From the IMG/VR virus record IMGVR_UViG_3300031957_002643, positions 1 through 64,000 of that record: a stretch of DNA of 64,000 nucleotides; one strand, given 5' to 3'. The notes under the pieces are model-generated. The model saw nothing but the letters and a program-made list of their open reading frames with translations. It made no database searches and was not told the DNA's origin. Below, one piece after another: positions 1 through 64,000 of this stretch. Numbering within the stretch: position 1 is the stretch's first letter; the number at the start of each line of letters is the position of its first letter. The position numbers and the translations under genes are program-made.

Positions 1-1
1 T

Positions 2-2953
2 GCGTTCAATCACATAATGGTATCCAATTCGCGACCAGCGATTTGATATCGTATGATATCTCTCGATGGATGATGCGTTAGCACCACTGTTTGCAGATGT
101 GGCTGAACAATGGACCACGAGGTATTCGATCCGATCATCAGTCAATTCTGAGACTGGATCATCGTCCGTGACGGTTCCGCCTGTCGGCTTTGCTCTTCTG
201 TCTGTTGCGCTGGTAACGCCTCTGTCCGATGTAGACTTCTGCCCAGACTCACTCGTTGCCACGGCTTCTGGAACAATACGACCATCAGGCTTCCATGGTT
301 CATGTTGTGGAACACGCCGTGCAATATACTGTTGCGATGATCCCGCTGTTCCAGCTTGTGCTTGGGCCGATGTTGGTGGACCGGGCAATGATGTAGTTGG
401 TATTGAGCCAGCATTAGCGGCACCGGACAACTGATCATCGAGCACACCATCTAGTCCATTAACGCCAAGGGCACTCAAATCAACACCAGCGGTAGACAAT
501 TGGCCTACATTCAATCCGTTCAAATTATTGGAGAGATCACCAAGGTTCAAACTTCCGAGTGCAGTATCACCAATATTCAAATCTGATAGAACACCGCCAA
601 GATCAGAGACGTTCAAGTTGGTAATATCTGTGTCTCCCAGCAGTCCGCTTAGTTCACCCAAGTTGATGTCACTGAGTGGCAAATTGCCCAAACCGGCACC
701 ATTCAAAATGTCTGTGACTTGTGTGAGGTTCAAACCCGAAAGATCAAATTCACTCAGAGAAACATTCCCAACAACTCCGGTTGCTTGGCTAAGAGCATCA
801 CCAATGCCAGTAAGAGTGCCAGCATTCACGCTAGACAATGCAGAAGCATCGAGCGTATTAAACCCACTGACGATGTTCGAAATCTTGGACTGATCATTGA
901 TCATGTTGAGAATAGCAGGACCATGTTCACGACCAAACAATGCACGTGCGGTTGATGGTGTGATGTAGCTATCCTTGAGTTTGGTTAGTACCGACTCGAA
1001 ATTGGAATCGGTTAACGTGACATCTTCGGCATTAATATTTGCTCTGCTTAGAACTTCCAAGGTAGAAGCCGATGGGCTTTCTAATGCCGATGTGAACCTA
1101 TCAATTGCAGTTCTTACATCATTTCGCGGACCTGTGAATCTCGACAGGCTAGAAGCCATAGCGGTAACTTGTGCATCGGACAGATTGTTAGACAAAATCT
1201 GAGAGTTTAATCCATTTGCTCTGTCTCTGAATGCAGTGAAATCAACAGCGTTGAAACCACCAGTCACATTCGATAGTGCAGATGCTTGGGATGCAATATC
1301 ACTGAACGCATCACCAACACTGGAACCAAAAAGGGTAGTCGCGTTGGTTGGCGACAAACCAGATGATCTCAATGTTTCCAATACTGTTGGAAGTCCCAAT
1401 GTTGAAATGTCAACATCTGATGCAGTCAATCCTAAGTTCTCAATGATACTCAAATTGGCAGGAACACTAGAGACATTGTTTAGTGTGTTGACTATTCCTG
1501 TGACCTGCGAAGGAACACTACCAATGTCAATACCATTATTAGCCATGGCAGCAGTAATTCCACCAAGATCATTGATTGGAATGTTATTAGCTTGCGCGAG
1601 TGAACCCATACTACTGAGTGCACCGGTTACTGCGCCCGGATCAACGTTAGAAACTAAGCTCGTGATGTTGGCAGTATTTGCCAACGCCGGAACGTCTGCC
1701 ACTGTTCCAGAAACGCTACCCAACGTAGATGAAATTGAGGTCATAGATGAACTGTATGAAGGTAATGATGCAACGCCCTGTTCCATTTTCACCGTAGAAC
1801 CAGAGTCAATACCAACATCGCCAGTACCATAGATGAGCATCTTTGCTTTTGATCCGAGTGACATGTCTTGGGTCGATACGGCCTGAATCTTTTTCTTGGC
1901 AGCAATCTTGAAATTCTTATCGACACCAATTTCATAATTCTCAGCAACATTGGCTTTAAGATAACCGGCAAACACTTGATCAGTATTTCCAGCTACTTCC
2001 AATTTATAATCACCACCGACCTTGTGATAGAAATCACCAGCAACATCCAACAAATAATCACCATCTGCTCTTACGTTTAGATCAGCTTCGGTGTGAATTG
2101 ATACACTGTCTTTTGAATATACATCAATCTTGCCATCATCACTTATTTCTACCCATGCATTTCCTTGACCTGTCGCAATGTAGATACTGTCCGAAACATC
2201 AGAGAAGGTGATCTGATGTCCGCGAGATGTTCTTAATCGAACGCCTTGCTGTTCTGGAAGATCATCCATGATGAATGAGTGGCCCGGTACGCCATCTTTA
2301 GGATGTCCGGGGGTGAGTATGCCCGCAACACGTGATGGGCTTTCACGGGTGCTTCCTGACGTTCCTATGCCCCTAATGCGATCATTGCCAAGACCAGCGG
2401 TTTGAATGCGATCATTCAATTCGTTGAAAACACGTCTTGGGTCATTGGTGAGTGGTGACTTTTCTGTTGCCGGAACAGGGTTATCTTGACCCTCGACTTC
2501 AGCACCCGGAACGCCGGGCACCATGAAGTTCTTTCGCGGTTTCGGCAAACATCCTAGCCAAATCGGCATTGTACCATTGACGAATGCAACAACAACCACA
2601 TCACCCTTTCTTGGCTGTGGACCCCAGAAGCCATATGAATTTGAGAAACCATCTTCAGAACCAATGGAATCTGTCGTGCCAAATGATGGTGTCATTGGGT
2701 AACACCAGATCAAACCCGGATCAAACTGTTCATCCTTCTTACCGGCTGGTTCTGGTGTGCCATAGGATAATTGTGGAATATGAACTTTGACCCGGCCTTG
2801 TTTTTGCGGATCATAATCATCTTCAACAGTGGCCCAATACAATCCGTGCTGTCTTTTGTAGTTCTGATGCATTTCAGAAAACAATTCAGCATTACGTCTT
2901 GCAAATCCAGTTTCACCTAACGGACGATTGATACCTTTATTATTACGAGCCAC
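2..2953 (-). CDS. gp5-like baseplate hub/spike with a distal N-acetylmuramoyl-L-alanine amidase (T7 lysozyme/Amidase_2) domain; 3' end lies outside the window
   Basis: Hand translation from GTG 2953: MARNNKG...LYWATVEDDYDPQKQGRVKVHIPQL (gp5 OB fold), GHSFIMDD...RLRTSRGHQI...AWVEISDDGKIDVYS, VGGDYKLEVAGN (beta-helix repeats). Same frame at ~130-2 reads IEYLVVHCSAT...IERYH...WSRIGYHYVIER. Its absence from the ORF track is consistent with no in-window stop. Confidence 0.85.
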   Translation of the reverse strand, partial: MARNNKGINRPLGETGFARRNAELFSEMHQNYKRQHGLYWATVEDDYDPQKQGRVKVHIPQLSYGTPEPAGKKDEQFDPGLIWCYPMTPSFGTTDSIGSEDGFSNSYGFWGPQPRKGDVVVVAFVNGTMPIWLGCLPKPRKNFMVPGVPGAEVEGQDNPVPATEKSPLTNDPRRVFNELNDRIQTAGLGNDRIRGIGTSGSTRESPSRVAGILTPGHPKDGVPGHSFIMDDLPEQQGVRLRTSRGHQITFSDVSDSIYIATGQGNAWVEISDDGKIDVYSKDSVSIHTEADLNVRADGDYLLDVAGDFYHKVGGDYKLEVAGNTDQVFAGYLKANVAENYEIGVDKNFKIAAKKKIQAVSTQDMSLGSKAKMLIYGTGDVGIDSGSTVKMEQGVASLPSYSSSMTSISSTLGSVSGTVADVPALANTANITSLVSNVDPGAVTGALSSMGSLAQANNIPINDLGGITAAMANNGIDIGSVPSQVTGIVNTLNNVSSVPANLSIIENLGLTASDVDISTLGLPTVLETLRSSGLSPTNATTLFGSSVGDAFSDIASQASALSNVTGGFNAVDFTAFRDRANGLNSQILSNNLSDAQVTAMASSLSRFTGPRNDVRTAIDRFTSALESPSASTLEVLSRANINAEDVTLTDSNFESVLTKLKDSYITPSTARALFGREHGPAILNMINDQSKISNIVSGFNTLDASALSSVNAGTLTGIGDALSQATGVVGNVSLSEFDLSGLNLTQVTDILNGAGLGNLPLSDINLGELSGLLGDTDITNLNVSDLGGVLSDLNIGDTALGSLNLGDLSNNLNGLNVGQLSTAGVDLSALGVNGLDGVLDDQLSGAANAGSIPTTSLPGPPTSAQAQAGTAGSSQQYIARRVPQHEPWKPDGRIVPEAVATSESGQKSTSDRGVTSATDRRAKPTGGTVTDDDPVSELTDDRIEYLVVHCSATSANSGANASSIERYHTISNRWSRIGYHYVIER

Positions 2954-5267
2954 TTACGCCACCTGATCTTGTTAATTCTTGTGTCAGTCTGTGACCGACA
3001 AACGATTGTGAGTAATCGCCACCTTCAAACTTGTGTTCAACAGAAATTACTTGGAAGAAACCACCATAGTTTGCAGATTTCAATTGCGAGTTATTGTAAT
3101 CAATATTTGGGTTCATGTATTCCGTCTGTTCTGGATACAGGAGCTTCAGATAAATCACGTCAGTAGTTAGAGCCAAATTCAACTGTGCATCAGAAAGATT
3201 AGCTTGTGGATCATCCAAACTATAGATACTGGCCAACCATTGTGGATCGCCGCGTATCTCAAGGTTTTCCAAAGTGACGGATTGTGTTCTTAATGCTCTT
3301 TCCAGTTCTTGCTGATAGAGAGAGTAGCCCTCCAATTCTTCATTGGGTGTTGTCTCATCAACGCTGTTGGATTGAGCCATCATGTATCTAAATGGAGAAA
3401 ACGTCTGACGGTATGGAAAGATGTTCTCATCCTGAACGGTTTCAGAATTAGAATAAATCTCATTCAGAGCAGACTGAACCACACTGTTTGGAAACAAACT
3501 GATCCGTGGTGTTGTCAAATCCTGTTGTGCATCATCAATGGACTCGGAAGTCGAATTGTATCGATAGTCATTCGAAGGACTTGACCTGATGCTGTGCCAA
3601 AAGATATTAGCATCAATACTGAAATTCTTTACAACTGTATTGTCGCCAGTATAAACATATTTGTAAATTTTCTTGAGTGCACCAGATTGAATGATTTCTC
3701 TTGCACGTTCTTCTGCATCTTCTGACCAGTTTCTAAATTCGCTATAATTCGATGGCGTGTAGCGGTATTCTCGTTTTTTCTCGATATAGTAATGAATGAC
3801 TATGCCGGTCAAATCGCCAAACTGATCGATATACTCTTCAGATGATTCCGAATAATCGATGCGAGTTCGAATAACATAAATGTCACGGGGATATTCAATA
3901 TTGCCATTGTCATCACCGATTAGTCGTCTTCTGCCCTCAGAGGTTCGAGTGATTTTCTCCATGATGTCGCCCCGTATAGAAGACCCGATATTCCCCAAAC
4001 GTGTCAACGCCACGCGATCTTCATCAGATGTATCTTCTGGTAATTGGTCAAATGGAGCATCGACCAGATCAGAATCAACATGGAATTCATATCTTCGAAC
4101 CGCAATTTGTTCGGCACTATCCATACGATATCCCGGCTCACCGATTTCGACCGAAGTTGTGAAGGCATCGTTTAGTTTATTTTGAAGTTCATCGATGTAT
4201 CCACCGAATGTATTATTGGCTTCAGCTTCACCGCCAAGTTCAATGTCAAAATAATGCAAAGTGTCATATTCAGGATACATAACCAAATCATGTACAGGAA
4301 TCATGCTCAATTCATAGTTCGTTGAGGAACCATTATCCAGTTTGGACTTAACTTGAATGATGTTCACGAAATATGTGAAGGTCTCTACGTTTTGATATGA
4401 ACCATCCACTTCAACGACAGTATCAACTCTGGCAGAACCATAATCTGGATTTTCACCTTCAATGTCCCCAGAAATCGGAACAGACGTTGACGCATATGAT
4501 CTGGACGAGAGTTCGCTGACCGTTAAATTTGGATAAGGATTTGGAACTGGAACTTTTTCAACAAAAACACCATCACCACGATAACCAGAAAACCAAATAT
4601 CCATTCTGAAAATCATACGACTTGGTGGGAAGTTCCGACTATAACCCAATGCTGTTGCTGCCTGTCTGACACGCCTGTCAAAACTAAATCCATAAGGCTC
4701 TTCAACCTGCATCGTGAACATTGCAGAGTTTGGAGTCTCCGGGTTGTTCACGGTCATTGAGTTAATAGTCTTAAAATTCAATGACTTAATGAAGAATTGA
4801 CTTGGCGATTTGTTATCACCATAGCTCTCATCCGCGCCGGATATATCGGAGCTTGCAAGAAAGAACAGATTGTCGATATCGGATAATTCAGAATGGGTCG
4901 TTGTGACTGTATTGGAATCGCCAACAAGACTGAGACGAATATTGTACTTGGACGAAACGTAATCATCCAAGGTGTGAGTATGAAGAATAGAATTAGCAAT
5001 CGCTTCATTTTCATCACCGGCAAGGATACCATTCGGATCACCAGCCAATGCAATTGTATTCCTCATCGTTGGTGGGATAGGTGTACTTTCCCCGTTTCGT
5101 GCAGCACGATTATTGCTTGAACTTTGAATGGGATTACCACCAATGCCATCGAAACCAAAACCAAGACCGGGATTTCTTGTTTGGGTTATTCTGTCTCCGG
5201 GCGACTGGTTGGCATTTGAACCTGTTCGGTTGATGCCGAGTTCTGATGGCCTAATCGGTGTTGGCAT
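2943..5267 (-). CDS. putative baseplate hub / structural protein (774 aa)
   Basis: Long acidic ORF between gp53-like and gp5-like genes; C-terminal IRGDP and GFFQVISVEHKFEGGDYSQ resemble gp27/hub-type proteins. Confidence 0.6.
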   Translation of the reverse strand: MPTPIRPSELGINRTGSNANQSPGDRITQTRNPGLGFGFDGIGGNPIQSSSNNRAARNGESTPIPPTMRNTIALAGDPNGILAGDENEAIANSILHTHTLDDYVSSKYNIRLSLVGDSNTVTTTHSELSDIDNLFFLASSDISGADESYGDNKSPSQFFIKSLNFKTINSMTVNNPETPNSAMFTMQVEEPYGFSFDRRVRQAATALGYSRNFPPSRMIFRMDIWFSGYRGDGVFVEKVPVPNPYPNLTVSELSSRSYASTSVPISGDIEGENPDYGSARVDTVVEVDGSYQNVETFTYFVNIIQVKSKLDNGSSTNYELSMIPVHDLVMYPEYDTLHYFDIELGGEAEANNTFGGYIDELQNKLNDAFTTSVEIGEPGYRMDSAEQIAVRRYEFHVDSDLVDAPFDQLPEDTSDEDRVALTRLGNIGSSIRGDIMEKITRTSEGRRRLIGDDNGNIEYPRDIYVIRTRIDYSESSEEYIDQFGDLTGIVIHYYIEKKREYRYTPSNYSEFRNWSEDAEERAREIIQSGALKKIYKYVYTGDNTVVKNFSIDANIFWHSIRSSPSNDYRYNSTSESIDDAQQDLTTPRISLFPNSVVQSALNEIYSNSETVQDENIFPYRQTFSPFRYMMAQSNSVDETTPNEELEGYSLYQQELERALRTQSVTLENLEIRGDPQWLASIYSLDDPQANLSDAQLNLALTTDVIYLKLLYPEQTEYMNPNIDYNNSQLKSANYGGFFQVISVEHKFEGGDYSQSFVGHRLTQELTRSGGVSGS

Positions 5268-5548
5268 TAAAAGATACTCTTCACTGTTTCAAAGGTTGGG
5301 ATCATCAAATTACGATCCTTGGTCAAATCAAATATTGGGTCTTGCAGTCCGTTTCTCTGTGGAATGATCCACCACAATTCTGGATCACCATACAAATCCA
5401 ACGCCAATAGATCAGGCGCATGTTCATATTTTTCGTCCAGCTTTATAAGATAATCTGAATCTCTTGCTGGAATCTTCTTATAGTTCAATAAGTCCAAGAA
5501 CCCATTAATCTTTGGTGTTGTAGTATAAACTCCGGTTGAACTTTTCAT
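5267..5548 (-). CDS. gp53-like baseplate wedge (LysM-like) protein
   Basis: YEHAPDLLALDLYGDPELWWII motif; gene context. Confidence 0.75.
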   Translation of the reverse strand: MKSSTGVYTTTPKINGFLDLLNYKKIPARDSDYLIKLDEKYEHAPDLLALDLYGDPELWWIIPQRNGLQDPIFDLTKDRNLMIPTFETVKSIF

Positions 5549-6186
5549 ACACCTGAACTCCTTTGTCTATTGACGAGTGATCCGTTTCTGAAGTCCTGCA
5601 ATGAGAAGCCACCATCAACGCCACGCCAATAGTTAGGGCTGTGTTGCACGGTTAGTTGAAGGTCACCGATGTTTAATTTCACAGGTAACCAACTGAAATC
5701 ATCACCATCGGGATTGGTTGCTGGAATCTGATCGATCTCCATGTCTGAAAGGTTCATACTGTATCCTTTCAAAAGAACAGGAACACTATCAAACATGTAT
5801 TTGCCAAATGCAGAGAAGAACATGGGCGATGGTGGTCTGCCGGATCGAGAAACGCCGAAATCCATAAGACTGTATGTTCTAAAGAAATGGATCGCAGCTA
5901 ATCCATAACGAGCATTTTCCGATGTATCACAAGGGAAGATGACATTTCCCAAACTGATTTCCCTGTTCGACGTACCTCTATAGACATTAAAGGCTTCGTT
6001 CGTGTGGGGAATTTCAACGCTGTCGTAATTGATATTAGTCGATTCCGTAATGTTTGGTGTGATTGGCAACAACAATCCACCAGTATTGTAAATCGGATGT
6101 AACGGATGGCTCTCGTCAGCCAATTCGCCTGCCAGTTCATCAAAATCAAACGGAACTAGCTTAGCTGCATATTGTTCAATACTCAC
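5545..6186 (-). CDS. baseplate/tail-tube initiator-like protein
   Basis: TPNI...YD...HTN, G.PPS...FSAFGKYMF..VPV pattern; first gene of the operon; AGGAG RBS. Confidence 0.55.
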   Translation of the reverse strand: MSIEQYAAKLVPFDFDELAGELADESHPLHPIYNTGGLLLPITPNITESTNINYDSVEIPHTNEAFNVYRGTSNREISLGNVIFPCDTSENARYGLAAIHFFRTYSLMDFGVSRSGRPPSPMFFSAFGKYMFDSVPVLLKGYSMNLSDMEIDQIPATNPDGDDFSWLPVKLNIGDLQLTVQHSPNYWRGVDGGFSLQDFRNGSLVNRQRSSGV

Positions 6187-6206
6187 TGTATATGACTCCT
6201 CTGAAA

Positions 6207-6212
6207 TATTTA
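6207..6212 (-). promoter_or_regulatory. putative late promoter (TAAATA)
   Basis: CTAAATA ~20 nt upstream of the baseplate operon; resembles the T4 gp55-dependent TATAAATA. Confidence 0.6.
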
Positions 6213-6288
6213 GCAGTAAATATTGCAGTATTCGTATAACTCACAGGAATATGTCATATGATTCAAGTATCAACCCAAGGATTAACAA

Positions 6289-6858
6289 ATGGAAAAGGAT
6301 GATAACGAACCAAAGCCCGCAGCAAAAGCGCCTGTGAAACCTAAAACAAAAAGAAAGAAGCCTACACATTACATTGTGAATTCTGAAATGCTCGAAGAAG
6401 TCAAAAAGAGCAAAAAGCGATTGGAAGAAAATCCTGAACTTGGTGGTCAAGCATTGACAAAAGAGCTTGCCAGTATGTTTGTCAGGTTGGTCGATCATTA
6501 TGCTACAAAAAAGAATTGGGCAGGCTATTCATACATTGATGAATTGAAAGGCGAAGCCTTGGTCAACTTGGTCAACAAGTGGCACAAGTTTGACAGCGAC
6601 AAATACGACAAGCCCTTCGCATATTATTCCATGTTCGTTGAACGATCATTCAAAGGACAAATTCAAAAAGAGAAGAAGCCACAAAAGGTGAAGGATGCCA
6701 TCATCACCGCTCGTGGCGAAATGCCATCTTACGCGGCTCAAGAAGAGTACGAAAAAGAATGGCAAGAGAAAGTTGCTCAAGACACGGACGCAAGCGAGTC
6801 ATGGGATAACGGTCAGAATGATCGGTTCTACAATAATGAGGACCAAGATGATCAATGA
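6289..6858 (+). CDS. 55: late-transcription sigma factor, T4 gp55-like
   Basis: HYIVNSEML, NWAGYSYIDELKGEA, KFD...KPFAYY; lies upstream of gp47/gp46 as in T4-like phages. Confidence 0.85.
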   Translation: MEKDDNEPKPAAKAPVKPKTKRKKPTHYIVNSEMLEEVKKSKKRLEENPELGGQALTKELASMFVRLVDHYATKKNWAGYSYIDELKGEALVNLVNKWHKFDSDKYDKPFAYYSMFVERSFKGQIQKEKKPQKVKDAIITARGEMPSYAAQEEYEKEWQEKVAQDTDASESWDNGQNDRFYNNEDQDDQ

Positions 6859-7420
6859 TGCTTTCAACCCCCTGCATTTAGAACGGGTTGTTCTCGCTCT
6901 GAGATCATTGCTCAATACGAGTAAACTGGTTCTGACAGAGATTGGAACGTATGATGGCAAGAATGTGGTGATGGGACATACTAAAGGAAACACGGATGTC
7001 CCATTCATCCTGTACTTTAATGGAGAGTATCCAAGCATTTATGCTGGTGAAATTGGCAAGAAAAATTTCCCGGTCAAACGATACACTATTGAGAAAATGC
7101 AATATCCTCCGTTTGATTTCGATGGCACTTTGGTTCGATTTGAATCCTGTTTGCCGGAAACCTTCAAATTGGATGAAACCATGGAAGACATCATGGGGTT
7201 CAAGCCGACATCGAAGTTTGAACAAAAACATTTGAACCGGTGGAAACGAGTTGAAATCACAACGCAAGACTTGCTTTCCAAAGTTGATGAGCTTAAGAAC
7301 CTTTGGTCGTGGACCTATGAAATTCAAATGGACACGGTGTCTGGCATCAATGTCATATACTGTAGATCAGATGCAGACGTAAAGCGCCTGAAAAATGAAA
7401 CAGATGATGACGATCTATGA
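6848..7420 (+). CDS. hypothetical protein
   Basis: Start moved to the ATG (MINDAF) overlapping the gp55 end. Confidence 0.65.
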   Translation: MINDAFNPLHLERVVLALRSLLNTSKLVLTEIGTYDGKNVVMGHTKGNTDVPFILYFNGEYPSIYAGEIGKKNFPVKRYTIEKMQYPPFDFDGTLVRFESCLPETFKLDETMEDIMGFKPTSKFEQKHLNRWKRVEITTQDLLSKVDELKNLWSWTYEIQMDTVSGINVIYCRSDADVKRLKNETDDDDL

Positions 7421-7607
7421 TGCTAAAAATATAGAAGAATTGCTTGAATATCTTGAAAGTATCAATGATCTAATTGGTTCTTTCAAACGTAATGTCAACG
7501 ATAGAATTCTAGAAGAATTGCGTATTATGGAGAATAATGGGTATCGAATTGGTCATATATATATTTTGCAATTCCAAATAATGATAAAAGCAAAAATGAA
7601 GTCATGA
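7395..7607 (+). CDS. hypothetical protein
   Basis: Tiled ORF in operon. Confidence 0.5.
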   Translation: MKQMMTIYDAKNIEELLEYLESINDLIGSFKRNVNDRILEELRIMENNGYRIGHIYILQFQIMIKAKMKS

Positions 7608-7700
7608 TTGATAAATGTGCTGTTGAATACATAAAGCTGCCATGTGGACTTGGTGGATGGATTCTAGGCAACATTCCTAAAAGATCACAAGGATAATACA

Positions 7701-7946
7701 ATGACAGAAGATTTAAAACAAACACGAAAGAATTTGAAGAGCTTGATTGATGTCGCTTATGATATCGAGATCACTTCATCAGACATCGGACTATACGAAT
7801 CCAGTTTCACTATTGACCATTATCGTCAGTCTTTTGATGGTGATGGCAGAATGACCTACGTCTATAAGAAACCCGTTCAATACAGATTGATCGTGGAGAG
7901 CGAAGGTGAAGAAGTCCTGTTCAAAGACATGACCGCTAAAGAATAA
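7701..7946 (+). CDS. hypothetical protein
   Basis: AAGGA RBS; 81 aa. Confidence 0.6.
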   Translation: MTEDLKQTRKNLKSLIDVAYDIEITSSDIGLYESSFTIDHYRQSFDGDGRMTYVYKKPVQYRLIVESEGEEVLFKDMTAKE

Positions 7947-8748
7947 ACAGTTGTCCCTTGGATTCGTTCCATAGTTTATTGCATTGTCTAGAAAACTGTT
8001 GGCCGGATTGTTCAAATAACTTTTTCATTTCTGGTAAATTTTCTCTGATTAATGGTCGATCCCGATATGCGTCAGGGTACAGGAATTTGATCCTTCCATA
8101 TCTCAAAAAGTGAACGAACATTTCCATGATGATTTCACCTTCACGACTAATGTTGTTGTTTTTGAATGAGGTGATATCTACGAAAGGCTGAACGTGAAGA
8201 AGCATATCAAACATAGCTTGGAATAATTGTTGTTTTTCCATCTTGTGCTCAGTCCCCCAATATCCAACATTGATCCCTTGTATGATATGAATCAGAGGAG
8301 CATAAAAGCTTGTCAGGGTAACGGCTTGCGGCATCATTACTGCGTGCACACATCTATGCATAACCATCCATGGTGATAATGGTATCCATTGACTTGCAGT
8401 ATTATTGGTTAGAATGATGTTAATCGCATCTGGGTTCATTACGGATTGAATTTCATCAGCAACGTCTTCCATACCTTCATCACGCATCACTCTTCCGACT
8501 GTGCTATAAATGAAATGCTCTGGCTTCGTGTACTCGTCACGGACATCAAAGGGCAGACTTAGAAAGACGATATTGAGGTCTTTGTGAAATCTTGGAAACA
8601 GGCGTATCATTTTTGCTTTTAATGCTGTATCCTGTACCACTTGTTTGTCCTTGTAGGTCCAAACAGTGTTGTCAAAACCATCTTTTCTAGGCTTGGCATC
8701 CCAATCGCCTTTGATGTGCATGTCTTCGAAAACGTTAAGTAGTTTCAT
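7936..8748 (-). CDS. putative virion-internal protein (MKLLNVFE N-terminus)
   Basis: Lone minus-strand gene with TAAATA at 8770-8775 and a capsid-targeting-like N-terminus. Confidence 0.6.
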   Translation of the reverse strand: MKLLNVFEDMHIKGDWDAKPRKDGFDNTVWTYKDKQVVQDTALKAKMIRLFPRFHKDLNIVFLSLPFDVRDEYTKPEHFIYSTVGRVMRDEGMEDVADEIQSVMNPDAINIILTNNTASQWIPLSPWMVMHRCVHAVMMPQAVTLTSFYAPLIHIIQGINVGYWGTEHKMEKQQLFQAMFDMLLHVQPFVDITSFKNNNISREGEIIMEMFVHFLRYGRIKFLYPDAYRDRPLIRENLPEMKKLFEQSGQQFSRQCNKLWNESKGQLFIL

Positions 8749-8769
8749 GGGTAATCATCCGTATTGTTA

Positions 8770-8775
8770 TATTTA
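8770..8775 (-). promoter_or_regulatory. putative late promoter (TAAATA)
   Basis: TTAAATA 21 nt upstream of ATG 8748. Confidence 0.5.
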
Positions 8776-8793
8776 ATGTGGTAGGAGCATCTT

Positions 8794-9111
8794 ATGTCAT
8801 ATACAAAATTACCGACTGACGATCTTGCAAAAGAGTTCGTAGATGATGTGACTCGTCAGATAGTTTCCGGTAAGAAGAACTTGTCCGATGGTGAAAAGCG
8901 CGAAGTAGATATCAAAATCCAAGGATTGATGCTAACTGCTGAAATAATTCATCATTGTTTCCTTTATGGTATGAGTAAAAACAAAGCACAATTGGAAGAA
9001 ATTCGAAAGATACTAGTCCAAAAACTTATACCACTCGGATACAAAACACCCGAAGGTGATGCATATCAGTATGTTTTGTTGGATCAAATAAATGGATTTG
9101 AATTCAAATGA
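8794..9111 (+). CDS. hypothetical protein (degenerate motif NGFEFK at C-terminus)
   Basis: AGGAG RBS. Confidence 0.7.
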   Translation: MSYTKLPTDDLAKEFVDDVTRQIVSGKKNLSDGEKREVDIKIQGLMLTAEIIHHCFLYGMSKNKAQLEEIRKILVQKLIPLGYKTPEGDAYQYVLLDQINGFEFK

Positions 9112-9371
9112 GTAATCCTTATCAATGTGTCGAAATCCCCCTGTTTGCACCAATGACGGTTGATAATTTGATGGATTGCATTGAATATCACTCGTATTAT
9201 AACTACGAAAAACAACGAATGGATATGACAGACCGGGAACGTTGCAATGATCTAAATGCAATTCGGCATCATATTTTAGATTTGCGAGATTACTGTGGTG
9301 TAAAACAAGGACGCATTGGACCTAGACGGTGGATGAGTGGTATGTCGGAGTTTGAATTCAAATATGACTAA
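9108..9371 (+). CDS. hypothetical protein (degenerate motif SEFEFK)
   Basis: ATGA overlap; resembles next ORF (MTD.ER...LN). Confidence 0.65.
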   Translation: MSNPYQCVEIPLFAPMTVDNLMDCIEYHSYYNYEKQRMDMTDRERCNDLNAIRHHILDLRDYCGVKQGRIGPRRWMSGMSEFEFKYD

Positions 9372-9621
9372 TCAGTTGTTTGAAGATTGCTATTATTCTT
9401 GGCGCTACCATGTTGAATGCCTGAATGATGCAGTGATGACTGATGCTGAGCGCCAGCAGTATGTTCAATCGTTGAACAATAGCTTTAACGTCATGAAGAT
9501 ATTGATTAGTTCGGAATATGGTGACCATGGTGTACGCGCGGGTAAAGTACATCATGACGGATGGCAATATGATTGGCATGTGTTACCGCCAGCGTATGAA
9601 GTGAGACTGAACCATGACTGA
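9364..9621 (+). CDS. LP-motif small protein
   Basis: LPPAYEVR near C-terminus; start adjusted. Confidence 0.65.
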   Translation: MTNQLFEDCYYSWRYHVECLNDAVMTDAERQQYVQSLNNSFNVMKILISSEYGDHGVRAGKVHHDGWQYDWHVLPPAYEVRLNHD

Positions 9622-10048
9622 ACAATACAATTATTTCAAAATACATGCTGATGTTTTTAGTGATTGGTTGGATGATCTGCCAACCGATATGTTGTTCGAT
9701 AATAGAATTAGCGTGCTCGAAGAATTTTTGAATCTATTTTATCCAAAATTGAGTTTCACGTTAACAGAAACCAATATGTATTGGAGTGATGTGACACCGA
9801 ACGGGCGGCAAAAGACGGTGATTCGTGATATCGTCATGAGTCCGAACACATTCGAAATCGTCTCACATCGATATGATTATTTGGAACCAAACGAAAACCC
9901 AATCTCAAAAACGCCTCAACACTACTGCGAATTAGATGATTGGGCCGTGAAGTTGGGGAAATATATGAGAACATTTGGCCAGAAGGTTCCAATTGGGAAT
10001 GTGAAATACAAAATGAAAACACTGATGGGTGCAGGGTATGCAGGATGA
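9614..10048 (+). CDS. hypothetical protein
   Basis: Tiled ORF. Confidence 0.6.
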   Translation: MTEQYNYFKIHADVFSDWLDDLPTDMLFDNRISVLEEFLNLFYPKLSFTLTETNMYWSDVTPNGRQKTVIRDIVMSPNTFEIVSHRYDYLEPNENPISKTPQHYCELDDWAVKLGKYMRTFGQKVPIGNVKYKMKTLMGAGYAG

Positions 10049-10277
10049 GATTGATATTGCCTTGACTTATCTGGCGTCTCGTAAGATTCAATTTGATGAC
10101 ATTCGAAGACGCCGCCTGACAGACAAGAGACGAGTACTTTCATTGCTCGTCCATCACAGGTTGGTCAAGCTACGATATCAGGTCAAAGAATTAGTGGCTT
10201 TGGGTGTTCAAAAGTTCGAATATGATGGTTACCGGTATGAACCCTTACCGGACACATATGAGGTATTAATCTGGTGA
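10038..10277 (+). CDS. LP-motif small protein
   Basis: LPDTYEVL near C-terminus. Confidence 0.6.
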   Translation: MQDEIDIALTYLASRKIQFDDIRRRRLTDKRRVLSLLVHHRLVKLRYQVKELVALGVQKFEYDGYRYEPLPDTYEVLIW

Positions 10278-10558
10278 CGTTTATTGTAATCGATACGGCT
10301 ATTGCGAGTGATGTGGAACTCATCAGTGCTGAGCTTTTGCACTATCTGGACCATCCACCCGGTACTAAATTTTGGTGCCCAGAAATGGTCGATGGGCGCT
10401 TTATTAGCAATATGAAATTGCGGGAGCGTCTTCTGGATGAAGTGTATTCAAAACTCCGCAAATTGTCACATCATGAGATATGTGAGGCTCTTCATATTCT
10501 CAAATCGGCAGGATATGATTATCGGTCACTGCCAGCGGATTACGAGGTGAAATTATAA
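10274..10558 (+). CDS. LP-motif small protein
   Basis: LPADYEVK at C-terminus. Confidence 0.65.
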   Translation: MTFIVIDTAIASDVELISAELLHYLDHPPGTKFWCPEMVDGRFISNMKLRERLLDEVYSKLRKLSHHEICEALHILKSAGYDYRSLPADYEVKL

Positions 10559-11604
10559 TGGCATTATTCAACAAGGTTGCAAGTTTCAGTGATATTCACT
10601 TCGGTGAAGATGGCGACAGCAAATATCACAACGAGCTATGCATCTCGTATATCAAATGGTTTATTGATCAGTGCAAAGAGAATGATGTCGATCTGATTAT
10701 CTTCATGGGCGACTGGCATCATGCGCGTTCGAAGGTTGGATCGGAAACCCTCAAATATTCATACAAGGGAACCAAGCTCCTCAACGAGTGTGGTATTCCA
10801 GTTCTGTTTCTGATCGGCAATCACGATCTCTTCTATCGTGAGAACCGTTCCGTGCACTCATTGCCGTGGCTGTATGAGATGGACAACATCACGGTCATTG
10901 ACGATCCAACTGTCATGGATGATGTTCTTCTGGTCCCATGGCTGGTTGAAAGTGATGACCTCAAACAGATTGCCAATGTCAAAGTGAAATATGCGTTCGG
11001 CCACTTTGAACTTCCCGGCTTCCTCATGAATGAGAAATATGCGTTCCCAGATAAAGAAGGCATTCTCAAGAGTGAAGACATGGACCATCTGGAATACGTG
11101 TTCTCTGGTCACTTCCATGCCCGCCAAAAGAGAACCATGAAGTCCGGCTGTGAAATTCATTATATTGGAAACCCGTTCCCTCATGATTTTAATGATGTGA
11201 ATGACCGGGAACGTGGCATGATGATTCTTGAATACGACAACAAACCACAATATATCAATTGGCCGGATGCTCCGTACTACGAGAAGCTAACACTTTCTCA
11301 ACTGTTGGAACAGCCAGAAAAGTTTGATAATAATTCTCACATTAAGGTCATCCAAGATGTTGAGATGACTTCGACTGAGAAGGACGAATTGCGCCAAACT
11401 TTGTTGGAGAATTTTGGTATCGTTCATGTGAGTATTGAACCAGATCGCACCAAAGACAAAGATGGTAACCAAATCGTCAGCGAAGATGATGAAGTCTCGG
11501 ATATCGAGAATGTGGAATTGTATGTGGTGAATTGGATTACCGAGAACGAAGCCACGCGCAAAGATCGAATGATTGAACTCTTTACCAAAGCACAAGCCAT
11601 ATGA
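10558..11604 (+). CDS. 47: recombination endonuclease subunit gp47 (Mre11/SbcD-like)
   Basis: SDIHFG, MGDWHH, IGNHD, GHFE, FSGHFH phosphoesterase motifs. Confidence 0.92.
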   Translation: MALFNKVASFSDIHFGEDGDSKYHNELCISYIKWFIDQCKENDVDLIIFMGDWHHARSKVGSETLKYSYKGTKLLNECGIPVLFLIGNHDLFYRENRSVHSLPWLYEMDNITVIDDPTVMDDVLLVPWLVESDDLKQIANVKVKYAFGHFELPGFLMNEKYAFPDKEGILKSEDMDHLEYVFSGHFHARQKRTMKSGCEIHYIGNPFPHDFNDVNDRERGMMILEYDNKPQYINWPDAPYYEKLTLSQLLEQPEKFDNNSHIKVIQDVEMTSTEKDELRQTLLENFGIVHVSIEPDRTKDKDGNQIVSEDDEVSDIENVELYVVNWITENEATRKDRMIELFTKAQAI

Positions 11605-11843
11605 TTCGCGATACCATCATAGCGGAACGATTTGATCCGATTGCACGTAAGCTTCTTGTGTCACATGCACACGAACTATCATCGAGAGAAGTTGATGGCT
11701 TGGAAGCAGTAAAAGATTTGTGCTCGCCCGAAATCCGCAGCCGTGTTGTTCGAAAGCTAAAACTTCATAATCTTGGAAGAACATCCGCTTCATTTAATTA
11801 TGTATCAAAAAGATATTTGCGGGGAATATTAAATGCTTCGTGA
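11601..11843 (+). CDS. hypothetical protein (MIRDTI N-terminus)
   Basis: ATGA overlap with gp47. Confidence 0.6.
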   Translation: MIRDTIIAERFDPIARKLLVSHAHELSSREVDGLEAVKDLCSPEIRSRVVRKLKLHNLGRTSASFNYVSKRYLRGILNAS

Positions 11844-11988
11844 TATCATATACAAAACTGCCCGAAATGAATTATACGGGTTACAATGTAGCAACATAGT
11901 GCTTTTGCCCATAATAAAGCGCACACTAGAAGAAACAAAAAGCATTTTACGTGCTATTGAGAATGGAAATCGCACCAATGCTTCGTGA
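11833..11988 (+). CDS. hypothetical 51-aa protein (MLRDII), not in the ORF track
   Basis: Hand translation MLRDIIYKTARNELYG...NRTNAS*; fills the gap exactly. Confidence 0.55.
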   Translation: MLRDIIYKTARNELYGLQCSNIVLLPIIKRTLEETKSILRAIENGNRTNAS

Positions 11989-12181
11989 TCTGATTTTCAA
12001 CCAAGTGGTTTGTAGTACCTATGGGGATGTTCCGTTAGAAACCACATGTTGTGTTTTGAGTTCTTCAAGTGGATTTTTACATAATCATGCAATAAGAAAA
12101 ATAAAACAAGCTGAAGAGCGAAGAAACAGATTGGAGGCGATTAAACGACAAATCGCAAAGAGACAATTATGCCTACTTTAG
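11978..12181 (+). CDS. hypothetical protein (MLRDLI)
   Basis: Start adjusted to the overlapping ATG. Confidence 0.55.
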   Translation: MLRDLIFNQVVCSTYGDVPLETTCCVLSSSSGFLHNHAIRKIKQAEERRNRLEAIKRQIAKRQLCLL

Positions 12182-12438
12182 TGCCCGCACTGGCGGATAG
12201 CTGGCTTCAAGCCGTGAGTAACTTGATTGATGATGTACACATGAATGCTCCAAAGACATTATTAGACCTGCTGCATAAGCGATATGGCACAAATAACCTG
12301 TTGGACCGCTTGAAAGATCATAAAGAAGAGCGTATTATGATGGCTCGGATTTATTACAACATGGGCGTTACACCTTATGGAACACGATTTTACAAACTTC
12401 CCAGAGATTACGCAATCAAGTTTAGAGATGCTTATTAA
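12169..12438 (+). CDS. LP-motif small protein
   Basis: LPRDYAIK. Confidence 0.6.
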   Translation: MPTLVPALADSWLQAVSNLIDDVHMNAPKTLLDLLHKRYGTNNLLDRLKDHKEERIMMARIYYNMGVTPYGTRFYKLPRDYAIKFRDAY

Positions 12439-12673
12439 TGATGTTTCGGAATACCATCGTCTTCCCTCTGGCTTCGTCTTCAAGCCTATCATCGAAGACG
12501 AATATGGTGTGCTACCCGTAGAATATTTGATGATTGACGACAACGGGACTTTGTGGTCTATTACGCCATCAGATGAAGAGTTTGAGTACTGGAACCAAGT
12601 CGTATTTGAAGGCCATTCGCCTGATGAGATACGACAGTTGGGTATGGCATTGATGAAAGAGGTACTTGGGTGA
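12428..12673 (+). CDS. LP-motif small protein
   Basis: LPSGFVFK. Confidence 0.6.
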   Translation: MLINDVSEYHRLPSGFVFKPIIEDEYGVLPVEYLMIDDNGTLWSITPSDEEFEYWNQVVFEGHSPDEIRQLGMALMKEVLG

Positions 12674-13002
12674 TGCACGGCAGTTATGAATACGAATTGA
12701 TCGAACCCGATGATGCTGTTCCATTTTTTGACCCGAAATCGCTGAAATTCAGCAATGTCATGATCGTCAACAACGAAACGATAAACATGATTGCGGAAAC
12801 CGCTGACGTTGGTGAACTGAAACAACTACCGCCTGTGTTTGATTTCAAAGTCGATGACAAACCGGGCATTAGACTCACCGTGTTGGATGGCGATAAAATC
12901 CAACACTTTTATTTGTCCATATGGAGAGCGTGTGGAAGTCAACCGAGTGCATTGCCTATCTATGCACCAAAACTAATGGAACGTATAGGGGAATACCTAT
13001 GA
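12670..13002 (+). CDS. LP-motif small protein
   Basis: LPPVFDFK. Confidence 0.6.
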   Translation: MMHGSYEYELIEPDDAVPFFDPKSLKFSNVMIVNNETINMIAETADVGELKQLPPVFDFKVDDKPGIRLTVLDGDKIQHFYLSIWRACGSQPSALPIYAPKLMERIGEYL

Positions 13003-13316
13003 GTGAAACTGATCTGGTTGCCAAAGAAAAGTATGGCAAGACAATCATTGAATGGAACTTCACTACAGGTGAAGTGACATCTCGTTTGTACAGTGAAGTC
13101 AAGAAAACATTCGAGAAGCCAAGCACGGTCACTCGAACAAAAAACATTATGTCTGATCTTCGTAAGCCGGGGGATGATTACTTTGTCCTTCCAACGGGAT
13201 TTGAACTCAAGCTCAATCCGGCACTACCGAGATTCCTTGATCTAGAACAAGATGTCGCAGTGTTTCCAGCCGATGACGAATATAAAAGACGCTTTGCACA
13301 AATTGCCACGGATTGA
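12999..13316 (+). CDS. LP-motif small protein
   Basis: LPTGFELK. Confidence 0.6.
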   Translation: MSETDLVAKEKYGKTIIEWNFTTGEVTSRLYSEVKKTFEKPSTVTRTKNIMSDLRKPGDDYFVLPTGFELKLNPALPRFLDLEQDVAVFPADDEYKRRFAQIATD

Positions 13317-13617
13317 CTACGTTTGCTCTGTTCATTATGATCATGTGGATGTTATAATTGATACATCCTCACACAATGAGCAATCATACGAGCAAATAGA
13401 AGTTCAAGGTGGTATAATATGGCAACCACTGCAAGATATGGTCTCACTGCCAGATAGTTTTGAAATCACTGGTCTGAGTATCGGTGGTGATTATGATAAC
13501 ATAAATTTTAATAATATTTATGTTGAAAATGATGTCAAAATGTATATTCTTTGCGGTAAATTAAAGGATGACTTATTCAACAAAAAAGGTAAAATACAAA
13601 GCGAGGAAAACGCTTGA
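13273..13617 (+). CDS. LP-motif small protein
   Basis: LPDSFEIT. Confidence 0.55.
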   Translation: MTNIKDALHKLPRIDYVCSVHYDHVDVIIDTSSHNEQSYEQIEVQGGIIWQPLQDMVSLPDSFEITGLSIGGDYDNINFNNIYVENDVKMYILCGKLKDDLFNKKGKIQSEENA

Positions 13618-13933
13618 TGTGGGCGCTTTCTATTGTCCATACATCCCGCTTGATATGCCTATTATTCGTACATTTCTATTTCCTCTGCCCCATTGGAGAG
13701 GCAACGGCTCTTTTCACACAAAAAAGATTGAGCTAGGAACGGTTCATGATAAATGCTTGGTGGAACCAACTGCCGAGTGCGATGTCTTCCAATTGGTAAG
13801 CCTTCCAAAAGACTTTACTTTCAAACCAGTTTTCAATACAGTGCATCTGACTATTCCGATTGGTAACGGTAAGATCAAGAAGATTTGCCACGGGTCGGAT
13901 GAATTCAAGGATGAGTTGAAAAAACGGCTATGA
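13568..13933 (+). CDS. LP-motif small protein carrying a major-capsid C-terminal-like peptide
   Basis: LPKDFTFK; DVGAFYCPYIPL. Confidence 0.6.
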   Translation: MTYSTKKVKYKARKTLDVGAFYCPYIPLDMPIIRTFLFPLPHWRGNGSFHTKKIELGTVHDKCLVEPTAECDVFQLVSLPKDFTFKPVFNTVHLTIPIGNGKIKKICHGSDEFKDELKKRL

Positions 13934-14286
13934 GATTGTCTTCTCGCATACGATACATGATCGGCTTTGCCGAAGATCAATTGGCTACGTGGAAGCCACG
14001 ATTGCCCGTCCTCAATGGCAAGATTGTACAAAACAATAGCAATGGAACTGTAGCCGTTAGAGAGAAAAACAAATATGGTAAACGTCCCAAACTCGATGGC
14101 TTGCTAAGTTTTGTTGATACGCGATTTGGCACAGGCGAAATTCACTCATTGCCTGATTCGTTTTGCTTCAAACCCAAACAAAATAAACATGAACTGATTC
14201 GAATTCCGATCCATTCAACACGTGACGATGATAAGTTTCTTGGCTTTCTGACATTGACCCCGCGTTGGATCAAAGAGAACTCGTAA
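13930..14286 (+). CDS. LP-motif small protein
   Basis: LPDSFCFK; C-terminal GFLTLTPRWI shared with next ORF. Confidence 0.6.
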   Translation: MRLSSRIRYMIGFAEDQLATWKPRLPVLNGKIVQNNSNGTVAVREKNKYGKRPKLDGLLSFVDTRFGTGEIHSLPDSFCFKPKQNKHELIRIPIHSTRDDDKFLGFLTLTPRWIKENS

Positions 14287-14684
14287 TGGGTCTTGCTGCA
14301 AAGATACGTGAACGGGTTGAACAAATTCAAGCCGATATCAACTTATTACATTCTGATGCCCTTCAGGCTTATTCAGGACGCCAACAATCCCATATAATCC
14401 GCAAAAGACTTCCGCGTAAGTTGCGTGTTATTAAAATCCATCACAAGTGGAATGGTTATATTGATATTATTCATAATATCTGTGAGGATTGGTTTAAAAA
14501 TATAGAAACTGGCAAGTACTACAAGGTCAAAGAATATTTTGATACATCCGATAAAAAGGAAGTGACAGTCTTACCAAATAGTTTTGAATTCAAAATCACA
14601 CACAACTCAAAACATGCGTTCAAGACGCACATCGAGGGGTATGGATTTCTGACTTTTACCTATAAGTGGCTTAGAAACAATTAA
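14286..14684 (+). CDS. LP-motif small protein
   Basis: LPNSFEFK; GFLTFTYKWL. Confidence 0.6.
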   Translation: MGLAAKIRERVEQIQADINLLHSDALQAYSGRQQSHIIRKRLPRKLRVIKIHHKWNGYIDIIHNICEDWFKNIETGKYYKVKEYFDTSDKKEVTVLPNSFEFKITHNSKHAFKTHIEGYGFLTFTYKWLRNN

Positions 14685-14726
14685 TAATTTGTCCTATGAT
14701 GTGAGCATATTATTCATGAGGTTCTT

Positions 14727-15335
14727 ATGCTCTATCTATTCCGTCATGGTGAAAGCCTGACCAACATCAAACTCGATGAAGTTTGCAACTTTCCACTTAA
14801 TGACGACAATACGGTTCTGACCACACAAGGAATGATGCACGCCATGGACGTGGGCATGCGTTTGAAAGATCAAGGCGTAAGACCTGACATCATTTTCACA
14901 TCACCATTAGCCAGAGCACGACAAACCTCATATATTTTGGCATCATCCATGGAGCACGGATGTCCCATCGAAGTGATCGATGATCTCCATGAAATCGTCT
15001 GGCACAAGAATGGTGTCTTCGAGCGCCACGAGAATTACAGAGACATTGATGGGTGTTTCAAAACGGTAGACGAAAGACCATTGCCGGGTCTAGAAAATCA
15101 ACGAGACGTTTACAACCGTGTCGTCAGCCACATTCCAAAACTCATCACCGAAGCATTGTCCGGCAAAACTGTTTTCTGCGTCTCTCACTATTTTGTCATC
15201 AGAGCGATTAGAGCCTATCTGGATCATAACGATGTTGAATTCATGCCACACTATGACCCAAAGAATGTTGATCCAGTAATCTACACCGAAGCATTACTTG
15301 GCAGTCTATCAACCACCAAAATGTCGGCACTATGA
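14727..15335 (+). CDS. histidine phosphatase (phosphoglycerate mutase family)
   Basis: LFRHGES, SPLARARQT, VSH motifs. Confidence 0.9.
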   Translation: MLYLFRHGESLTNIKLDEVCNFPLNDDNTVLTTQGMMHAMDVGMRLKDQGVRPDIIFTSPLARARQTSYILASSMEHGCPIEVIDDLHEIVWHKNGVFERHENYRDIDGCFKTVDERPLPGLENQRDVYNRVVSHIPKLITEALSGKTVFCVSHYFVIRAIRAYLDHNDVEFMPHYDPKNVDPVIYTEALLGSLSTTKMSAL

Positions 15336-15721
15336 ATGCAATGAGTATCATCCCAGAAGATATAATAAACGAATGGGCCATCGAAGCCGCCAAACAGGTT
15401 CCATACACACATGAACCACTTCCAACTGAAGGGTTCTGTTTCAAATGGTCACCAAAACAACTTAAAGGAGTATTTCTTAGCTACTTCTATGAAATCTCAC
15501 AGTTTTTAGACGATGATGATTACAAGCGCTTATTTTACAATGATATAAAGGTTGCTCAAACGTATTATGATAGCCCTAAAATCCACAAAATGGGACCAGC
15601 GGGTATAATTAAGATGGAGAGTGATACTGGTGCATGCGCCGTATGCGTGTATGCGAATGCCGTGTGTGAAAGAACTGATTTAGATGAAACACTTTATGAC
15701 TGCGAAGGTTCAAGTAGTTGA
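15332..15721 (+). CDS. LP-motif small protein
   Basis: LPTEGFCFK (one-residue insertion). Confidence 0.6.
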   Translation: MNAMSIIPEDIINEWAIEAAKQVPYTHEPLPTEGFCFKWSPKQLKGVFLSYFYEISQFLDDDDYKRLFYNDIKVAQTYYDSPKIHKMGPAGIIKMESDTGACAVCVYANAVCERTDLDETLYDCEGSSS

Positions 15722-16106
15722 TCACGAGATTGATGCTCTAACTGATGTAGAAACGGATGAACACAAGGTTCATTATTACTACAAACCAATCAGTAATGCT
15801 AAAAAGGGAATTCTAGATGATTCTGAAGCAGAAAGCGTTGTCTTCTATCTATTCTACAAGAAATTCAGAGAAGGCAAAAAGCTTCCTTCTGGTTTTGAAG
15901 TCAAAATCCCAGAACAGCATATAGAAAACAAGTTCATCCCAACGGATAGCGCCTACAATTATGGCGAAGGGCGTTCATTTGCGGAATGGGGCATCTGTTA
16001 TCCTGTAGCTAATATCCATCTCGTTGATGGTACCTACATTGATGAAGACGGAGATGAAATCTACGATTACTTCGTGCAGTTTGACTTGGTGGTGAATGGT
16101 TTATGA
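15684..16106 (+). CDS. LP-motif small protein
   Basis: LPSGFEVK. Confidence 0.6.
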   Translation: MKHFMTAKVQVVDHEIDALTDVETDEHKVHYYYKPISNAKKGILDDSEAESVVFYLFYKKFREGKKLPSGFEVKIPEQHIENKFIPTDSAYNYGEGRSFAEWGICYPVANIHLVDGTYIDEDGDEIYDYFVQFDLVVNGL

Positions 16107-16450
16107 TTCACTACAAATCGAAGGGACATTCTCTCCCCTCTGAGTATGAGATAGAAATCTCTGGATCACCAGACGTTGGTGTTTTCAGATGTTTGACGCA
16201 TTCGTATATTGAACCTGATAAAAAGGATGACGTAAACTATCATCAATTTATTGGAAGACGATTAGTTACGAGTTTCCAAAAGAAATTCCCAAATTACATT
16301 TATTATCTTCATCTTAGTCCGCCAGCAGTAAGCGTGTTGAGCGAGGATGAAACAAAATGCTCAATAGCCTTCAAAGTTTTTGCCTTGGTTGCCAATGGGC
16401 CAAATGATATATCTGATACGCCCTTCATTAGTTATTGGAAAATAGAATGA
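16103..16450 (+). CDS. LP-motif small protein
   Basis: LPSEYEIE. Confidence 0.6.
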   Translation: MIHYKSKGHSLPSEYEIEISGSPDVGVFRCLTHSYIEPDKKDDVNYHQFIGRRLVTSFQKKFPNYIYYLHLSPPAVSVLSEDETKCSIAFKVFALVANGPNDISDTPFISYWKIE

Positions 16451-16740
16451 ATTTACCATCCACATTCGAATTCAAAATACATCCACGGGCCGAAAGCAAG
16501 ATTCAAGTCCATCATGTCAAAGAACCATTGATCGGGTCATCAGAAGACATCATTAATGCCATTCATGATGGCTATTCCCGTGGATATCGGTATCAGTATT
16601 CCACTTCGAACGTGACCGTATTGTCCTATGATGTTCATCTATCAGAACCCATGTCATATGTTGATACTGAAACCTTTGAAGTCAAACAAGTGTGGGGAAT
16701 GGTTGGAACCGTGACAATGTTAGTCTCATATATGCCATGA
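16447..16740 (+). CDS. LP-motif small protein
   Basis: LPSTFEFK at N-terminus; paralog of next ORF. Confidence 0.6.
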   Translation: MNLPSTFEFKIHPRAESKIQVHHVKEPLIGSSEDIINAIHDGYSRGYRYQYSTSNVTVLSYDVHLSEPMSYVDTETFEVKQVWGMVGTVTMLVSYMP

Positions 16741-17036
16741 CCAAACAACTTCCATCGGAATTCGAATTCAAAATAGACTATGATGTGGACGTTATTATTG
16801 ACGTTCGCAAATGTGGTCCGTGGATACTAACGGTTGCAGAGATATTAGAAGAAATGTTACTTCAATACCAAAATTACTATTCTAAAAGACACAAGATTAC
16901 TTCATCACGAATTGTAAGCCACACTCTGTATAAAACTCCCACACCAGTAGAAGTACTAGATGAGATCACATTCTCGCCAAAAATGATCATGGGCGTTCTT
17001 GGTGATGTCACAATTAAAACGATGGTTAGAAAATGA
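16737..17036 (+). CDS. LP-motif small protein
   Basis: LPSEFEFK at N-terminus. Confidence 0.6.
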   Translation: MTKQLPSEFEFKIDYDVDVIIDVRKCGPWILTVAEILEEMLLQYQNYYSKRHKITSSRIVSHTLYKTPTPVEVLDEITFSPKMIMGVLGDVTIKTMVRK

Positions 17037-17452
17037 GCAACGATAAAACGCAACTGGAAGCAATCTCATTTTATGATGATTGTGTTTCCGTTCATTCGGA
17101 ATGGAGCAATGCTCATATTGATTTCACTGATCTAAAAACACATGACGAATTGAATTGGTCTGCGCTTCCCTCCGACTATGAATTCAAATTGAGTGGATCA
17201 TTGGCTAGACGCCAGTATCATGAATATCTCTACATCGCTGACGATAAAGATTTCGTATCAATCCTTAGTAAAACCATCGAGGATATGATCGCGGTGTTGG
17301 GTCAGAACCATATTTCATTTGATGCTAAATTCATCAATGTGGAAAATGAAAACTATGATTACATCGATATCAAGGTCACATATTATCGCCCACCCCATAG
17401 AAATTTCACCCGTGCCTTGTCGGGTGTCGTACAAAAACATACATCTTCCTAA
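17033..17452 (+). CDS. LP-motif small protein
   Basis: LPSDYEFK. Confidence 0.6.
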   Translation: MSNDKTQLEAISFYDDCVSVHSEWSNAHIDFTDLKTHDELNWSALPSDYEFKLSGSLARRQYHEYLYIADDKDFVSILSKTIEDMIAVLGQNHISFDAKFINVENENYDYIDIKVTYYRPPHRNFTRALSGVVQKHTSS

Positions 17453-17473
17453 CAAAACTCATATGATGGTGTC

Positions 17474-19624
17474 ATGCTGAACTTAGGACTTCTGACAATT
17501 CAGAATTTGAAATCGTTTGGGAATAAGCGTTCCCAAATTCGATTGGATGACCATACTGGTCTAACACTCATCATGGGATCGAATAAAGATTCCCCCGACG
17601 AGGAATCGCGCAATGGCTGTGGTAAGTCTACCATCTTTGATGCCTTGGCATTCGTCCTGACTGGCAAGCCGATCAAGAATGCCAATCCACCATCCGCATT
17701 GGTCAATCGTGCCAATGAAAAGAAAATGTTGGTGGAACTTGATTTCGAATTGAATGGTTTCGAATGCCGTATCATTCGTGGCCTCAAGCCGGGCGTGTGC
17801 CGTTTCTACAAGAAACCAAAGAATGCTCCCGGCGAATTGATCGACTTTGATTGCACCAAGGATTCCATTGCGAATACCTCGAACGATATCATTGCGTTCA
17901 CCGGTATCGATAATGAGATTTTCAAACTGGTTCTTGTCACTGCTGCCAAACAGGAGAACTTTTTCTCGTTGGATGCTGCCAAGCAGCGCAATGTGATCGA
18001 AATCCTATTCGGTTCGACCATCCTTTCAGTCAAAGCTGAAGTTCTCAAAGAGATGCGGAAGCAGCGCGAAACTGATCTTGCTCTGGAAAAGGCAAAGATC
18101 ACTGAACGCATTGCACAACAGGAACGCGACAAGCGCCGCCTAGAGGCGTTAGAGGCCCGATGCACACAATGGACCGAACAACACGAAGCGTCCATCCTAG
18201 AGCATCAGGAACAGATTAAGGCACTGTCTGAGATTGATTTCGAAGAACAAGAGTCAATTTGGCGCGACAAGTCCGAATATGACAAGCAGCATTCCGAACT
18301 GAAGAGACAGCTTGAGACTGCACAAAAGGATGTGGCCAGTTTCGAGGCACAAGTCAAACTCCCAACGATGAACAAGTTGAGAGCTGCGGAAGCAAAGGTT
18401 GTTGAACTCAAAGGTATCGATATCGAGGATTTCATCAAACGATATGAAACCTATGAGAATACCAAGACTGAAATTGATGCGACCAAAAAGGATTTGCAAA
18501 CCGAGATCAAACTTCTCAACAGCAATTTGAACCAATTCAATACTGATCTTAAGACCTTGCGCAAACAGCTCGAAGGGTTTACAGATGAGTGTCCGACCTG
18601 TGGGCAACCATGGCCCGATGCTGAAGCTCGTCAAAAACAGATTGACGAACTCAACAAGCAGATTGGTGCGAAGGAAGCAGAACGAGAAGAAGCCAATGCT
18701 GAGATTGAAAAAACACAATTCGATCTTGGCGAACTGGATTTGATCAAGAATGAAAAGCCTACTGAATTCGCCAACCGTGATCTGGCTCTTAGAGCATCTA
18801 CTGATCTTGATAATGCACGTGCCATGGTTAAGACGCTTCGCGCTGAACTTGCTGATGCGGAAGCTAAAGAAGATGCCTTGGAAGCAACGCTTACGCTTGC
18901 TAAAAACAATCTGGCAGACTTCGAAAAATCCTCTGATCCGACAGCGGGTAAAGATTTACTTGTTGACAGCTTGGAAGAACTCAAAGTTCTACAAACAGAA
19001 CTTCGAGAATATGAAAAGCGCCTATCCCAACTACTAGTCGAAGAGAATCCACATACGGCCAGCTATGATGAATTGAAGGCTGAGATTTCCGATGAAGTCG
19101 ATAACTCTGCTGTCATCGAGATCGAAGAAGACATTCAAACGCACACCGATCTGATTAATCTTTTGACTAAAAAGGATTCACCAATCCGTAAAGACATTGC
19201 AGCAACCAAGCTGCCAGCGCTGAACAAGTTCATTGCTGAATATCTGGATGCCCTGAACCTTCCATACATCGTGAAGATCAATGATGATCTAACACCATCC
19301 ATTTATGACTTCGAAAAGGATGGCAACTTCACAACCGTATCTTCTGGTGAAGAGGAACGTATCGCTATGGCATTGTCATGGGCGTTCCGTGACTTGTTTG
19401 AATACATGAACTATCCGATCAACTTCTTCGGTATCGATGAACGCATTGATGCCGGTCTGGATGGTTCTGGTTCCAGTCGTGCAATCGATATTCTCTATGA
19501 GATGGCCACCAATAGAAAGCGTAATATTTTCTTGATCTCACATAAGCAAGAAATGATTGACTATGTGGATAGAGTTATGCTATTGGTTAAAGAGAATGGT
19601 TTTTCTAGAATTGAGATGGCGTAA
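17474..19624 (+). CDS. 46: recombination endonuclease subunit gp46 (Rad50/SbcC-like ATPase)
   Basis: NGCGKST Walker A, coiled coil with CPTC zinc hook, SSGE signature, IDE...GLD Walker B, ISH. Confidence 0.93.
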   Translation: MLNLGLLTIQNLKSFGNKRSQIRLDDHTGLTLIMGSNKDSPDEESRNGCGKSTIFDALAFVLTGKPIKNANPPSALVNRANEKKMLVELDFELNGFECRIIRGLKPGVCRFYKKPKNAPGELIDFDCTKDSIANTSNDIIAFTGIDNEIFKLVLVTAAKQENFFSLDAAKQRNVIEILFGSTILSVKAEVLKEMRKQRETDLALEKAKITERIAQQERDKRRLEALEARCTQWTEQHEASILEHQEQIKALSEIDFEEQESIWRDKSEYDKQHSELKRQLETAQKDVASFEAQVKLPTMNKLRAAEAKVVELKGIDIEDFIKRYETYENTKTEIDATKKDLQTEIKLLNSNLNQFNTDLKTLRKQLEGFTDECPTCGQPWPDAEARQKQIDELNKQIGAKEAEREEANAEIEKTQFDLGELDLIKNEKPTEFANRDLALRASTDLDNARAMVKTLRAELADAEAKEDALEATLTLAKNNLADFEKSSDPTAGKDLLVDSLEELKVLQTELREYEKRLSQLLVEENPHTASYDELKAEISDEVDNSAVIEIEEDIQTHTDLINLLTKKDSPIRKDIAATKLPALNKFIAEYLDALNLPYIVKINDDLTPSIYDFEKDGNFTTVSSGEEERIAMALSWAFRDLFEYMNYPINFFGIDERIDAGLDGSGSSRAIDILYEMATNRKRNIFLISHKQEMIDYVDRVMLLVKENGFSRIEMA

Positions 19625-19989
19625 TGGGTTATTGGCCTTGGTACTTCGTTCCTTTTATTCTGTGGTTGCTTTTTGTATCAGCCGCCCACCCGCTTCATAA
19701 TGCGAGTAAACGGGAAAAGGTATTTTGGTTCTTTGGACATGTGTACGCCTGTATTGCTGCCATCGCATGTCTCGTGGTTGGTATAAGAGGCATCGCATAT
19801 CACGAATCACTGGCTCGGGCAGAACAGGCAGCACAAGTAGAAATGGCCAATGATCCTGATGTCATGCAGGAAGTTCTGGAAGAGCGCATTCAACGCCAAC
19901 AAGAATTTCATGCAGAGATCGAAGCACTTCGTCGTCAAATTGAAGAGATGCGCGCAGAACGAGAAGCAAGAGAAGCAGACCAACCATGA
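19624..19989 (+). CDS. membrane protein (2 TM plus coiled coil)
   Basis: Two hydrophobic segments and a charged helical tail. Confidence 0.65.
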   Translation: MGYWPWYFVPFILWLLFVSAAHPLHNASKREKVFWFFGHVYACIAAIACLVVGIRGIAYHESLARAEQAAQVEMANDPDVMQEVLEERIQRQQEFHAEIEALRRQIEEMRAEREAREADQP

Positions 19990-20171
19990 TAGACTTACCT
20001 GACTGGATTTATTGGGCATTGGTCGTGCTTGACAATCTGTGGTTCGTCTATGTTGTTTATTATCTCAACAACTGGAAAGATGATAAACAGGGATGTGTAG
20101 TGATAGTCATCTTTTTAATCGTCAAATCCATTAGTCTCTTTGCAACCCTTAAGCTTTTGGAAAACGCCTGA
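19986..20171 (+). CDS. small membrane protein
   Basis: Two hydrophobic segments. Confidence 0.55.
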   Translation: MIDLPDWIYWALVVLDNLWFVYVVYYLNNWKDDKQGCVVIVIFLIVKSISLFATLKLLENA

Positions 20172-20314
20172 TGTTGACGCTACTCAAGATGTATACCATT
20201 ACGCCCGTGGTTGAATTCACAACTAAGGTTGGATATCCGCTACTTGCGGTTCTAACTATGATTGCTACGTTTGATGCGATCATGTTATTTGTAATTTTGG
20301 AGAATATGAAATGA
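20171..20314 (+). CDS. small membrane protein (47 aa, not in the ORF track)
   Basis: MLTLLKMY...YPLLAVLTMIATFDAIMLFVILENMK*; tiles the gap. Confidence 0.45.
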   Translation: MLTLLKMYTITPVVEFTTKVGYPLLAVLTMIATFDAIMLFVILENMK

Positions 20315-20598
20315 ATTTTAAGCCCCTACACCATCGCCTGTTGGTAAAACCTGATGCTCCGGTTGAACAAACCAAAGGTGGAGTTCTTTTACCGGATGAC
20401 TTGATCAAGCCTGTAAACCGTGGTACTGTGGTTGCTGTTGGTACAGGCCGTATCGATAACAAGGGTAATCGTCACTCCCTTGATTTTGAAGTCGGTGAAC
20501 GTGTTCTGGTTGCCAAATGGGGCGAACATGAATTCGTTTTCGAAGACACAAAGCACTATTTGATCGATGAATCAGATATCGTTGGAAGAGAAAAATGA
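20311..20598 (+). CDS. groES: co-chaperonin GroES
   Basis: FKPLHHRLLVK, TKGGVLLP mobile loop, GTVVAVGTG, ESDIVG. Confidence 0.93.
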   Translation: MNFKPLHHRLLVKPDAPVEQTKGGVLLPDDLIKPVNRGTVVAVGTGRIDNKGNRHSLDFEVGERVLVAKWGEHEFVFEDTKHYLIDESDIVGREK

Positions 20599-20855
20599 AA
20601 TACGATCATAACGCAGATGATTGGTTCTTTAATCCGAGAAACACCAAGATTTTCGGATATATTATCTGTGCTATCTTTTTCGTCTTTATGTTTTTTGAAG
20701 ATACGCTCGTCAGTTTCTTGACAGACGAAAATGGACCCCCTCCGGTGGCAATCCTGTGGCCCCTGCTGATGCCCATCGGTGCCATTTTTGTCAGTCTTGG
20801 TAAACTTCACGCCAGAATCAATCATCTCGAAAAGGAACAATCAAATGTTCGTTGA
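20595..20855 (+). CDS. small membrane protein
   Basis: Two hydrophobic segments. Confidence 0.6.
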   Translation: MKYDHNADDWFFNPRNTKIFGYIICAIFFVFMFFEDTLVSFLTDENGPPPVAILWPLLMPIGAIFVSLGKLHARINHLEKEQSNVR

Positions 20856-21087
20856 TCTACTCATCCTTGCAGGCATCACTCTGCTTCTTCATTTCGTGGT
20901 TACTATCTGCATCCGCAAGAGCCTTCTAGGTGCCCCGGCTATCACTGGTCCGCTTGGAACAGTGTTCCTGTTGGTGGCAATCGGAATCGCAAACTTCTGG
21001 ATGGCGGTGGCAATCTTCTGCTTCATCGTCCTTCCGATTATTATGGCCATTCGATACTCACTCAACCCGATGACCATCCCCAAGTGA
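20845..21087 (+). CDS. small membrane protein
   Basis: About three hydrophobic segments; AAGGA RBS. Confidence 0.6.
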   Translation: MFVDLLILAGITLLLHFVVTICIRKSLLGAPAITGPLGTVFLLVAIGIANFWMAVAIFCFIVLPIIMAIRYSLNPMTIPK

Positions 21088-21129
21088 GTCACCATTTTAG
21101 TGGAAGCTGGATAATCGAGGCAATTTGTA

Positions 21130-21501
21130 ATGTCGAAAAAAGACGATCACAGTGAATTCTATCGCGAAGACTGGATGACGGATGCACAATGGGAATGTGC
21201 CTGTTTGTTTGCCGATCTGGTCGGTGGTTTCCATCATGTGAGTGACAAGTTCAAGCCTTCTTATATTGATGGGGTTGAAATCAATACCCGCCAGACCTTC
21301 GCTACGTTCGACTGTGACGGCCTCACGCGCTTGGTTGTCCTTGCGCATGACAGATGCATCCGTGTGGAGATTTGCTCGTCAGGCCCCGGCAGAATCCGCC
21401 TTATGATACATAAGCGAGACCCAAATGGTAAACACCTGTGGGCACGTCATCCTAAACTGATGGATGCTATCAAACGAATCGGAAGACAACATGCTAAATG
21501 A
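21130..21501 (+). CDS. conserved phage hypothetical protein
   Basis: ATFD.DGLTRLVVLAHDRCIRVEI motif familiar from phage hypotheticals. Confidence 0.7.
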   Translation: MSKKDDHSEFYREDWMTDAQWECACLFADLVGGFHHVSDKFKPSYIDGVEINTRQTFATFDCDGLTRLVVLAHDRCIRVEICSSGPGRIRLMIHKRDPNGKHLWARHPKLMDAIKRIGRQHAK

Positions 21502-21679
21502 AAAACTCCTGCATGATGTCCTTCAAACAGAATGCCGAGATCAAACCGCTTGTGGAACTGGTATGATCATTAATTCTGATCAAGATGCTATCACTCGAAT
21601 GGTCAGAGTTCTAAACGAGGAATTGAAGAAATGCGTGCAGAAGAAATCTTCAAAGACATTGCCAAAGAAGAAATCATGA
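21491..21679 (+). CDS. hypothetical protein
   Basis: Tiled ORF. Confidence 0.45.
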   Translation: MLNEKLLHDVLQTECRDQTACGTGMIINSDQDAITRMVRVLNEELKKCVQKKSSKTLPKKKS

Positions 21680-21813
21680 AATCCTTGAAAGAGGTTTTCA
21701 GTGTCGAGGACGTATTTCTGGAAGCGGATGCCTCAGATACCGCTGACAAGATCATCCAAGCAATCAAGGAAAAGGGCTATGAACTCAGACTCGGTGGGAA
21801 GAAGTCCGATTGA
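21631..21813 (+). CDS. hypothetical protein
   Basis: GAGG RBS. Confidence 0.55.
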   Translation: MRAEEIFKDIAKEEIMKSLKEVFSVEDVFLEADASDTADKIIQAIKEKGYELRLGGKKSD

Positions 21814-22153
21814 CGATATTATGGATGAGGAACTTTTCCGAGTTCAACACTTGTATCCTGATGAGCGTATTGATGCAGCCGTCAAGGAAATCAATCGTAT
21901 CCTTCACAAGTACAATGTTTACATGAATGATGGCGGATTTGATTATTTTCAGGTCCACAGTGATGAGTTCAGTGCCATTATTAAGGACGATGAGATGGTG
22001 GACCCACGTCCTCATCTTTTTCCTGATGATGTCATTACTCGCAATTACATTGCACTTGCCAATGCAGAAGCACTCATGGTTCCTGTCTCCAAGGAACATG
22101 CTGAACGAATGATTCTTTTGGCAGAGGCATATTTGAAGACCAATGATAAATGA
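21779..22153 (+). CDS. hypothetical protein
   Basis: Start adjusted. Confidence 0.6.
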   Translation: MNSDSVGRSPIDDIMDEELFRVQHLYPDERIDAAVKEINRILHKYNVYMNDGGFDYFQVHSDEFSAIIKDDEMVDPRPHLFPDDVITRNYIALANAEALMVPVSKEHAERMILLAEAYLKTNDK

Positions 22154-22577
22154 TCTGTTACATTTCGATCTAACCGGTACGCATATTCTCAACGAACGCA
22201 AGTTATTCGAAAAGTATTTCAAGCGCATTCAAGAATATATAACCAAGAAGAACCCCGGCAAATACCCTCCGTATCCCTATCCGTTCGAATTAACGAGTAC
22301 TGCGCTTCGTTATATATCAAGAAAACGTGGATTGGTTTGGGAACAATCCGTGGGACTAATTGATTGTAGTACGGATACCTATAGAGAGAAAAATACTTTC
22401 TATGTCCGTATCGAATTAGTATTGTTCTACAATAAAGGTGGATGCCGTCTGGGCCTGCCGATAAATTGGGCATATCCGGCAACACTGTGGCTTGAAGCGT
22501 TCCAACACTGGATGGACACGAAATATGCTAGAGGGGACGACGATCCGCCTGACTTTATTTCTTATATCGAAAAATAA
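22143..22577 (+). CDS. E18-family paralog 1
   Basis: MINDLLHFDLTGTHILNE. Confidence 0.7.
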   Translation: MINDLLHFDLTGTHILNERKLFEKYFKRIQEYITKKNPGKYPPYPYPFELTSTALRYISRKRGLVWEQSVGLIDCSTDTYREKNTFYVRIELVLFYNKGGCRLGLPINWAYPATLWLEAFQHWMDTKYARGDDDPPDFISYIEK

Positions 22578-22585
22578 AACGTCCT

Positions 22586-23002
22586 ATGATTAACGACCTG
22601 ATCTTTTTTGATAATAAAAGTGTACTCACCACGGGAGAGTGCGACCTTTTTTCTTCTTATGTTGGAACTATCGTAGACTACATTAATGCTAATTTTGAAT
22701 TGATCGACACGCCCGTCTATTGGATCAATCCTCTTTTCAGAAATACATCGTTAAGAGATTTCGAAGTAAATCCGAATGTCAACTGTGAATATACAACTAC
22801 ATTCAATCGACAGACAATGGAATTTCGCGTTACGGTCGCTGGACATTATGCAGATGTCATGATTGGAATATACGTCCCATTCAATTCCCAAGTAGGAATA
22901 AACAAATGGGCTATTGCATTTTCGCGCTGGGTGGAAGAATATGCTGAAGACCAAAGTGCCAAGCCACCAGACTTTGCATACTTCATGGATATGGAAGACT
23001 AA
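22586..23002 (+). CDS. E18-family paralog 2
   Basis: MINDLIFFDNKSVLTTGE. Confidence 0.7.
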   Translation: MINDLIFFDNKSVLTTGECDLFSSYVGTIVDYINANFELIDTPVYWINPLFRNTSLRDFEVNPNVNCEYTTTFNRQTMEFRVTVAGHYADVMIGIYVPFNSQVGINKWAIAFSRWVEEYAEDQSAKPPDFAYFMDMED

Positions 23003-23385
23003 TGATTCGCGATCATATTATAGACAATGCATTGGAAGCTCTTAATTTCAGTGAGGGCAGTCTTATTGCGCGTCTTACCAGACAGTATATGAAATCAAAA
23101 GGATTGGTGGTAGATAATATACAATTAAGAGACTATTTTAGGAATAGCTACGAATTCCTTGCAGATCGGGATGAGGTTCGCATTGATCATGTTCGTTTGG
23201 AGTTAGAAACCGACGAGGATAACGACCATAAAGTTTCTATGTACAGTTTTCAATTTGTAGTACACAGTGAATTTGCCTCTGTTGATTTCACCTTTTACGG
23301 GTTTCAGATTCCAGATAGTATCACAGCAGAGATTGATAGATTGTTGGATGGATATAAGTTGAAGGAGTGGTTAGGTGCTTCGTGA
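23002..23385 (+). CDS. E18-family paralog 3
   Basis: MIRDHIIDNALEALNFSE. Confidence 0.7.
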   Translation: MIRDHIIDNALEALNFSEGSLIARLTRQYMKSKGLVVDNIQLRDYFRNSYEFLADRDEVRIDHVRLELETDEDNDHKVSMYSFQFVVHSEFASVDFTFYGFQIPDSITAEIDRLLDGYKLKEWLGAS

Positions 23386-23749
23386 CATCATAACTTCAGA
23401 AGCGTTTGATTCGTGTGTTCAAGAAGAACGCAAACTCGTCTTCTCACATATCATTTCGATCATGGAAAATTATGGACAATACTCATCCACCTTCTTGTCC
23501 TATCAAACCCATGAACAAGGAGGAACCGAATTCACTCCGAAGATCAGAACAGATTCCAACAATTCGCACATAGATATCAGTCTCACGATGCATTATAGCA
23601 GCGTGACGCATACTTTTAGATGGTATTACGATCTGTCTCCAAAAGAAATAAAAAAGATAGAGTGCGAACTAAAGAACTGGTTCGAAGATTATTACAAGAT
23701 CAAACCCAAATTGCTCAAGAACTTTTTTCCAGAGTTGTACATTTCATGA
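23375..23749 (+). CDS. E18-family paralog 4
   Basis: MLRDIITSEAFDSCVQEE. Confidence 0.7.
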   Translation: MLRDIITSEAFDSCVQEERKLVFSHIISIMENYGQYSSTFLSYQTHEQGGTEFTPKIRTDSNNSHIDISLTMHYSSVTHTFRWYYDLSPKEIKKIECELKNWFEDYYKIKPKLLKNFFPELYIS

Positions 23750-24174
23750 TTAGAGATTTAATACATGATTATGCTTGGGATAATGTTTTCTTATCCGAAA
23801 GAGAAACGATCAAGATGAACATTGCATTCGTCTTGAACGAAGCTCATTTCTACGTGCATGACATCCACCTTCGAGGCGCGCTAAATTCCATGTTCGATCC
23901 ATGCGAAATTGAAATCGATAGTTTGGAAGTTGATGATAGTGAGACTTACGAACATAAAATAGTAGGACGCGCGACACCGCACGTTGTCGTAGACAGAAAG
24001 CTTATTTTGAAGTTTACAGTGTTCGGGTATTACAATAATCTTAACTTCACAACCATAGCGGTAGCATCACAAGTTGATATCGAAAAGATTATGGATCAGA
24101 ATGGTAATGTCATCCTGTTCGATACAGTAGATGTCAATGATTGGCTAAATCCAAAGATGGTTCCTGATGATTAA
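23746..24174 (+). CDS. E18-family paralog 5
   Basis: MIRDLIHDYAWDNVFLSE. Confidence 0.7.
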   Translation: MIRDLIHDYAWDNVFLSERETIKMNIAFVLNEAHFYVHDIHLRGALNSMFDPCEIEIDSLEVDDSETYEHKIVGRATPHVVVDRKLILKFTVFGYYNNLNFTTIAVASQVDIEKIMDQNGNVILFDTVDVNDWLNPKMVPDD

Positions 24175-24643
24175 TGAACACATCATATCGACGAGCAAGA
24201 GAGATGTTCGTAAACGCGAAATCAAGCGTGTCAAGAAGGCTTTTGCTGAAAGACTGGTAGCCAATGGGTTTGGTAAGAACTGCACGCACAAGTGCCGTGT
24301 ATGGGTGCTGAATGAGTATTGCTTTTCGCCAATGTTCAGTGCAGAAGATACATATACGATAGTCCCACGTGATGGGAGTGGTCCTTTGTATGTTTTTACA
24401 AAGGACTATATAGCAATGACCCATTATGGTTGTGTACAAATTCATTATTCTCGTAAATCCAACAAGGAGTTTCGAAAATTTGATGATCATTGGAACAAAG
24501 CCAAACATGTAGATATCACGTTCAATTTCTACTATAATGGTTATCATTTCACAGCGATGCTTATTAATAAGGATTATAAGAGCCTTCTGAAGTTTGCCAG
24601 ACAGGTATCTCGTTCCGCACATGAGGCTATATTTGATGATTAA
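24167..24643 (+). CDS. E18-family paralog 6
   Basis: MINEHIISTSKRDVRKRE. Confidence 0.7.
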   Translation: MINEHIISTSKRDVRKREIKRVKKAFAERLVANGFGKNCTHKCRVWVLNEYCFSPMFSAEDTYTIVPRDGSGPLYVFTKDYIAMTHYGCVQIHYSRKSNKEFRKFDDHWNKAKHVDITFNFYYNGYHFTAMLINKDYKSLLKFARQVSRSAHEAIFDD

Positions 24644-24995
24644 TGATAAAATAATCGAAGAGACTACCATCAAGGGTGCCAAAAAAGAATTAAATGCTAT
24701 CCGAAACATTTGTGTAAAAGTACTTGACAGGTGGTTAAGTCTGGAAGAATCCAGAAGTCTATTGTCTAAAGACTTCTTACATTTGAACAAGAAGTATTTG
24801 AAAATACCACATGATAATGATCCACGAATAAGCATAGACTACTTCGATTTTGACATCACGATTGTGGTATTTGGAATCTTTTATACCAAGTCATGGGAGT
24901 TCCGGGTGCCATTAGACAATCGTGACCATGTTCATGAAATTGCTAACATGCTTACGGCGGAACTGGATTTGTTTTACGAGACATTCGATGCTTAA
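24636..24995 (+). CDS. E18-family paralog 7
   Basis: MINDKIIEETTIKGAKKE. Confidence 0.7.
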   Translation: MINDKIIEETTIKGAKKELNAIRNICVKVLDRWLSLEESRSLLSKDFLHLNKKYLKIPHDNDPRISIDYFDFDITIVVFGIFYTKSWEFRVPLDNRDHVHEIANMLTAELDLFYETFDA

Positions 24996-25419
24996 TGATC
25001 TCATTCAATATGATTACCATATTGTCTGTGGTAATAAGGAACTTCACTATTTTGATCAGTATTTCAATACGATTCGGAAGAAACTGTATTCATCACAGTT
25101 TGATGCGCCGCCCGGACATATCACTAGAAGAATGAATATCAATTTTAATTATACAGCACATATTCAAAAACAGCCTGTTATTAGATGGAACAACATTAAC
25201 AAAAGCACAATGATGAGATTAGAAATAATTGGCTTCTTCTCGGTTGTTAGTGTAGAATTTCATTACTGTCCGCTGCGGTACCAGTTCTTCAAAACGTGGT
25301 CCGAAATGTTTGACGTATGGTTCAATAATGAATACAATGGTATGGCTAACGTTTCACCACCATCTATCGAAGATGTATTGAATGAAAGACCTGTTCTGCG
25401 GAGCATCTTTGATGATTAG
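24988..25419 (+). CDS. E18-family paralog 8
   Basis: MLNDLIQYDYHIVCGNKE. Confidence 0.7.
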   Translation: MLNDLIQYDYHIVCGNKELHYFDQYFNTIRKKLYSSQFDAPPGHITRRMNINFNYTAHIQKQPVIRWNNINKSTMMRLEIIGFFSVVSVEFHYCPLRYQFFKTWSEMFDVWFNNEYNGMANVSPPSIEDVLNERPVLRSIFDD

Positions 25420-25864
25420 AAATACCGTCATTGCCGATCATAAAGCTAGTCTTGTTCGAAACGAATTCATCTTTATTGGTAACATTCTGCAAGAGATGAA
25501 AGCCAAGGCTTATGGTGGGGCTATGAAAGAACTCGCCGGGGATACGTACAATTACTATGACATCGGAAAGCCAGCCACTTCAATAATGGATTTGCGCGTC
25601 ACGGTAGTCGATAACATGTCCTCAGAACTATATTCGGTCACCGCTTATGGATACTATCTCCCAATGTCTCTCGATATAGAATATACTTCTCATAATTATT
25701 TGATCAGAAGTGAACGATATCCTAATAGAGACTTTGTTCGTGATCTGATAGATGTGTTTGAAACTTGGTTCGAAATCGAGTATGCCAGTGGCAAAGATAC
25801 AAAGCCTGACTTTAGTGAATGCATGAAGCGTGAATACAAAAGACGGTTAGAAACGTTCAGATGA
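25412..25864 (+). CDS. E18-family paralog 9
   Basis: MIRNTVIADHKASLVRNE. Confidence 0.7.
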   Translation: MIRNTVIADHKASLVRNEFIFIGNILQEMKAKAYGGAMKELAGDTYNYYDIGKPATSIMDLRVTVVDNMSSELYSVTAYGYYLPMSLDIEYTSHNYLIRSERYPNRDFVRDLIDVFETWFEIEYASGKDTKPDFSECMKREYKRRLETFR

Positions 25865-26223
25865 TCAACGATCTGGTATATGATGACTATGCTATGTTAA
25901 ATGCCCGCGAAGAACATCTCGTCCTTCTGCGAGACTTAGCTGATTTCATTCACGAACAGGGCTATCGTAACAGATCAATAGACATCTTCGAAAGATATAA
26001 AGATTTAGACTATGGCTTATCGTCATACTGGCGCGGTAAAATACTATGGCCGCATGTGTCATTTCTTACACATACAAATGACACCGTAATTACTGTTGAT
26101 ATCAATGGTTTCTTTGTTGGTCAGTACTATCATATACCGTTTGATGGATGGCCAGAATTTGCAGTTGTGAATTTGATGCGCGACCTAAACCATTATTTCA
26201 GAGACTACTTCAAACCTAGATAG
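25861..26223 (+). CDS. E18-family paralog 10
   Basis: MINDLVYDDYAMLNAREE. Confidence 0.7.
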   Translation: MINDLVYDDYAMLNAREEHLVLLRDLADFIHEQGYRNRSIDIFERYKDLDYGLSSYWRGKILWPHVSFLTHTNDTVITVDINGFFVGQYYHIPFDGWPEFAVVNLMRDLNHYFRDYFKPR

Positions 26224-26228
26224 TACTA

Positions 26229-26588
26229 ATGCTTATTGACATCATATCCGACAGCCGATGGAGACAGGAAGCCCGCAATGAATATATGCAGGTTGTGCGT
26301 GATGTTGCTGCCTTTTTGTATGATCATGGCTGGATCGATGATATGGACAAGATAATCAAAGCGTGTGAAACTCTTCCATTGACACGCTATTGCAATATCA
26401 TAAAAACACCCACTCCATATATTGTATTCTCCTCACAGGATTGGTATTTGCAGGCAAGTTATATTGGTCACTTTGGCTGTCGTCGTTTTACAATTGGTAC
26501 TGGTCCTGCCGCACATGAGGGACTAACGTTAGCGAAAACGGCAGACCATGCCAACGAATTCTTCAAGGATTATTTCGATGCTGTTTGA
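26229..26588 (+). CDS. E18-family paralog 11
   Basis: MLIDIISDSRWRQEARNE. Confidence 0.7.
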   Translation: MLIDIISDSRWRQEARNEYMQVVRDVAAFLYDHGWIDDMDKIIKACETLPLTRYCNIIKTPTPYIVFSSQDWYLQASYIGHFGCRRFTIGTGPAAHEGLTLAKTADHANEFFKDYFDAV

Positions 26589-26943
26589 TGTCATAAGCAA
26601 AACTCGCTGGGAACATGCCGCACATGAAGAGTATTTGAAAATCTATCATGATGTCGTCGAATACCTATATTCAACGGGTTGGATTGATCGGAAAATCAGA
26701 ACAGAAATCGAAGAAGCATGCTTTCGTGATCCATTCCAAATGTGTATAAATCATGGCACTTATATTATTAGTCCCCACATCAACATAAGCGTTCAAAGTT
26801 GGCGACTTGGTGTTGATTATGTCGGAGAGTATGATTGTCGTAAGTTCTCTATGGATATAAAGAATAATCTTGATGAACGTGGATTTGAAATATTAGCAAG
26901 TGAAGCGAACGAGTTCTTCAAGGATTACTTCGATGATTGTTGA
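26578..26943 (+). CDS. E18-family paralog 12
   Basis: MLFDVISKTRWEHAAHEE. Confidence 0.7.
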   Translation: MLFDVISKTRWEHAAHEEYLKIYHDVVEYLYSTGWIDRKIRTEIEEACFRDPFQMCINHGTYIISPHINISVQSWRLGVDYVGEYDCRKFSMDIKNNLDERGFEILASEANEFFKDYFDDC

Positions 26944-27289
26944 CAAGCTCGTATTTTGCGCACTTAAAGACATTGCGAAAGCTGAGAACGATGCGTTTCT
27001 GCAAGTAGTAGAAAACGTCATTAACGAACATGTGTCACCACCGATTGATATTTTTGAAAAACTACATGATCGTGAAAAATCGTTTGAAGTGCAATCAGCA
27101 AAAATGGGTTTTATCAAAATGCAAAAGCATGCATCATTTGAGTACGAAAGGGCGAGCAAATCGATTTTCATACAACACCGGGGAGAATGGTGTATTTTCT
27201 TTGAATACCTTTACTTAAAGACGCGAAATGCTCACAAAATACAAGAAGCGGTTATCGCCCTGAACAAACATTTTGCCCACTATGATTAA
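26933..27289 (+). CDS. E18-family paralog 13
   Basis: MIVDKLVFCALKDIAKAE. Confidence 0.7.
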   Translation: MIVDKLVFCALKDIAKAENDAFLQVVENVINEHVSPPIDIFEKLHDREKSFEVQSAKMGFIKMQKHASFEYERASKSIFIQHRGEWCIFFEYLYLKTRNAHKIQEAVIALNKHFAHYD

Positions 27290-27659
27290 TCACGTGATCA
27301 TAAATCACCATCTGGAAGATGTTGGCCGTGAAGAATTCCATAACATTCTTCAGGATATTGATACTATTGTCAATCAGCATGGTTGGGCGGGTTTTGACGT
27401 AATGGGGCAATTTAAACACTGTATTGTGCATTTTACTTGTGATGATTATCAATGTGCTATTCATAGAAGACGTGTAAGCATTAGCATGGTTAAATCGCCC
27501 CGTGCCAACTATAATGGTATCCGTATTATCATTCGGGGAGACTATTCTCATAAAGGCATGTTGCTTGTTTTTGATGATTGGCCACGGAAATACGTTGCGC
27601 GCGTAAAAGAGCGGTTAGCCGAACATTTTGATGGTATTTTTGGAAAGCTCAATGATTAA
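27282..27659 (+). CDS. E18-family paralog 14
   Basis: MINHVIINHHLEDVGREE. Confidence 0.7.
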   Translation: MINHVIINHHLEDVGREEFHNILQDIDTIVNQHGWAGFDVMGQFKHCIVHFTCDDYQCAIHRRRVSISMVKSPRANYNGIRIIIRGDYSHKGMLLVFDDWPRKYVARVKERLAEHFDGIFGKLND

Positions 27660-28014
27660 TTCTTGCATTAGATTAAATCACTTGAGAGAAGCATCACGCG
27701 AAGAATATTTTGCGTTCATGTCATATCTTTCGGACTATATTGCAACATACGGATATGAACCATACAATCTTACAGGACATAAAAGCGGTTTTCGAACCGT
27801 TTCCATGGACATATACAATAATCAGGACCGGGGCTATATCCGGGTTTCATACTATCATAATGGTAGTGGAGTAGTTGTTCGTGTTGTTGGTGATTATTTC
27901 AGACTGGAAATCTCAATACGACCGCTAAATTGGCCACCTGAAGAAATCTTCAAACTGTATGAAGAGTTGCAACGAGATGAGTTTGTGAGATATTTTCAAA
28001 ATCATGATCAATGA
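27652..28014 (+). CDS. E18-family paralog 15
   Basis: MINSCIRLNHLREASREE. Confidence 0.7.
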   Translation: MINSCIRLNHLREASREEYFAFMSYLSDYIATYGYEPYNLTGHKSGFRTVSMDIYNNQDRGYIRVSYYHNGSGVVVRVVGDYFRLEISIRPLNWPPEEIFKLYEELQRDEFVRYFQNHDQ

Positions 28015-28360
28015 CCATATCATACGACTCCACTTGGGTTGCGAAGGTCGTGAGGAATACAACAAGTTCCTGCGAGACGTGACCAACTTCATATCCGAGC
28101 ATGGATATGAACCATATGATCTATACACTCAAGAACAGGGGAAAGGTTGCTCAATACATAGTTATTCATATAGATTTTTCGAACGCCCATGTATTGACTT
28201 TCACTACTATTCGGACCATAGTGGTATTAACCTTCGTGTGAATGGTGAATACTTCTACAAAACCATAAGTCTGGATTTATCGGACTGGCCCAAAGGCGAA
28301 GCGTTCAAACTGTACAATCTAATGGTTGATCGATTAGAGAATTATTTCCATGATCCGTGA
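28004..28360 (+). CDS. E18-family paralog 16
   Basis: MINDHIIRLHLGCEGREE. Confidence 0.7.
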   Translation: MINDHIIRLHLGCEGREEYNKFLRDVTNFISEHGYEPYDLYTQEQGKGCSIHSYSYRFFERPCIDFHYYSDHSGINLRVNGEYFYKTISLDLSDWPKGEAFKLYNLMVDRLENYFHDP

Positions 28361-28700
28361 CAGTATTGCATATGAACGTGGTCAGGAGATCGCATACGCT
28401 GAAGCGGATTATATTGCTAAGCGAATATGGAGCATTGTTGAAAAACATATTGGGCAAGATGCTTATTGCCTTGATTTGATGTCTCATATGACAGATGATA
28501 TGATCTACAACCGGTCGCCAATTAGACAGCTTTCATTTGCGAAACTATCAGGCTATCCCGACCAGATTGCTTGTGGGATTCGTGGCTTCCATATCAGTAC
28601 GGATTTCTTTCTTTGTTTGGAAGTCCATAATGATGTGACTAGAGATGTTTTGCATGATCTTCAAGTATTTGCTGCTGAAGATGACTTTGAGACTGTATGA
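28350..28700 (+). CDS. E18-family paralog 17
   Basis: MIRDSIAYERGQEIAYAE. Confidence 0.7.
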   Translation: MIRDSIAYERGQEIAYAEADYIAKRIWSIVEKHIGQDAYCLDLMSHMTDDMIYNRSPIRQLSFAKLSGYPDQIACGIRGFHISTDFFLCLEVHNDVTRDVLHDLQVFAAEDDFETV

Positions 28701-29077
28701 TGCTGAGTGATCACCTCATAGATGATAATGTCGAGGTCTTGAACCGCGAAGAGGCAAGCTTCATCGTGGGTTCACTGGCAAAAATCTTCAAGAAGTATTT
28801 TGATCCAGTATCAGTGGATGATTTTTGCGAAGACCTGTATACCAAGTTGACCAAGAGATTCAGATGGATTGATGATCCCTCTGGCCAAGAAATGAGAATA
28901 TCGTATAATATTCCCATAAGTGATGCCTATGAGAGATTTCCAATCTATGTATGTGGACAGACTATAGCATATGAGTTCTATGTTTATACAACTGGAAAAC
29001 CTTCGACAGAGGTATGCATGATGGTCTATGAGTTAGAGCGGTTTGCAGAAGAAGATTTTGGAAAATACTATCAATGA
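28700..29077 (+). CDS. E18-family paralog 18
   Basis: MLSDHLIDDNVEVLNREE (second ATG of tandem MM). Confidence 0.7.
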   Translation: MLSDHLIDDNVEVLNREEASFIVGSLAKIFKKYFDPVSVDDFCEDLYTKLTKRFRWIDDPSGQEMRISYNIPISDAYERFPIYVCGQTIAYEFYVYTTGKPSTEVCMMVYELERFAEEDFGKYYQ

Positions 29078-29457
29078 TTTCTGACAGCATAAAACTCGAT
29101 TACCTTAGATACTTGAATCAATTGGAAGCCGGTTTTCTTGTAGATTCTCTATCCGATATTTTTCATGGTGTTTTTGGTAATGACAGTGTAACTCGATTTT
29201 GTCTGTCGTGTTATGATGACTTTACAGAAAAGCCCGTTCTCTCTGCTGATGGGTTCCACATAGTACATGAGATTGTAGAGATGGAACAGAAGGGTGGATA
29301 TGGGTATTCGGCAGAATTGCATGTCAAATTTTTCTGTCTCACTTTCATTGATCAGTTTTCTATTGATGTCACACATGTCAAAAGTGATGTACTGAGAGAG
29401 ATGAAACTGAAGCTGAACCGCCTCTTTAATGAAGAATATTTGGAATTCATGGGATGA
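29074..29457 (+). CDS. E18-family paralog 19
   Basis: MISDSIKLDYLRYLNQLE. Confidence 0.7.
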   Translation: MISDSIKLDYLRYLNQLEAGFLVDSLSDIFHGVFGNDSVTRFCLSCYDDFTEKPVLSADGFHIVHEIVEMEQKGGYGYSAELHVKFFCLTFIDQFSIDVTHVKSDVLREMKLKLNRLFNEEYLEFMG

Positions 29458-29810
29458 TACAAGACACTATCAATGAACTCCACCTTGAACGTATGAACAA
29501 GGTAGAAGCGGATTATATCATAAGCCTGTTGAAGCCTATTTTATGCGAATTCTACGACCGCAGGAAAGCGATTACGCTTTGTGATTATGTTCATGGCAAA
29601 TGCATACAGTATCGTTCACTGGCACGATCAAGCTTCAATCATCGTATTGATATAGTTGAATGCAGTGGCGATGTCCTACTTGTTTACTTTCATTGCGTGA
29701 CGTTTTATAGTAGAATGAAACTCAGCACAACAATGAAGCATAGAGAGAGAAGTAGACTAATTTGTTATTTGCATGATCTCAATGCACAATACTTGGAGTT
29801 CATCGGATGA
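29454..29810 (+). CDS. E18-family paralog 20
   Basis: MIQDTINELHLERMNKVE. Confidence 0.7.
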   Translation: MIQDTINELHLERMNKVEADYIISLLKPILCEFYDRRKAITLCDYVHGKCIQYRSLARSSFNHRIDIVECSGDVLLVYFHCVTFYSRMKLSTTMKHRERSRLICYLHDLNAQYLEFIG

Positions 29811-30166
29811 TTATTCATAGGATCAATAGTGATTATCTCGATCACATCAATAAAAACGAATCCGAGTTCCTTTCAGGGCAGTTCGAGGCTATTCTGTCTC
29901 ATCATGTATCAATAGACAATATAGAGAAATCTCTTTCCGGTTTTAAGCGGGTGGTGCACAAGTACAGAAACTTTATGAATGTTGAGCCGTCTATGAACTG
30001 TTATGTGGATTACGATTACTTCAACATTACAATTTCTATCGTTGGTGAAACATTCAATTGTGCATTCAAGGTGTTTGTGGATGCCAATTTGGATAGCACT
30101 CTAGCATTATTGCGAAATCTTAATGATTTTGAAAATGAGACATTCAAAGAGTACTACAATGCTTAG
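29807..30166 (+). CDS. E18-family paralog 21
   Basis: MIIHRINSDYLDHINKNE. Confidence 0.7.
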   Translation: MIIHRINSDYLDHINKNESEFLSGQFEAILSHHVSIDNIEKSLSGFKRVVHKYRNFMNVEPSMNCYVDYDYFNITISIVGETFNCAFKVFVDANLDSTLALLRNLNDFENETFKEYYNA

Positions 30167-30515
30167 AGATATGATTAAAGACAACCACATCCGATCAATT
30201 AATGATGATGAAGTCAAATTCTTTACCAATCATTTTCGATCTATTTTGGTCAATCACTTGAGCAATAACGAGAGTTCATTTTTGCTTTTTAAGTTGAAAA
30301 TAATTTTATGCACAATTTCCCATTTCGGAGAAATTGAACCACTAATGTCATGCACACGTGGTGAGGACAAGCCTAATTCGATACGGATAATAGTGACGGG
30401 TGAAACGTTTAATAGCGGCATTCATCTAGACATTACTGATGTATGTGATAAGAATAAGCTGATGGAAGAACTGGTTGAATTTTCTAAAGGCAAATTCAAA
30501 GAGTATTACTCATGA
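30159..30515 (+). CDS. E18-family paralog 22
   Basis: MLRDMIKDNHIRSINDDE. Confidence 0.7.
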   Translation: MLRDMIKDNHIRSINDDEVKFFTNHFRSILVNHLSNNESSFLLFKLKIILCTISHFGEIEPLMSCTRGEDKPNSIRIIVTGETFNSGIHLDITDVCDKNKLMEELVEFSKGKFKEYYS

Positions 30516-30874
30516 TCACTAATTTGCTATACTATGATGCTCTTAGTAACGTATATCACGATGAAAGAGCTTTCGTTCTTTGGAATATTGCGGAAATCAT
30601 AACCAAACACAAAGGTAAACTTGCCGCACAGATGTTCATTAACACTTATTTGTATGGTCGATATGCTACTAGACAACTTATGACACACGACGAAATCAGT
30701 TTGTGTTTTGTATGGCCAAATATTCACAAAGATTACATTATTGCAATCATTCATTGTGAGGTTTATCGTACTCGTATTGAAATCGGTACCGAATATATGT
30801 CTAATCCTGACGACTTTATTGTAGACCTTTGGGAATTCCAACGCAATGAATTCAACAAGAGATATAATAAATGA
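30512..30874 (+). CDS. E18-family paralog 23
   Basis: MITNLLYYDALSNVYHDE. Confidence 0.7.
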   Translation: MITNLLYYDALSNVYHDERAFVLWNIAEIITKHKGKLAAQMFINTYLYGRYATRQLMTHDEISLCFVWPNIHKDYIIAIIHCEVYRTRIEIGTEYMSNPDDFIVDLWEFQRNEFNKRYNK

Positions 30875-31242
30875 TCATCCAAAAAATCATACTTAATCAT
30901 GTAGAAGATGTCGGGAAGAAGGAGATGAGATTTATCGCTGATTGGTTTGGTCACATGATTGAAGAACATACGCAGAAATCAGTAAAAACGAGTGATAGTA
31001 TTTTCAAAGAAATCGAAAGATATAACCGTAGTTGGTACGATCTTAAGAGAACTCCAAAAATAAAGATCGAAGAAAGTCTTTTGAATACGTATGCTATTAT
31101 GATTAGTATTCATAGTCCATACTTTGTCTCAAGTTTTTACATAACTTTGGATATGTTTGGTGATTGTGATTACGATGCGTTCATGGATGAGGTGAACCGG
31201 TTCGCTGCAATCGACTATAAGGATTATCATGATGCTTTGTGA
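30871..31242 (+). CDS. E18-family paralog 24
   Basis: MIIQKIILNHVEDVGKKE. Confidence 0.7.
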   Translation: MIIQKIILNHVEDVGKKEMRFIADWFGHMIEEHTQKSVKTSDSIFKEIERYNRSWYDLKRTPKIKIEESLLNTYAIMISIHSPYFVSSFYITLDMFGDCDYDAFMDEVNRFAAIDYKDYHDAL

Positions 31243-31597
31243 TTTGGTGAGACGAGAACACATCGTATCTTTGGCATATGATGAAGCAGCACATATGGCC
31301 AGAAAGTTGGTGCTCATAGACAACAAGTATAAGACACGTAAAGATTTGACGTTTGATGATGTCATGGAATCCATGGAGGGGTGGGATAGTTTGTGTTTCG
31401 ATTCCTACGTCATACCAGAAATAACTATTATTAAAGTAGGCGGAACAAGTATTAATGTCAGATACAGAGGCAATCTGATTCGAGGAGATATATTCGTCAA
31501 CTCCTGTCTTCTTGGGTATTCCAAGTATAAGGAATTGATGTGGGAGCTTATTGCGTTTTCAGGTGATGCATTCACGGATTATCACAATGCTTCGTAA
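31232..31597 (+). CDS. E18-family paralog 25
   Basis: MLCDLVRREHIVSLAYDE (second ATG of tandem MM). Confidence 0.7.
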   Translation: MLCDLVRREHIVSLAYDEAAHMARKLVLIDNKYKTRKDLTFDDVMESMEGWDSLCFDSYVIPEITIIKVGGTSINVRYRGNLIRGDIFVNSCLLGYSKYKELMWELIAFSGDAFTDYHNAS

Positions 31598-31955
31598 CGT
31601 CATCGCAAATCAGTATATTCGCACTATGGTAATGGACGAAGTACGTTTTGTGTCAGAACATATATGTGAATTAGTGAACAAAGTGTTATCTAATCACAAA
31701 TATAATTTGGATGTGAATTTCACAGTAGACACCTTTTTAGATCAAGGCCATATTGGTATATTTGGTCTGAACCCTAATTTGACTATATCGCAGTCTGCAC
31801 GACAACAACTATACATCAAATTGAGCGGTCCCGTTTTTATTTCTGAGGTCAAATGGAACCTTGGTGTTCTCACCGAGAATGAGTTCAATAAGACTATCAG
31901 AAAGCTCAATATATTTGCCGCGAATGAATTCAGATATTATCACAATGCTTCGTAA
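31587..31955 (+). CDS. E18-family paralog 26
   Basis: MLRNVIANQYIRTMVMDE. Confidence 0.7.
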   Translation: MLRNVIANQYIRTMVMDEVRFVSEHICELVNKVLSNHKYNLDVNFTVDTFLDQGHIGIFGLNPNLTISQSARQQLYIKLSGPVFISEVKWNLGVLTENEFNKTIRKLNIFAANEFRYYHNAS

Positions 31956-32316
31956 TGTCATCATACATGAATACGCCAAGCATATGGCACAGAGAGAATT
32001 AATATTCGTATTCACAATCATTGCCCAAATCATGGACAAGTATTTTTATGACCCTATGGACAGGGTAGACGTGGAATTCGCTGTAACGAAAATGATGGAC
32101 AAGGGCAGTTTCGGCCTTCGTGACATCCAACCACGGTTGAGTATTATACATCGCAAGACTGACAAATTCATTATCGGAATAGATAGTCCATTCATACAGT
32201 CGCACACTAATTTTTGGTGCCCTAGTCTAACCATAGAAGAAGCGAACAGTATGAATGAAGAATTGCAAACCTTCGCTGATAATGAGTTCCTAGATTACCA
32301 CGGACTTGTATCTTGA
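31945..32316 (+). CDS. E18-family paralog 27
   Basis: MLRNVIIHEYAKHMAQRE. Confidence 0.7.
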   Translation: MLRNVIIHEYAKHMAQRELIFVFTIIAQIMDKYFYDPMDRVDVEFAVTKMMDKGSFGLRDIQPRLSIIHRKTDKFIIGIDSPFIQSHTNFWCPSLTIEEANSMNEELQTFADNEFLDYHGLVS

Positions 32317-32333
32317 GATATGCCTTCCGGTCA

Positions 32334-32339
32334 TAAATA
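32334..32339 (+). promoter_or_regulatory. putative late promoter (TAAATA), 5 nt before ATG
   Basis: CATAAATAtcgggATG at the boundary between two arrays. Confidence 0.65.
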
Positions 32340-32344
32340 TCGGG

Positions 32345-33067
32345 ATGGTCCACTCTCTACGCAAATACTTGATTGAAAACGAACACCAACAAGGAACATA
32401 CGAATCCTATGTGGCGTATTTCGAGAACTTGGACTACACCAAGAAATCCACCATTGAAAAACTAAAACTTCCATTCCCACCTGCCAACCAAAGAGAAACT
32501 ATGTTTAACAAAGATGGGTATGAAATGGATGGAGGGTATGAAATTTTTGATAATAGTATCATCAGGAAGCCATACATCACCATGAAGATTATTCCAAAGG
32601 ACAAAATCCGATATGGCATAATGCTTGAATTCAATATCAAAACTCACAAATTGGACCAGTGTATTCTTCTTAATCCAAAACGTTCATATGCAACACAAAC
32701 AAATATTAAAGATTGCGCGGTTCAATACCATGCTGGCAATTTTTACTTCAACAGTAATGGTCAACTGGTTCCTAATATTGGATATCACATTTTACAAACA
32801 CTGGTCAGGGACTACCAGCGAAAAACATTTTATAGTGTGCTGAAGAACCGAGAAGACCATATCAACAATAATATTCTTCCTATGATTCAAGGTTTGATCG
32901 ACAATGAGTATTTGTCATTGAAACAGGCCAAGTATTATATGAATGAGATTGCCGAAGAATCTGCAACATATTGGAAACACCAAGACCCATCTCATGGTGA
33001 AACGTTTGAAGAAGCGATTGAAGACTTCCGTAGATTGATGAGGGAGGCTACTCGTGCGCTTACGTAG
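32345..33067 (+). CDS. putative virion-internal protein (MVHSLRKYLIE)
   Basis: Start adjusted; paralog of the next two ORFs (GTYE.Y..YF..LD...KS...L.LPFPPAN). Confidence 0.7.
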   Translation: MVHSLRKYLIENEHQQGTYESYVAYFENLDYTKKSTIEKLKLPFPPANQRETMFNKDGYEMDGGYEIFDNSIIRKPYITMKIIPKDKIRYGIMLEFNIKTHKLDQCILLNPKRSYATQTNIKDCAVQYHAGNFYFNSNGQLVPNIGYHILQTLVRDYQRKTFYSVLKNREDHINNNILPMIQGLIDNEYLSLKQAKYYMNEIAEESATYWKHQDPSHGETFEEAIEDFRRLMREATRALT

Positions 33068-33743
33068 CATTGTGGAGGGTGAGGCACCCGAAGGCACTCT
33101 TGAAGCCTACACGGCGTATTTTAACGGGTTGGACCTCCGTAAGAAATCCGTGTTGGATAATATCAGATTACCGTTCCCACCAGCTAATGAAAGTGAAGCC
33201 ACTTATCGGCTTCACGGTCGATTGGGACCATTTTATGAAGTTGATGATTCAACTTATCGATTGCGGCTTAATCTCGAATACCAAGACATGGATCGCATCT
33301 ATATGGAGTTTTATGAGGACAGTGATCATCCTTATATTTTCAAATTCAAAGAAAAGGTGGATGGTACTGCGAAAGAAGTTCGTTGGTTCGAGAATGGTGA
33401 ACGCCAATATCGTTTCAAATCAACGAGACATATGGAGCACAGCGTTATCAACCACTTAGAACATATGCTTGATTATTGGATTGAGATTAGTCCCAATAAT
33501 GGAGGCATTGAATATGTGATGAAGGGGCAAGCATTTTTGGTGAAGTATGCATCGGAACTCATGTCTCTCAAGGAAAATGAATTTATAGATAGTCGTACTG
33601 CTAGTAGATGCATTGAAGCTGCTATCGATAAAGTAGAAGACGCATTGAATAGATTAGTGAATGATGATGTACTTGAGAAGAATGCTCGTCATGTGAAGGA
33701 ACTCAAAGCAACGTATGAGAAGGTGCGTCATGCGGTTGCGTAA
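33054..33743 (+). CDS. putative virion-internal protein (MRLRSIVE)
   Basis: GGAGG RBS; paralog family. Confidence 0.7.
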   Translation: MRLRSIVEGEAPEGTLEAYTAYFNGLDLRKKSVLDNIRLPFPPANESEATYRLHGRLGPFYEVDDSTYRLRLNLEYQDMDRIYMEFYEDSDHPYIFKFKEKVDGTAKEVRWFENGERQYRFKSTRHMEHSVINHLEHMLDYWIEISPNNGGIEYVMKGQAFLVKYASELMSLKENEFIDSRTASRCIEAAIDKVEDALNRLVNDDVLEKNARHVKELKATYEKVRHAVA

Positions 33744-34527
33744 TATTGTAGAAGCTGAGCAGAAGCGTGGTTCCTTTGAAGACTTTTATGAGTACTTCAC
33801 CAGTATGGATTTGACACATAAATCTGTGCTGGAAAGTCTTCGTCTTCCCTTTTCTACCGCCAACGATAGTGAGATCATCTATAAACAAGATGGCACACGA
33901 ACCGATAGTTACTTCCACTATGGAAATATTATACGTTTTGTATACAGGAAACTCACATCTCCTCATTATGATCAAATTTTAATGGAGTTCGAATTAGACG
34001 GCAGTCTTAGAAAAATCGATTTCAGAAAACATGATTCTCATGGTTATACGTCATATCGGGCAGGTGATATAATGGCTGTGATGTTCGATACACGTGACGG
34101 GCGGCCTATGGTTACTATAAAAAATACAACAGGTAATTCCTCAGATGATTACTTTATGAATGAAATTCGTACTAAGGGCATTGATGATTTTGTTAGCTAC
34201 GTTTATCCCAGCTTCAGAGAAACCGAAAACAATTATGCAGACACACCAGTATGGTTAGAAAGATCACAGGAATTCTTGAGCCGATTACTGGATGCCGGGT
34301 ATATCACAAAAGAAGATGCAATTAATGCGATTGATCAGATTCGTGCGAAGGTTGATCAAATAGAAGACCTATTCATTAATAAAATAGGTCTTGATGATTT
34401 TGGTATCTATTCAACTAATAGTGGAAAGTATCAAAAGGAAATTGAAGACGATCCGGTAGCTCATTTTAACAGGCTCAAAGCTGAAATCGACGCCAAGTTC
34501 AAGGAGGTGTATGATGCGTTTGTCTAA
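33730..34527 (+). CDS. putative virion-internal protein (MRLRNIVE)
   Basis: Start adjusted; paralog family. Confidence 0.7.
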   Translation: MRLRNIVEAEQKRGSFEDFYEYFTSMDLTHKSVLESLRLPFSTANDSEIIYKQDGTRTDSYFHYGNIIRFVYRKLTSPHYDQILMEFELDGSLRKIDFRKHDSHGYTSYRAGDIMAVMFDTRDGRPMVTIKNTTGNSSDDYFMNEIRTKGIDDFVSYVYPSFRETENNYADTPVWLERSQEFLSRLLDAGYITKEDAINAIDQIRAKVDQIEDLFINKIGLDDFGIYSTNSGKYQKEIEDDPVAHFNRLKAEIDAKFKEVYDAFV

Positions 34528-35239
34528 TATCATTGAAGCAACAGGACTTACCTTTGAACAACTTGTTGACGTGTTCCGCAATGCGAATATCAAAACGGTT
34601 GAAGACATCCAAAAATTCAGGTTGAAGAAAAGCATGATCCCAAATCAGAGTGTTTACCTCTTTGATAAAAATGGACGAAATAAAGGTGAGTATGCCGCTC
34701 GTACTTTTAACTTTTATGTAGGTGATGAGGAGGCCGAGAACAATATTCTTGAAGTCTACACGAATGCGGAAGAAGGGTTCAATAAATTTGATTACGATTT
34801 GATCACTGATCGGTTACTTCGTGCTGCTAGGTTTAAGCCCTATACGACAGAGCTTGGAGATATCGTTATTGGTTCGGATCATAAAACTATTACAGATCAG
34901 CCTGTAAGCGTTGATTGGTTCCATGGTGAAATGAGATGTCATTGGCCACTAATAGGTACAAACGGACATGACAGAACCATACCATTTGTGTCCTTTGTCA
35001 GACACAATTTTAATACAATTTATGAAAAGAATGATGATTGGGAACAGGCATTCGATTATGTCACCAATGCCTGTAAGAACAATAAAGAATGGGGATTCAT
35101 TGACGGGGATAGGGCTAAAGCTGTTGTTGAAGTCGTAACGGAAATGATGATCAGATATATGAGACAGACAAACGTGGACAGGAAGATCATTGGTGGTGCT
35201 GAACGCAAGAGACAGGAGATGATCGATGAAATCTCTTAA
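34514..35239 (+). CDS. putative virion-internal protein (MRLSNIIE)
   Basis: AGGAGG RBS; LFDKNGR.KG shared with the next two ORFs. Confidence 0.7.
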   Translation: MRLSNIIEATGLTFEQLVDVFRNANIKTVEDIQKFRLKKSMIPNQSVYLFDKNGRNKGEYAARTFNFYVGDEEAENNILEVYTNAEEGFNKFDYDLITDRLLRAARFKPYTTELGDIVIGSDHKTITDQPVSVDWFHGEMRCHWPLIGTNGHDRTIPFVSFVRHNFNTIYEKNDDWEQAFDYVTNACKNNKEWGFIDGDRAKAVVEVVTEMMIRYMRQTNVDRKIIGGAERKRQEMIDEIS

Positions 35240-35924
35240 GACATATCTTGTGGAGACAGAACAAGTGGATGATTTGATGAGTTTCTTCAAAGAAAAGAAG
35301 ATATCTGATCTGAATACATTCAAGGAAATCAGGAAAACTCACACATTTAATACGCCCAATCAGGTATTGCTTTTTGACAGAGATGGTGAGCCTAAAGGTA
35401 ATCAAATCGTTGCTAGGAATTACAATGAATGGAGCGGTCCATATACTTTTGCGGTCTTCATTAATGATCCTTCTCTATCTTACAATACCTTCGAGATCAC
35501 TAATGGGAAACTATTCTCTATGGGTAGAGAATTCATGACCGAGGACGGTTATATTGGAAGACGGTATCATGACAAGGATTACTTGCCGCTCAAAGTAAGT
35601 ATTAACACAAAGTATGATAGCGAGAAAACCATTTGGTTTTTTGATCGCACAGAGATCACAAGGTTTGGAGAATTTATTCAAAAAATTCTATACCATGAAA
35701 TGAAGCATGTATTGAATGATCATGAGAAAGCCTTTGAAGCCGTTAAGAAAGCTGTGACTGTAAATGTCGAAGGCGGCTTTGTGAGTAGAAGTCTTGCAGC
35801 GAGAGTATTGAAGGTGGTGTTGAAAACCCGTTTCCTAAATCGTATTCTTTCAACTGACATGAACCGGGAGAAGATCAAACCTATCATACAAAAGGTGGAG
35901 GACTTGATCAATGAAATCTCTTAA
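35226..35924 (+). CDS. putative virion-internal protein (MKSLKTYLVE)
   Basis: LLFDRDGEPKGNQ. Confidence 0.7.
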   Translation: MKSLKTYLVETEQVDDLMSFFKEKKISDLNTFKEIRKTHTFNTPNQVLLFDRDGEPKGNQIVARNYNEWSGPYTFAVFINDPSLSYNTFEITNGKLFSMGREFMTEDGYIGRRYHDKDYLPLKVSINTKYDSEKTIWFFDRTEITRFGEFIQKILYHEMKHVLNDHEKAFEAVKKAVTVNVEGGFVSRSLAARVLKVVLKTRFLNRILSTDMNREKIKPIIQKVEDLINEIS

Positions 35925-36690
35925 CACTTACCTGTTTGAAGAAACAAAGGTGACTGATCCATTTGAGTTTTTCAAGACTGTGGAAATTAATACATTGGAT
36001 GATTATCTCAAACTTAGAGACAATTACAGATTTGAAGTATCCAATTTCGTTCTCTTGTTTGACAAGAATGGACGCAAGAAGGGTGATCAAGTCATGGAAC
36101 ATAGAAGAGTTAATAAATGGATTCACATCTATCTTGATAACAAGAAGGGTTTCAACAATTTCTACATCAATTTGGATGGAATACTGATTAGGGCTGAGAT
36201 GTCACAAATGGAAGCATCTGATAGAATGACTACGTTCAGAATGACGCCCAATAGATATCTTCCATCATCGATCAATGTGTTTGCTTCAACGGGTGATCCT
36301 GCTGGTTTGACATGCTCATGGGAGACTCGTTCTGTAATCAATCCATTGGATAAATCATTTACCATTTTCAGTAAGTTTGCGAGTTATTATCTTCTATCGG
36401 AACAAACCACAAAATTGGAACAATCGACGGGCGGAATAAAGACATTGGATTTGTTTCTCGAAAGTCTTGAAACGCTTAAAGAGATGGTTGCAGCGAATGT
36501 GGATGCTGGTTTCATTGACTATCTCGATGCGATGGAAGCAGTTAGAGATTTCTCCGATAAGGCGATTGAGAAGACTTCAAGACATGCTATCACTTACGAA
36601 CCAGAGTATAGAGACGAATACAGAGAAATAATCGGCGGTATGGCACGTGCTAGGGACGAATTATTTGCACAATATGAAAGGAATAGGTGA
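35911..36690 (+). CDS. putative virion-internal protein (MKSLNTYLFE)
   Basis: LLFDKNGRKKGDQ. Confidence 0.7.
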   Translation: MKSLNTYLFEETKVTDPFEFFKTVEINTLDDYLKLRDNYRFEVSNFVLLFDKNGRKKGDQVMEHRRVNKWIHIYLDNKKGFNNFYINLDGILIRAEMSQMEASDRMTTFRMTPNRYLPSSINVFASTGDPAGLTCSWETRSVINPLDKSFTIFSKFASYYLLSEQTTKLEQSTGGIKTLDLFLESLETLKEMVAANVDAGFIDYLDAMEAVRDFSDKAIEKTSRHAITYEPEYRDEYREIIGGMARARDELFAQYERNR

Positions 36691-37445
36691 TGGACTTTAT
36701 TGATCAGGCTTATGCTGAATTTAGAAAGCATGATTTCAATGATTTGGAAATCATCAAAAATTATCGTTTCCCATTGAAGATGCCAGAAACGGCATTTAGC
36801 GCGTATCGTTATAGAGATAGTGACGATACAGACATCAAGGCTATCAAATTTTTTGGCACAGCAAAAAACGGACAAACTGGTGCTTTCTTTGTGTTTCCAG
36901 AAGAAAGGGACACGATAGCCGCACAACCAAATGCGTTTGGTGTTTCAATCAATGATGGTAAGCTGTATCGTGTATGTTGGGGTGCAAAATTTGGTCGATA
37001 TGAGCCTGACATCTCTAAAGTAGTATCAGAGAGATATTCTGGACCAGCAGAGATATGGATACAGGCCGATAACGACAAACTCAGTTACAAATGGCGTGTT
37101 GGAACCTATTCGGAAAGTATGAATCCTCCTCGACCATACAGAATGGCGGAACAGATGATTATTCATGAGGTGATACATGAATTTTCAACGGGTGATACGT
37201 GGCGTGCATTTGCGAATGTATCCAACCATTTTCTGACTGTAGAAGCAAAGATCATATTCATGTTTGAAAACTCTTATATTGATATCGATCTTAGAAATGA
37301 ACTTGTCAAAAGTGCATTTAATTGTTCGCTTGAATTATTGAACAATATGGCCGACAAAAAAGACAGTGAGGATCGAAAAAGAGCAGACGAGTACATTAAT
37401 AATTTTATCCGCAAGATCGGACCAATTTTGAAGAAATATAAATAG
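36687..37445 (+). CDS. paralog of the same family lacking the N-terminal tag
   Basis: Shares PN...I..G....V.W, GPA and NSYID segments with neighbours. Confidence 0.65.
   Translation: MMDFIDQAYAEFRKHDFNDLEIIKNYRFPLKMPETAFSAYRYRDSDDTDIKAIKFFGTAKNGQTGAFFVFPEERDTIAAQPNAFGVSINDGKLYRVCWGAKFGRYEPDISKVVSERYSGPAEIWIQADNDKLSYKWRVGTYSESMNPPRPYRMAEQMIIHEVIHEFSTGDTWRAFANVSNHFLTVEAKIIFMFENSYIDIDLRNELVKSAFNCSLELLNNMADKKDSEDRKRADEYINNFIRKIGPILKKYK
37437..37444 (+). promoter_or_regulatory. T4-type late promoter TATAAATA, 4 nt before ATG
   Basis: Exact T4 late consensus. Confidence 0.7.
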
Positions 37446-37448
37446 AAG

Positions 37449-38267
37449 ATGCGTATTCGTTCAATCATCACCGAAGGCATTGTTGCCGATGCCGAAAAGC
37501 TTTATCATGAGATTGAAAAGCTGGTTGAAACCTTTGAGCCTACAGAAGAATGGTTCAAAGTTGCTAATGCTCGTATAGCGCTTCCAAAGACGGAATTTCT
37601 TACATTTGATAAAAATGATAGAATGTATGGTGGTTTGTTCCATTGGAAACAGCCTCATATGAATGTCTTAGTCTGGTTTAAACCTCAGAAAAACCCAGCC
37701 CATAATACACAACCGCCAAATTATATTTCTATAGGGCTGAAATCTGGAAGAATTCGAGAAGTTGGATGGACACAAGCTCCTATCGTTGATGATACTGATG
37801 ACATAAAATTCCACAAAGTGAATGGTCCAGCGGTATTCGAAACCAACTATATGGGCGATCAGATGCGTGTCAGTGGACTATGGTATGTCAATGGGTATTA
37901 TCATTTGCCACGTGATGTAATGAATGCATTGTTCCAATACGCGAAGCATAATAATCCTTTTGTTGATACTTTAGACCATGATGATCGGCTAGGTATACAT
38001 GATGAATTACCATACCCAAAACAATTTGATCTGACAATGAAATGGGTGAAGGAGTTTGTCGATAATGGATATGGTTCTGGTGAAGAAGCTATAAAGGCGA
38101 TGAATGGTACGATCAAAAGAATTGTCAATGATGAACAGCTAACGCTTGACGTTGTTTTCGGCAACGAGGATTCTGATTCTGATGCGAAGAATTGGGATGC
38201 GGGTGTTCAACGTCTAGAAGCTTGGAAAACTGATGCTGAAGCTCGTGTAAGGGAGGCGTTCGCATGA
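37449..38267 (+). CDS. putative virion-internal protein (MRIRSIITE)
   Basis: HKVNGPA; DNGY...EEA. Confidence 0.7.
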   Translation: MRIRSIITEGIVADAEKLYHEIEKLVETFEPTEEWFKVANARIALPKTEFLTFDKNDRMYGGLFHWKQPHMNVLVWFKPQKNPAHNTQPPNYISIGLKSGRIREVGWTQAPIVDDTDDIKFHKVNGPAVFETNYMGDQMRVSGLWYVNGYYHLPRDVMNALFQYAKHNNPFVDTLDHDDRLGIHDELPYPKQFDLTMKWVKEFVDNGYGSGEEAIKAMNGTIKRIVNDEQLTLDVVFGNEDSDSDAKNWDAGVQRLEAWKTDAEARVREAFA

Positions 38268-38806
38268 GATTGAGGCAGCTCGTTGAAAAGAAGAGAACCT
38301 TCAAGACAGAAGCGTATTATGATGCCGATGGGAAATTTCATCGTTTAGATGGGCCAGCTTATGTGTCCTATTACGACAATGGTCAATTGTATCGAGAGGT
38401 TTGGAGGGAACACGGTAGATATAAAAGAGACGATGGCCCGTGCTTGGTTAACTATAGTGTCAACGGAGTACTAACGGAACAGATATGGAATAGTAACGAT
38501 AAGCCCGACGAGGTTCCCACAAAATATATTGATACTGAAACTGGAGGGATTGTCATGTCTTGGGGACTGATAAATCCCCCCTATGAGTTTTACTCACACA
38601 GACTTGATGGACCGGCTGAAATTGTTTGGGATCAGAAGAAAAACGAAATGAGATGTTTCTGGTATATCGACAATTACATGTACGGATATAGAACCAGCAG
38701 TATTAATGAACCACCGCAACAATTCTTGAAACAGAGAGAACATGAAACGGATGATCCATTCCCTGAAAAGGTAAAAGTCTTGTTACCGAATGGAGAATAT
38801 CTATGA
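38264..38806 (+). CDS. HRxDGPA-repeat protein (MRLRQLVE)
   Basis: HRLDGPA twice, RDDGP. Confidence 0.75.
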   Translation: MRLRQLVEKKRTFKTEAYYDADGKFHRLDGPAYVSYYDNGQLYREVWREHGRYKRDDGPCLVNYSVNGVLTEQIWNSNDKPDEVPTKYIDTETGGIVMSWGLINPPYEFYSHRLDGPAEIVWDQKKNEMRCFWYIDNYMYGYRTSSINEPPQQFLKQREHETDDPFPEKVKVLLPNGEYL

Positions 38807-39414
38807 GGTTAAATCAGATCGTTGAATCCAAGAAGAAAAAATTCACGCAAACCGAGATGTACTATGACAAAAACGGCAAAATGCACCGGTTGGATGGTCC
38901 TGCTTATAGCGGGTACAGGTCACACCAGAAATTGGCTAGAGAAGAGTGGTTAATTCATGGAAAACACCATTCTAAAGAACACCCATCTCTTATTTTGTAT
39001 TATCCTAAAGGCACGCCTAATATGGAGGCATGGGATTGGTTTGGTAAAGGGCACCGGTTAGATGGTCCTGCTGTAACATATTATAATCCTGATGGTACCG
39101 TGTCGAAAACCGTATGGTTAAAGGATGGGCAAACTCATAGAGATGAGGATTTACCAGCAGTATACGATTACGAGAATCGAGATTATCAGTGGTATAAAAA
39201 TGAAAATCCGCACCGAGACAATGGTCCTGCTGGTGTTAGAAGGGTGAATGGTCGTTGGTATTATGAGTGGGTATTTCATGGAAATAATTTTGGCGAAACT
39301 GAAGACCCAAATAATCCACCCGGTGCATATTTGGATTATCGAAAAACTTATAACAAAGAACCATTCCCAAAAGAGGTTTGGATCAAGATTGAAGGTGAGC
39401 CAGATTTCTCATGA
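38803..39414 (+). CDS. HRxDGPA-repeat protein (MRLNQIVE)
   Basis: About five repeats (HRLDGPA, HRDEDLPA, HRDNGPA). Confidence 0.75.
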   Translation: MRLNQIVESKKKKFTQTEMYYDKNGKMHRLDGPAYSGYRSHQKLAREEWLIHGKHHSKEHPSLILYYPKGTPNMEAWDWFGKGHRLDGPAVTYYNPDGTVSKTVWLKDGQTHRDEDLPAVYDYENRDYQWYKNENPHRDNGPAGVRRVNGRWYYEWVFHGNNFGETEDPNNPPGAYLDYRKTYNKEPFPKEVWIKIEGEPDFS

Positions 39415-39812
39415 TTATTGAACGCATTCAGTATTGTGACAAAGATGGGCATGTGTCTCGTTTGGATGGCCCTGCTGCAATTGAATATTCTGGCGGTAAA
39501 AAAGATTCATTTTTTACCGCATGGTATTATTCTGGTCTTTATATTCGTAGACAAGATAATGACTATGCAGAAATGATGCCTGCAAAATTTGTTCAGTATT
39601 TGCATTATCACATGTACAATCATGTCCCCCAAGGGGAAGTTGTCAAAGTATTCACGGACATTATCAAGAAGATTTACAAAGGTGGATACTTGAGTAAGAA
39701 AGACGCAGTTAAATACATTAGAGAATACAAAATTGCAGATGAGACCAATGACTTGCCAAATCCAAGATGGGTTGGACAGGATTTAGGTATTATGGATGAC
39801 GAGATGTACTGA
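39411..39812 (+). CDS. single HRxDGPA-like repeat plus helical domain
   Basis: SRLDGPA; GGYLSKKDA. Confidence 0.65.
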   Translation: MIIERIQYCDKDGHVSRLDGPAAIEYSGGKKDSFFTAWYYSGLYIRRQDNDYAEMMPAKFVQYLHYHMYNHVPQGEVVKVFTDIIKKIYKGGYLSKKDAVKYIREYKIADETNDLPNPRWVGQDLGIMDDEMY

Positions 39813-41476
39813 TGAAGCTGAGACAAATTGTTGAAGATACAGGATTAAAGAACTATCGAGAGGATTACTATAAAGTATCATCCGATGGACCAGATGTTCT
39901 TCATCGCGACGATGGACCGGCACATGCTATCTACAAAAACGGTAAACCAGTTCTTGAGCACTGGTATCAAAATGGATCAACACATCGTGACAGCGACAGT
40001 CCTGCTTGCACGCATATCAATAATGATAAGAAAACAGAAATATGGTACAAAGATAACGTCAAACATAGAGAAGGTGCACCTGCTCAAATTGAAACCAGAT
40101 TGAATGATATTGGTTATGACATTGAGAAATGGTTCTTTATGGGTGTTGCCCATCGTGATACCAAGGATGGACCACAAGAAACATGGAAAAATTCTGTTGG
40201 TACAGTTTACAAGCAAATATGGTTGGATAAAGATAAGGGACATCATCGTGAAGATGGACCATCATTTATCATGTATCAGCCGAATGGACAGGTCGCCAAA
40301 GAAGAATGGAAAATCAATAATAAACTCCATCGTGATTCCGAGGATGGTCCCGCGTATATCGACAATATGAACAATGACATACGGTACTATTGGAAGGGAA
40401 AGATACACAGACTGGATGGACCTGCATGGGTCGTTGATGGATCATCCGAATGGGCCGTTAACGGCGAGACGATTTGTCTGTCCGATGATCTGAATTTGCC
40501 AGAAAAGTATAGAGAAGCATTTGAAACTGCGGTTGCCGAATACAAAAAGAATAATCCTATCACTGAGGCTAAGGTTATTCGAGATGGTCAGATCACATAT
40601 TACGATCATGTTTCCAGACGTGATCTCCAAAGGCTGATTACTGATAATGAAGAGATCAGAAAATATGGTATGCGTGGCGTGTACTCAGATAGTTTATCTG
40701 TAGCGTCATCCTTAAGAGCACATCATGTGAACTTGGTAAATAATACGGGCAATAACGGTTCATTGATTATTATCGGTGCCAATCGAAAACAATTGGACCA
40801 TATGGACCACAACAATAAGTTCATTTTCTTGTTACCAGATTTAGATAACTGGTTGTTGGAATTCGTTGAACCAAGGGTTTATGATCACTATTCGTTGGTT
40901 CGAATGTTGAATGATATGACTAAAATATTTGGCACCATGAAGCTGATCAAGGCGAATAGAAGAATGCCCGGCTTTCAAGTGTTTGATGAGATCGAGGTTG
41001 GACAAGTATTTGCACCATTGACCGAAGCTAAAGTGATCAAGGATGATGCTAGTTTTGGGTATTCTCAAGGCAAGCAGATTTACACCAAGCTTGCTCGCAG
41101 AGATGCAACCATGCTTTTGGAGAAATACAAGAGAGATGGCATTCGCTTCATCATCACAGAAGATGAAATGTATTATGGACCGCCTGCTTTGTTTTACCAT
41201 TATTCAATAGCAAGTCTTGCTGGTTATGACATTTATGAAGATCGAATGGATTGCGCTGTTGTTGCTCGTAGTGCTGCACAAATTTATAGCATGGAGATGA
41301 CATTCAGAAAATCTGATCCAGTCTTGGTGCTTGAGGATCATCCCGGTTGGTTCATCATGTTGAGGGGCCAGCCATTGCTGTATAAATTCCCATTGGAAGC
41401 AACGATTGCACGCTTGCAGCCTGTATGGGGCAAGATAAGTATTCAAGAAGCAGCGTTGTATTTCGATGAGAATTAA
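39812..41476 (+). CDS. HRxDGPA-repeat protein fused to two repeated domains; putative polyprotein (MKLRQIVE)
   Basis: About seven repeats; internal PITEAKVI and PLTEAKVI junctions. Confidence 0.75.
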   Translation: MKLRQIVEDTGLKNYREDYYKVSSDGPDVLHRDDGPAHAIYKNGKPVLEHWYQNGSTHRDSDSPACTHINNDKKTEIWYKDNVKHREGAPAQIETRLNDIGYDIEKWFFMGVAHRDTKDGPQETWKNSVGTVYKQIWLDKDKGHHREDGPSFIMYQPNGQVAKEEWKINNKLHRDSEDGPAYIDNMNNDIRYYWKGKIHRLDGPAWVVDGSSEWAVNGETICLSDDLNLPEKYREAFETAVAEYKKNNPITEAKVIRDGQITYYDHVSRRDLQRLITDNEEIRKYGMRGVYSDSLSVASSLRAHHVNLVNNTGNNGSLIIIGANRKQLDHMDHNNKFIFLLPDLDNWLLEFVEPRVYDHYSLVRMLNDMTKIFGTMKLIKANRRMPGFQVFDEIEVGQVFAPLTEAKVIKDDASFGYSQGKQIYTKLARRDATMLLEKYKRDGIRFIITEDEMYYGPPALFYHYSIASLAGYDIYEDRMDCAVVARSAAQIYSMEMTFRKSDPVLVLEDHPGWFIMLRGQPLLYKFPLEATIARLQPVWGKISIQEAALYFDEN

Positions 41477-41963
41477 AGACCTATTGCCTGAAACTGGAAT
41501 TATGTCGGAGTCAAAAAGACTTCCGGGTAAGAATCCGTTGAACAGCATCTATTATGATATCAGGAAAGCAGAGGTTTCCAGATTATTGGAAATCAACGAA
41601 CATGATGGGCTTCGCGGTTACTATGATCGTGAATATCATGAGATGTTCGTAAGCAGTTCCAGATCACATCACCATGCCGATATTTTTGACATTGCTGGAA
41701 GGCATGGAATGATTCAGTGTCATGATGGTTTTGAATTCTGCATTGCCAAAAGTCTTCTACAGTTGAACCATATGGAATGGGATTTGCCTGAACGTGAGGG
41801 TACAGCTTATATGCTTGCTGATCATCACCCGTGGTTCATTGTAACCCATTTCTCTCATCAAATGAAAACGGCCATGACCAAATTTGAAAAGACGTTTGGC
41901 AAGTTGGTTGAGATTACCCGTGACAATAGAGATCAGGTATTGTTTGAATCTATATGTGAATGA
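41466..41963 (+). CDS. stand-alone paralog of the polyprotein C-terminal domains
   Basis: R......L......G[MIL]R, [VS]SS...HH pattern; MRIKDLLPE N-terminus. Confidence 0.65.
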   Translation: MRIKDLLPETGIMSESKRLPGKNPLNSIYYDIRKAEVSRLLEINEHDGLRGYYDREYHEMFVSSSRSHHHADIFDIAGRHGMIQCHDGFEFCIAKSLLQLNHMEWDLPEREGTAYMLADHHPWFIVTHFSHQMKTAMTKFEKTFGKLVEITRDNRDQVLFESICE

Positions 41964-41983
41964 CTTGTAAACATTAATAAAGT

Positions 41984-42484
41984 GTGGTAAATATATTGAA
42001 GTTGTTGAAATTATTTGAGGGTGATATGGATCATGCTGCGCATATGGCGAAAACTGGTTATTGGGGCAAACAAGGGGCCGGACTGGTATTCTTTTGCACT
42101 CGGACTAAAAGATTTTGCTTATCTTTTCGGTCGTCCTTAGTCGCTGAGCCTCATACGTGGTCCACATGGGGTGGTGCTATGGATGAGGGCGAGGAACCCG
42201 CAGAAACGGCTGTACGGGAGGCTCACGAGGAAACAGGGTTATCTCTGGACATCAAGAAGCTTACCCGTATTCATGTGAACCAGATTCCAAATGTTTTCAC
42301 CTACACGACATTCGTTGCTCTTGTGAATGAAGAGTTCGAACCGCACACTGAAGGCAATTGGGAAGTTGATGGTTATGAGTGGTGCAAGTTTGGTGATTGG
42401 CCAGAGCCTTTACATAAAGGCATGAAACAAACCCTGACCCATCAACCGGCTTTGGACATTCTTGAGGAACTTAGTCGTAGATGA
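41984..42484 (+). CDS. Nudix hydrolase with capsid-targeting-like N-terminus (start uncertain, possibly TTG 41996 or 42002)
   Basis: Nudix box GGAMDEGEEPAETAVREAHEETGL; KLLKLFE; TAAATA at 41988-41993. Confidence 0.88.
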   Translation: MVNILKLLKLFEGDMDHAAHMAKTGYWGKQGAGLVFFCTRTKRFCLSFRSSLVAEPHTWSTWGGAMDEGEEPAETAVREAHEETGLSLDIKKLTRIHVNQIPNVFTYTTFVALVNEEFEPHTEGNWEVDGYEWCKFGDWPEPLHKGMKQTLTHQPALDILEELSRR

Positions 42485-42653
42485 CTTCTACGTTCGTCAT
42501 TGGAAGAATTTCTTCTACGATGATCTGAGCATCTTCCAGTTCCAAAGTGCCTTCTTCGATATGATCCATCCAGTAATCAACGTCTGAAAGCTTTTCATCG
42601 AGAAATTGTTCAATTTCTTCGGTGAGGATTTTCTTAAGTTCTGATAATGACAA
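42471..42653 (-). CDS. hypothetical protein
   Basis: GGGAG RBS; acidic. Confidence 0.55.
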   Translation of the reverse strand: MSLSELKKILTEEIEQFLDEKLSDVDYWMDHIEEGTLELEDAQIIVEEILPMTNVEVIYD

Positions 42654-42685
42654 TTCTTAAACTCCCGATTTAGAATCGAGGTTAT

Positions 42686-43504
42686 TTAGATGTACTTTCG
42701 CATTTTTGAGATAAGGGATGCAAATTCATTACCACCAATGACTCGTTCCATTCTATTGCAAATCTCATGCATCTTTATATTGCCACGAGTACCATGGTGA
42801 ACTTCTGACAAGTATAACTCAATGAAGGCAGTCAAGAATGCGGCTTCGTCATCGTTCACCACGACATTAAAATTATCAGAAAGGAAGTGTCTGAGATATG
42901 AACCAACGCGGTTGCGTCCATTTCTTGTATGCGATCTTACTTGTTGAGTGAAATATTCTTTTTTCAAGTCAAAAGTTTCGTATACCCGATTGTTCATCCA
43001 CTTGCACAAATCACGAGTAGGCTCGATACCATTCGTGCCTGATGTGATCAATTTCACTTCACCACGTGACAACCCGCCTTTTTCAATATATTTCTGGAAG
43101 ATCGAATCTGAATGATCGCCAGTCAGACTCGCGGTCATCATTTTATCTATATTCTTTCTGGCGGTATCAGTAATTTGTTCAGCTAGATTGTCGTCGAGAT
43201 GGAAGAAGGAATGAGTCTTACCATCGGTGCGTCTCACGGGCATTTCGCGTCCCGGTTCCCACCAGCCCGTTTCCTTTTCCTGCGCACTCATGTATCGATC
43301 TTCATCATAACGACCGATTTCAACTGCATCACAGGAATAGCACACATAAGGTGCAACTTGCTGACCCTTGCCATTGAAAAGGGCTTCAGCTTCTTCCTTA
43401 CAATACGGACAGTGAACAACCTTATTTGTTGAAGGTGCATCCGTATCCGTTTCGGCTTCTTGTTGGTCCCAAAACGGATCATCCATGGAAAGTGCATTAT
43501 TCAT
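42686..43504 (-). CDS. hypothetical protein with N-terminal zinc ribbon
   Basis: CPYC...CYSC. Confidence 0.65.
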   Translation of the reverse strand: MNNALSMDDPFWDQQEAETDTDAPSTNKVVHCPYCKEEAEALFNGKGQQVAPYVCYSCDAVEIGRYDEDRYMSAQEKETGWWEPGREMPVRRTDGKTHSFFHLDDNLAEQITDTARKNIDKMMTASLTGDHSDSIFQKYIEKGGLSRGEVKLITSGTNGIEPTRDLCKWMNNRVYETFDLKKEYFTQQVRSHTRNGRNRVGSYLRHFLSDNFNVVVNDDEAAFLTAFIELYLSEVHHGTRGNIKMHEICNRMERVIGGNEFASLISKMRKYI

Positions 43505-44525
43505 AGTTGTCAGCCACACGATTAGCAGTAATCAGGTTTGCTCTACGGTTCTTGAGTTCTGTGATTTTCTCACAGTTCAGATAGGTACAAGCCGAACGGA
43601 TACCGCCAAGGATATCTTGCACGGTATTATGCACACTACCACGGCTTTGTCTAGCCGTGATCTTTCCTTCTACCGTTCGGTAATTTTTGGTCGAATCGTA
43701 ACCATTGGCTTTCTCGGAAGAGTTACCATAGTGGTAGATCGTTCCATCGCCATTACCATAACCCGGTTCAACGCCTTCTTGGTGATAGGCTAACATACCT
43801 CCAAGCATGACCATATCAGCGCCAAGTGCGAATGCCTTAACCAGATCAGAAGGAAGACGGCACCCACCATCGGAAATGATTTTGGGACACTGGTATTGAA
43901 GTGAGAATTCATCGAACTGATCGAGCAGTGTTGCCTGTGGTACACCGATACCAGTCTTGAGACGGGTGGTACAAACTGATCCAGAACCAATCCCAACTTT
44001 AACATAATCAGGCACAAATTTCAATTCGGTCAGCATATGAAGAATGGCCCATGGATTGGCAAGATTTCCATAGATGAACTTCACGTCATAATTGTCCTTG
44101 CACCATTTCATCAGTGCATGTGCAGTCTTCATATTGGTTTCAGTATGACCGTTAGCTACATCGAAACAAACGAGGCGAACATCATGACCGAACATACCCA
44201 TGATAGATTTGAAATTCTGAATGCTTTCAACATCAGCACCAACCGTTGGGATCATGTATTTGTAGTCGGCACCAACTGCTTTTGCCGCATCCCAATGGAT
44301 CGTTTCTTTGGTTTTTTGAATGGCTGTAAAGATGCGATGTTCTTGTAGCGCCTTGGCCATATGGATGTTACCAATGTTCATCATATTGGAGGCAATAATT
44401 GGAACACCATCAACATCAGGATCAATCAGGTCAACTTTTGCCCGAGAATCGATCTTGCTTACGGGCGCTGGCTTGATCAGTACATCTTTGAAATCGTAGC
44501 CACGTTCGGCGCATTGGAGTGTCAT
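43497..44525 (-). CDS. guaC: GMP reductase (IMPDH/GMPR family)
   Basis: DFKDVLIKP, DVANG, KVGIGSGSVCTTR, SDGG, MLGG, GGIRSACTY; no CBS insert. Confidence 0.88.
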   Translation of the reverse strand: MTLQCAERGYDFKDVLIKPAPVSKIDSRAKVDLIDPDVDGVPIIASNMMNIGNIHMAKALQEHRIFTAIQKTKETIHWDAAKAVGADYKYMIPTVGADVESIQNFKSIMGMFGHDVRLVCFDVANGHTETNMKTAHALMKWCKDNYDVKFIYGNLANPWAILHMLTELKFVPDYVKVGIGSGSVCTTRLKTGIGVPQATLLDQFDEFSLQYQCPKIISDGGCRLPSDLVKAFALGADMVMLGGMLAYHQEGVEPGYGNGDGTIYHYGNSSEKANGYDSTKNYRTVEGKITARQSRGSVHNTVQDILGGIRSACTYLNCEKITELKNRRANLITANRVADNYE

Positions 44526-44534
44526 GTTTAATCC

Positions 44535-44798
44535 TTAATTGTCAACGACCGTGAAAACAGGAGTAGTGTGCATCTTGACCATTCCTGTTGTAATCATCGT
44601 ATCGTCATTGTAAACTTCAAAAGTCAAAGGCCACTTGAAATCGTAGCCACTCTGGAAAAAGAAAAAGTTCTTGGCGGCTTCTTCCAGCATCATCTGATGA
44701 CCATCCATGCTTTTGGTGATCGAACCATACATGATCTTTTCGGTCAGGTATACGTCTTCGTCCTTGGCACGGTAATACAATCTAACAGGCGCGCTCAT
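44535..44798 (-). CDS. hypothetical protein
   Basis: WPLTF motif; tiled. Confidence 0.6.
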   Translation of the reverse strand: MSAPVRLYYRAKDEDVYLTEKIMYGSITKSMDGHQMMLEEAAKNFFFFQSGYDFKWPLTFEVYNDDTMITTGMVKMHTTPVFTVVDN

Positions 44799-45445
44799 TA
44801 TTCCCACCACGTTGCTACAATTGGTCTCAACTGATTAATACCAGAATTATCCATAATGTCAAGTTTTCTAAGCCAATATCTCAGATCGGGTGGAACATCG
44901 GGAACGATATGATCGGGGCGCTTCCCGTCACGCGACATCATTGTTCCATCCCAATCAATAGGGCGATCTGTTTCGGTGGATCGAACCTCATTCGCATATG
45001 GATAGAAACCATAGTTGCATTCAACTATTTTGTTCTCTGGTCCATCATTATTCTGTAAATTGAATTCGACATAATCAATGTCGTCATCATGTCTCATCCA
45101 TTTGTGGGCAAAGTCGATTGTTGGCATAAAAAGAACATGTGTCGGATTTTCAAGACAAATCTCATAATACAATTTGGCAAATGAATGTGGTTCGGCGCTG
45201 TTGATTCGGTCGAACGGTTTGAAGAAGAATTGAAGTGGCCGATACCCGAGGTCCATCAACTCTTTTATTATTTTTGGATCATGTGGACCGCTAAGAAGTT
45301 CTTGAGTTTCCTGATTGTCCACCAATGTATCGTATAGCCATTCCATCTTTTCGTGATGATTATCACTAGTTACTGGGTTGAAATGGTCATTGAATTGTGC
45401 AATGGGCATTCCATAGCCCATTGCTTTATTAATTCTTATACCCAA
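44798..45445 (-). CDS. hypothetical protein
   Basis: TTG start after AGGAG (MGIRINKAMGYG); WMRHDDDIDY. Confidence 0.65.
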   Translation of the reverse strand: MGIRINKAMGYGMPIAQFNDHFNPVTSDNHHEKMEWLYDTLVDNQETQELLSGPHDPKIIKELMDLGYRPLQFFFKPFDRINSAEPHSFAKLYYEICLENPTHVLFMPTIDFAHKWMRHDDDIDYVEFNLQNNDGPENKIVECNYGFYPYANEVRSTETDRPIDWDGTMMSRDGKRPDHIVPDVPPDLRYWLRKLDIMDNSGINQLRPIVATWWE

Positions 45446-45446
45446 A

Positions 45447-45629
45447 TTATTCTCCTGCGAGCTTATCCTGAATCGATGATAGGATAAGAGCAGGGTCTTC
45501 TTCATTTTCGAGCATGTGCATGGTCGAAGAAATGATACCCATAAGCACTTCGTTGCGCTCATTGGCTTCCTTCAATTGGCGCTCTCGCGCTTCCAGATAG
45601 GTTGATGGTTCAACGGCTAGTCTTGGCAT
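45447..45629 (-). CDS. hypothetical protein
   Basis: GGAG RBS. Confidence 0.55.
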   Translation of the reverse strand: MPRLAVEPSTYLEARERQLKEANERNEVLMGIISSTMHMLENEEDPALILSSIQDKLAGE

Positions 45630-45681
45630 CGGGAATCTCCACTATTTCTTCAACCATTATATGATATTTTCGACCATCGGT

Positions 45682-45864
45682 TTAATCGTCTTGATTGTTT
45701 TCAATTTCGTGATCATGGGCCATCAGCCATCCATCACAAAACGCATTCACCAAATGATCATCTTCGAACGGACAAGCGTCTGAAACAGAGAGACCAGCTT
45801 CATACATATCGTATCCGGTCTGTTGTGCATCCAGAACAGATGTTTGATCATCAAAATCAGCCAT
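45682..45864 (-). CDS. small acidic hypothetical protein
   Basis: GY...AG....CPF....FCDGW (Rmf-like pattern, weak). Confidence 0.55.
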   Translation of the reverse strand: MADFDDQTSVLDAQQTGYDMYEAGLSVSDACPFEDDHLVNAFCDGWLMAHDHEIENNQDD

Positions 45865-46300
45865 CTTGATTCTCCTCGTCCAGCGCGTTCAGATCGACCA
45901 CGCCATAGGTTTCAGGATATTCCACGAACAGTTTGTTGTGAAGCCAGTCATTGGTGATGGGTGCGTTTTCGGGGAGCTTACTCAACCCGGTGCCCAGACC
46001 GTCAGACGGAATGACCACAATAGAACCGGCTTTCAGATGTTTCTCGACCGGCTGAAGATCGATTTCCAGATATACGATGAATTTTTCATGATCGTGTTCA
46101 TCCGTTTCGATCCACATGTCTTGCGGATTCATCCCCGGCGAGAACTTCGTTGCGACACCCAGCGCATTGGGTTCACCGCGCATGCTCTTGGCTTGGCCAC
46201 CCATCCCGATACGGAGCAGGTTGTCACCGAATAGGTAAACGCGATCTTGATTTTGTTTCAGGTCGGATCGTTCAATCCAGTTTTGATATGCAACAGGCAT
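45857..46300 (-). CDS. conserved phage protein (FGDN...GxGGQA...PNA.G..TK family)
   Basis: Gly-rich motifs FGDN, GGQA, DGLGTG suggest a nucleotide-binding fold. Confidence 0.7.
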   Translation of the reverse strand: MPVAYQNWIERSDLKQNQDRVYLFGDNLLRIGMGGQAKSMRGEPNALGVATKFSPGMNPQDMWIETDEHDHEKFIVYLEIDLQPVEKHLKAGSIVVIPSDGLGTGLSKLPENAPITNDWLHNKLFVEYPETYGVVDLNALDEENQDG

Positions 46301-46321
46301 AGTAATCTCCCTATTATGACT

Positions 46322-46350
46322 AGTATATCAGGAAGATTTGGATTTGTCAA
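46322..46350 (-). promoter_or_regulatory. sigma70-type early promoter
   Basis: TTGACA-N17-TATACT. Confidence 0.8.
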
Positions 46351-46534
46351 ATGCTCTATACAGTTCCAATAATTTTCTTGGTGTTAATGAAAATGTAGTT
46401 TCAAGGTCATGTTCTGTGGAAACTTTAAATGATGCCAAGTCGTCAGCATGTTTGATATAATATTCAGTCAGCTCTTGAACGACTTCGATATCACTCATTT
46501 CTGAAATTCTGGGAATCACACAGTCACCAGCCAT
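46328..46534 (-). CDS. hypothetical protein
   Basis: AAGGA RBS. Confidence 0.5.
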   Translation of the reverse strand: MAGDCVIPRISEMSDIEVVQELTEYYIKHADDLASFKVSTEHDLETTFSLTPRKLLELYRAFDKSKSS

Positions 46535-46593
46535 AGCCTTTGTCCTTATGTTTATTGGTATTGAAAGTATTAAACCTTAACAGGAGCGAGGCG

Positions 46594-46974
46594 TCAAGAC
46601 GTTTTGTCTTGTTTTGCCGCTTCAACCTGTTCTTTCATAAGGGAAAGTACTGCTTTGTAGGTTTCGTTGATGGAATCATCAACCAAGAAGGGATATTGTT
46701 TTTCATTCATCCCGTAAGCGGAGAAGATAGATATCAACAAGAACACGCTTGCTGGATGCTGGTGATCATAATCGATGGAGTTTAATGCATCGATGAAGTG
46801 AGATGGAATTTGTGTCAAAGCATGCTTCACGACCTCTTCGAGCGTGTAGTAGGTCTTCATGTTTTGTCTAAACCAACGTCTTAATGCAATACTTTGATCG
46901 GCTTCATCGGGTGGAATGAAATAAAAGTAGTGTTCATCCGTTGGAATATCATTGGTATCGACTTCTTTTCCCAT
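46594..46974 (-). CDS. hypothetical protein
   Basis: Start adjusted. Confidence 0.6.
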   Translation of the reverse strand: MGKEVDTNDIPTDEHYFYFIPPDEADQSIALRRWFRQNMKTYYTLEEVVKHALTQIPSHFIDALNSIDYDHQHPASVFLLISIFSAYGMNEKQYPFLVDDSINETYKAVLSLMKEQVEAAKQDKTS

Positions 46975-46978
46975 AACT

Positions 46979-47620
46979 TTACTTATAGAGATCGAGTTCC
47001 TTAGTAAGATTATCAATGGCCACAACATCACGTGTTTGATAGAACATATTTGTTCTAAAGATACGGTCTTGTTTGATCAAGCCAAGGACAAATGCTTTTC
47101 TTCCAGTATTGAACTGTTCTTCAGTAAAGGATGGAACATATTCATCCTTTACTTGTTGGACATATTCCAGATAGGCAGTATGTTCCAGTGCAAGCACCAT
47201 CATATCGAGATCATGGAAGAAATTGATCAGAAATTCGTTCTGATTTTTCGGGTCCATGTACAGGATCATTCTGGAAATGTTTTTAGAAATCGACTTCCAG
47301 TCGGAACCAAAGATTTTCCGATTCTTGCTGATCCATTTGTGTGCATAACGCGCACTGACTTCTTCGTTGTCGCTGCGTTTTACATGATAAATGATATCAT
47401 GGAAGATAATTGCTCCACAAAGCAATTGCCATTCTGATGCGTCGAACAGGTCTTTGTAATCACACGCAAGTAGGTAAAGAGACTTGATGTGATCAAGATT
47501 ATGGTAATGACGGCTGTCCTCACCATATCGCTCCATCACATCAAGCATGAATTCCGCATAATCAGAATTAGACCCGGTGAAATCTGTAATCAGATTATCA
47601 AGAACTGAATCGTTTTTCAT
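46979..47620 (-). CDS. HD-superfamily metal-dependent phosphohydrolase
   Basis: RHYHNLDH, FHDIIY, DNEEVSA, DLD. Confidence 0.85.
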   Translation of the reverse strand: MKNDSVLDNLITDFTGSNSDYAEFMLDVMERYGEDSRHYHNLDHIKSLYLLACDYKDLFDASEWQLLCGAIIFHDIIYHVKRSDNEEVSARYAHKWISKNRKIFGSDWKSISKNISRMILYMDPKNQNEFLINFFHDLDMMVLALEHTAYLEYVQQVKDEYVPSFTEEQFNTGRKAFVLGLIKQDRIFRTNMFYQTRDVVAIDNLTKELDLYK

Positions 47621-48386
47621 ATTCTTTGACCTTCTTATCCAAAGATATAAGAAATTTCTTTTTCGCAGCTTCAATTTTTTCGCCCCACATATCTTTGAGT
47701 TCTTGGATGGTCCAAGTCGTTTCCTTGCGGCTGTTTGAAACGATACTCAGTACGAACGAATCGGTCGAAGGGATGGAGGCGAAACAGCCATCAGGCAAGT
47801 CTTCAAGCATGACGGAAACCAGATCATAGGTACCATCACCGTTGACACGGTAACCGAAAGTTGGTTCCGGTCGGACATTCTGTTCAAGAAGCGTGCTCAT
47901 TTCCATGTCCCAAAACGCAATATTGAATTTCAGCGTTGGGAAATGTTTTACGATCAGATCAAGATCACTGTTGAATTCATCACAATCTGGCCATTTGCCG
48001 GAATTTTGAAATTGCATGATCGTGCCGTCAGGATGAACCCAACCATGAGGACCACTAATGTATGATGATGCAACCCAATGATTATTCAAATGGTTCAACT
48101 CATTGATATGCTCAAACGATTCCAACCAATCGTTGTGCGCATCCCAAAGTGCCGATCTGACTGCTTGGGATTGATCATCATCATCCGAACTGCGCCCCCA
48201 TAACAGTTGGGTCAATTTTTCATTGAACGAGTGATCATTGCACACATAAATGGGATACGAAAGCGCATAGTCCGTTCTGCGAATGATTTCCATCGCTTCC
48301 ACAGGATCAATCGAGTCGCCCCAAATTAGCGTAGCTGGCCATTTTGAGGCGAAACCGATGCTACCAGTTTGTTCAATTTTTTCCAT
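47598..48386 (-). CDS. conserved phage hypothetical protein
   Basis: EIIRRTD, SSYISGPHGWVHPDG, GKWP. Confidence 0.7.
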   Translation of the reverse strand: MEKIEQTGSIGFASKWPATLIWGDSIDPVEAMEIIRRTDYALSYPIYVCNDHSFNEKLTQLLWGRSSDDDDQSQAVRSALWDAHNDWLESFEHINELNHLNNHWVASSYISGPHGWVHPDGTIMQFQNSGKWPDCDEFNSDLDLIVKHFPTLKFNIAFWDMEMSTLLEQNVRPEPTFGYRVNGDGTYDLVSVMLEDLPDGCFASIPSTDSFVLSIVSNSRKETTWTIQELKDMWGEKIEAAKKKFLISLDKKVKEYEKRFSS

Positions 48387-49570
48387 CAGTTGAACTCCGT
48401 TCCACCTTTACGGGTCAGATAGTCAGGTGAAACCCATTTTGCAATTTTCCGACCATACACAGGATGGCGAGTTGAAGACGCACTGGTAATCACGACACCT
48501 TCACGAACGTTGGTGTTAGAGATCGTATCCAGTCCATCACGAAGTGCTTCGATCTTCTCGCGATCAAAGGGGCCACGATACAGGGATGGAACCTTTTCAA
48601 CGCCAAGGCGACCGAAAATTTCATCTCGGAAATCAACACCAAGGAATGAACCATCATGAATGGCATCGAAGAACATGATCTTGGGAGACTGTTCACCATA
48701 TGCCAAATCTTGAATGCCACGACCGAACACTTCACCAAACATGGTAAAAACACCACGAGTGATATTGTCTTTGACCAGAAGATTAGTAATCTTTTCAAAG
48801 ATTCCCATTTCTTCGTCCATAGCAAGCAAGGTCTTCACGTAGACATTCTTTGCTGCATTCTTTTCGTTGTTCTTGAACACAAGACCACGCGCACCAAGCC
48901 CTTTGGACGTGATGTAGATGTTTCCATTCGGGCCGAACAGATCACCATGAGGATGTTCCAGATCGAGAATGATACCAATTTGAACATTGGTGCCATGGAT
49001 TTTTTCAGTGACGGAGACTTCTTCCCCGACATAGAACATGTCCGTGACCTTTTGGATGGAATCAAAATCATACTTACAAGTATGTTGTGCAAAGCCACCC
49101 ATGACTTCACCGGCCATACTAGTAGGGACAGGCGGTTCATATTTCACAATGCCCAGAAGATCGGCAACATCTGCACCCGGTCCAAGATCGCGGACAGGCA
49201 GATCATTGTCTTTCATGTATTCGAACGAAAGACGGGCACGGACTTCAGGTTCAGACAGGGCGAATAGAATACCTTGGGACAGGATATCACGCAGACGAAT
49301 TGCCTTCACGCGATCACCTTTGGAACCGGCAAGGATGCCCTTGCCCTTGCTCTCATCCCAGAAGCCCAGCTTGAGAAGCCATTCCGGCACAACTGCACCT
49401 TCCGGCACATATACCACCCAATCACCTTGCTTATAACGAGGAGAACCATCTTCCAGCTTTGCAGAAATGCAAGTGTAACCACGGATTTGTACCAGAGACA
49501 GGCGATCAGCATTCGGGTGATCAACAACCGGCTCAGTAATTAGTTCGATTTTAACTTCAAATTCAGACAT
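48386..49570 (-). CDS. ATP-dependent RNA ligase (DRB0094/Rnl5-like, N-terminal OB domain)
   Basis: HPNADRL, SQGIL, TEKIHGT (motif I), FGE, REGVV, KWVSPDYL. Confidence 0.88.
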   Translation of the reverse strand: MSEFEVKIELITEPVVDHPNADRLSLVQIRGYTCISAKLEDGSPRYKQGDWVVYVPEGAVVPEWLLKLGFWDESKGKGILAGSKGDRVKAIRLRDILSQGILFALSEPEVRARLSFEYMKDNDLPVRDLGPGADVADLLGIVKYEPPVPTSMAGEVMGGFAQHTCKYDFDSIQKVTDMFYVGEEVSVTEKIHGTNVQIGIILDLEHPHGDLFGPNGNIYITSKGLGARGLVFKNNEKNAAKNVYVKTLLAMDEEMGIFEKITNLLVKDNITRGVFTMFGEVFGRGIQDLAYGEQSPKIMFFDAIHDGSFLGVDFRDEIFGRLGVEKVPSLYRGPFDREKIEALRDGLDTISNTNVREGVVITSASSTRHPVYGRKIAKWVSPDYLTRKGGTEFN

Positions 49571-49920
49571 TATTCTTTCTCGGGTAACTTTTGCGTCACG
49601 ACGACAGTATCAGGAACTTCCATGGCAAGCAAGGTGGAATAGCCACGGTCGCTCAAGGAAATTTTCATTGGCCAATCAGGGATCGGGACATCTTCGTCCA
49701 GAGGTTCGACACCGATGTTCCAAACAGCTTCAAATGCGGCGTACATCGCAGTCACGCGAAGTCCATGACCATTTTCGTCACGGATTTCAACTGCTGCATT
49801 GACGCCTTTGTTCCCCAACCAGCAATCGATCTCATCGGGTTCGCCGGGTATGGTGCCCTCGATCTCGAACAGATCATCACTGGCACCATAAAATTGAAGA
49901 GTTCTAGTAGCTGTAGACAT
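49570..49920 (-). CDS. conserved phage hypothetical protein
   Basis: YGASDDLFEIEG motif. Confidence 0.7.
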   Translation of the reverse strand: MSTATRTLQFYGASDDLFEIEGTIPGEPDEIDCWLGNKGVNAAVEIRDENGHGLRVTAMYAAFEAVWNIGVEPLDEDVPIPDWPMKISLSDRGYSTLLAMEVPDTVVVTQKLPEKE

Positions 49921-50768
49921 TATGCACGCTCTTTTCTTTGTTCATCAGTCATGATGATCTTACCCTTATTGTCGATCCAGTCTTCCAGATCAGCAAGGGT
50001 GAACCATCCGCAATTGTGAATACGCTGTTCTGCCGGGTTCAGCCAGAAAATGATTTCCGTTTCCTCGTCATTGTTCCATTTGGGTGACAGGGCAAAATAG
50101 CGACAACCGGTTTCCTTGAGACGATCTTCAATGCCAGTCTTATGGACGGCTTTTGCCAGACGTTGTTTGGATTCGTCTTCGGCCCCGAATTCGTCCAGTT
50201 CGTCCTTGGTGAAGCTGTCAATGTTGACGAACACCAAACCACCAGAACGGAAGCCCTCAACGTCCAAGGACTTGCACGTCATCTTGCCATCAAGGAACAT
50301 CTGATGAATCTTCTTCAGATTGTCACCATATTCCTTACCAGAAACCATCACCAGAAATGATTTCTTGTCCCATGCCGCGACAAGTGCCTGACCATCTTCT
50401 TTGGCACGTCTGCGAAGGGAAAGAAGTTCGGAATTCAAATAGCATTTCGGTCCCAGCACATTTTCTAGTTTCACATCAGCCGTCGCGTCGAGATAGCGCC
50501 AACTGCCAATATTGGAACTGAACATGAAGACTTCACCAAGATCATTTTCGACCAGACATACTTCCTTGCCATTTTTGACCTTGAACCGGTCGATGCCGAT
50601 TTTGTTGGTATCATTCAGATCAATACCCAGCAATTGCGTGAGTTCACGCATGCCCCATTCATGTTCCGCACAGAAATCAAAACCAAGGGATACACCGCAC
50701 AGCCCGTCAGACGCATACATGCGGTCATAATCTTTGATGAAACCAATGTTATTAAAAGTGCGGCGCAT
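49920..50768 (-). CDS. conserved phage hypothetical protein
   Basis: DFCAEHEWG, FWLNP...CGWFT. Confidence 0.7.
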   Translation of the reverse strand: MRRTFNNIGFIKDYDRMYASDGLCGVSLGFDFCAEHEWGMRELTQLLGIDLNDTNKIGIDRFKVKNGKEVCLVENDLGEVFMFSSNIGSWRYLDATADVKLENVLGPKCYLNSELLSLRRRAKEDGQALVAAWDKKSFLVMVSGKEYGDNLKKIHQMFLDGKMTCKSLDVEGFRSGGLVFVNIDSFTKDELDEFGAEDESKQRLAKAVHKTGIEDRLKETGCRYFALSPKWNNDEETEIIFWLNPAEQRIHNCGWFTLADLEDWIDNKGKIIMTDEQRKERA

Positions 50769-50787
50769 GATATTTCTCCTTATATAA

Positions 50788-50816
50788 ACGTTAACAGATT
50801 ATCTTTAATCTGTCAA
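50788..50816 (-). promoter_or_regulatory. possible sigma70 promoter with an 8-bp inverted repeat across the spacer
   Basis: TTGACA-N17-TAACGT; ACAGATTA-tctt-TAATCTGT. Confidence 0.5.
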
Positions 50817-51377
50817 TCCTTCTTCGGCTTTGATTTGATCAACAATTTCTTTGGCAATTCGTGCACGTTCTGCAAGTTCTTCGTCAGTAGGACCATACAT
50901 CGCATCATAAGATGCTCGTGTAGTTTTGGCCAATCGATTGGCTTTCGAGTTCAAGAAATTGTTTGCTTCGCGGTGAAACCGCACCAAGGCGGTTTCAATC
51001 GCGTGAAGAACCTCACCAGCCAGATTAGCCCATTCCTTGGTCATATTGTCAGGAAGATTGAAAATCAGGGAATACTCACACAACCGGGTGATGTCATTGA
51101 AATCGAAATTGATTGAATCACCAAGAACCAGATCAGGAGAATTCCTGACAGCATCGAGCACCATATTGGTTTGAAGATCATGCATGCTCTGAGGATCATC
51201 AACGAAATCTTCGAACGGTTCAGAGACATCACTGAAGATGTTGCACAGATCACCGTCAACCCATTCATATCCGTTACCATGGCCCAACAGGGCATGCGCC
51301 AGAGCCTTGGACTTGTTCGGATAAATGGTGGGATATTTGGAAATAGTATCCAGAATCCATTCATCAATTTTGTTCAT
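50805..51377 (-). CDS. hypothetical protein, paralog of 51426-52013
   Basis: KIDEW...PNKSKALAHAL..GNGYEWVDG. Confidence 0.7.
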   Translation of the reverse strand: MNKIDEWILDTISKYPTIYPNKSKALAHALLGHGNGYEWVDGDLCNIFSDVSEPFEDFVDDPQSMHDLQTNMVLDAVRNSPDLVLGDSINFDFNDITRLCEYSLIFNLPDNMTKEWANLAGEVLHAIETALVRFHREANNFLNSKANRLAKTTRASYDAMYGPTDEELAERARIAKEIVDQIKAEEGLTD

Positions 51378-51400
51378 GGTCTTCTCCAAACAATACTGGC

Positions 51401-51429
51401 ACTATAACAGACAAATGGAAGTTTGTCAA
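51401..51429 (-). promoter_or_regulatory. sigma70-type early promoter
   Basis: TTGACA-N17-TATAGT. Confidence 0.8.
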
Positions 51430-52013
51430 GTATTCTCTTCTTTTTCCTTTTTCAAAAAGGCAAGCAAGTCTTCCATATTTTTTTCGTAATTGGTTTTGCC
51501 GAAACGTTCCGTAAAACGTTTTTTGGCTTCCTTCATATCTGCTTCGAGTTGTTTGAAATCAAACACTCCTCGATGGAGACGCTTGACGTTGAAGCAGTAT
51601 TGAATTTTCTCAAAGACCTCACCGATCAACTGTTTCCATTCATCAGTGAGATCATCTGGCAAGTTCATAAAGTTCGAATACTCATCGATATGTGACAGGT
51701 CTTCCAAAGTAAATTCGAGCCACATATGAAGAATCGCATCCGAATGATATTTGACGCGATCAAGCGTTTGGTTGATTTCAATATTGAACATCGAATCCAT
51801 CGGCTTGTATCGAAATAGTTCTTTGTCGCTTGGACACGTATTGATCAATTCGCCATTAACCCATTCGTACCCAGAGCCGCACACGAACAGTGCATGAGCC
51901 AGAACCTTGGATTTGTTCGGGAAGATGCTTGGGAAACGCGCGATGCTGTCGATCAACCAATGATCGATTTTGGATCGCTTCTTCGGCCAGTTATAAACAA
52001 TCACATCATCCAT
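51426..52013 (-). CDS. hypothetical protein, paralog of 50805-51377
   Basis: KIDHW...PNKSKVLAHAL..GSGYEWVNG. Confidence 0.7.
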   Translation of the reverse strand: MDDVIVYNWPKKRSKIDHWLIDSIARFPSIFPNKSKVLAHALFVCGSGYEWVNGELINTCPSDKELFRYKPMDSMFNIEINQTLDRVKYHSDAILHMWLEFTLEDLSHIDEYSNFMNLPDDLTDEWKQLIGEVFEKIQYCFNVKRLHRGVFDFKQLEADMKEAKKRFTERFGKTNYEKNMEDLLAFLKKEKEENT

Positions 52014-52210
52014 CAGATTTCACCATCATCGATCATTTTTTGGACAATGCGTTCCGCTGCATGGTTCGCGCGGTCGAAAGGAATGTCACAGACCATCGAG
52101 CAACATTTCGGATCATCCATATCAACATGACGTATCCGAATGAGTTCCGCCAGTTGGCGAACCTTGTCCCGATATTTGGGATGAAGACGAAGTGCAATAG
52201 GACCAGTCAT
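52013..52210 (-). CDS. hypothetical protein
   Basis: Tiled; start adjusted. Confidence 0.5.
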   Translation of the reverse strand: MTGPIALRLHPKYRDKVRQLAELIRIRHVDMDDPKCCSMVCDIPFDRANHAAERIVQKMIDDGEI

Positions 52211-53487
52211 TATGCATTTTCCTTTTCTTTGATTTTGACACGATTGATCCACGTGGACTTTCCGAATTTCGGATGATCGTTGTGGGATTTGATCGTACCC
52301 TTCAGCGTTTTGGTTTCACCGGGCGTCCAATCAATCCAATTACTGCTGGTGACATTCACATCGTTACCATCCTCGTCCTTACAGAAGAACATGTAGGTGG
52401 TTCCGAACTGGCCATTCTTTTCCAGCTTGCGATCCAGCGTCAGAACGAAATCGCGGCGTTCCTTGATTTCACCAACAAACTGAGAATTGGTTTCCTGCTT
52501 GACTTCAGTCATGCGATTGTACAGGGCAATGACGGAAGCAACAATGCCGATCTCGGATGTATTTTCCTTGCGGGTGATGATATTCATCATCTTCCACATC
52601 CATTGATTGTTAACATCATAGGCATCGGTGGTCACAAACGTCTTGCACCATTCGAGAATTTCTTGAGCCTTGGCGCGATGATCACCATTCGCGCGCTTCA
52701 CATTGCGCGGATTGAGGAATACGTCAGAAACCAGTTCGGTGGTGCTGCGAAGGTGTTGGGCATTGAACGCCTGATCTTGTTCCATGCGAAGTTCATTTTC
52801 TTCTGCACGTTCGCGAGACACGTAACAGCCAGAAATTTCACAGACAGCAATGGCTTCCGCAATAATGTCAACAACCGGATAGGTGAAATTGTAATTGGCA
52901 TAATTGCCCTCATACAGTTCACCGTCAAAGGCAAACGGAATAAGTTGAGCTTCCGCGCCGAAATATTTTTCGAACATTTCAGGGCGAGTGCTGCCCAGAA
53001 AGTCCATGATGCAGGTCGAGCCAACTTGCTTGTACTCGCCAGTCTCTTCATTGAAAAGAACATAGCCACGCTTGCGGGCACGATTCACATTGCAGTGTTC
53101 GCAGACCTTCATGGAAATGGTTTCGAGAATAGCGCGCAGTTCGGGCGTATTCATCTTTTCAATCACAGTCACCTTCGGAATGCCATCACCATCGACATCG
53201 ACGTAGCGAGCAGCCAGAGTCCAACCATTGATCTTGGGGATCGGGTTAACGATCAGAACAGTGCGACACAGAACATTGACAGTGTACGGTTCACCATCAA
53301 AATCCCTGATGGTGACCGGCACGTCACGTTCTTCCATGGGAAGGAAGATGATTTCTTCCAGACCCCACTTCACAGCTTTCTTGTTCAGCTTCGCAATGAG
53401 CTGTTGAAGAGAAGCGAGACGACCGACCGGAACATCCATGTGGATCATCGGATTGTCGGCAGTTTCGATTTCAGCAGTGTTGCACAT
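52210..53487 (-). CDS. conserved early phage protein (Zn-binding Cys motif, C-terminal OB-like domain)
   Basis: CEHC..RARK, QVGSTC; C-terminal FVGE..ER...FG...GTIK.H...T..NR. Confidence 0.75.
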   Translation of the reverse strand: MCNTAEIETADNPMIHMDVPVGRLASLQQLIAKLNKKAVKWGLEEIIFLPMEERDVPVTIRDFDGEPYTVNVLCRTVLIVNPIPKINGWTLAARYVDVDGDGIPKVTVIEKMNTPELRAILETISMKVCEHCNVNRARKRGYVLFNEETGEYKQVGSTCIMDFLGSTRPEMFEKYFGAEAQLIPFAFDGELYEGNYANYNFTYPVVDIIAEAIAVCEISGCYVSRERAEENELRMEQDQAFNAQHLRSTTELVSDVFLNPRNVKRANGDHRAKAQEILEWCKTFVTTDAYDVNNQWMWKMMNIITRKENTSEIGIVASVIALYNRMTEVKQETNSQFVGEIKERRDFVLTLDRKLEKNGQFGTTYMFFCKDEDGNDVNVTSSNWIDWTPGETKTLKGTIKSHNDHPKFGKSTWINRVKIKEKENA

Positions 53488-53510
53488 ATCATTCTCTCCC
53501 GTTGAGTATT

Positions 53511-53539
53511 GTTATACACGGGATCAAATGAAATGTCAA
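53511..53539 (-). promoter_or_regulatory. sigma70-type early promoter (extended -10)
   Basis: TTGACA-N17-TATAAC. Confidence 0.75.
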
Positions 53540-53541
53540 CC

Positions 53542-53715
53542 CTATCTATCAGAAGATAAGTTTTCTTCTTCTTCGGGCTTCAAAAACTCTTCGTATAACA
53601 TTTCAGCAAACGGCTTTATATCCGATTTGGAATATAATGGACGCATTGCGACAAATTGGGTGGCACACTGTAGGGCGCTGACCTTCAGATAATCTTCACG
53701 TTTCAAACCGAGCAT
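53542..53715 (-). CDS. hypothetical 57-aa protein (not in the ORF track)
   Basis: MLGLKREDYLKVSALQCA...NLSSDR*. Confidence 0.45.
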   Translation of the reverse strand: MLGLKREDYLKVSALQCATQFVAMRPLYSKSDIKPFAEMLYEEFLKPEEEENLSSDR

Positions 53716-54049
53716 TTTTCAAGAACAATCCTTTTACATCGAAAACTTTCCCATTTTTGAGAATGTTTCCAGATGCATTATGATAGGACAATTCCCAATC
53801 ATATGCGAGATCAGCAACCTTGTAGTATTGTTCTTCCTTCTCGTGCGGAAGATGGCATCCTTCGATAGCAGCCGTATCGATGTAACGATTGACGGCTCGA
53901 CTCAATGATGCGTCGGAGTCAACTAAACCAATTCGTTCGATTTCCTGCTCTTCACCATCCTGATCCTTAAGGATGATAGTGAAGCATTGTTTGGTTACCA
54001 CAAGGCAGAGAAATTCACCGTCTTCGGTTTTGTTGTTAATCAGTTCCAT
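53696..54049 (-). CDS. hypothetical protein
   Basis: Tiled ORF. Confidence 0.6.
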   Translation of the reverse strand: MELINNKTEDGEFLCLVVTKQCFTIILKDQDGEEQEIERIGLVDSDASLSRAVNRYIDTAAIEGCHLPHEKEEQYYKVADLAYDWELSYHNASGNILKNGKVFDVKGLFLKNARFET

Positions 54050-54758
54050 TTTCTTTCTTCTTCAGATGTTCACGATAAATGCGCAAGGAACCAAATCCTT
54101 GGCTTCTTGCTTTTGCAATTTCAGACGCCAAACGCTTGGCATCTTGGTTGGAAAGACTTCCATTCGTTTTATGCTTTTCCAACAGTTGTGCCAGATTGGA
54201 TTTCTTGCGAGCTTCCATCTTGGCAATGGTTCCCTTATGCTTATCGTGGAAACCTTTTAGTGCATCATATTCTGCCTTTGACAGAATCACCGCTTCTTGC
54301 TTCGCGAGCTTATGAGTGGACGTATCGTACACGGCATTATTACCATTATCACGATACGTTTTGTATTTGTCAGTTTCGAAGAATGAATATCCAAGCGGCA
54401 GGAATTCAATCACGCGGATCAGTTTTTCAATCCGCATGATTTCAAGCTGAACCAAAGTCGGATCAGGATGCAGTTCTGGCAATGCAGGAATGATCAAGTC
54501 CGCGATTTCTCTAAGGAGCTTTTCGCGTGACTGTTCATACATCAGACACCAGAAATAACTGAAGTCTTCGAGTTCCGTAGCGCGAACGAGAACATTTGAA
54601 TTTTCAGGAGACGGATAACGATATTGTCGATATTCACGCACGGTGGCAGGAAAATCATTGATCTTCTTTACATTCTCATCAACAATCTTCTGAATTTCGG
54701 CTTCCTGAAAACGCGCTTCGATTTCAGCAGACATTTCATCTGTGATCATGTCAGGCAT
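54036..54758 (-). CDS. hypothetical protein
   Basis: 240 aa, basic C-terminus. Confidence 0.65.
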   Translation of the reverse strand: MPDMITDEMSAEIEARFQEAEIQKIVDENVKKINDFPATVREYRQYRYPSPENSNVLVRATELEDFSYFWCLMYEQSREKLLREIADLIIPALPELHPDPTLVQLEIMRIEKLIRVIEFLPLGYSFFETDKYKTYRDNGNNAVYDTSTHKLAKQEAVILSKAEYDALKGFHDKHKGTIAKMEARKKSNLAQLLEKHKTNGSLSNQDAKRLASEIAKARSQGFGSLRIYREHLKKKENGTD

Positions 54759-54927
54759 TGCGAACTCGTTTGTTAATATCGGGAGACACCAGCTTCAGAA
54801 CAGAATCATATGCTTTCTGAATTTCTTCCAATGCTTCGGCATCAGACGCACTCGTTTGCTTCGCAAGTTTATCAACTGCGGCTTTCATCCGAAGTGCTGC
54901 GTTGGCTCTAAGTGTTGCGGTTCTCAT
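54751..54927 (-). CDS. hypothetical 58-aa helical early protein (not in the ORF track)
   Basis: MRTATLRANAALRMKAAVDKL...RVRNA*; GAGG RBS directly after a promoter. Confidence 0.6.
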   Translation of the reverse strand: MRTATLRANAALRMKAAVDKLAKQTSASDAEALEEIQKAYDSVLKLVSPDINKRVRNA

Positions 54928-54947
54928 TGTTTCCTCGATTTGATGTA

Positions 54948-54976
54948 ACTATATTCCACAATCAATATGGTGTCAA
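54948..54976 (-). promoter_or_regulatory. sigma70-type early promoter
   Basis: TTGACA-N17-TATAGT. Confidence 0.8.
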
Positions 54977-55011
54977 CTGAATTTTCATGGTAGTACACTT
55001 ATTATAGCACG

Positions 55012-55017
55012 TAAATA
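55012..55017 (+). promoter_or_regulatory. putative late promoter (TAAATA)
   Basis: Upstream of AAGGAG RBS and ATG 55036. Confidence 0.45.
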
Positions 55018-55035
55018 GGGCCAAGGAGAAACCTT

Positions 55036-55854
55036 ATGACAGAATTATATTTTCACGACATGGGAATGACCAATGCAGAAAGAACAGATGTACCGTTGGA
55101 GGTACATTTGATTCCATGTGACATTCAACATGTTCGACATGAACTCGAATTGGCCGGATGGTTCAAGCTCGTTGGAAGCGGCAAGTATTACATTATTGAT
55201 AATGCCGTCATGTTTACCAGCAGCGAGGTTGCTACTAATTTTTTCGATCAGATGAAAGAATGTAAATGGCAATGGATGGATGGGAAACTTTGGCCCGACG
55301 CGGATGATTTCAATGCCGCTGTTGGTGATGGACAGGGTGTGAATATTGCTGGCAACATTCCATTCGCAAATGAGATGTTGAATTACGACAATGAAAAGAT
55401 TTTGGATAAAATCTATAATCTTTGGATGCACATTTACATGACGTGTGGTGATCGTGTTTGGTATTATGACAACCGTTTTTGGTTTGAGAGCAAGCCGGAC
55501 ATGATGCTTGTCAGTATGTTCTTGAACGAGGTTGATATCGAAACATGGAAAAAAGACAGCGAAAAGCCATTAGTAAACGTTTTGAGAGATGAGGACATTC
55601 AGGACTGGTTGAAAAAGAACGGCCCTTATCAGCCACACCAAACAAGACCGATTTGGATCACAGAACCAAGATATGGCAATCCGGGTGAGTGGAATTATGG
55701 AACAGGCACGATTCCTGTGACATCAACACTTGGAATTCCACACAACACGTGTGATTCCACATCAGGAGTAACGTCATTGTCTGCTGCTGATGTAAAATCA
55801 AATATCGTAAATGCTCTACGAAATGAACTGAAAGAAGAAGAAGAGTTGGTTTAA
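55036..55854 (+). CDS. hypothetical protein
   Basis: Strong RBS; 272 aa. Confidence 0.7.
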   Translation: MTELYFHDMGMTNAERTDVPLEVHLIPCDIQHVRHELELAGWFKLVGSGKYYIIDNAVMFTSSEVATNFFDQMKECKWQWMDGKLWPDADDFNAAVGDGQGVNIAGNIPFANEMLNYDNEKILDKIYNLWMHIYMTCGDRVWYYDNRFWFESKPDMMLVSMFLNEVDIETWKKDSEKPLVNVLRDEDIQDWLKKNGPYQPHQTRPIWITEPRYGNPGEWNYGTGTIPVTSTLGIPHNTCDSTSGVTSLSAADVKSNIVNALRNELKEEEELV

Positions 55855-55883
55855 TTACTCAGCCGGGTCGATTAAGTATATGC

Positions 55884-56414
55884 ATGACACGTATACTTGG
55901 TTTAGACCCGGCTGGCTCATTTGGCTGGACGTTACTCGATGATGATCGCTATTTGGATGGCGGCGTCACTAAATTCAAATTTCCTACAAAAGTTCAACAA
56001 GAAAAGAAGGGCATTCCACGAGGTAAGAAGTGGATGGATGCTCTGGAATGGATTGAAACAATTCCAGAGCACAAGCCTGATTTCATTATCATGGAAGATG
56101 TTAGGCGTCATGTGAGTACGCTTGCAGGCCATTCGTATGGTTTCTTCAGGTATGCGGTTGAGGCCATTTGTGCGAAGAATGATATTCCATTTTATCCTAT
56201 CATTGTTACGCAATGGAAATTGACATCAATTGGGTATGGAGGCAGCGATAAAGATCGTATTGCTGCTGCACTACAAGAAAAATATCCAGATGTTGAATTC
56301 CTGACAAACGACCATAGTGATGCATGTGGTATCGCACTTGCCGGTCATATTTTGAATCAAGAGAACAAACTGAAATCTCTTTATGAGTCAGTAGGTGGGA
56401 AAAGGAAAAAATGA
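55884..56414 (+). CDS. RuvC-like Holliday junction resolvase
   Basis: ILGLDP..SFG, IMED, WK...G.G..DK, DHSDA. Confidence 0.82.
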   Translation: MTRILGLDPAGSFGWTLLDDDRYLDGGVTKFKFPTKVQQEKKGIPRGKKWMDALEWIETIPEHKPDFIIMEDVRRHVSTLAGHSYGFFRYAVEAICAKNDIPFYPIIVTQWKLTSIGYGGSDKDRIAAALQEKYPDVEFLTNDHSDACGIALAGHILNQENKLKSLYESVGGKRKK

Positions 56415-57004
56415 GAATTGGTTTTACGGGTGCTGGCGCGACTGGCAAGACAACGACACTGAATGTATTTGCGGAATTCAATCCTAATATTCCGGTTCTG
56501 CCATCATCCAACCGATCTGTTTACAAGAAGTGGAACCTGACCGAAGAGGATCAGGAAAAAATGACCTTTGAAGAAAAGTTGCGTCTTCAAGAGGACATCT
56601 ACGAGGCCCGTTTTAAATCTGAAGAAGAATACGAACAGTCGGGCTTTGTTTCAGACCGAACCGTTCTTGATAACTTCTGCTATCAGCAAATTCGCTGCTA
56701 TGATGCAATGGATCAAGACATGCTGGACGAAAAGCGAGTTCAGGTCAAAAAGAACATGAGAAAATATGACTTGATCTGCTACTTCCCCATTACCTTTAGA
56801 CCGGTGGGCGATGAAATCAGATACGCCAATCCTGTTTTCCAAAACATGATGGACAATTTTGTGTTTGCCGAACTTCACAAAATGGACCTTTGGGACAAGA
56901 CCATCACAGTTCGAACTGGAACGCCTGAAGAAAGAGCAGGCCAGATTTCAAACTTCGTCAAACATATCAATCAGCCAACCCAAACTATGTTCGGAGGTTT
57001 TTGA
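56411..57004 (+). CDS. P-loop kinase/ATPase (AAA_28, nucleotide-kinase-like)
   Basis: GAGATGKTT, VSDRTVLD. Confidence 0.75.
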   Translation: MRIGFTGAGATGKTTTLNVFAEFNPNIPVLPSSNRSVYKKWNLTEEDQEKMTFEEKLRLQEDIYEARFKSEEEYEQSGFVSDRTVLDNFCYQQIRCYDAMDQDMLDEKRVQVKKNMRKYDLICYFPITFRPVGDEIRYANPVFQNMMDNFVFAELHKMDLWDKTITVRTGTPEERAGQISNFVKHINQPTQTMFGGF

Positions 57005-57348
57005 TGTCTCAGATCAGATTAAGAAAAGCAGTTATCGAAACCATTAGTGACACATCAGCTAATGTGAAGTTGGAAAATGGTTCTACCTTTTCCATTCCAC
57101 ATTCATTCGTGGCAGATGATGTCGTATATGCCTTTGATGAGGGCGACGAGGTTTTCATCTATGTGGATGAAATCACCAAATCATCCGATCTTCCATATGT
57201 CATTATCGCAACGCCTACAGAAGAAGGAGGCTTAAGCGTATCCATGGCCGGTGACGATCAAGGTGAACATTATATTATCAATGAAATCAAATACATGACC
57301 AAGGAAGAAATAAATGATTTACGATGTGAAATTCAAGGACGAGCATGA
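57001..57348 (+). CDS. hypothetical protein (possible S1/OB fold)
   Basis: Beta-rich; EGDEVFIYV. Confidence 0.55.
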   Translation: MMSQIRLRKAVIETISDTSANVKLENGSTFSIPHSFVADDVVYAFDEGDEVFIYVDEITKSSDLPYVIIATPTEEGGLSVSMAGDDQGEHYIINEIKYMTKEEINDLRCEIQGRA

Positions 57349-57835
57349 AGTTGTAACGAACCTTGCTCATGCATTAGGCCGCGTTGAAGAACGTAAAGGC
57401 AATTATGCCTATGTTCGCATTGACGAATATCCAGAACTTTTAAAAGTCATTGGTGAATTTGAAACACCAGAGGATACACCAGAAGAAGACCAATTTAGTT
57501 TCAATCTGGAAGTCAATCAAATGGTATTTGTCGCCATGATTTATGTCGGCAATGATACATTCCAGCACTCTTGCTACTATGAGCGCGAGAATGATTGGAT
57601 TTATTCGATTGTGGAAATCGGCAAGAAAACCAAAGATATCGAAGTCGCATTACTAAACCATGATGACGTGACTGCGGAACTGGCAGTTAGAGAAGGCAAA
57701 ACCCCAAGCTTTATTTCTGCTACCGGTGCCGCCGCACAGGAATTTGTGAACAAGATTGCAAAAACTCCAACGCGAAAAAAGATCATCATGCCGGAAAAAG
57801 ACCTTATTAAACCAGATACCAAAATTATTATCTAA
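57314..57835 (+). CDS. hypothetical protein
   Basis: AAGGA RBS. Confidence 0.65.
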   Translation: MIYDVKFKDEHEVVTNLAHALGRVEERKGNYAYVRIDEYPELLKVIGEFETPEDTPEEDQFSFNLEVNQMVFVAMIYVGNDTFQHSCYYERENDWIYSIVEIGKKTKDIEVALLNHDDVTAELAVREGKTPSFISATGAAAQEFVNKIAKTPTRKKIIMPEKDLIKPDTKIII

Positions 57836-57845
57836 GGAAATCAAT

Positions 57846-58709
57846 ATGTTACCAGACGAATTAAAGCCATTTGCTAATGAGCAAACCTATTTGACTGCCT
57901 TGGAAAAGGTTTTGTTGAATGGTGAAAAGAAGGGAGACCGCACAGGAACAGGAACTATGTCTGTATTTGGAATGCATTCCACGTATGACATGGATTGTGA
58001 TTTCCCTGTTCTGACTTCGAAAAAGATTTTCTGGAAAGGCATTGTTGGTGAATTGCTTTGGTTCCTTCGTGGAGAAACCAACATCAAATCCCTTCAGGAA
58101 GACAATATTAATTTTTGGGATGAATGGGCGGATGCCGATGGCAACCTTGGTCCAGTATATGGATATCAGTGGAGACGATTCCCAAGAGTTGATTGGGATA
58201 ATGGTGATCCGGCTCAAGCTGGATATGTTGATCAAATCGAACAAGTTCGTAACAGCTTGATCAATGATCCTCACAGTCGTAGACAGATTGTTAGCGCGTG
58301 GAACCCCGGAATGGTTCATGATATGGCACTACCGCCATGTCATGCGTTCTTTCAGTTCTATGTGCGAGAGAACAAATATCTAGATTGTCAGTTGTATCAA
58401 AGATCGGCTGATATGTTTTTGGGTGTGCCGTTTAACATCGCATCATACTCACTGCTGACAGCCATTATGGCGATGAAGGTTGGATTAGAACCGGGTCGCT
58501 TCCATCATACTCTTGGAGATGCACATATCTATGTGAACCATGAAGAGCAGGTTAGAGAACAGTTGTACAAGAGAGCAAGACATCATGCACCTAAGCTGTG
58601 GATTGATCCTGTCGTGAAGGATTTGCCATGGGAAGAGTTGAAACTTGAACATTTCAAGTTGGTGGATTATGTCAGTGAAGGGATTTTGAAAGCGGAGATC
58701 GCAGTATGA
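57846..58709 (+). CDS. thyA: thymidylate synthase
   Basis: DRTGTGT, ELLWFL, LGPVYG.QWR, ALPPCH, YQRSADMFLGVPFN. Confidence 0.96.
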   Translation: MLPDELKPFANEQTYLTALEKVLLNGEKKGDRTGTGTMSVFGMHSTYDMDCDFPVLTSKKIFWKGIVGELLWFLRGETNIKSLQEDNINFWDEWADADGNLGPVYGYQWRRFPRVDWDNGDPAQAGYVDQIEQVRNSLINDPHSRRQIVSAWNPGMVHDMALPPCHAFFQFYVRENKYLDCQLYQRSADMFLGVPFNIASYSLLTAIMAMKVGLEPGRFHHTLGDAHIYVNHEEQVREQLYKRARHHAPKLWIDPVVKDLPWEELKLEHFKLVDYVSEGILKAEIAV

Positions 58710-59086
58710 TCATTCAAACCATTGTGCAAGGCGACGAACCGACAGAGAGCGGAAGAACGCTTTCGACCGAAGAACTGACGAAGGCACTAGAAGTTTACAA
58801 TCAGAAGGATGTTAGACTTGGTGAAGTCATGGATGAAAACTTCACGGTCAATTCTAGTATTGATCTGGCCAATACCGCGTTCATCATTGAAGATGCATTT
58901 CTGGATGAAGATAATATCCTGTGTGCACAAATCAAACCATTAGATACCCCGATGGGTAAGATTATCTTTCATGAAGGACTTCTACCAAATATAAAATTCA
59001 CACCGCGTTATAGTGGAGTAGTGAATGAGGATGGAACCGTTACCGATATCGAGATGATCTCTATCGATGCTTATAATGGTGTATGA
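58706..59086 (+). CDS. prohead protease (gp21)-like fold lacking catalytic His/Ser
   Basis: GR....EL..A, LGE, IDL.N....I, LDTPMGKI match gp21; ELxHP and SSRG motifs are replaced. Confidence 0.65.
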   Translation: MIIQTIVQGDEPTESGRTLSTEELTKALEVYNQKDVRLGEVMDENFTVNSSIDLANTAFIIEDAFLDEDNILCAQIKPLDTPMGKIIFHEGLLPNIKFTPRYSGVVNEDGTVTDIEMISIDAYNGV

Positions 59087-59637
59087 TAATGAAAATTGAA
59101 TATGCTCAAAATCCTATGGCATCTAAAATCATTCTTGATGATGCCGATTTGAACACTCTCAGAGATAAATGTTTTGTAGAAGCTGCTGAAGATTTGATTG
59201 CTAGTTTCTATTGTGACATGAAATATCGAGATATGGATATCGAAGACGCATATTCAAAAACGTTCGATTCGGTTGAAAAACAAATGCGATCTGAAGTCAA
59301 CCATTATATGGACTGGTTGCCTGACACTGCGACGGGACAACATGTCGGAGATTGTACATGTGTGCCTTCGACCTGTGGGCGTTGCATGTTAGAGAATTTC
59401 CTTGGGATCGATACCATTGAAGGTTTGGGCAAACATGAGGGTGCCAAAATCAGTGGGTACTTTAACAAGCATCCAGACGGGACCGCCAAAGACTGCCTTG
59501 AGCATATGAGAAATCGAACCGTTGAAGCAACTGAAGACTGGCACAAGCCTCACATCGAGCGATGGAAACAAGAACTCGTGAACACAATCGCGTGGCTTGA
59601 AAAATACATCACTGAGAAACTTGAGGAAGAACTATGA
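59083..59637 (+). CDS. hypothetical Cys-cluster protein
   Basis: HVGDCTCVPSTCGRC. Confidence 0.7.
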   Translation: MIMKIEYAQNPMASKIILDDADLNTLRDKCFVEAAEDLIASFYCDMKYRDMDIEDAYSKTFDSVEKQMRSEVNHYMDWLPDTATGQHVGDCTCVPSTCGRCMLENFLGIDTIEGLGKHEGAKISGYFNKHPDGTAKDCLEHMRNRTVEATEDWHKPHIERWKQELVNTIAWLEKYITEKLEEEL

Positions 59638-60047
59638 AACCTAGTTTTGATATGGCATTTAGTATTGCCCTTATTGAACGCGGTAAGGGGAACATGGATT
59701 TCAGTGGTCTTGAAAAAATCGAAGAAATTTATCATCACTATAATAAATTCGAAAGCCTAAAGAATCCGCCATTACTTCTGAAGAAGTGGACGGTCTCTGA
59801 TACCATAAAAGCTACTTTGTATGTCGTTCCCGAAAGTACAGTCATGACATCTCCTCGATTGAGTATCGTGTACTCGGGGAAATATGTGTACAAAGTTCTA
59901 CATACAGACTTCAGCTACAAATTCCTGATGTACACCGATGAGGCCATTCAACAGATGGTCGATGAGCACGAAGATGAAATTAAACGTCTAGACCACTACG
60001 ATAAACATTTCTTCGATGTAGAAAAGAGAGACAAATATGAGCATTAG
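59634..60047 (+). CDS. hypothetical protein
   Basis: Tiled ORF. Confidence 0.6.
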   Translation: MKPSFDMAFSIALIERGKGNMDFSGLEKIEEIYHHYNKFESLKNPPLLLKKWTVSDTIKATLYVVPESTVMTSPRLSIVYSGKYVYKVLHTDFSYKFLMYTDEAIQQMVDEHEDEIKRLDHYDKHFFDVEKRDKYEH

Positions 60048-60513
60048 TATGATTGTTGCCCATGATATTAATCGGGCAATCGGAAAAGACGGGACCATTC
60101 CATGGCATATCCCGAATGATTTGAAATTCTTCAAAACCATGACTGTTGGCAAAACGGTCGTCATGGGACGGAAGACATTTGAATCCATTGGCTGTAAACC
60201 ACTGCCAGATCGGCGCAACGTTGTGCTCTCTCGTACTGTGGATAAACTATATGGCAACGTTATCCAATTCGATAATGCTGGAAGAGTTTCCGAACTTGCC
60301 AAGAATGATGAAATTTTCATTATTGGTGGCGCAGAGCTTTATGCACAGTTCATCAATATTGCAAATAAACTGTACGTCACCGAAATACATCAAGACATTG
60401 GTGGTGACGTATTCTTTCCTCCTGTAGATGAAACCAGATTTAAACTTGCATCTTCATGGTCCAATAGTTATAATGATTTGGACTATGATGTAAAGGTTTA
60501 TCTAAAGCGATGA
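60037..60513 (+). CDS. folA: dihydrofolate reductase
   Basis: IG..GTIPW.IP.D..FFK, VMGRKTFESI, PLPDRRN, IIGGA. Confidence 0.95.
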   Translation: MSISMIVAHDINRAIGKDGTIPWHIPNDLKFFKTMTVGKTVVMGRKTFESIGCKPLPDRRNVVLSRTVDKLYGNVIQFDNAGRVSELAKNDEIFIIGGAELYAQFINIANKLYVTEIHQDIGGDVFFPPVDETRFKLASSWSNSYNDLDYDVKVYLKR

Positions 60514-60797
60514 AGCGAGAACTTAGAGATAGATGGGTTGAATATCTGAAAGATAAGAAGAAAGCCCGCAGAAAGATGATTAACCCCCATCGCACGGACC
60601 AATTATGCTGTTTAGGGCATTTGTGCGTGATGGAGGGGATTGATAAAAAACGCCTTAAAGGCAAAACAATGCCTACAAATAACTTTTTGCGTAAAATTGG
60701 ATTATCTTATACTTTAGCTGGCACACTTGCCGAATTAAATGATACGAATGCTGGGTTCCCGATTGATGCTATAATGGAGTTACCTGTTGAAGATTAG
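60510..60797 (+). CDS. hypothetical protein
   Basis: CCLGHLC...LND motif. Confidence 0.65.
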   Translation: MKRELRDRWVEYLKDKKKARRKMINPHRTDQLCCLGHLCVMEGIDKKRLKGKTMPTNNFLRKIGLSYTLAGTLAELNDTNAGFPIDAIMELPVED

Positions 60798-61560
60798 TAT
60801 TGTATCCGATCTCCACATGGAAATCTGGAAGGAAAAGTTTCCTCAGATTGACTATGGCGATGCAGACATTGTTTGCTTCCTTGGTGACATCCACAAGGGA
60901 TCGCATGCGCTTGAAATGATGGCAGAGGTCAAGGAAGCCAAAGAAGGCCGTGAGGTTTTCTACATCGTTGGCAACCATGAACTTTATCGTTTTGAGTATC
61001 ATGCGATGATGAAGGAGATCAAGGAGCGCGCCAGTGCTCGTGGTATTATTGTGTTGGAAAATGAAGTGTTCCAAAAGGATGGGTTCACCTTCATCGGTGC
61101 TACTTGCTGGACGGATTATGAATTCGATCCGCAACACAATGCAAGCTATGTGATGGTTCAAGCTGCTTGGAATATGAACGATCACTATCTGATCGACTGG
61201 AACGATGAAAAGTTCAAGCCGCAGCATGCAAAGCAGTTGAATGATGTATCTAAACAATTCATCTTCAATGCTATTGCTGAGCACGGTAATGACAAGTCGA
61301 TTGTGTTGACGCATCATGCACCAACCAAGCATGCTGTTGCGCCACGCTTCCATGGCGATCCACTTAATGGTGCGTTCTGCAACAATTGGGATGATCTGAT
61401 TCGCGAGAATGGTCCTAAGCTTTGGGCGTTCGGTCATACTCACTTTGATGTGGACATTGATGTGGGTGATACTCGTGTCGTTGCTCGTCAGCTTGGTTAT
61501 CCCGGTGAACGCATGCACACCAGTCAAGGTGATTTCGAACCACTGTTCATTGACCTTTGA
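60787..61560 (+). CDS. calcineurin-like metallophosphoesterase
   Basis: SDLH, GD, GNHE, THHAP, GHTH. Confidence 0.9.
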   Translation: MKISIVSDLHMEIWKEKFPQIDYGDADIVCFLGDIHKGSHALEMMAEVKEAKEGREVFYIVGNHELYRFEYHAMMKEIKERASARGIIVLENEVFQKDGFTFIGATCWTDYEFDPQHNASYVMVQAAWNMNDHYLIDWNDEKFKPQHAKQLNDVSKQFIFNAIAEHGNDKSIVLTHHAPTKHAVAPRFHGDPLNGAFCNNWDDLIRENGPKLWAFGHTHFDVDIDVGDTRVVARQLGYPGERMHTSQGDFEPLFIDL

Positions 61561-61575
61561 TCAATAATGCAAAAC

Positions 61576-61612
61576 GAAAAGGCCCGCATCACGATTAGAT
61601 GCGGGCCTTTTC
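61576..61612. terminator. bidirectional rho-independent terminator
   Basis: GAAAAGGCCCGCATC-acgatta-GATGCGGGCCTTTTC between convergent genes. Confidence 0.9.
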
Positions 61613-61623
61613 TGTTTCTGATA

Positions 61624-62205
61624 TTACTTCGACCGGGAAGAGATCAGTGCTTTCGCATTGAAGTAGGCTACGGTTGCCCATTTCGGCGGAAGAGAATGTG
61701 CACTGGCGATCAGTGAGATCATTTCATCTTCGAGAAGTGCAGGACTCGATTTGATCGTGTCAGCAACCTCTTCAATCAGATCATCTGATTTGACACGGGC
61801 CGCATAGAATGAATCACCGACAGTCTTCGCAGTTTCTTTGGCAGCATTAGCCAAAGAACCAAAAAACTTTTTGGTTTTTCCACCAAGTTCGGCACCAATC
61901 TTATTGCCCATAGCACGAAGTTCCTCGGGCGAAAGATTCGCAATGGTTCGATCCGTAAATTCATGAACTTCCCGCATAGCTTCATCCATTTTCTTTCGAA
62001 CTTCATCGTTCGAAAGTGCAGAATCCGCCACCTGATCTGTCCAGACCTCAAGGACCATTTCCGCGATCTCATCGAAATGATTATCGAGAACAGTCATCAG
62101 GGCTTCCTGCGTGCTACGCTGGCGAGTTCGTTGCAGATTGTCGATACGAGTAGCAATGAACTCTGAAAGCTTGCTCTTCATATCCGGTTGACGAGTTCCA
62201 AACAT
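61624..62205 (-). CDS. hypothetical helical protein
   Basis: AGGAG RBS. Confidence 0.7.
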   Translation of the reverse strand: MFGTRQPDMKSKLSEFIATRIDNLQRTRQRSTQEALMTVLDNHFDEIAEMVLEVWTDQVADSALSNDEVRKKMDEAMREVHEFTDRTIANLSPEELRAMGNKIGAELGGKTKKFFGSLANAAKETAKTVGDSFYAARVKSDDLIEEVADTIKSSPALLEDEMISLIASAHSLPPKWATVAYFNAKALISSRSK

Positions 62206-62211
62206 TCCTGA

Positions 62212-62409
62212 TTACTCCTTGACAGGGAACATGGTTTCGGGCGGATGACCAACACCACACCAACCGACCATGGCTTGCTCGCAGATGTTGGTTGCTTGAC
62301 GTTCAGTATAGCGACCAGCTTCACGCATGTAGTAGGTATAGCCTGCTTTGTTCGGCTTCCACCATGCCTTGTGCTCATCACTCCAAATAAGGTAATAACG
62401 CTTGGCCAT
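62212..62409 (-). CDS. conserved small phage protein
   Basis: YLIWS.EH.AWW.PN..GYT....AGRY. Confidence 0.7.
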   Translation of the reverse strand: MAKRYYLIWSDEHKAWWKPNKAGYTYYMREAGRYTERQATNICEQAMVGWCGVGHPPETMFPVKE

Positions 62410-62431
62410 TACTAATTCCTCCATGATCTAT

Positions 62432-62460
62432 AACATACACGAAAAAAGTAATAGTGTCAA
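62432..62460 (-). promoter_or_regulatory. sigma70-type early promoter
   Basis: TTGACA-N17-TATGTT. Confidence 0.65.
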
Positions 62461-62462
62461 GT

Positions 62463-62732
62463 TTATTCTTGAGCGCAAATAGGATTTCCGCTTTCATCTA
62501 ATCTTGCATGAATTGCAATAGAGTAAGAGTCTTGAAGTATGAAATATTGGCATCCGTTATCTAGGTCAGTCATTATACTAACATCCAAAAAACTATACGG
62601 ATCATCGAACGCATGAGAAAGTTCAACGCGCCGAACATAATTCTCGGTTTCGGTACTTGTTACGAAAATTCGATTTGGGTCTTCATAACAAGCACTTAAA
62701 AGGATGCACAGGGATAATAGCAAATATTTCAT
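62463..62732 (-). CDS. putative lipoprotein
   Basis: MKYLLLSLCILLSAC lipobox; GCQY...C. Confidence 0.7.
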   Translation of the reverse strand: MKYLLLSLCILLSACYEDPNRIFVTSTETENYVRRVELSHAFDDPYSFLDVSIMTDLDNGCQYFILQDSYSIAIHARLDESGNPICAQE

Positions 62733-63436
62733 TATAATTCTCTTTCGATCTCTACAACTCTATCTAGTCCCAAAGCGAACTCAAATACACGAGTCTCTTC
62801 GGAATAATCGTTGCGGATCGACATGGACGCGATTTCTCTCCAACCTTTTTTGGTATGTGCTTCAAGGTCCAGTGTGCTTTCTGAATAGCTTGGCAGTCGA
62901 TCAGATTCAACAACACGAATTTTCTTGCCAAGAATTCTGGCAAGCATCGGTTCGACCTCCTTGATCACTGCATCACGATAGTCGGCCTTGGTTCCAACAG
63001 AATAGATACATTGCCATTCTGCTTGATAGAATTCATTAAAGCGAAGCTTGGATGGAGATGCACCATCAGCTTTCTCACGTCTAAAGCTTTTGCCAACCTG
63101 ATACACACAGAATGGGAGCTTTGCACGCTTGTTTGTTTTTTCCAAATGACGTGCAGCGGTATATGATGATGCGGTTGTTTCGCCACGCAAAACAAGTTGC
63201 TCACCAGCCGCTTCGTGGTTGGTTTCGAAAATATCATCACCAGTATATTCGGGCGAAACAAATGAGCGAGGCGTAAGAATTGGCCCTTCGATCTGGAAAA
63301 ACTCCCATGCAGGATTTTTGGCAAGGAGTGCTTTTTTAATCATGAAATTCGTTCTGGAAGAAATCATATCACGCACAAGGATTTCTTCTTCTGACCAGAA
63401 ACGAAGTCCGTCAGTTGGGTATAATGCAGTGCTCAT
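62732..63436 (-). CDS. class II aminoacyl-tRNA synthetase-like (GlyRS-type) catalytic core
   Basis: LRGET, QVGKSFRRE, LR..EF.Q.E.Q, EIAS, FEFALGLDR; no anticodon-binding domain. Confidence 0.8.
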   Translation of the reverse strand: MSTALYPTDGLRFWSEEEILVRDMISSRTNFMIKKALLAKNPAWEFFQIEGPILTPRSFVSPEYTGDDIFETNHEAAGEQLVLRGETTASSYTAARHLEKTNKRAKLPFCVYQVGKSFRREKADGASPSKLRFNEFYQAEWQCIYSVGTKADYRDAVIKEVEPMLARILGKKIRVVESDRLPSYSESTLDLEAHTKKGWREIASMSIRNDYSEETRVFEFALGLDRVVEIEREL

Positions 63437-63441
63437 AAGGA

Positions 63442-63870
63442 TTACCAGTCGTCGTTATCGTTGTATGGAGGGATGATTTCTACAAGGGTATTGCCTATGT
63501 ATCTATCAATCACGGGTTTAAGAAACTTCTTCCCATCGGGTTCATATGATGAGATTTTCAATTTCTTATACCCCTTGTTTTCGGCAAATGCAACAACCGC
63601 AGGAAACAAAGATGTTGCCATCCCCATATTTCGGAATTCAGAATCAACAGAAATGAATTTCATCCATAGCATTTCTGGATCATTAGGATTTTCCTGCAAT
63701 CCAGCAGCGGCTACCAGCTTATTTTTAACTTCTATGTAAAGAATGGTTTCTTCCCAATCCCATCCATAGACCAGATTGGGGGAAAGATAATCGATACGGT
63801 CATAAACATCACTTCCTTCGTATTTTTCAACGAAATCTCTTCCTCGTAATGTTTTGACCTTCCATGACAT
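63442..63870 (-). CDS. GNAT acetyltransferase
   Basis: ISVDSEFRNMGMATSL acetyl-CoA motif; start adjusted to the ATG after TAAATA. Confidence 0.8.
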   Translation of the reverse strand: MSWKVKTLRGRDFVEKYEGSDVYDRIDYLSPNLVYGWDWEETILYIEVKNKLVAAAGLQENPNDPEMLWMKFISVDSEFRNMGMATSLFPAVVAFAENKGYKKLKISSYEPDGKKFLKPVIDRYIGNTLVEIIPPYNDNDDW

Positions 63871-63875
63871 GAGAT

Positions 63876-63881
63876 TATTTA
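63876..63881 (-). promoter_or_regulatory. putative late promoter (TAAATA), 5 nt before ATG
   Basis: CATAAATAatctcATG. Confidence 0.6.
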
Positions 63882-63883
63882 TG

Positions 63884-64000
63884 TTAAACAATAAATGTTG
63901 CACCTGCGTTATCGATCAGCCATTGTTTTATAATCGTCAGATTTTTAATTATCTTGTCATCAGAAATGCCACAAGTATCAATATCGGGCATTCCAATATC
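63884..64000 (-). CDS. C-terminal fragment of a gene starting outside the window
   Basis: Open frame ...KQWLIDNAGATFIV*. Confidence 0.5.
   Translation of the reverse strand, partial: DIGMPDIDTCGISDDKIIKNLTIIKQWLIDNAGATFIV

Follow-up and report, generated by a model that had tools for sequence, protein, structure and literature searches.

The window analysed here is a 64-kb stretch of DNA from the beginning of the 335.5-kb genome of a seawater phage. The phage is represented by an uncultured seawater MAG, for which the runs found were of DNA, and this marine jumbo myovirus falls within the RaK2/121Q-like clade, with a major capsid protein (MCP) identity of approximately 55%. The region 32345–42484 contained 13 genes without assigned function and one NUDIX hydrolase gene, and 11 of the 13 were tagged at the N-terminus with a short leader (Table 1). 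An independent JGI gene call gave the same starts and lengths for the leader-bearing ORFs. Next to the array lay a long block of co-directional genes, the two not separated by a terminator, and earlier expression by read-through transcription may occur.

Table 1. Genes and TAAATA motifs of the leader-bearing array and of the unlinked leader-bearing gene (window coordinates).
Feature	Position	Strand	Length (aa)	Leader	Remarks
ORF1	32345..33067	+	240	MVHSLRKYLIE	orphan paralogous family ORF1-8
ORF2	33054..33743	+	229	MRLRSIVE	GTG start; 14-nt overlap with ORF1
ORF3	33730..34527	+	265	MRLRNIVE	14-nt overlap with ORF2
ORF4	34514..35239	+	241	MRLSNIIE	14-nt overlap with ORF3
ORF5	35226..35924	+	232	MKSLKTYLVE	14-nt overlap with ORF4
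ORF6	35911..36690	+	259	MKSLNTYLFE	14-nt overlap with ORF5
ORF7	36690..37445	+	251	none	family ORF1-8
ORF8	37449..38267	+	272	MRIRSIITE	family ORF1-8
ORF9	38264..38806	+	180	MRLRQLVE	MORN-variant-like 'HRxDGPA' repeats after the leader
ORF10	38803..39414	+	203	MRLNQIVE	'HRxDGPA' repeats as in ORF9
ORF11	39411..39812	+	133	only MIIE	one 'HRxDGPA'-type repeat
ORF12	39812..41476	+	554	MKLRQIVE
ORF13	41466..41963	+	165	MRIKDLLPE
NUDIX hydrolase gene (ORF14)	42026..42484	+	152	none
Unlinked orphan gene	7936..8748	-	270	MKLLNVFE
TAAATA, late-promoter-like core	32334..32339	+			exactly 5 nt 5' of ORF1 ATG
TAAATA within TATAAATA	37439..37444	+			4 nt 5' of ORF8 ATG
TAAATA	41988..41993	+			32 nt 5' of ATG 42026; GAGG Shine-Dalgarno between
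TAAATA	8770-8775	-			21 nt upstream of the MKLLNVFE gene

The leader followed the consensus M-[KR]-[LI]-x-x-[LI]-[VIFT]-E over 8–11 residues and was present in 11 of the 14 ORFs. An [LIV]xE motif with the E at residues 7–11 occurred in 11/14 array ORFs compared to 50 of the 457 other genes (11%; Fisher 2e-8). Approximately 12 further leader-bearing genes were scattered elsewhere in the genome, and these encoded unrelated small proteins. The conserved leader residues were encoded by varying codons (Arg by CGC, CGG, CGT, AGA or AGG; Leu by TTA, TTG or CTG), which points to selection on the peptide and not on an RNA site. The leader is indicated to be a genuine N-terminal signal by the placement of its strict 8-mer at ORF starts, by its presence on non-homologous proteins, by its persistence in a sister phage and by the L-x-E sites of the protease and the MCP propeptide, all described below.

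A preliminary description of this DNA had reported such leaders in 12 of the 14 ORFs. Eleven were found where it had placed them, while the twelfth candidate, 'KLLKLFE' (41984–42019), was rejected, as it lies upstream of the NUDIX ATG at 42026 and would be coding only if the NUDIX gene started at GTG 41984. A GAGG Shine-Dalgarno sequence 5 nt before the ATG and the JGI start, which gives a 152-aa product, place the NUDIX start at 42026, so that 'KLLKLFE' is most likely 5' UTR. The NUDIX domain could be identified with PF00293 (55.2 bits, cut-off 21.1) and phrog_1198 (2.4e-24). The additional leader described at 8748 was present on the minus strand. The claim that the set is unusually large was fair and even understated with regard to the scattered genes, but eight of the array genes belong to one family.

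These eight genes, ORF1-8, are paralogues with an overall identity of only 12–23%. Because they form one family, the leaders do not represent 11 independent events. In ORF2-6, the fixed 14-nt overlap with the preceding gene makes the first four codons dual-coding; within one family with a fixed overlap, the 'MRLR' part of the leader owes its conservation to common descent and to dual coding. It could thus be argued that the shared N-termini carry no signal and are a residue of tandem duplication kept by gene overlap, plus chance, and the alignment of ORF1-8 as a single family with this exact overlap favors such an explanation. However, the leader Glu was retained in 7/8 members despite their low identity, and the [IL][IV]E part of the leader falls outside the overlap. 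The tag was also found on MORN-like proteins, on ORF13 and on non-homologous genes, both unlinked ones in this genome and those in the sister phage G001. Moreover, the strict 8-mer M[KR][ILF]..[LIV][LIVFTY]E gave 17 matches in the six-frame translation of the 335-kb genome, and 17/17 were located at ORF starts; a reversed control gave 5 matches, and 40 permuted controls gave a mean of 1.1 and a maximum of 4. This largely refutes the duplication explanation, which we consider highly improbable. The family member that lacks the leader, ORF7, starts at the point where the mature part begins in the others.

The array proteins fell into at least four BLAST-unrelated sequence groups. No Pfam or PHROG family was matched by ORF1-13, and a profile of ORF1-8 searched against 1.84 billion representatives found only itself. 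In ORF12, the N-terminal third consisted of MORN-variant/DUF6745-like repeats and the remainder of two copies of the ORF13 domain. A C-terminal 'GGYLSKKDA' motif was common to ORF11 and ORF1-8. The proteins ranged from 15.7 to 64 kDa and were mostly acidic, with pI values mostly of 4.9–6.2 (below 6.2 in 10 of the 13 products of ORF1-13).

TAAATA was strongly avoided in the window (12 copies vs 41 expected), and 5/7 of its plus-strand copies were inside the array. The motif was 10–13-fold enriched upstream of genes and preceded the portal, terminase (TerL), tail sheath, tail tube, baseplate hub and fibre genes; in phages CBB and GAP32, ATAAATA is found ahead of structural genes (PMC5259590). 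All four copies given in the preliminary description could be located, and its proposal that they are promoters agreed with the direct placement of the motif before ORF1, ORF8 and the NUDIX gene and with the promoter-like motif before morphogenetic genes. TAAATA thus behaves as a putative late promoter core, and it is this motif that suggests late expression of the array.

The TAAATA motif ahead of ORF1 leaves no room for a Shine-Dalgarno sequence before the ATG, and a leaderless mRNA is therefore predicted. Genome-wide, a spike of 22 cases of TAAATA-N5-ATG was observed. This arrangement was found in most of the scattered tagged genes, for which leaderless late mRNAs are likewise predicted, and most of these genes would be transcribed from a TAAATA exactly 5 nt before the ATG. 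The leader was carried by 14–15 of the 24 TAAATA-N4-6-ATG genes. Such an association of tag and leaderless arrangement would be expected if the tag were a real signal unrelated to the capsid, such as one for docking to the tail, baseplate or fibre, a chaperone or host-protease tag, or a feature of late or leaderless-mRNA translation. The AF2 models were poor and provided no structural or interaction link of the tag to scaffold or protease, which also agrees with such a signal. In contrast, most tagged array genes were operon-internal and preceded by Shine-Dalgarno sites of the ordinary kind, which uncouples the tag from leaderless translation. Furthermore, its invariant core is the L/I-x-E of T4-type proteases, which is also present in the phage's own protease and at its MCP site. 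A non-capsid role is therefore regarded as unlikely.

A gene for a T4-type prohead protease (Peptidase_S77) was present at genome positions 74308–74940, with an above-cut-off match to PF03420 at 74380–74814 (82.9 bits). Its product begins with MTKTALIE, in which the Glu of L/I-x-E is residue 8; T4 gp21 carries LIE-9 (PMC9026906). The MCP propeptide contained a conserved L-x-E site, ML[MT]E/[NS]A (the slash marks the cut). Cleavage of an MCP of phAPEC6/121Q size at this site gives 37.2 kDa, and the measured value for 121Q is 37 kDa. As the preliminary description had proposed, the leaders fit both the gp21 L/I-x-E rule and the T4 propeptide lengths (PMC9026906). Based on these features, the leaders are somewhat more probably than otherwise propeptides similar to the T4 capsid-targeting sequence (CTS), which would load proteins into the prohead and be cut after the Glu. 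The leaders suggest that the array may encode a large set of packaged proteins.

In the sister phage G001, the MCP was 93% identical, whereas other conserved genes were 31–78% identical and the syntenic array contained no BLAST-detectable homologue of ORF1-8. Its array genes were almost entirely different, yet they begin with MRLNNLFE, MKLKDIAE, MRLKHIITE, MKLEALFE, MRLSDIIVE and MKFDRLIE. As a point against the CTS-like reading, some of its leaders had Q or D at the expected E, although they kept an L-x-E at residues 3–5. Orthologues in other metagenomes begin with MKIKQLFE, and a third array of the same type was present in L081. Such turnover at an MCP identity of 93% fits accessory or arms-race genes, like the T-even ip loci (PMC12373910). 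We propose that the block 32334–41963 is a fast-evolving, hyper-variable cassette driven by late promoters. In the sister phage, the ORF13 domain was fused to a NUDIX domain behind the leader MKFDRLIE. In relatives, enzymes would also be among the cargo: this tagged NUDIX fusion and, possibly, an ADP-ribosyltransferase.

The tag may also target the prohead and be cut while its cargo consists of core or scaffold factors lost by degradation or expulsion ahead of DNA packaging, or of a static inner body, and not of ejected effectors. T4 gp22, gp67 and gp68 enter by the same route and are then cut to pieces (PMC9026906). The virions of 121Q and phAPEC6 contain an inner body, visible as an internal protein mass by bubblegram (PMC5646251, PMC7247149); it measures 91 x 18 nm (PMC7247149). 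PhiKZ-type inner bodies consist of processed proteins (Thomas et al. 2012, as cited in PMC7247149). Internal [LI]xE sites were not depleted overall in the array proteins (32 observed vs 31.8 expected), a point against the CTS-like reading. ORF12 (8 vs 4.8) and ORF13 (6 vs 2.0) exceeded the expectation, which favors degraded factors. Conversely, ORF1-11 contained 16 such sites against approximately 23 expected, below the proteome trend of a 1.2-fold excess, and essential assembly factors should be conserved, unlike this array. A core, scaffold or static inner-body role in place of ejection appears quite improbable.

Under the capsid-targeting reading, the leader would confer affinity for the scaffolding core, and the protein would be enclosed in the prohead. 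The Peptidase_S77 prohead protease would then cut after the leader Glu, and the mature 16–64 kDa proteins would remain in the DNA-filled head, from which they may be ejected on infection or where they may form an inner body. For the tagged proteins, targeting, cleavage and retention are inferences, as are ejection and any effector role. More tentatively, and less likely than not, the tag may define a capsid-cargo regulon of at least 25 proteins, approximately 5% of the proteome, in this marine RaK2/121Q-like jumbo lineage. In such a regulon, any protein bearing the 8-residue MK/R-L-x-x-L/I-x-E would enter the prohead and be trimmed by the S77 protease, most genes would be expressed from leaderless TAAATA-N5-ATG, and the 10-kb array would be an arms-race hotspot. 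If true, the regulon would name the inner-body or ejected proteins of a jumbo clade together with a minimal portable packaging tag, one kept while the cargo genes are replaced. If confirmed, the tag would allow packaged proteins of uncultured jumbo phages to be recognised from sequence, would point to candidate injected effectors or inner-body proteins, and could possibly serve as a minimal tag with which foreign proteins are loaded into such capsids. Its association with late promoters that appear to be leaderless adds a further peculiarity to gene expression in this lineage.

Among known systems, 121Q and phAPEC6 (Asteriusvirus) have the same MCP, protease, scaffold and portal module, with MCPs approximately 55% identical, and the conserved L-x-E MCP maturation site. 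Unlike the present phage, phAPEC6 had no homologue of any array protein except NUDIX, lacked the TAAATA-N5-ATG class and contained only one strict-leader gene, gp182c (MRFRDLTE), whose product is listed in the virion MS; N-terminal [LIV]xE was not significantly enriched among phAPEC6 virion proteins, which counts against the CTS-like reading. The 'HRxDGPA' beta-hairpin repeat of ORF9-10 and the N-terminal part of ORF12 appears to be shared with MORN variant (PF07661) and DUF6745 (PF20530) proteins, which are often named 'YwqK antitoxin-like'. The repeat proteins had 327 database matches at E<=1e-3, with homologues carrying PF07661 or PF20530, while ORF9-12 themselves had no Pfam match above the thresholds for these two families. 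The leader and the C-terminal domains are not part of the MORN-variant/DUF6745 family.

Many inner-body and ejection proteins of phiKZ/SPN3US-type giant phages lose N-terminal propeptides through prohead protease cleavage after Glu (PMC5694885, PMC7411985, PMC10052503), as is predicted here. Those phages belong to a different lineage, no homology of their proteins to the array was found in this analysis, and the phAPEC6 proteins do not resemble those of the PhiKZ inner body (PMC7247149).

In the literature consulted, only for T4 has a short cleavable leader been demonstrated experimentally to direct proteins into the capsid. Its prohead protease cuts after L/I-x-E, releasing propeptides of 7–65 aa, and a 10-aa CTS is enough for targeting (PMC9026906, PMC3012670, PMC12373910). 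The T4 cargo proteins Ip1-3 are injected inhibitors of restriction systems. The array proteins had no sequence homology to IPI, IPII, IPIII or Alt in the Pfam and PHROG searches. The leader here, MR/K-L-x-x-I/L-V/F-E, is 8 aa long compared to 10–19 aa for the T4 CTS, and the cargo is 16–64 kDa and mostly acidic, whereas T4 IPs are 8–20 kDa and basic. The members are far more numerous (11 in the array and approximately 12 elsewhere, with 16 strict-motif genes in all), leaderless mRNAs are predicted for many of those that bear the tag, and the host is a 335-kb RaK2/121Q-like jumbo phage, whereas T4 is a Tequatrovirus. Shared with the T4/T-even internal proteins and Alt is the short N-terminal propeptide ending in L/I-x-E according to the gp21 rule (PMC9026906), and shared with T4 are a gp21-family (S77) protease gene and a putative T4-like late promoter core. 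The T-even ip loci are diverse, with the CTS alone conserved (Repoila et al. 1994, as cited in PMC3012670 and PMC12373910), and the present array resembles them in carrying one tag on otherwise unrelated proteins and in forming a hotspot cluster in which gene content changes from one close relative to the next but the tag persists.

The window was the initial 64 kb of a genome that formed a single contig of 335,552 bp with direct terminal repeats and 42% G+C content; this contig came from seawater metagenomes, and a search of sequencing runs located its sequence in two seawater DNA runs. The major capsid protein (MCP; genome 76065–77285, 406 aa, Pfam match Gp23) shared approximately 55% identity with its counterparts in the jumbo myoviruses RaK2, 121Q, phAPEC6, BF, CBB, XaC1, and Phosso. 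The head module was arranged as portal, an acidic 229-aa protein, a T4-type prohead protease (genome 74308–74940; PF03420 Peptidase_S77, 82.9 bits), scaffold, and MCP. Genes within the window included a thymidylate synthase, an RNA ligase, and gp5-like and SbcCD-like genes.

The region 32345–42484 contained 14 closely packed ORFs, all co-directional, and the JGI calls on the same contig gave identical starts and lengths (240, 229, 265, 241, 232, 259, 251, 272, 180, 203, 133, 554, 165, and 152 aa). N-terminal leaders had been described on 12 of these ORFs. Eleven were present as quoted, and the twelfth, KLLKLFE, would need a GTG start at 41984; since JGI starts NUDIX at ATG 42026 and a GAGG Shine-Dalgarno sequence lies 5 nt before that codon, this peptide is most likely untranslated. 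ORF7 was without a leader and the N-terminus of ORF11 was just MIIE. The leader MKLLNVFE at 8748 (minus strand, gene 7936–8748) and all four TAAATA sites of the preliminary description were confirmed in the sequence.

An [LIV]xE with Glu at residues 7–11 was found in 11 of the 14 array ORFs versus 50 of 457 genes elsewhere (Fisher 2e-8); 8% would be expected from the background. Translation of the whole genome in six frames contained 17 matches to the strict 8-mer M[KR][ILF]..[LIV][LIVFTY]E, every match heading an ORF no more than 29 codons from an in-frame stop, with 16 of these ORFs at least 104 aa long. The reversed pattern gave 5 matches and 40 permutations of the pattern elements gave a mean of 1.1 (maximum 4). 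The conserved residues were written in mixed codons (Arg as CGC, CGG, CGT, AGA, or AGG; Leu as TTA, TTG, or CTG), and therefore the constraint acts on the peptide.

Alignment revealed ORF1–8 as one highly divergent family, alignable end to end with 12–23% identity; from the N-terminus, its members share the leader, a helix, the motif 'RLPxP..N....FDKNGR', a middle part rich in beta structure, the motif 'DNGYI..eA', and a helix at the C-terminus. ORF2–6 all begin 14 nt before the end of the gene in front of them. This fixed overlap marks a duplicated unit, and in a different frame the first four leader codons also encode the end of the upstream gene. A family profile searched against 1.84 billion representatives recovered its own eight proteins and one weak, unrelated repeat protein, nothing else; the family is an orphan. 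The AF2 model of ORF1 from the eight-sequence alignment (pLDDT 52) was too low for a fold search, and the protein can be described at the level of a predicted disordered leader, beta-rich middle, and helical C-terminus. 'HRxDGPA' repeats, whose database homologues carry MORN_2 or DUF6745, made up ORF9, ORF10, and the first third of ORF12, the remainder of which consisted of two copies of the ORF13 domain. The 11 leaders therefore represent approximately four to five independent protein types. The tag also occurred on unlinked, mutually unrelated genes, such as 7936–8748 and those listed in the table, almost all of which received no family in a Pfam search.

BLAST matched the array to none of 50,697 phage records at either the nucleotide or the protein level, scanning IMG/VR with ORF12 and ORF3 yielded no relatives, and Pfam and PHROGs searches of all array proteins gave nothing apart from NUDIX. 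ORF13 had no match in the ESM Atlas scoring 0.9 or more, and none with a TM of 0.5 or more.

Coordinates of further tagged genes, TAAATA copies, and features of the array border and of related contigs
Feature	Location	Strand	Details
Tagged acidic head-module protein, 152 aa	genome 81784–82242	−	outside the window; MRIISLFEE; very acidic
Tagged gene	genome 123857–124741	−	
Tagged gene	genome 143787		
Tagged gene	genome 144280		
Tagged gene	genome 156383	−	
Tagged gene	genome 178260		
Tagged gene	genome 243857	−	
Tagged gene	genome 257989		
Tagged gene	genome 259365		
Tagged gene	genome 280540		
Extra TAAATA copy	window 39710–39715	+	in ORF11; 96 nt before ORF12 start
Extra TAAATA copy	window 40737–40742	+	in ORF12
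TAAATA-N5-ATG site	window 32334–32347	+	ORF1, ATG 32345
TAAATA-N5-ATG site	window 63881	−	
IMPDH/FMN-dehydrogenase-like gene	window 43497–44525	−	phrog_9582, 6e-70; flanks array
Leader–ORF13-like–NUDIX fusion, 295 aa	G001 L064:17580–18464	−	MKFDRLIE; NUDIX part 58% identical to the window's
ART-like protein, 363 aa	G001 L065:3902–4990	−	MRLNNLFE; carries 'LFHGSR...GxHFASD'; ART-PolyVal Pfam match sub-threshold, E 0.028
MRLNNLFE/MKIKQLFE family member	P0131		carries 'LFHGSR...GxHFASD'
MRLNNLFE/MKIKQLFE family member	P0132		carries 'LFHGSR...GxHFASD'
MRLNNLFE/MKIKQLFE family member	L081:657–1388		carries 'LFHGSR...GxHFASD'
MRLNNLFE/MKIKQLFE family member	L081:3966–4673		carries 'LFHGSR...GxHFASD'

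The T4 prohead protease gp21 cleaves after the Glu of L/I-x-E and removes N-terminal propeptides of 7–65 residues; residues 1–10 of IPIII are enough for capsid targeting, and gp21 carries its own LIE-9 (PMC9026906). The protease of the window phage began with MTKTALIE↓T, with a second site, HLIE↓S, at residue 22, and that of a sister phage began with MTRSVLVE↓T. Four [LIV]xE sites were present in the MCP N-terminus, and the last, TMLME↓NASGG, aligned with VMLTE↓SATSG of phAPEC6. A computed cut at the aligned L-x-E site of an MCP of phAPEC6/121Q size would leave 37.2 kDa; the 121Q MCP is predicted at 42.2 kDa and observed at 37 kDa (PMC5646251). These sites in the protease and MCP, together with the 37.2 versus 37 kDa comparison, indicate that the prohead protease of the clade very probably follows the T4 L/I-x-E rule. 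The leader matches the predicted cleavage rule of the protease encoded by the phage.

A protein inner body, visible by bubblegram, is present in 121Q and phAPEC6 (PMC5646251, PMC7247149). The sole strict-leader gene of phAPEC6, gp182c (MRFRDLTE), was represented by one peptide in the phAPEC6 virion MS table. By hand count, N-terminal [LIV]xE occurred in about 11 of 60 among the 62 MS-detected phAPEC6 virion proteins versus a background of ~12%, which is no clear enrichment. When the array proteins and the scattered leader proteins were compared with phAPEC6 by tblastn, NUDIX alone had a match. Complex prediction of the protease with residues 1–50 of ORF9 scored 0.00, which counts neither way. 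The RCC1-repeat virion proteins of phAPEC6 (MK817115; gp001–gp010, gp549, and gp551) all start with MLPF[AG]RM[VIL]KYGN, a separate conserved start on a paralogous virion family with no relation to the leader.

TAAATA occurred 12 times in the window versus 41 expected (100 of 100 shuffles had at least 12) and was enriched 10–13-fold in intergenic upstream regions. Approximately half of the 140 copies genome-wide were sense-oriented and no more than 60 nt ahead of a gene start, and the genes behind them included those of the baseplate hub, portal, tail fibre, large terminase, tail tube, tail sheath, and a second fibre-like protein. ATAAATA precedes structural genes in CBB and GAP32, with a gp55-like sigma factor in CBB (PMC5259590), and late promoters of T4 consist of an 8-bp TATA box at −10 (PMC2988020). 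Of the window's seven plus-strand copies, five were inside the array, with none in the 26 kb before it; the two extra copies within ORF11 and ORF12 may be internal promoters or chance. No terminator separated the array from the co-directional genes in front of it, and a scan of 26–44 kb for sigma-70 promoters and terminators equalled the shuffle expectation. Late expression of the array is a prediction from the motif, and as such well motivated.

The TAAATA-to-ATG spacing (ORFs of at least 50 aa) showed a sharp spike at exactly 5 nt, with 22 genes, compared to 0–2 cases at adjacent spacings; for ORF8 it was 4 nt. As this distance is too short for a Shine-Dalgarno sequence, the late mRNAs of the TAAATA-N5-ATG genes are predicted to form a class that is leaderless or nearly so. 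The sister phage kept the arrangement at its orthologues, and phAPEC6 lacked it. A leader-like N-terminus was found on 14–15 of 24 TAAATA-N4-6-ATG genes, as might be expected if the tag belonged to leaderless translation; the tagged array genes are mostly operon-internal with normal Shine-Dalgarno sites, and thus the tag is not such a feature.

The sister phage, a 63.9-kb IMG/VR contig (G001), was syntenic in layout, with a 93% identical MCP and 31–78% identity in conserved genes. Its array (15.2–26.3 kb, window orientation) had no BLAST homologues of ORF1–8 and resembled ORF9–12 at the repeat level only, and it carried the leaders MRLNNLFE, MKLKDIAE, MRLKHIITE, MKLEALFE, MRLSDIIVE, and MKFDRLIE. 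Several of its MORN-like genes began with MKLKEVVQ, MKLTEVVQ, or MKLKEVMD, with no Glu at residue 8 and L-x-E at 3–5 kept. On its right, the variable block has a conserved border at the IMPDH/FMN-dehydrogenase-like gene, whose sister-phage counterpart is 56% identical. The sister orthologue of the acidic 152-aa protein, a candidate core or internal head protein, was 57% identical and started with MKLQQLFDD, in which Asp replaces the leader Glu. On the upstream side, the leader array adjoined a tandem array (~21800–32316, plus strand) of ~25 divergent paralogues of ~115–150 aa, 21–41% identical, almost all with MI[NR]D.I-like starts; the sister phage has a similar array of equal length, in which BLAST found no orthologues of these genes.

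In the window, ORF13 and NUDIX (42026–42484) are separate and NUDIX is served by a TAAATA and a Shine-Dalgarno sequence of its own; the sister fusion gene starts with a leader, and thus the NUDIX enzyme is tagged there and untagged in the window. Orthologues of the sister ART-like protein from two other metagenomes start with MKIKQLFE, one of them within another such array, the third (L081). A PDB profile search with the sister protein found no match and its AF2 model (pLDDT 39) was unusable, and the ART-PolyVal similarity is a lead only. T4 Alt is a packaged ADP-ribosyltransferase, which this family would parallel if its ART identity is real.

The leader pattern is real, strictly N-terminal, portable across unrelated proteins, and kept through gene turnover. 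Most likely, at slightly better than an even chance, the leaders would serve in prohead targeting like the T4 capsid targeting sequence (CTS), with removal after the Glu. Depletion of internal [LI]xE was used as a possible signature of protease exposure; the array proteins held 32 versus 31.8 expected, with no overall depletion, ORF12 and ORF13 being rich in such sites and ORF1–11 showing a mild deficit relative to the 1.2-fold excess of the proteome. Once mature, the proteins may be ejected effectors, components of an inner body, or transient core proteins; the rapid turnover of the array favours accessory, conflict-related cargo. Unlike the T4 internal proteins, to whose families they do not belong, the array proteins are 16–64 kDa and mostly acidic. 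This difference, the undepleted internal [LI]xE sites, and the absence of clear N-terminal [LIV]xE enrichment among phAPEC6 virion proteins weigh against capsid cargo. A constant tag on varying cargo, as in the two arrays, is also seen at the T-even ip loci, where the tag is conserved while the cargo changes (PMC3012670, PMC12373910). The principle of a CTS plus variable cargo is known, and the array would be a variant of it that differs from the T-even examples in its larger size and its distant jumbo-phage lineage.

What the first reader, a model, noticed from the sequence alone, without database searches (positions are those of the whole stretch)
39812..41963. Probable phage polyprotein: three domains joined by duplicated P[IL]TE/AKVI cleavage-like sites
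Seen: in the 554-aa ORF an HRxDGPA-repeat domain is followed by NPITE-AKVIRD (E252, nt ~40565) and APLTE-AKVIKD (E405, nt ~41024). The two ~150-aa units resemble each other (RRD...L......G[MI]R) and the free-standing downstream ORF 41466 (IMSE-SKRL...HDGLRG...SSRSHHH). Known: gp21-type proteases cut after [IL]xE. Inference: one targeting leader packages three cargo proteins that are released during head maturation.
Basis: partly seen in the sequence, partly recalled or inferred. Interest (0 to 1): 0.7.

Follow-up and report, generated by a model that had tools for sequence, protein, structure and literature searches.

The report
Three-part phage cargo polyprotein candidate
A giant marine phage has fused three small genes, which related phages keep separate, into one protein whose joints keep the short signal cut by T4-type head proteases, so one address tag probably loads three proteins into the virus head; this rests on sequence comparison, not experiment.

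Summary
ORF 39812-41476 (554 aa) has seven HRxDGP repeats, then two homologous ~150-aa units, each preceded by P[IL]TE-AKVI[RK]D. ORF 41466-41963 is a third, free-standing unit.

The window is the start of a 335.5-kb marine jumbo phage with a T4-type head module, including a gp21-type protease (Peptidase_S77).

Three results matter most.
- In related metagenomic phages the units are separate genes of 142-161 aa. They begin with an 8-aa leader, M-K-[IL]-x-x-L-[FY]-E, followed by [AS]K.I. The internal PITE/PLTE sites align with the end of that leader.
- One relative has the repeat gene and two units as three separate, leader-bearing genes in the same order.
- The leader, ending in [LI]xE, sits on about 20 unrelated proteins here. 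Half of the genes with the late-promoter-like arrangement ATAAATA-N5-ATG encode it.

[LI]TE[AS]K occurs three times in the proteome: at the two joints and in the scaffold protein. A confident AlphaFold model puts the site in a coil before strand 1.

Best reading: a gene fusion that kept the processing half of a T4-CTS-like leader, so one leader packages three cargoes that the protease separates. Cleavage and packaging are inferred, not shown. The cargo fold has no known relative.

The parts
39812..41476 (+). 554-aa ORF (P0001): leader + HRxDGP-repeat module + unit 1 + unit 2
   Evidence: identical in two seawater runs
39812..39835 (+). 8-aa N-terminal leader MKLRQIVE, ending in I-V-E
   Evidence: The same leader type is on about 20 unrelated ORFs: 12 of 466 N-termini match the pattern, against 0.46 after shuffling. 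It is conserved at the amino-acid level with synonymous codons.
39836..40567 (+). HRxDGP (MORN-like) repeat module, aa 9-252, 28.3 kDa if released
   Evidence: Seven repeats. Database homologues align only to aa 30-231. Paralogues are ORFs 38264, 38803 and 39411.
40556..40567 (+). Joint 1: P-I-T-E (aa 249-252); predicted cut between nt 40567 and 40568
   Evidence: It aligns with the last residues of the leader of free-standing homologues (alignment A2). It lies in a coil before strand 1 in the model.
40568..41026 (+). Unit 1 (aa 253-405, type A, 17.8 kDa)
   Evidence: 40% identical to the free-standing P0128, E 4e-25. AlphaFold2 model has pLDDT 89.4 and pTM 0.85.
41015..41026 (+). Joint 2: P-L-T-E (aa 402-405); predicted cut between nt 41026 and 41027
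   Evidence: the same pentapeptide class occurs elsewhere only in the scaffold
41027..41473 (+). Unit 2 (aa 406-554, type C, 17.2 kDa)
   Evidence: Nearest relatives are the two units of the fused P0125 and P0126.
41466..41963 (+). Free-standing unit (P0002, type B). It has its own leader MRIKDLLPE (41466-41492) and a second site-like I-M-S-E (41499-41510) before SKRL.
   Evidence: best relatives are P0126 and P0131, which are free-standing in relatives
37438..37444 (+). ATAAATA late-promoter-like motif, 4 nt before the ATG of ORF 37449. That ORF heads the overlapping gene string 37449-41963.
37449..39812 (+). Four upstream genes of the same string: 37449 (MRIRSIITE), 38264 (MRLRQLVE), 38803 (MRLNQIVE), 39411 (MIIE..). 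The last three are HRxDGP-repeat paralogues.
32345..36690 (+). Six leader-bearing genes of about 230-260 aa, in two paralogue groups, starting at 32345, 33054, 33730, 34514, 35226 and 35911. The first is preceded by ATAAATA-N5-ATG.
41984..42484 (+). NUDIX hydrolase. From the TTG at 41996 it starts M-K-L-L-K-L-F-E|GD. Its orthologue in relative L020 starts MRLIDLLE|GD.
   Evidence: the start codon is uncertain
7936..8748 (-). Another leader-bearing gene in the window (MKLLNVFE)

Best explanation
The 554-aa ORF is a lineage-specific fusion of three formerly separate, neighbouring late genes: an HRxDGP-repeat protein and two copies of an orphan ~150-aa alpha/beta domain.

In this phage clade such proteins carry an 8-aa N-terminal leader, M-[KR]-[LI]-x-x-[LI]-x-E. 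It works like the T4 capsid targeting sequence. It brings the protein into the prohead core, and the gp21-type protease then cuts it off after the Glu.

When the genes fused, the internal copies lost the front (targeting) half of the leader. They kept the back (processing) half: P-[IL]-T-E, followed by A-K-V-I, the start of strand 1.

The result is that one leader takes the whole 64-kDa precursor into the prohead. During maturation the protease cuts after E8, E252 and E405. This releases three cargo proteins of about 28, 18 and 17 kDa in equal numbers. They are presumably ejected with the DNA.

Shown:
- the fusion;
- the homology of the joints to the leader ends;
- the leader on unrelated proteins;
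- the protease gene;
- the link between the leader and the late-promoter-like motif.

Inferred:
- targeting;
- cleavage;
- ejection;
- what the cargo does.
For: **Homologues in relatives**
- An exhaustive HMMER search with the three units found free-standing homologues of 142-161 aa. They begin MKIIDLFE-SKVL, MKIEHLYE-AKRI, MKIIDLYE-SSII, MKLEALFE-AKRI and MKMSDLYE-SKKI.
- It also found an independent two-unit fusion, P0125: MRLNSLME-SKVI ... LVHE-AKTI.
- In alignment A2 the internal KKNNPITE and QVFAPLTE occupy the leader columns, and the Glu is nearly invariant.

**Synteny**
- Relatives share the layout: array, unit(s), NUDIX, a 60-aa gene, GMP reductase.
- L021 has a small repeat gene (MRLCDLFE), P0128 and P0126 as three separate genes in the order of the three parts of P0001.
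- L020 has one free unit. L009/L010 have a free type-A unit and a two-unit fusion.
- Unit 1 is 40% identical to the free-standing P0128.

**The leader is a modular signal**
- It sits on unrelated families.
- 12 of 466 N-termini match the pattern, against 0.46 after shuffling.
- It is conserved as amino acids, not as nucleotides.

**Protease and its known substrates**
- The genome encodes Peptidase_S77, 83 bits, within portal / acidic core protein / protease / scaffold / major capsid protein (MCP) in T4 order.
- The scaffold has 5 [LIV][TS]E[AS] sites in 360 aa, against 0.34 per 1000 aa genome-wide. One of them is ALTE-SK.
- The MCP has L-M-E about 10 residues before the conserved NIA motif, where T4 gp23 has L-T-E|A.
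- In the T4 record, IPI has ..TITE|A, IPII and IPIII have MKTYQEFIAE|A, gp24 has MAKINELLRE|S, and gp22 has MLKEQLIAE|A.
- gp21 cuts after L/I-x-E. In the T4 CTS, positions 8 and 10 govern processing and positions 4 and 7 govern targeting (PMC9026906).

**Late expression**
- ATAAATA-N5-ATG occurs 18 times. Other spacings occur 0-3 times.
- Of the 16 cases with real ORFs, 8 encode the leader. ORF 37449 has the motif at N4, and it heads the gene string that contains P0001.
- The same motif precedes baseplate genes and giant, probably structural, genes.

**A cultured relative**
- In Vibrio phage 2.275.O, the 80-aa gene between the portal and the acidic core protein starts MKLVELFE|A. That is the position of T4 gp67.

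**Structure**
- The AlphaFold2 model of unit 1 has pLDDT 89.4. Residues 1-9 (KKNNPITEA) are coil with lower confidence, and strand 1 is KVIRD.
Against: - There are no virion, proteome or transcript data. The phage is uncultured, and only DNA runs hold it.
- E-[AS]-K-x-I is conserved in every family member. It could be kept for folding alone.
- What speaks specifically for a cleavage site is mainly the hydrophobic P3 residue (I, L, V) at three internal joints in two fusions, plus the Glu.
- Joint 2 is short. The model has the last residues of unit 1 (VF) in a beta bridge, and strand 1 of unit 2 starts 5-6 residues later. Access for a protease is not assured.
- The predicted products are neutral to acidic (pI 5.6-7.2). 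The T4 internal proteins are described as basic (PMC9026906).
- Some repeat paralogues in relatives lack the leader.
- The array lies beside nucleotide-metabolism genes and about two dozen small paralogues, which looks like an accessory region.
- The protease-substrate co-fold gave no answer.
Confidence: 0.5

Rival explanations
1. P0001 is an uncleaved multidomain protein. It is a gene fusion, but the P[IL]TE-AKVI motif is only the vestigial N-terminal edge of a duplicated domain, kept because it packs against or leads into strand 1. Only the N-terminal leader is removed, or nothing is.
For: - The two sites are copies by descent.
- E-[AS]-K-x-I is conserved family-wide, as a structural element would be.
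- The linker at joint 2 is only about 5 residues between structured parts.
- [IL]xE is common: 9 in P0001 and 11.8 per 1000 aa genome-wide.
Against: - All three internal joints known, in two independent fusions, keep a hydrophobic P3 and Glu P1 but lose the rest of the leader.
- The residues before the Glu are coil with lower confidence, not part of the fold.
- [LI]TE[AS]K is otherwise found only in the scaffold, the protease's main substrate.
Confidence: 0.28
2. The 8-aa leader is not a capsid-targeting or protease signal. It is some other N-terminal tag, for example for stability, localisation or assembly with a non-virion partner. The array encodes intracellular host-takeover proteins. The joints are then not cut by the head protease.
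For: - The array is next to NUDIX and GMP reductase, follows about two dozen small paralogues, and has no structural-gene hits.
- A NUDIX enzyme seems to carry the leader.
- The products are not basic.
Against: - The leader ends in [LI]xE, like every T4 gp21 propeptide read from the T4 record.
- It is tied to the ATAAATA late-type motif that is shared with structural genes.
- It occurs on the gp67-position head gene of Vibrio phage 2.275.O.
- The protease's own N-terminus, MTKTALIE|T, parallels T4 gp21's MNEPQLLIE|T.
Confidence: 0.2
3. The long ORF is an artefact: a mis-assembly, or a sequencing error that removed stop and start codons between three genes.
For: The genome is metagenome-assembled, and relatives have separate genes.
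Against: - Contigs from two runs are identical, with no variants.
- The protein is seen on 4 contigs.
- The joints are in frame and have lost the Met and the front half of the leader. A single error cannot do that.
- A second, independent fusion exists (P0125, on two contigs).
Confidence: 0.02

Closest known systems
T4 internal proteins IPI, IPII, IPIII and Alt, with the capsid targeting sequence (CTS), processed by gp21
   Same: - A short N-terminal leader ends in [LI]-x-E, followed by Ala or Ser.
- The same leader sits on unrelated, fast-evolving cargo proteins.
- A gp21-type protease and a T4-order head module are present.
- T4 IPI is cut at ..ITE|A and gp23 at ..LTE|A. These are the same tetrapeptide types as PITE|A and PLTE|A.
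   Different: - The leader is 8 aa, not 10-19, and has no sequence homology to the IPs.
- There are about 20 carriers instead of 4.
- The products are not basic.
- One precursor carries three cargoes with internal sites. Per PMC9026906, the internal proteins lose N-terminal propeptides and Alt is cut at both ends; that review describes no precursor that yields several folded cargo proteins.
- Nothing has been shown experimentally.
Head ejection and inner-body proteins of phiKZ and SPN3US, cut by a diverged gp21 homologue
   Same: - Jumbo phages with many paralogous head-cargo genes.
- The protease cuts after Glu in a three-residue motif.
- Propeptide regions can hold several cleavage sites (PMC9026906, PMC5694885).
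   Different: - Those phages use S/A/G-x-E or A-x-E.
- Their propeptides are mostly over 100 aa (PMC5694885).
- Here the motif is T4-like [LI]-x-E with an 8-aa leader.
- This phage's head genes are closest to the ~350-kb Asteriusvirus/Eneladusvirus-type phages, not to phiKZ.
T4 scaffold and core proteins gp22, gp67 and gp68, cut at several sites
   Same: Several gp21-type sites lie in one chain. The scaffold of this phage holds the only other [LI]TE[AS]K.
   Different: Those proteins are degraded to peptides that leave the head. Here the sites lie exactly between folded domains, so folded products would remain.
Polyvalent proteins of phages and conjugative elements (my recollection of Iyer et al. 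2017; not read here)
   Same: The idea of several effector domains delivered in one chain and separated by proteolysis. The best viral fold match was a 'PolyVal ADP-ribosyltransferase', but it was not significant (E 0.2, TM 0.40).
   Different: Those are very large proteins with recognisable enzymatic domains, often with their own protease. None of that is detectable here.

Membership tests
Substrates of a T4 gp21-type prohead protease / CTS-bearing head cargo | The genome encodes a gp21-type (Peptidase_S77) protease in a T4-like head module | tested here: met
   PF03420, 83 bits, at G000 74308-74940, between the acidic core protein and the scaffold/MCP
Substrates of a T4 gp21-type prohead protease / CTS-bearing head cargo | A short N-terminal propeptide ending in [LI]-x-E | tested here: met
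   MKLRQIVE on P0001 and MRIKDLLPE on P0002. 12 of 466 N-termini match the pattern, against 0.46 after shuffling.
Substrates of a T4 gp21-type prohead protease / CTS-bearing head cargo | The same leader on otherwise unrelated cargo proteins | tested here: met
   At least four unrelated families in the array, plus dispersed genes; the same holds in relatives L009, L020 and L021
Substrates of a T4 gp21-type prohead protease / CTS-bearing head cargo | Made when proheads assemble (late transcription) | tested here: inconclusive
   ATAAATA-N5-ATG is tied to leader genes and ATAAATA to structural genes. This is a motif inference only; there is no RNA data.
Substrates of a T4 gp21-type prohead protease / CTS-bearing head cargo | Present in virions, with the leader removed after the Glu | not testable with these tools
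   Uncultured phage with no proteome. The protease-substrate co-fold gave no answer.
Polyprotein (one chain cut into several folded products) | The parts are independent folding units that exist as separate proteins elsewhere | tested here: met
   Free-standing homologues P0126-P0131. L021 has the three parts as separate genes. The unit model has pLDDT 89.4.
Polyprotein (one chain cut into several folded products) | Protease sites lie in accessible linkers between the parts | tested here: inconclusive
   The site is in a coil before strand 1, but joint 2 is only about 5 residues long. The full-length model was unusable (pLDDT 30).
Polyprotein (one chain cut into several folded products) | Cleavage products observed | not testable with these tools
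   No proteomic data
MORN-repeat variant (PF07661) / DUF6745-type repeats | A Pfam match of the repeat module | tested here: not met
   No Pfam hit at E <= 0.1. Homologues (E down to 1e-45) align to aa 30-231, and a few of them carry PF07661 or PF20530. It is related in style, but I do not file it as a member.
Known folds for the ~150-aa unit | A structural match to a solved or predicted fold | tested here: not met
   Foldseek against PDB gave best E 0.33. The VIA-align wide search gave best Z 2.9. AFDB clusters and BFVD gave nothing below E 0.2. There was no PDB sequence match.

The most novel reading that the evidence does not exclude
This clade of marine jumbo phages uses a portable 8-aa tag to load a large, fast-changing set of about 20 proteins into the head. 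The set possibly includes a NUDIX hydrolase. Gene fusion that keeps only the cleavage half of the tag is a way to co-package several cargoes in fixed 1:1:1 proportion from one tag. That would be a polyprotein strategy for ejected proteins not described for T4-type heads. The cargo unit would also be a new fold with a conserved G-x-R-G ... H signature and unknown activity.
Probability: 0.4. Interest if true: 0.7.

Novelty: new variant of a known kind. Interest (0 to 1): 0.6.

Why it matters
If correct, three things follow.
- The T4 capsid-targeting and processing logic would extend to an uncultured ~335-kb marine phage lineage.
- A sequence rule (leader plus the ATAAATA-N5-ATG arrangement) would predict the injected-protein set of such phages from the genome alone.
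- It would show how new multi-cargo precursors arise: neighbouring tagged genes fuse, and only the protease site is kept.

Injected proteins are the phage's first-strike tools against host defences. A list of about 20 candidates of unknown fold is therefore a useful target list. A minimal 8-aa tag could also serve for loading foreign proteins into large capsids, as the T4 CTS has.

Tried and rejected
- **Pfam and PHROGs** on P0001, P0002, neighbours, dispersed leader genes and homologues: no informative hits.
- **'phages' collection**, blastn of the region and tblastn of P0001: no match.
- **IMG/VR scan** with the three-unit alignment: no relatives.
- **Word-based searches** of 5.8 billion proteins with the unit alignments: essentially only self hits. 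Only the exhaustive HMMER search found the family. One of its hits, P0129, is a low-complexity repeat protein and was discarded.
- **Single-sequence AlphaFold2** of the full protein: unusable, pLDDT 30.
- **Fold searches** of the good unit model (PDB by Foldseek, PDB wide by VIA-align, AFDB clusters, BFVD) and the ESM Atlas search with the free-standing homologue P0127: nothing significant. I looked for an ADP-ribosyltransferase-like reading (G-x-R-G, a Ser-rich strand). It rests only on a non-significant BFVD hit, so I do not claim it.
- **PDB sequence search** with the profile: nothing.
- **Co-folding** of the protease with P0001 236-420: 'no answer', score 0.01. This is not evidence either way.
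- **Exact T4 late promoter TATAAATA**: only 18 sites, fewer than the roughly 32 expected from base composition. The 7-mer ATAAATA is the informative motif.
- **RNA evidence**: only DNA runs hold the sequence.
- **A second Gp23-family (vertex) gene**, sought in order to inspect its propeptide: none found.
- **Assembly artefact**: rejected.
Full report
**What the window is.** The window is the first 64 kb of a 335,552-bp virus record with direct terminal repeats. The sequence is held by contigs of seawater metagenome runs. The window encodes SbcCD-like, RNA ligase, thymidylate synthase, GMP reductase and NUDIX genes. Just outside it lies a head module in T4 order:
- T4-type portal;
- a very acidic core-like protein;
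- Peptidase_S77, the gp21-type prohead protease, 83 bits;
- a coiled-coil scaffold;
- the Gp23-family major capsid protein (MCP).

The MCP is about 55% identical to those of ~350-470-kb jumbo phages. These include Escherichia phage EJP2 (Asteriusvirus), Yersinia phage fHe-Yen9-04 (Eneladusvirus), Xanthomonas phage XaC1, Vibrio phage 2.275.O and Sinorhizobium phage Phosso. No close cultured relative exists.

**The observation.** ORF 39812-41476 encodes 554 aa.
- It has seven HR-x-DGP-type repeats between aa 31 and 205.
- PITEAKVIRD is at aa 249-258 and PLTEAKVIKD at aa 402-411.
- The two segments that follow are homologous over their whole length (E 7e-5).
- Both are homologous to the next ORF, 41466-41963 (E 1e-6 and 7e-6).
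- Database homologues of the whole protein (327 at E <= 1e-3) cover only the repeat module, aa 30-231. A few of them carry the Pfam families MORN_2 or DUF6745. P0001 itself passes no Pfam or PHROG model.
- Contigs from two runs are identical across 38000-43000.

**What the duplicated motif is.** Word-based searches found nothing for the units. An exhaustive HMMER search of 1.84 billion representatives did find a small family.
- Five are free-standing proteins of 142-161 aa. Each starts with M-K-[ILM]-x-x-L-[FY]-E, followed at once by [AS]-[KS]-x-[IL].
- One is a 293-aa protein made of two units (P0125). It starts MRLNSLME-SKVI and has LVHE-AKTI between the units.
- In the 11-sequence alignment A2, the internal KKNNPITE and QVFAPLTE of P0001 fall in the leader columns, and the Glu is nearly invariant.

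**Are the parts separate genes in relatives? Yes.** The contigs that carry these homologues are syntenic with the window. The shared layout is: array, unit(s), NUDIX, a 60-aa gene on the other strand, then GMP reductase.
- L021 has a small HRxDG-repeat gene (MRLCDLFE..), then P0128, then P0126. These are three separate genes, each with its own leader, in the same order as the three parts of P0001.
- L020, from a 116-kb contig, has several repeat genes. It also has two ~250-aa genes and one unit that all start MKMSDLYE, and a NUDIX gene that starts MRLIDLLE|GD.
- L009/L010 have a free type-A unit, an unrelated 135-aa gene that starts MKVDQLLTE|AGG, and the two-unit fusion next to NUDIX.
- Unit 1 is 40% identical (E 4e-25) to the free-standing P0128. 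P0002 groups with P0126 and P0131. Unit 2 groups with the P0125 units.

The fusion in this phage is thus lineage-specific, and a second fusion arose independently.

**The leader is a modular signal.** In the window the following ORFs start with M-[KR]-[LI]-x-x-[LI]-x-E or a close variant, although they belong to at least four unrelated families:
- 32345, 33054, 33730, 34514, 35226 and 35911;
- 37449, 38264, 38803, 39812 and 41466;
- 8748 on the minus strand;
- perhaps the NUDIX gene, from the TTG at 41996.

Genome-wide, 12 of 466 rough gene N-termini match a pattern for it. Shuffling gives 0.46 on average, and 2 of 2,202 internal Met positions match. Stricter DNA and promoter scans add 144280, 244226 and 259365. 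The leader is conserved as amino acids, with free synonymous variation. It is therefore not an RNA or recombination element.

**Link to the head protease.** gp21 cuts after L/I-x-E. The T4 CTS is 10 residues long, with positions 4 and 7 governing targeting and positions 8 and 10 governing processing. Asp at position 10 blocks processing (PMC9026906).

Read from the T4 record itself:

| T4 protein | Site |
|---|---|
| gp23 | ..SFLTE\|AEIGG |
| IPI | ..TITE\|A |
| IPII, IPIII | MKTYQEFIAE\|A |
| gp24 | MAKINELLRE\|S |
| gp22 | MLKEQLIAE\|A |
| gp21 | MNEPQLLIE\|T |

In this phage:
- The protease starts MTKTALIE|T.
- The MCP has ..TMLME|NASGG about 10 residues before the conserved NIA motif. Vibrio phage 2.275.O has ..KQLME|SATNG at the same place.
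- The scaffold contains ALTE|SKK, RITE|SVA, HVTE|SVS, RLSE|SKT and AVTE|AAA.

[LIV][TS]E[AS] is denser in the scaffold than in any other protein: 5 in 360 aa, against 0.34 per 1000 aa overall. [LI]TE[AS]K occurs only in the scaffold and at the two joints. In Vibrio phage 2.275.O, the 80-aa gene between the portal and the acidic core protein starts MKLVELFE|A. That is the position of gp67 in T4.

**Timing.**
- ATAAATA, the core of the T4 late-promoter consensus (my background knowledge), occurs 70 times. Of these, 37 lie within 60 nt upstream of a same-strand gene start. The genes include baseplate genes and giant genes of 797, 851, 1920, 2957 and 4535 aa.
- The arrangement ATAAATA-N5-ATG, without a Shine-Dalgarno sequence, occurs 18 times. 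Every other spacing from 0 to 11 occurs 0-3 times.
- Of the 16 cases with real ORFs, 8 encode the leader. One of them is ORF 32345, the first of the ~250-aa leader genes.
- ORF 37449 has the motif at N4. It heads an unbroken, overlapping string of genes: 37449, 38264, 38803, 39411, 39812 and 41466.

This supports late co-expression with the head genes, but it is a motif inference.

**Structure.**
- With alignment A2, AlphaFold2 gives a confident alpha/beta model of unit 1 (pLDDT 89.4, pTM 0.85).
- Residues 1-9 (KKNNPITEA) are coil, and the first block has the lower pLDDT of 71. Strand 1 is KVIRD. The site is not buried.
- A caveat applies to joint 2. The C-terminal tail of unit 1 packs back onto the domain, so only about 5 residues are free there.
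- The fold matches nothing known.
- The invariant positions are an Arg in G-x-R-G, a His, and a Gly near the C-terminus.
- The function of the unit is unknown.

**Interpretation.** The best reading (confidence 0.5) is that three neighbouring, leader-tagged late genes fused. The internal leaders were trimmed to their processing half, P-[IL]-T-E. One N-terminal leader would then carry a 64-kDa precursor into the prohead. The gp21-type protease would release products of 28.3, 17.8 and 17.2 kDa.

The rivals are:
- an uncleaved multidomain protein whose motif is only a structural relic (0.28);
- a leader with a function unrelated to the capsid (0.20);
- an assembly artefact (0.02).

**Comparison and novelty.** The system works like the T4 CTS/internal-protein system and like the processed ejection proteins of phiKZ and SPN3US (PMC3012670, PMC9026906, PMC5694885). 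It differs in four ways:
- the leader is 8 aa long;
- about 20 proteins carry it;
- it is tied to an apparently leaderless late-promoter arrangement;
- the precursor has three cargoes, with sites exactly at the domain boundaries.

I rate it a new variant of a known kind. All functional steps remain to be tested.

Noticed in passing
G000 genome-wide; in the window at 32333-32347 and 37438-37451: ATAAATA followed by exactly 5 nt and ATG, with no Shine-Dalgarno sequence, occurs 18 times; every other spacing from 0 to 11 occurs 0-3 times. This suggests T4-like late promoters that give leaderless mRNAs. Half of these genes encode the 8-aa leader.
   Followed up: partly
window 22143-32316 (+): About two dozen back-to-back, often overlapping genes of ~120-130 aa whose products mostly start M-I-x-D-x-I. 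BLAST joins 15 of them into four groups (7, 3, 3, 2); the rest share only size and N-terminus. No function is known, and they do not carry the [LI]xE leader.
   Followed up: partly
window 41984-42484 (+); L020 10483-10974: The NUDIX hydrolase next to the array seems to carry the same leader (MKLLKLFE|GD from the TTG at 41996; MRLIDLLE|GD in relative L020). This raises the possibility of a packaged NUDIX enzyme. In the L010 relative the N-terminus differs. In T4, ipII and ipIII also lie two genes from nudE.
   Followed up: partly
MG592671.1 313256-313498 (L028 2757-2999): In the cultured Vibrio phage 2.275.O, an 80-aa gene (NVP2275O_441) between the portal and the acidic core protein starts MKLVELFE|A. 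It is at the T4 gp67 position and is a testable handle on the leader.
   Followed up: partly
G000 65578-66804 (-), just outside the window (L007 1578-2804): A TnpB / IS605 OrfB-type gene (HTH_OrfB_IS605, OrfB_IS605 and Cas12f1-like TNB domains) lies between the window and the baseplate/portal genes.
   Followed up: no
G000 77355-78953 (-) (L007 13355-14953): A 532-aa TelA (toxic anion resistance) family protein is encoded directly after the major capsid protein gene, on the opposite strand.
   Followed up: no
window 7936-8748 (-) and G000 123857-124741 (-): Two dispersed leader-bearing proteins (MKLLNVFE.., MKIQDLIE..) share an IKGD.WD stretch soon after the leader and look like paralogues. 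Neither has a family hit.
   Followed up: no
window 41466-41510 (+): P0002 has two consecutive site-like elements, MRIKDLLPE|TG and IMSE|SKRL. It looks as if a leader of the repeat-gene type (compare MKLRQIVE|DTG) was placed in front of a unit that still had the end of its own leader. This hints at recombination within the array.
   Followed up: no
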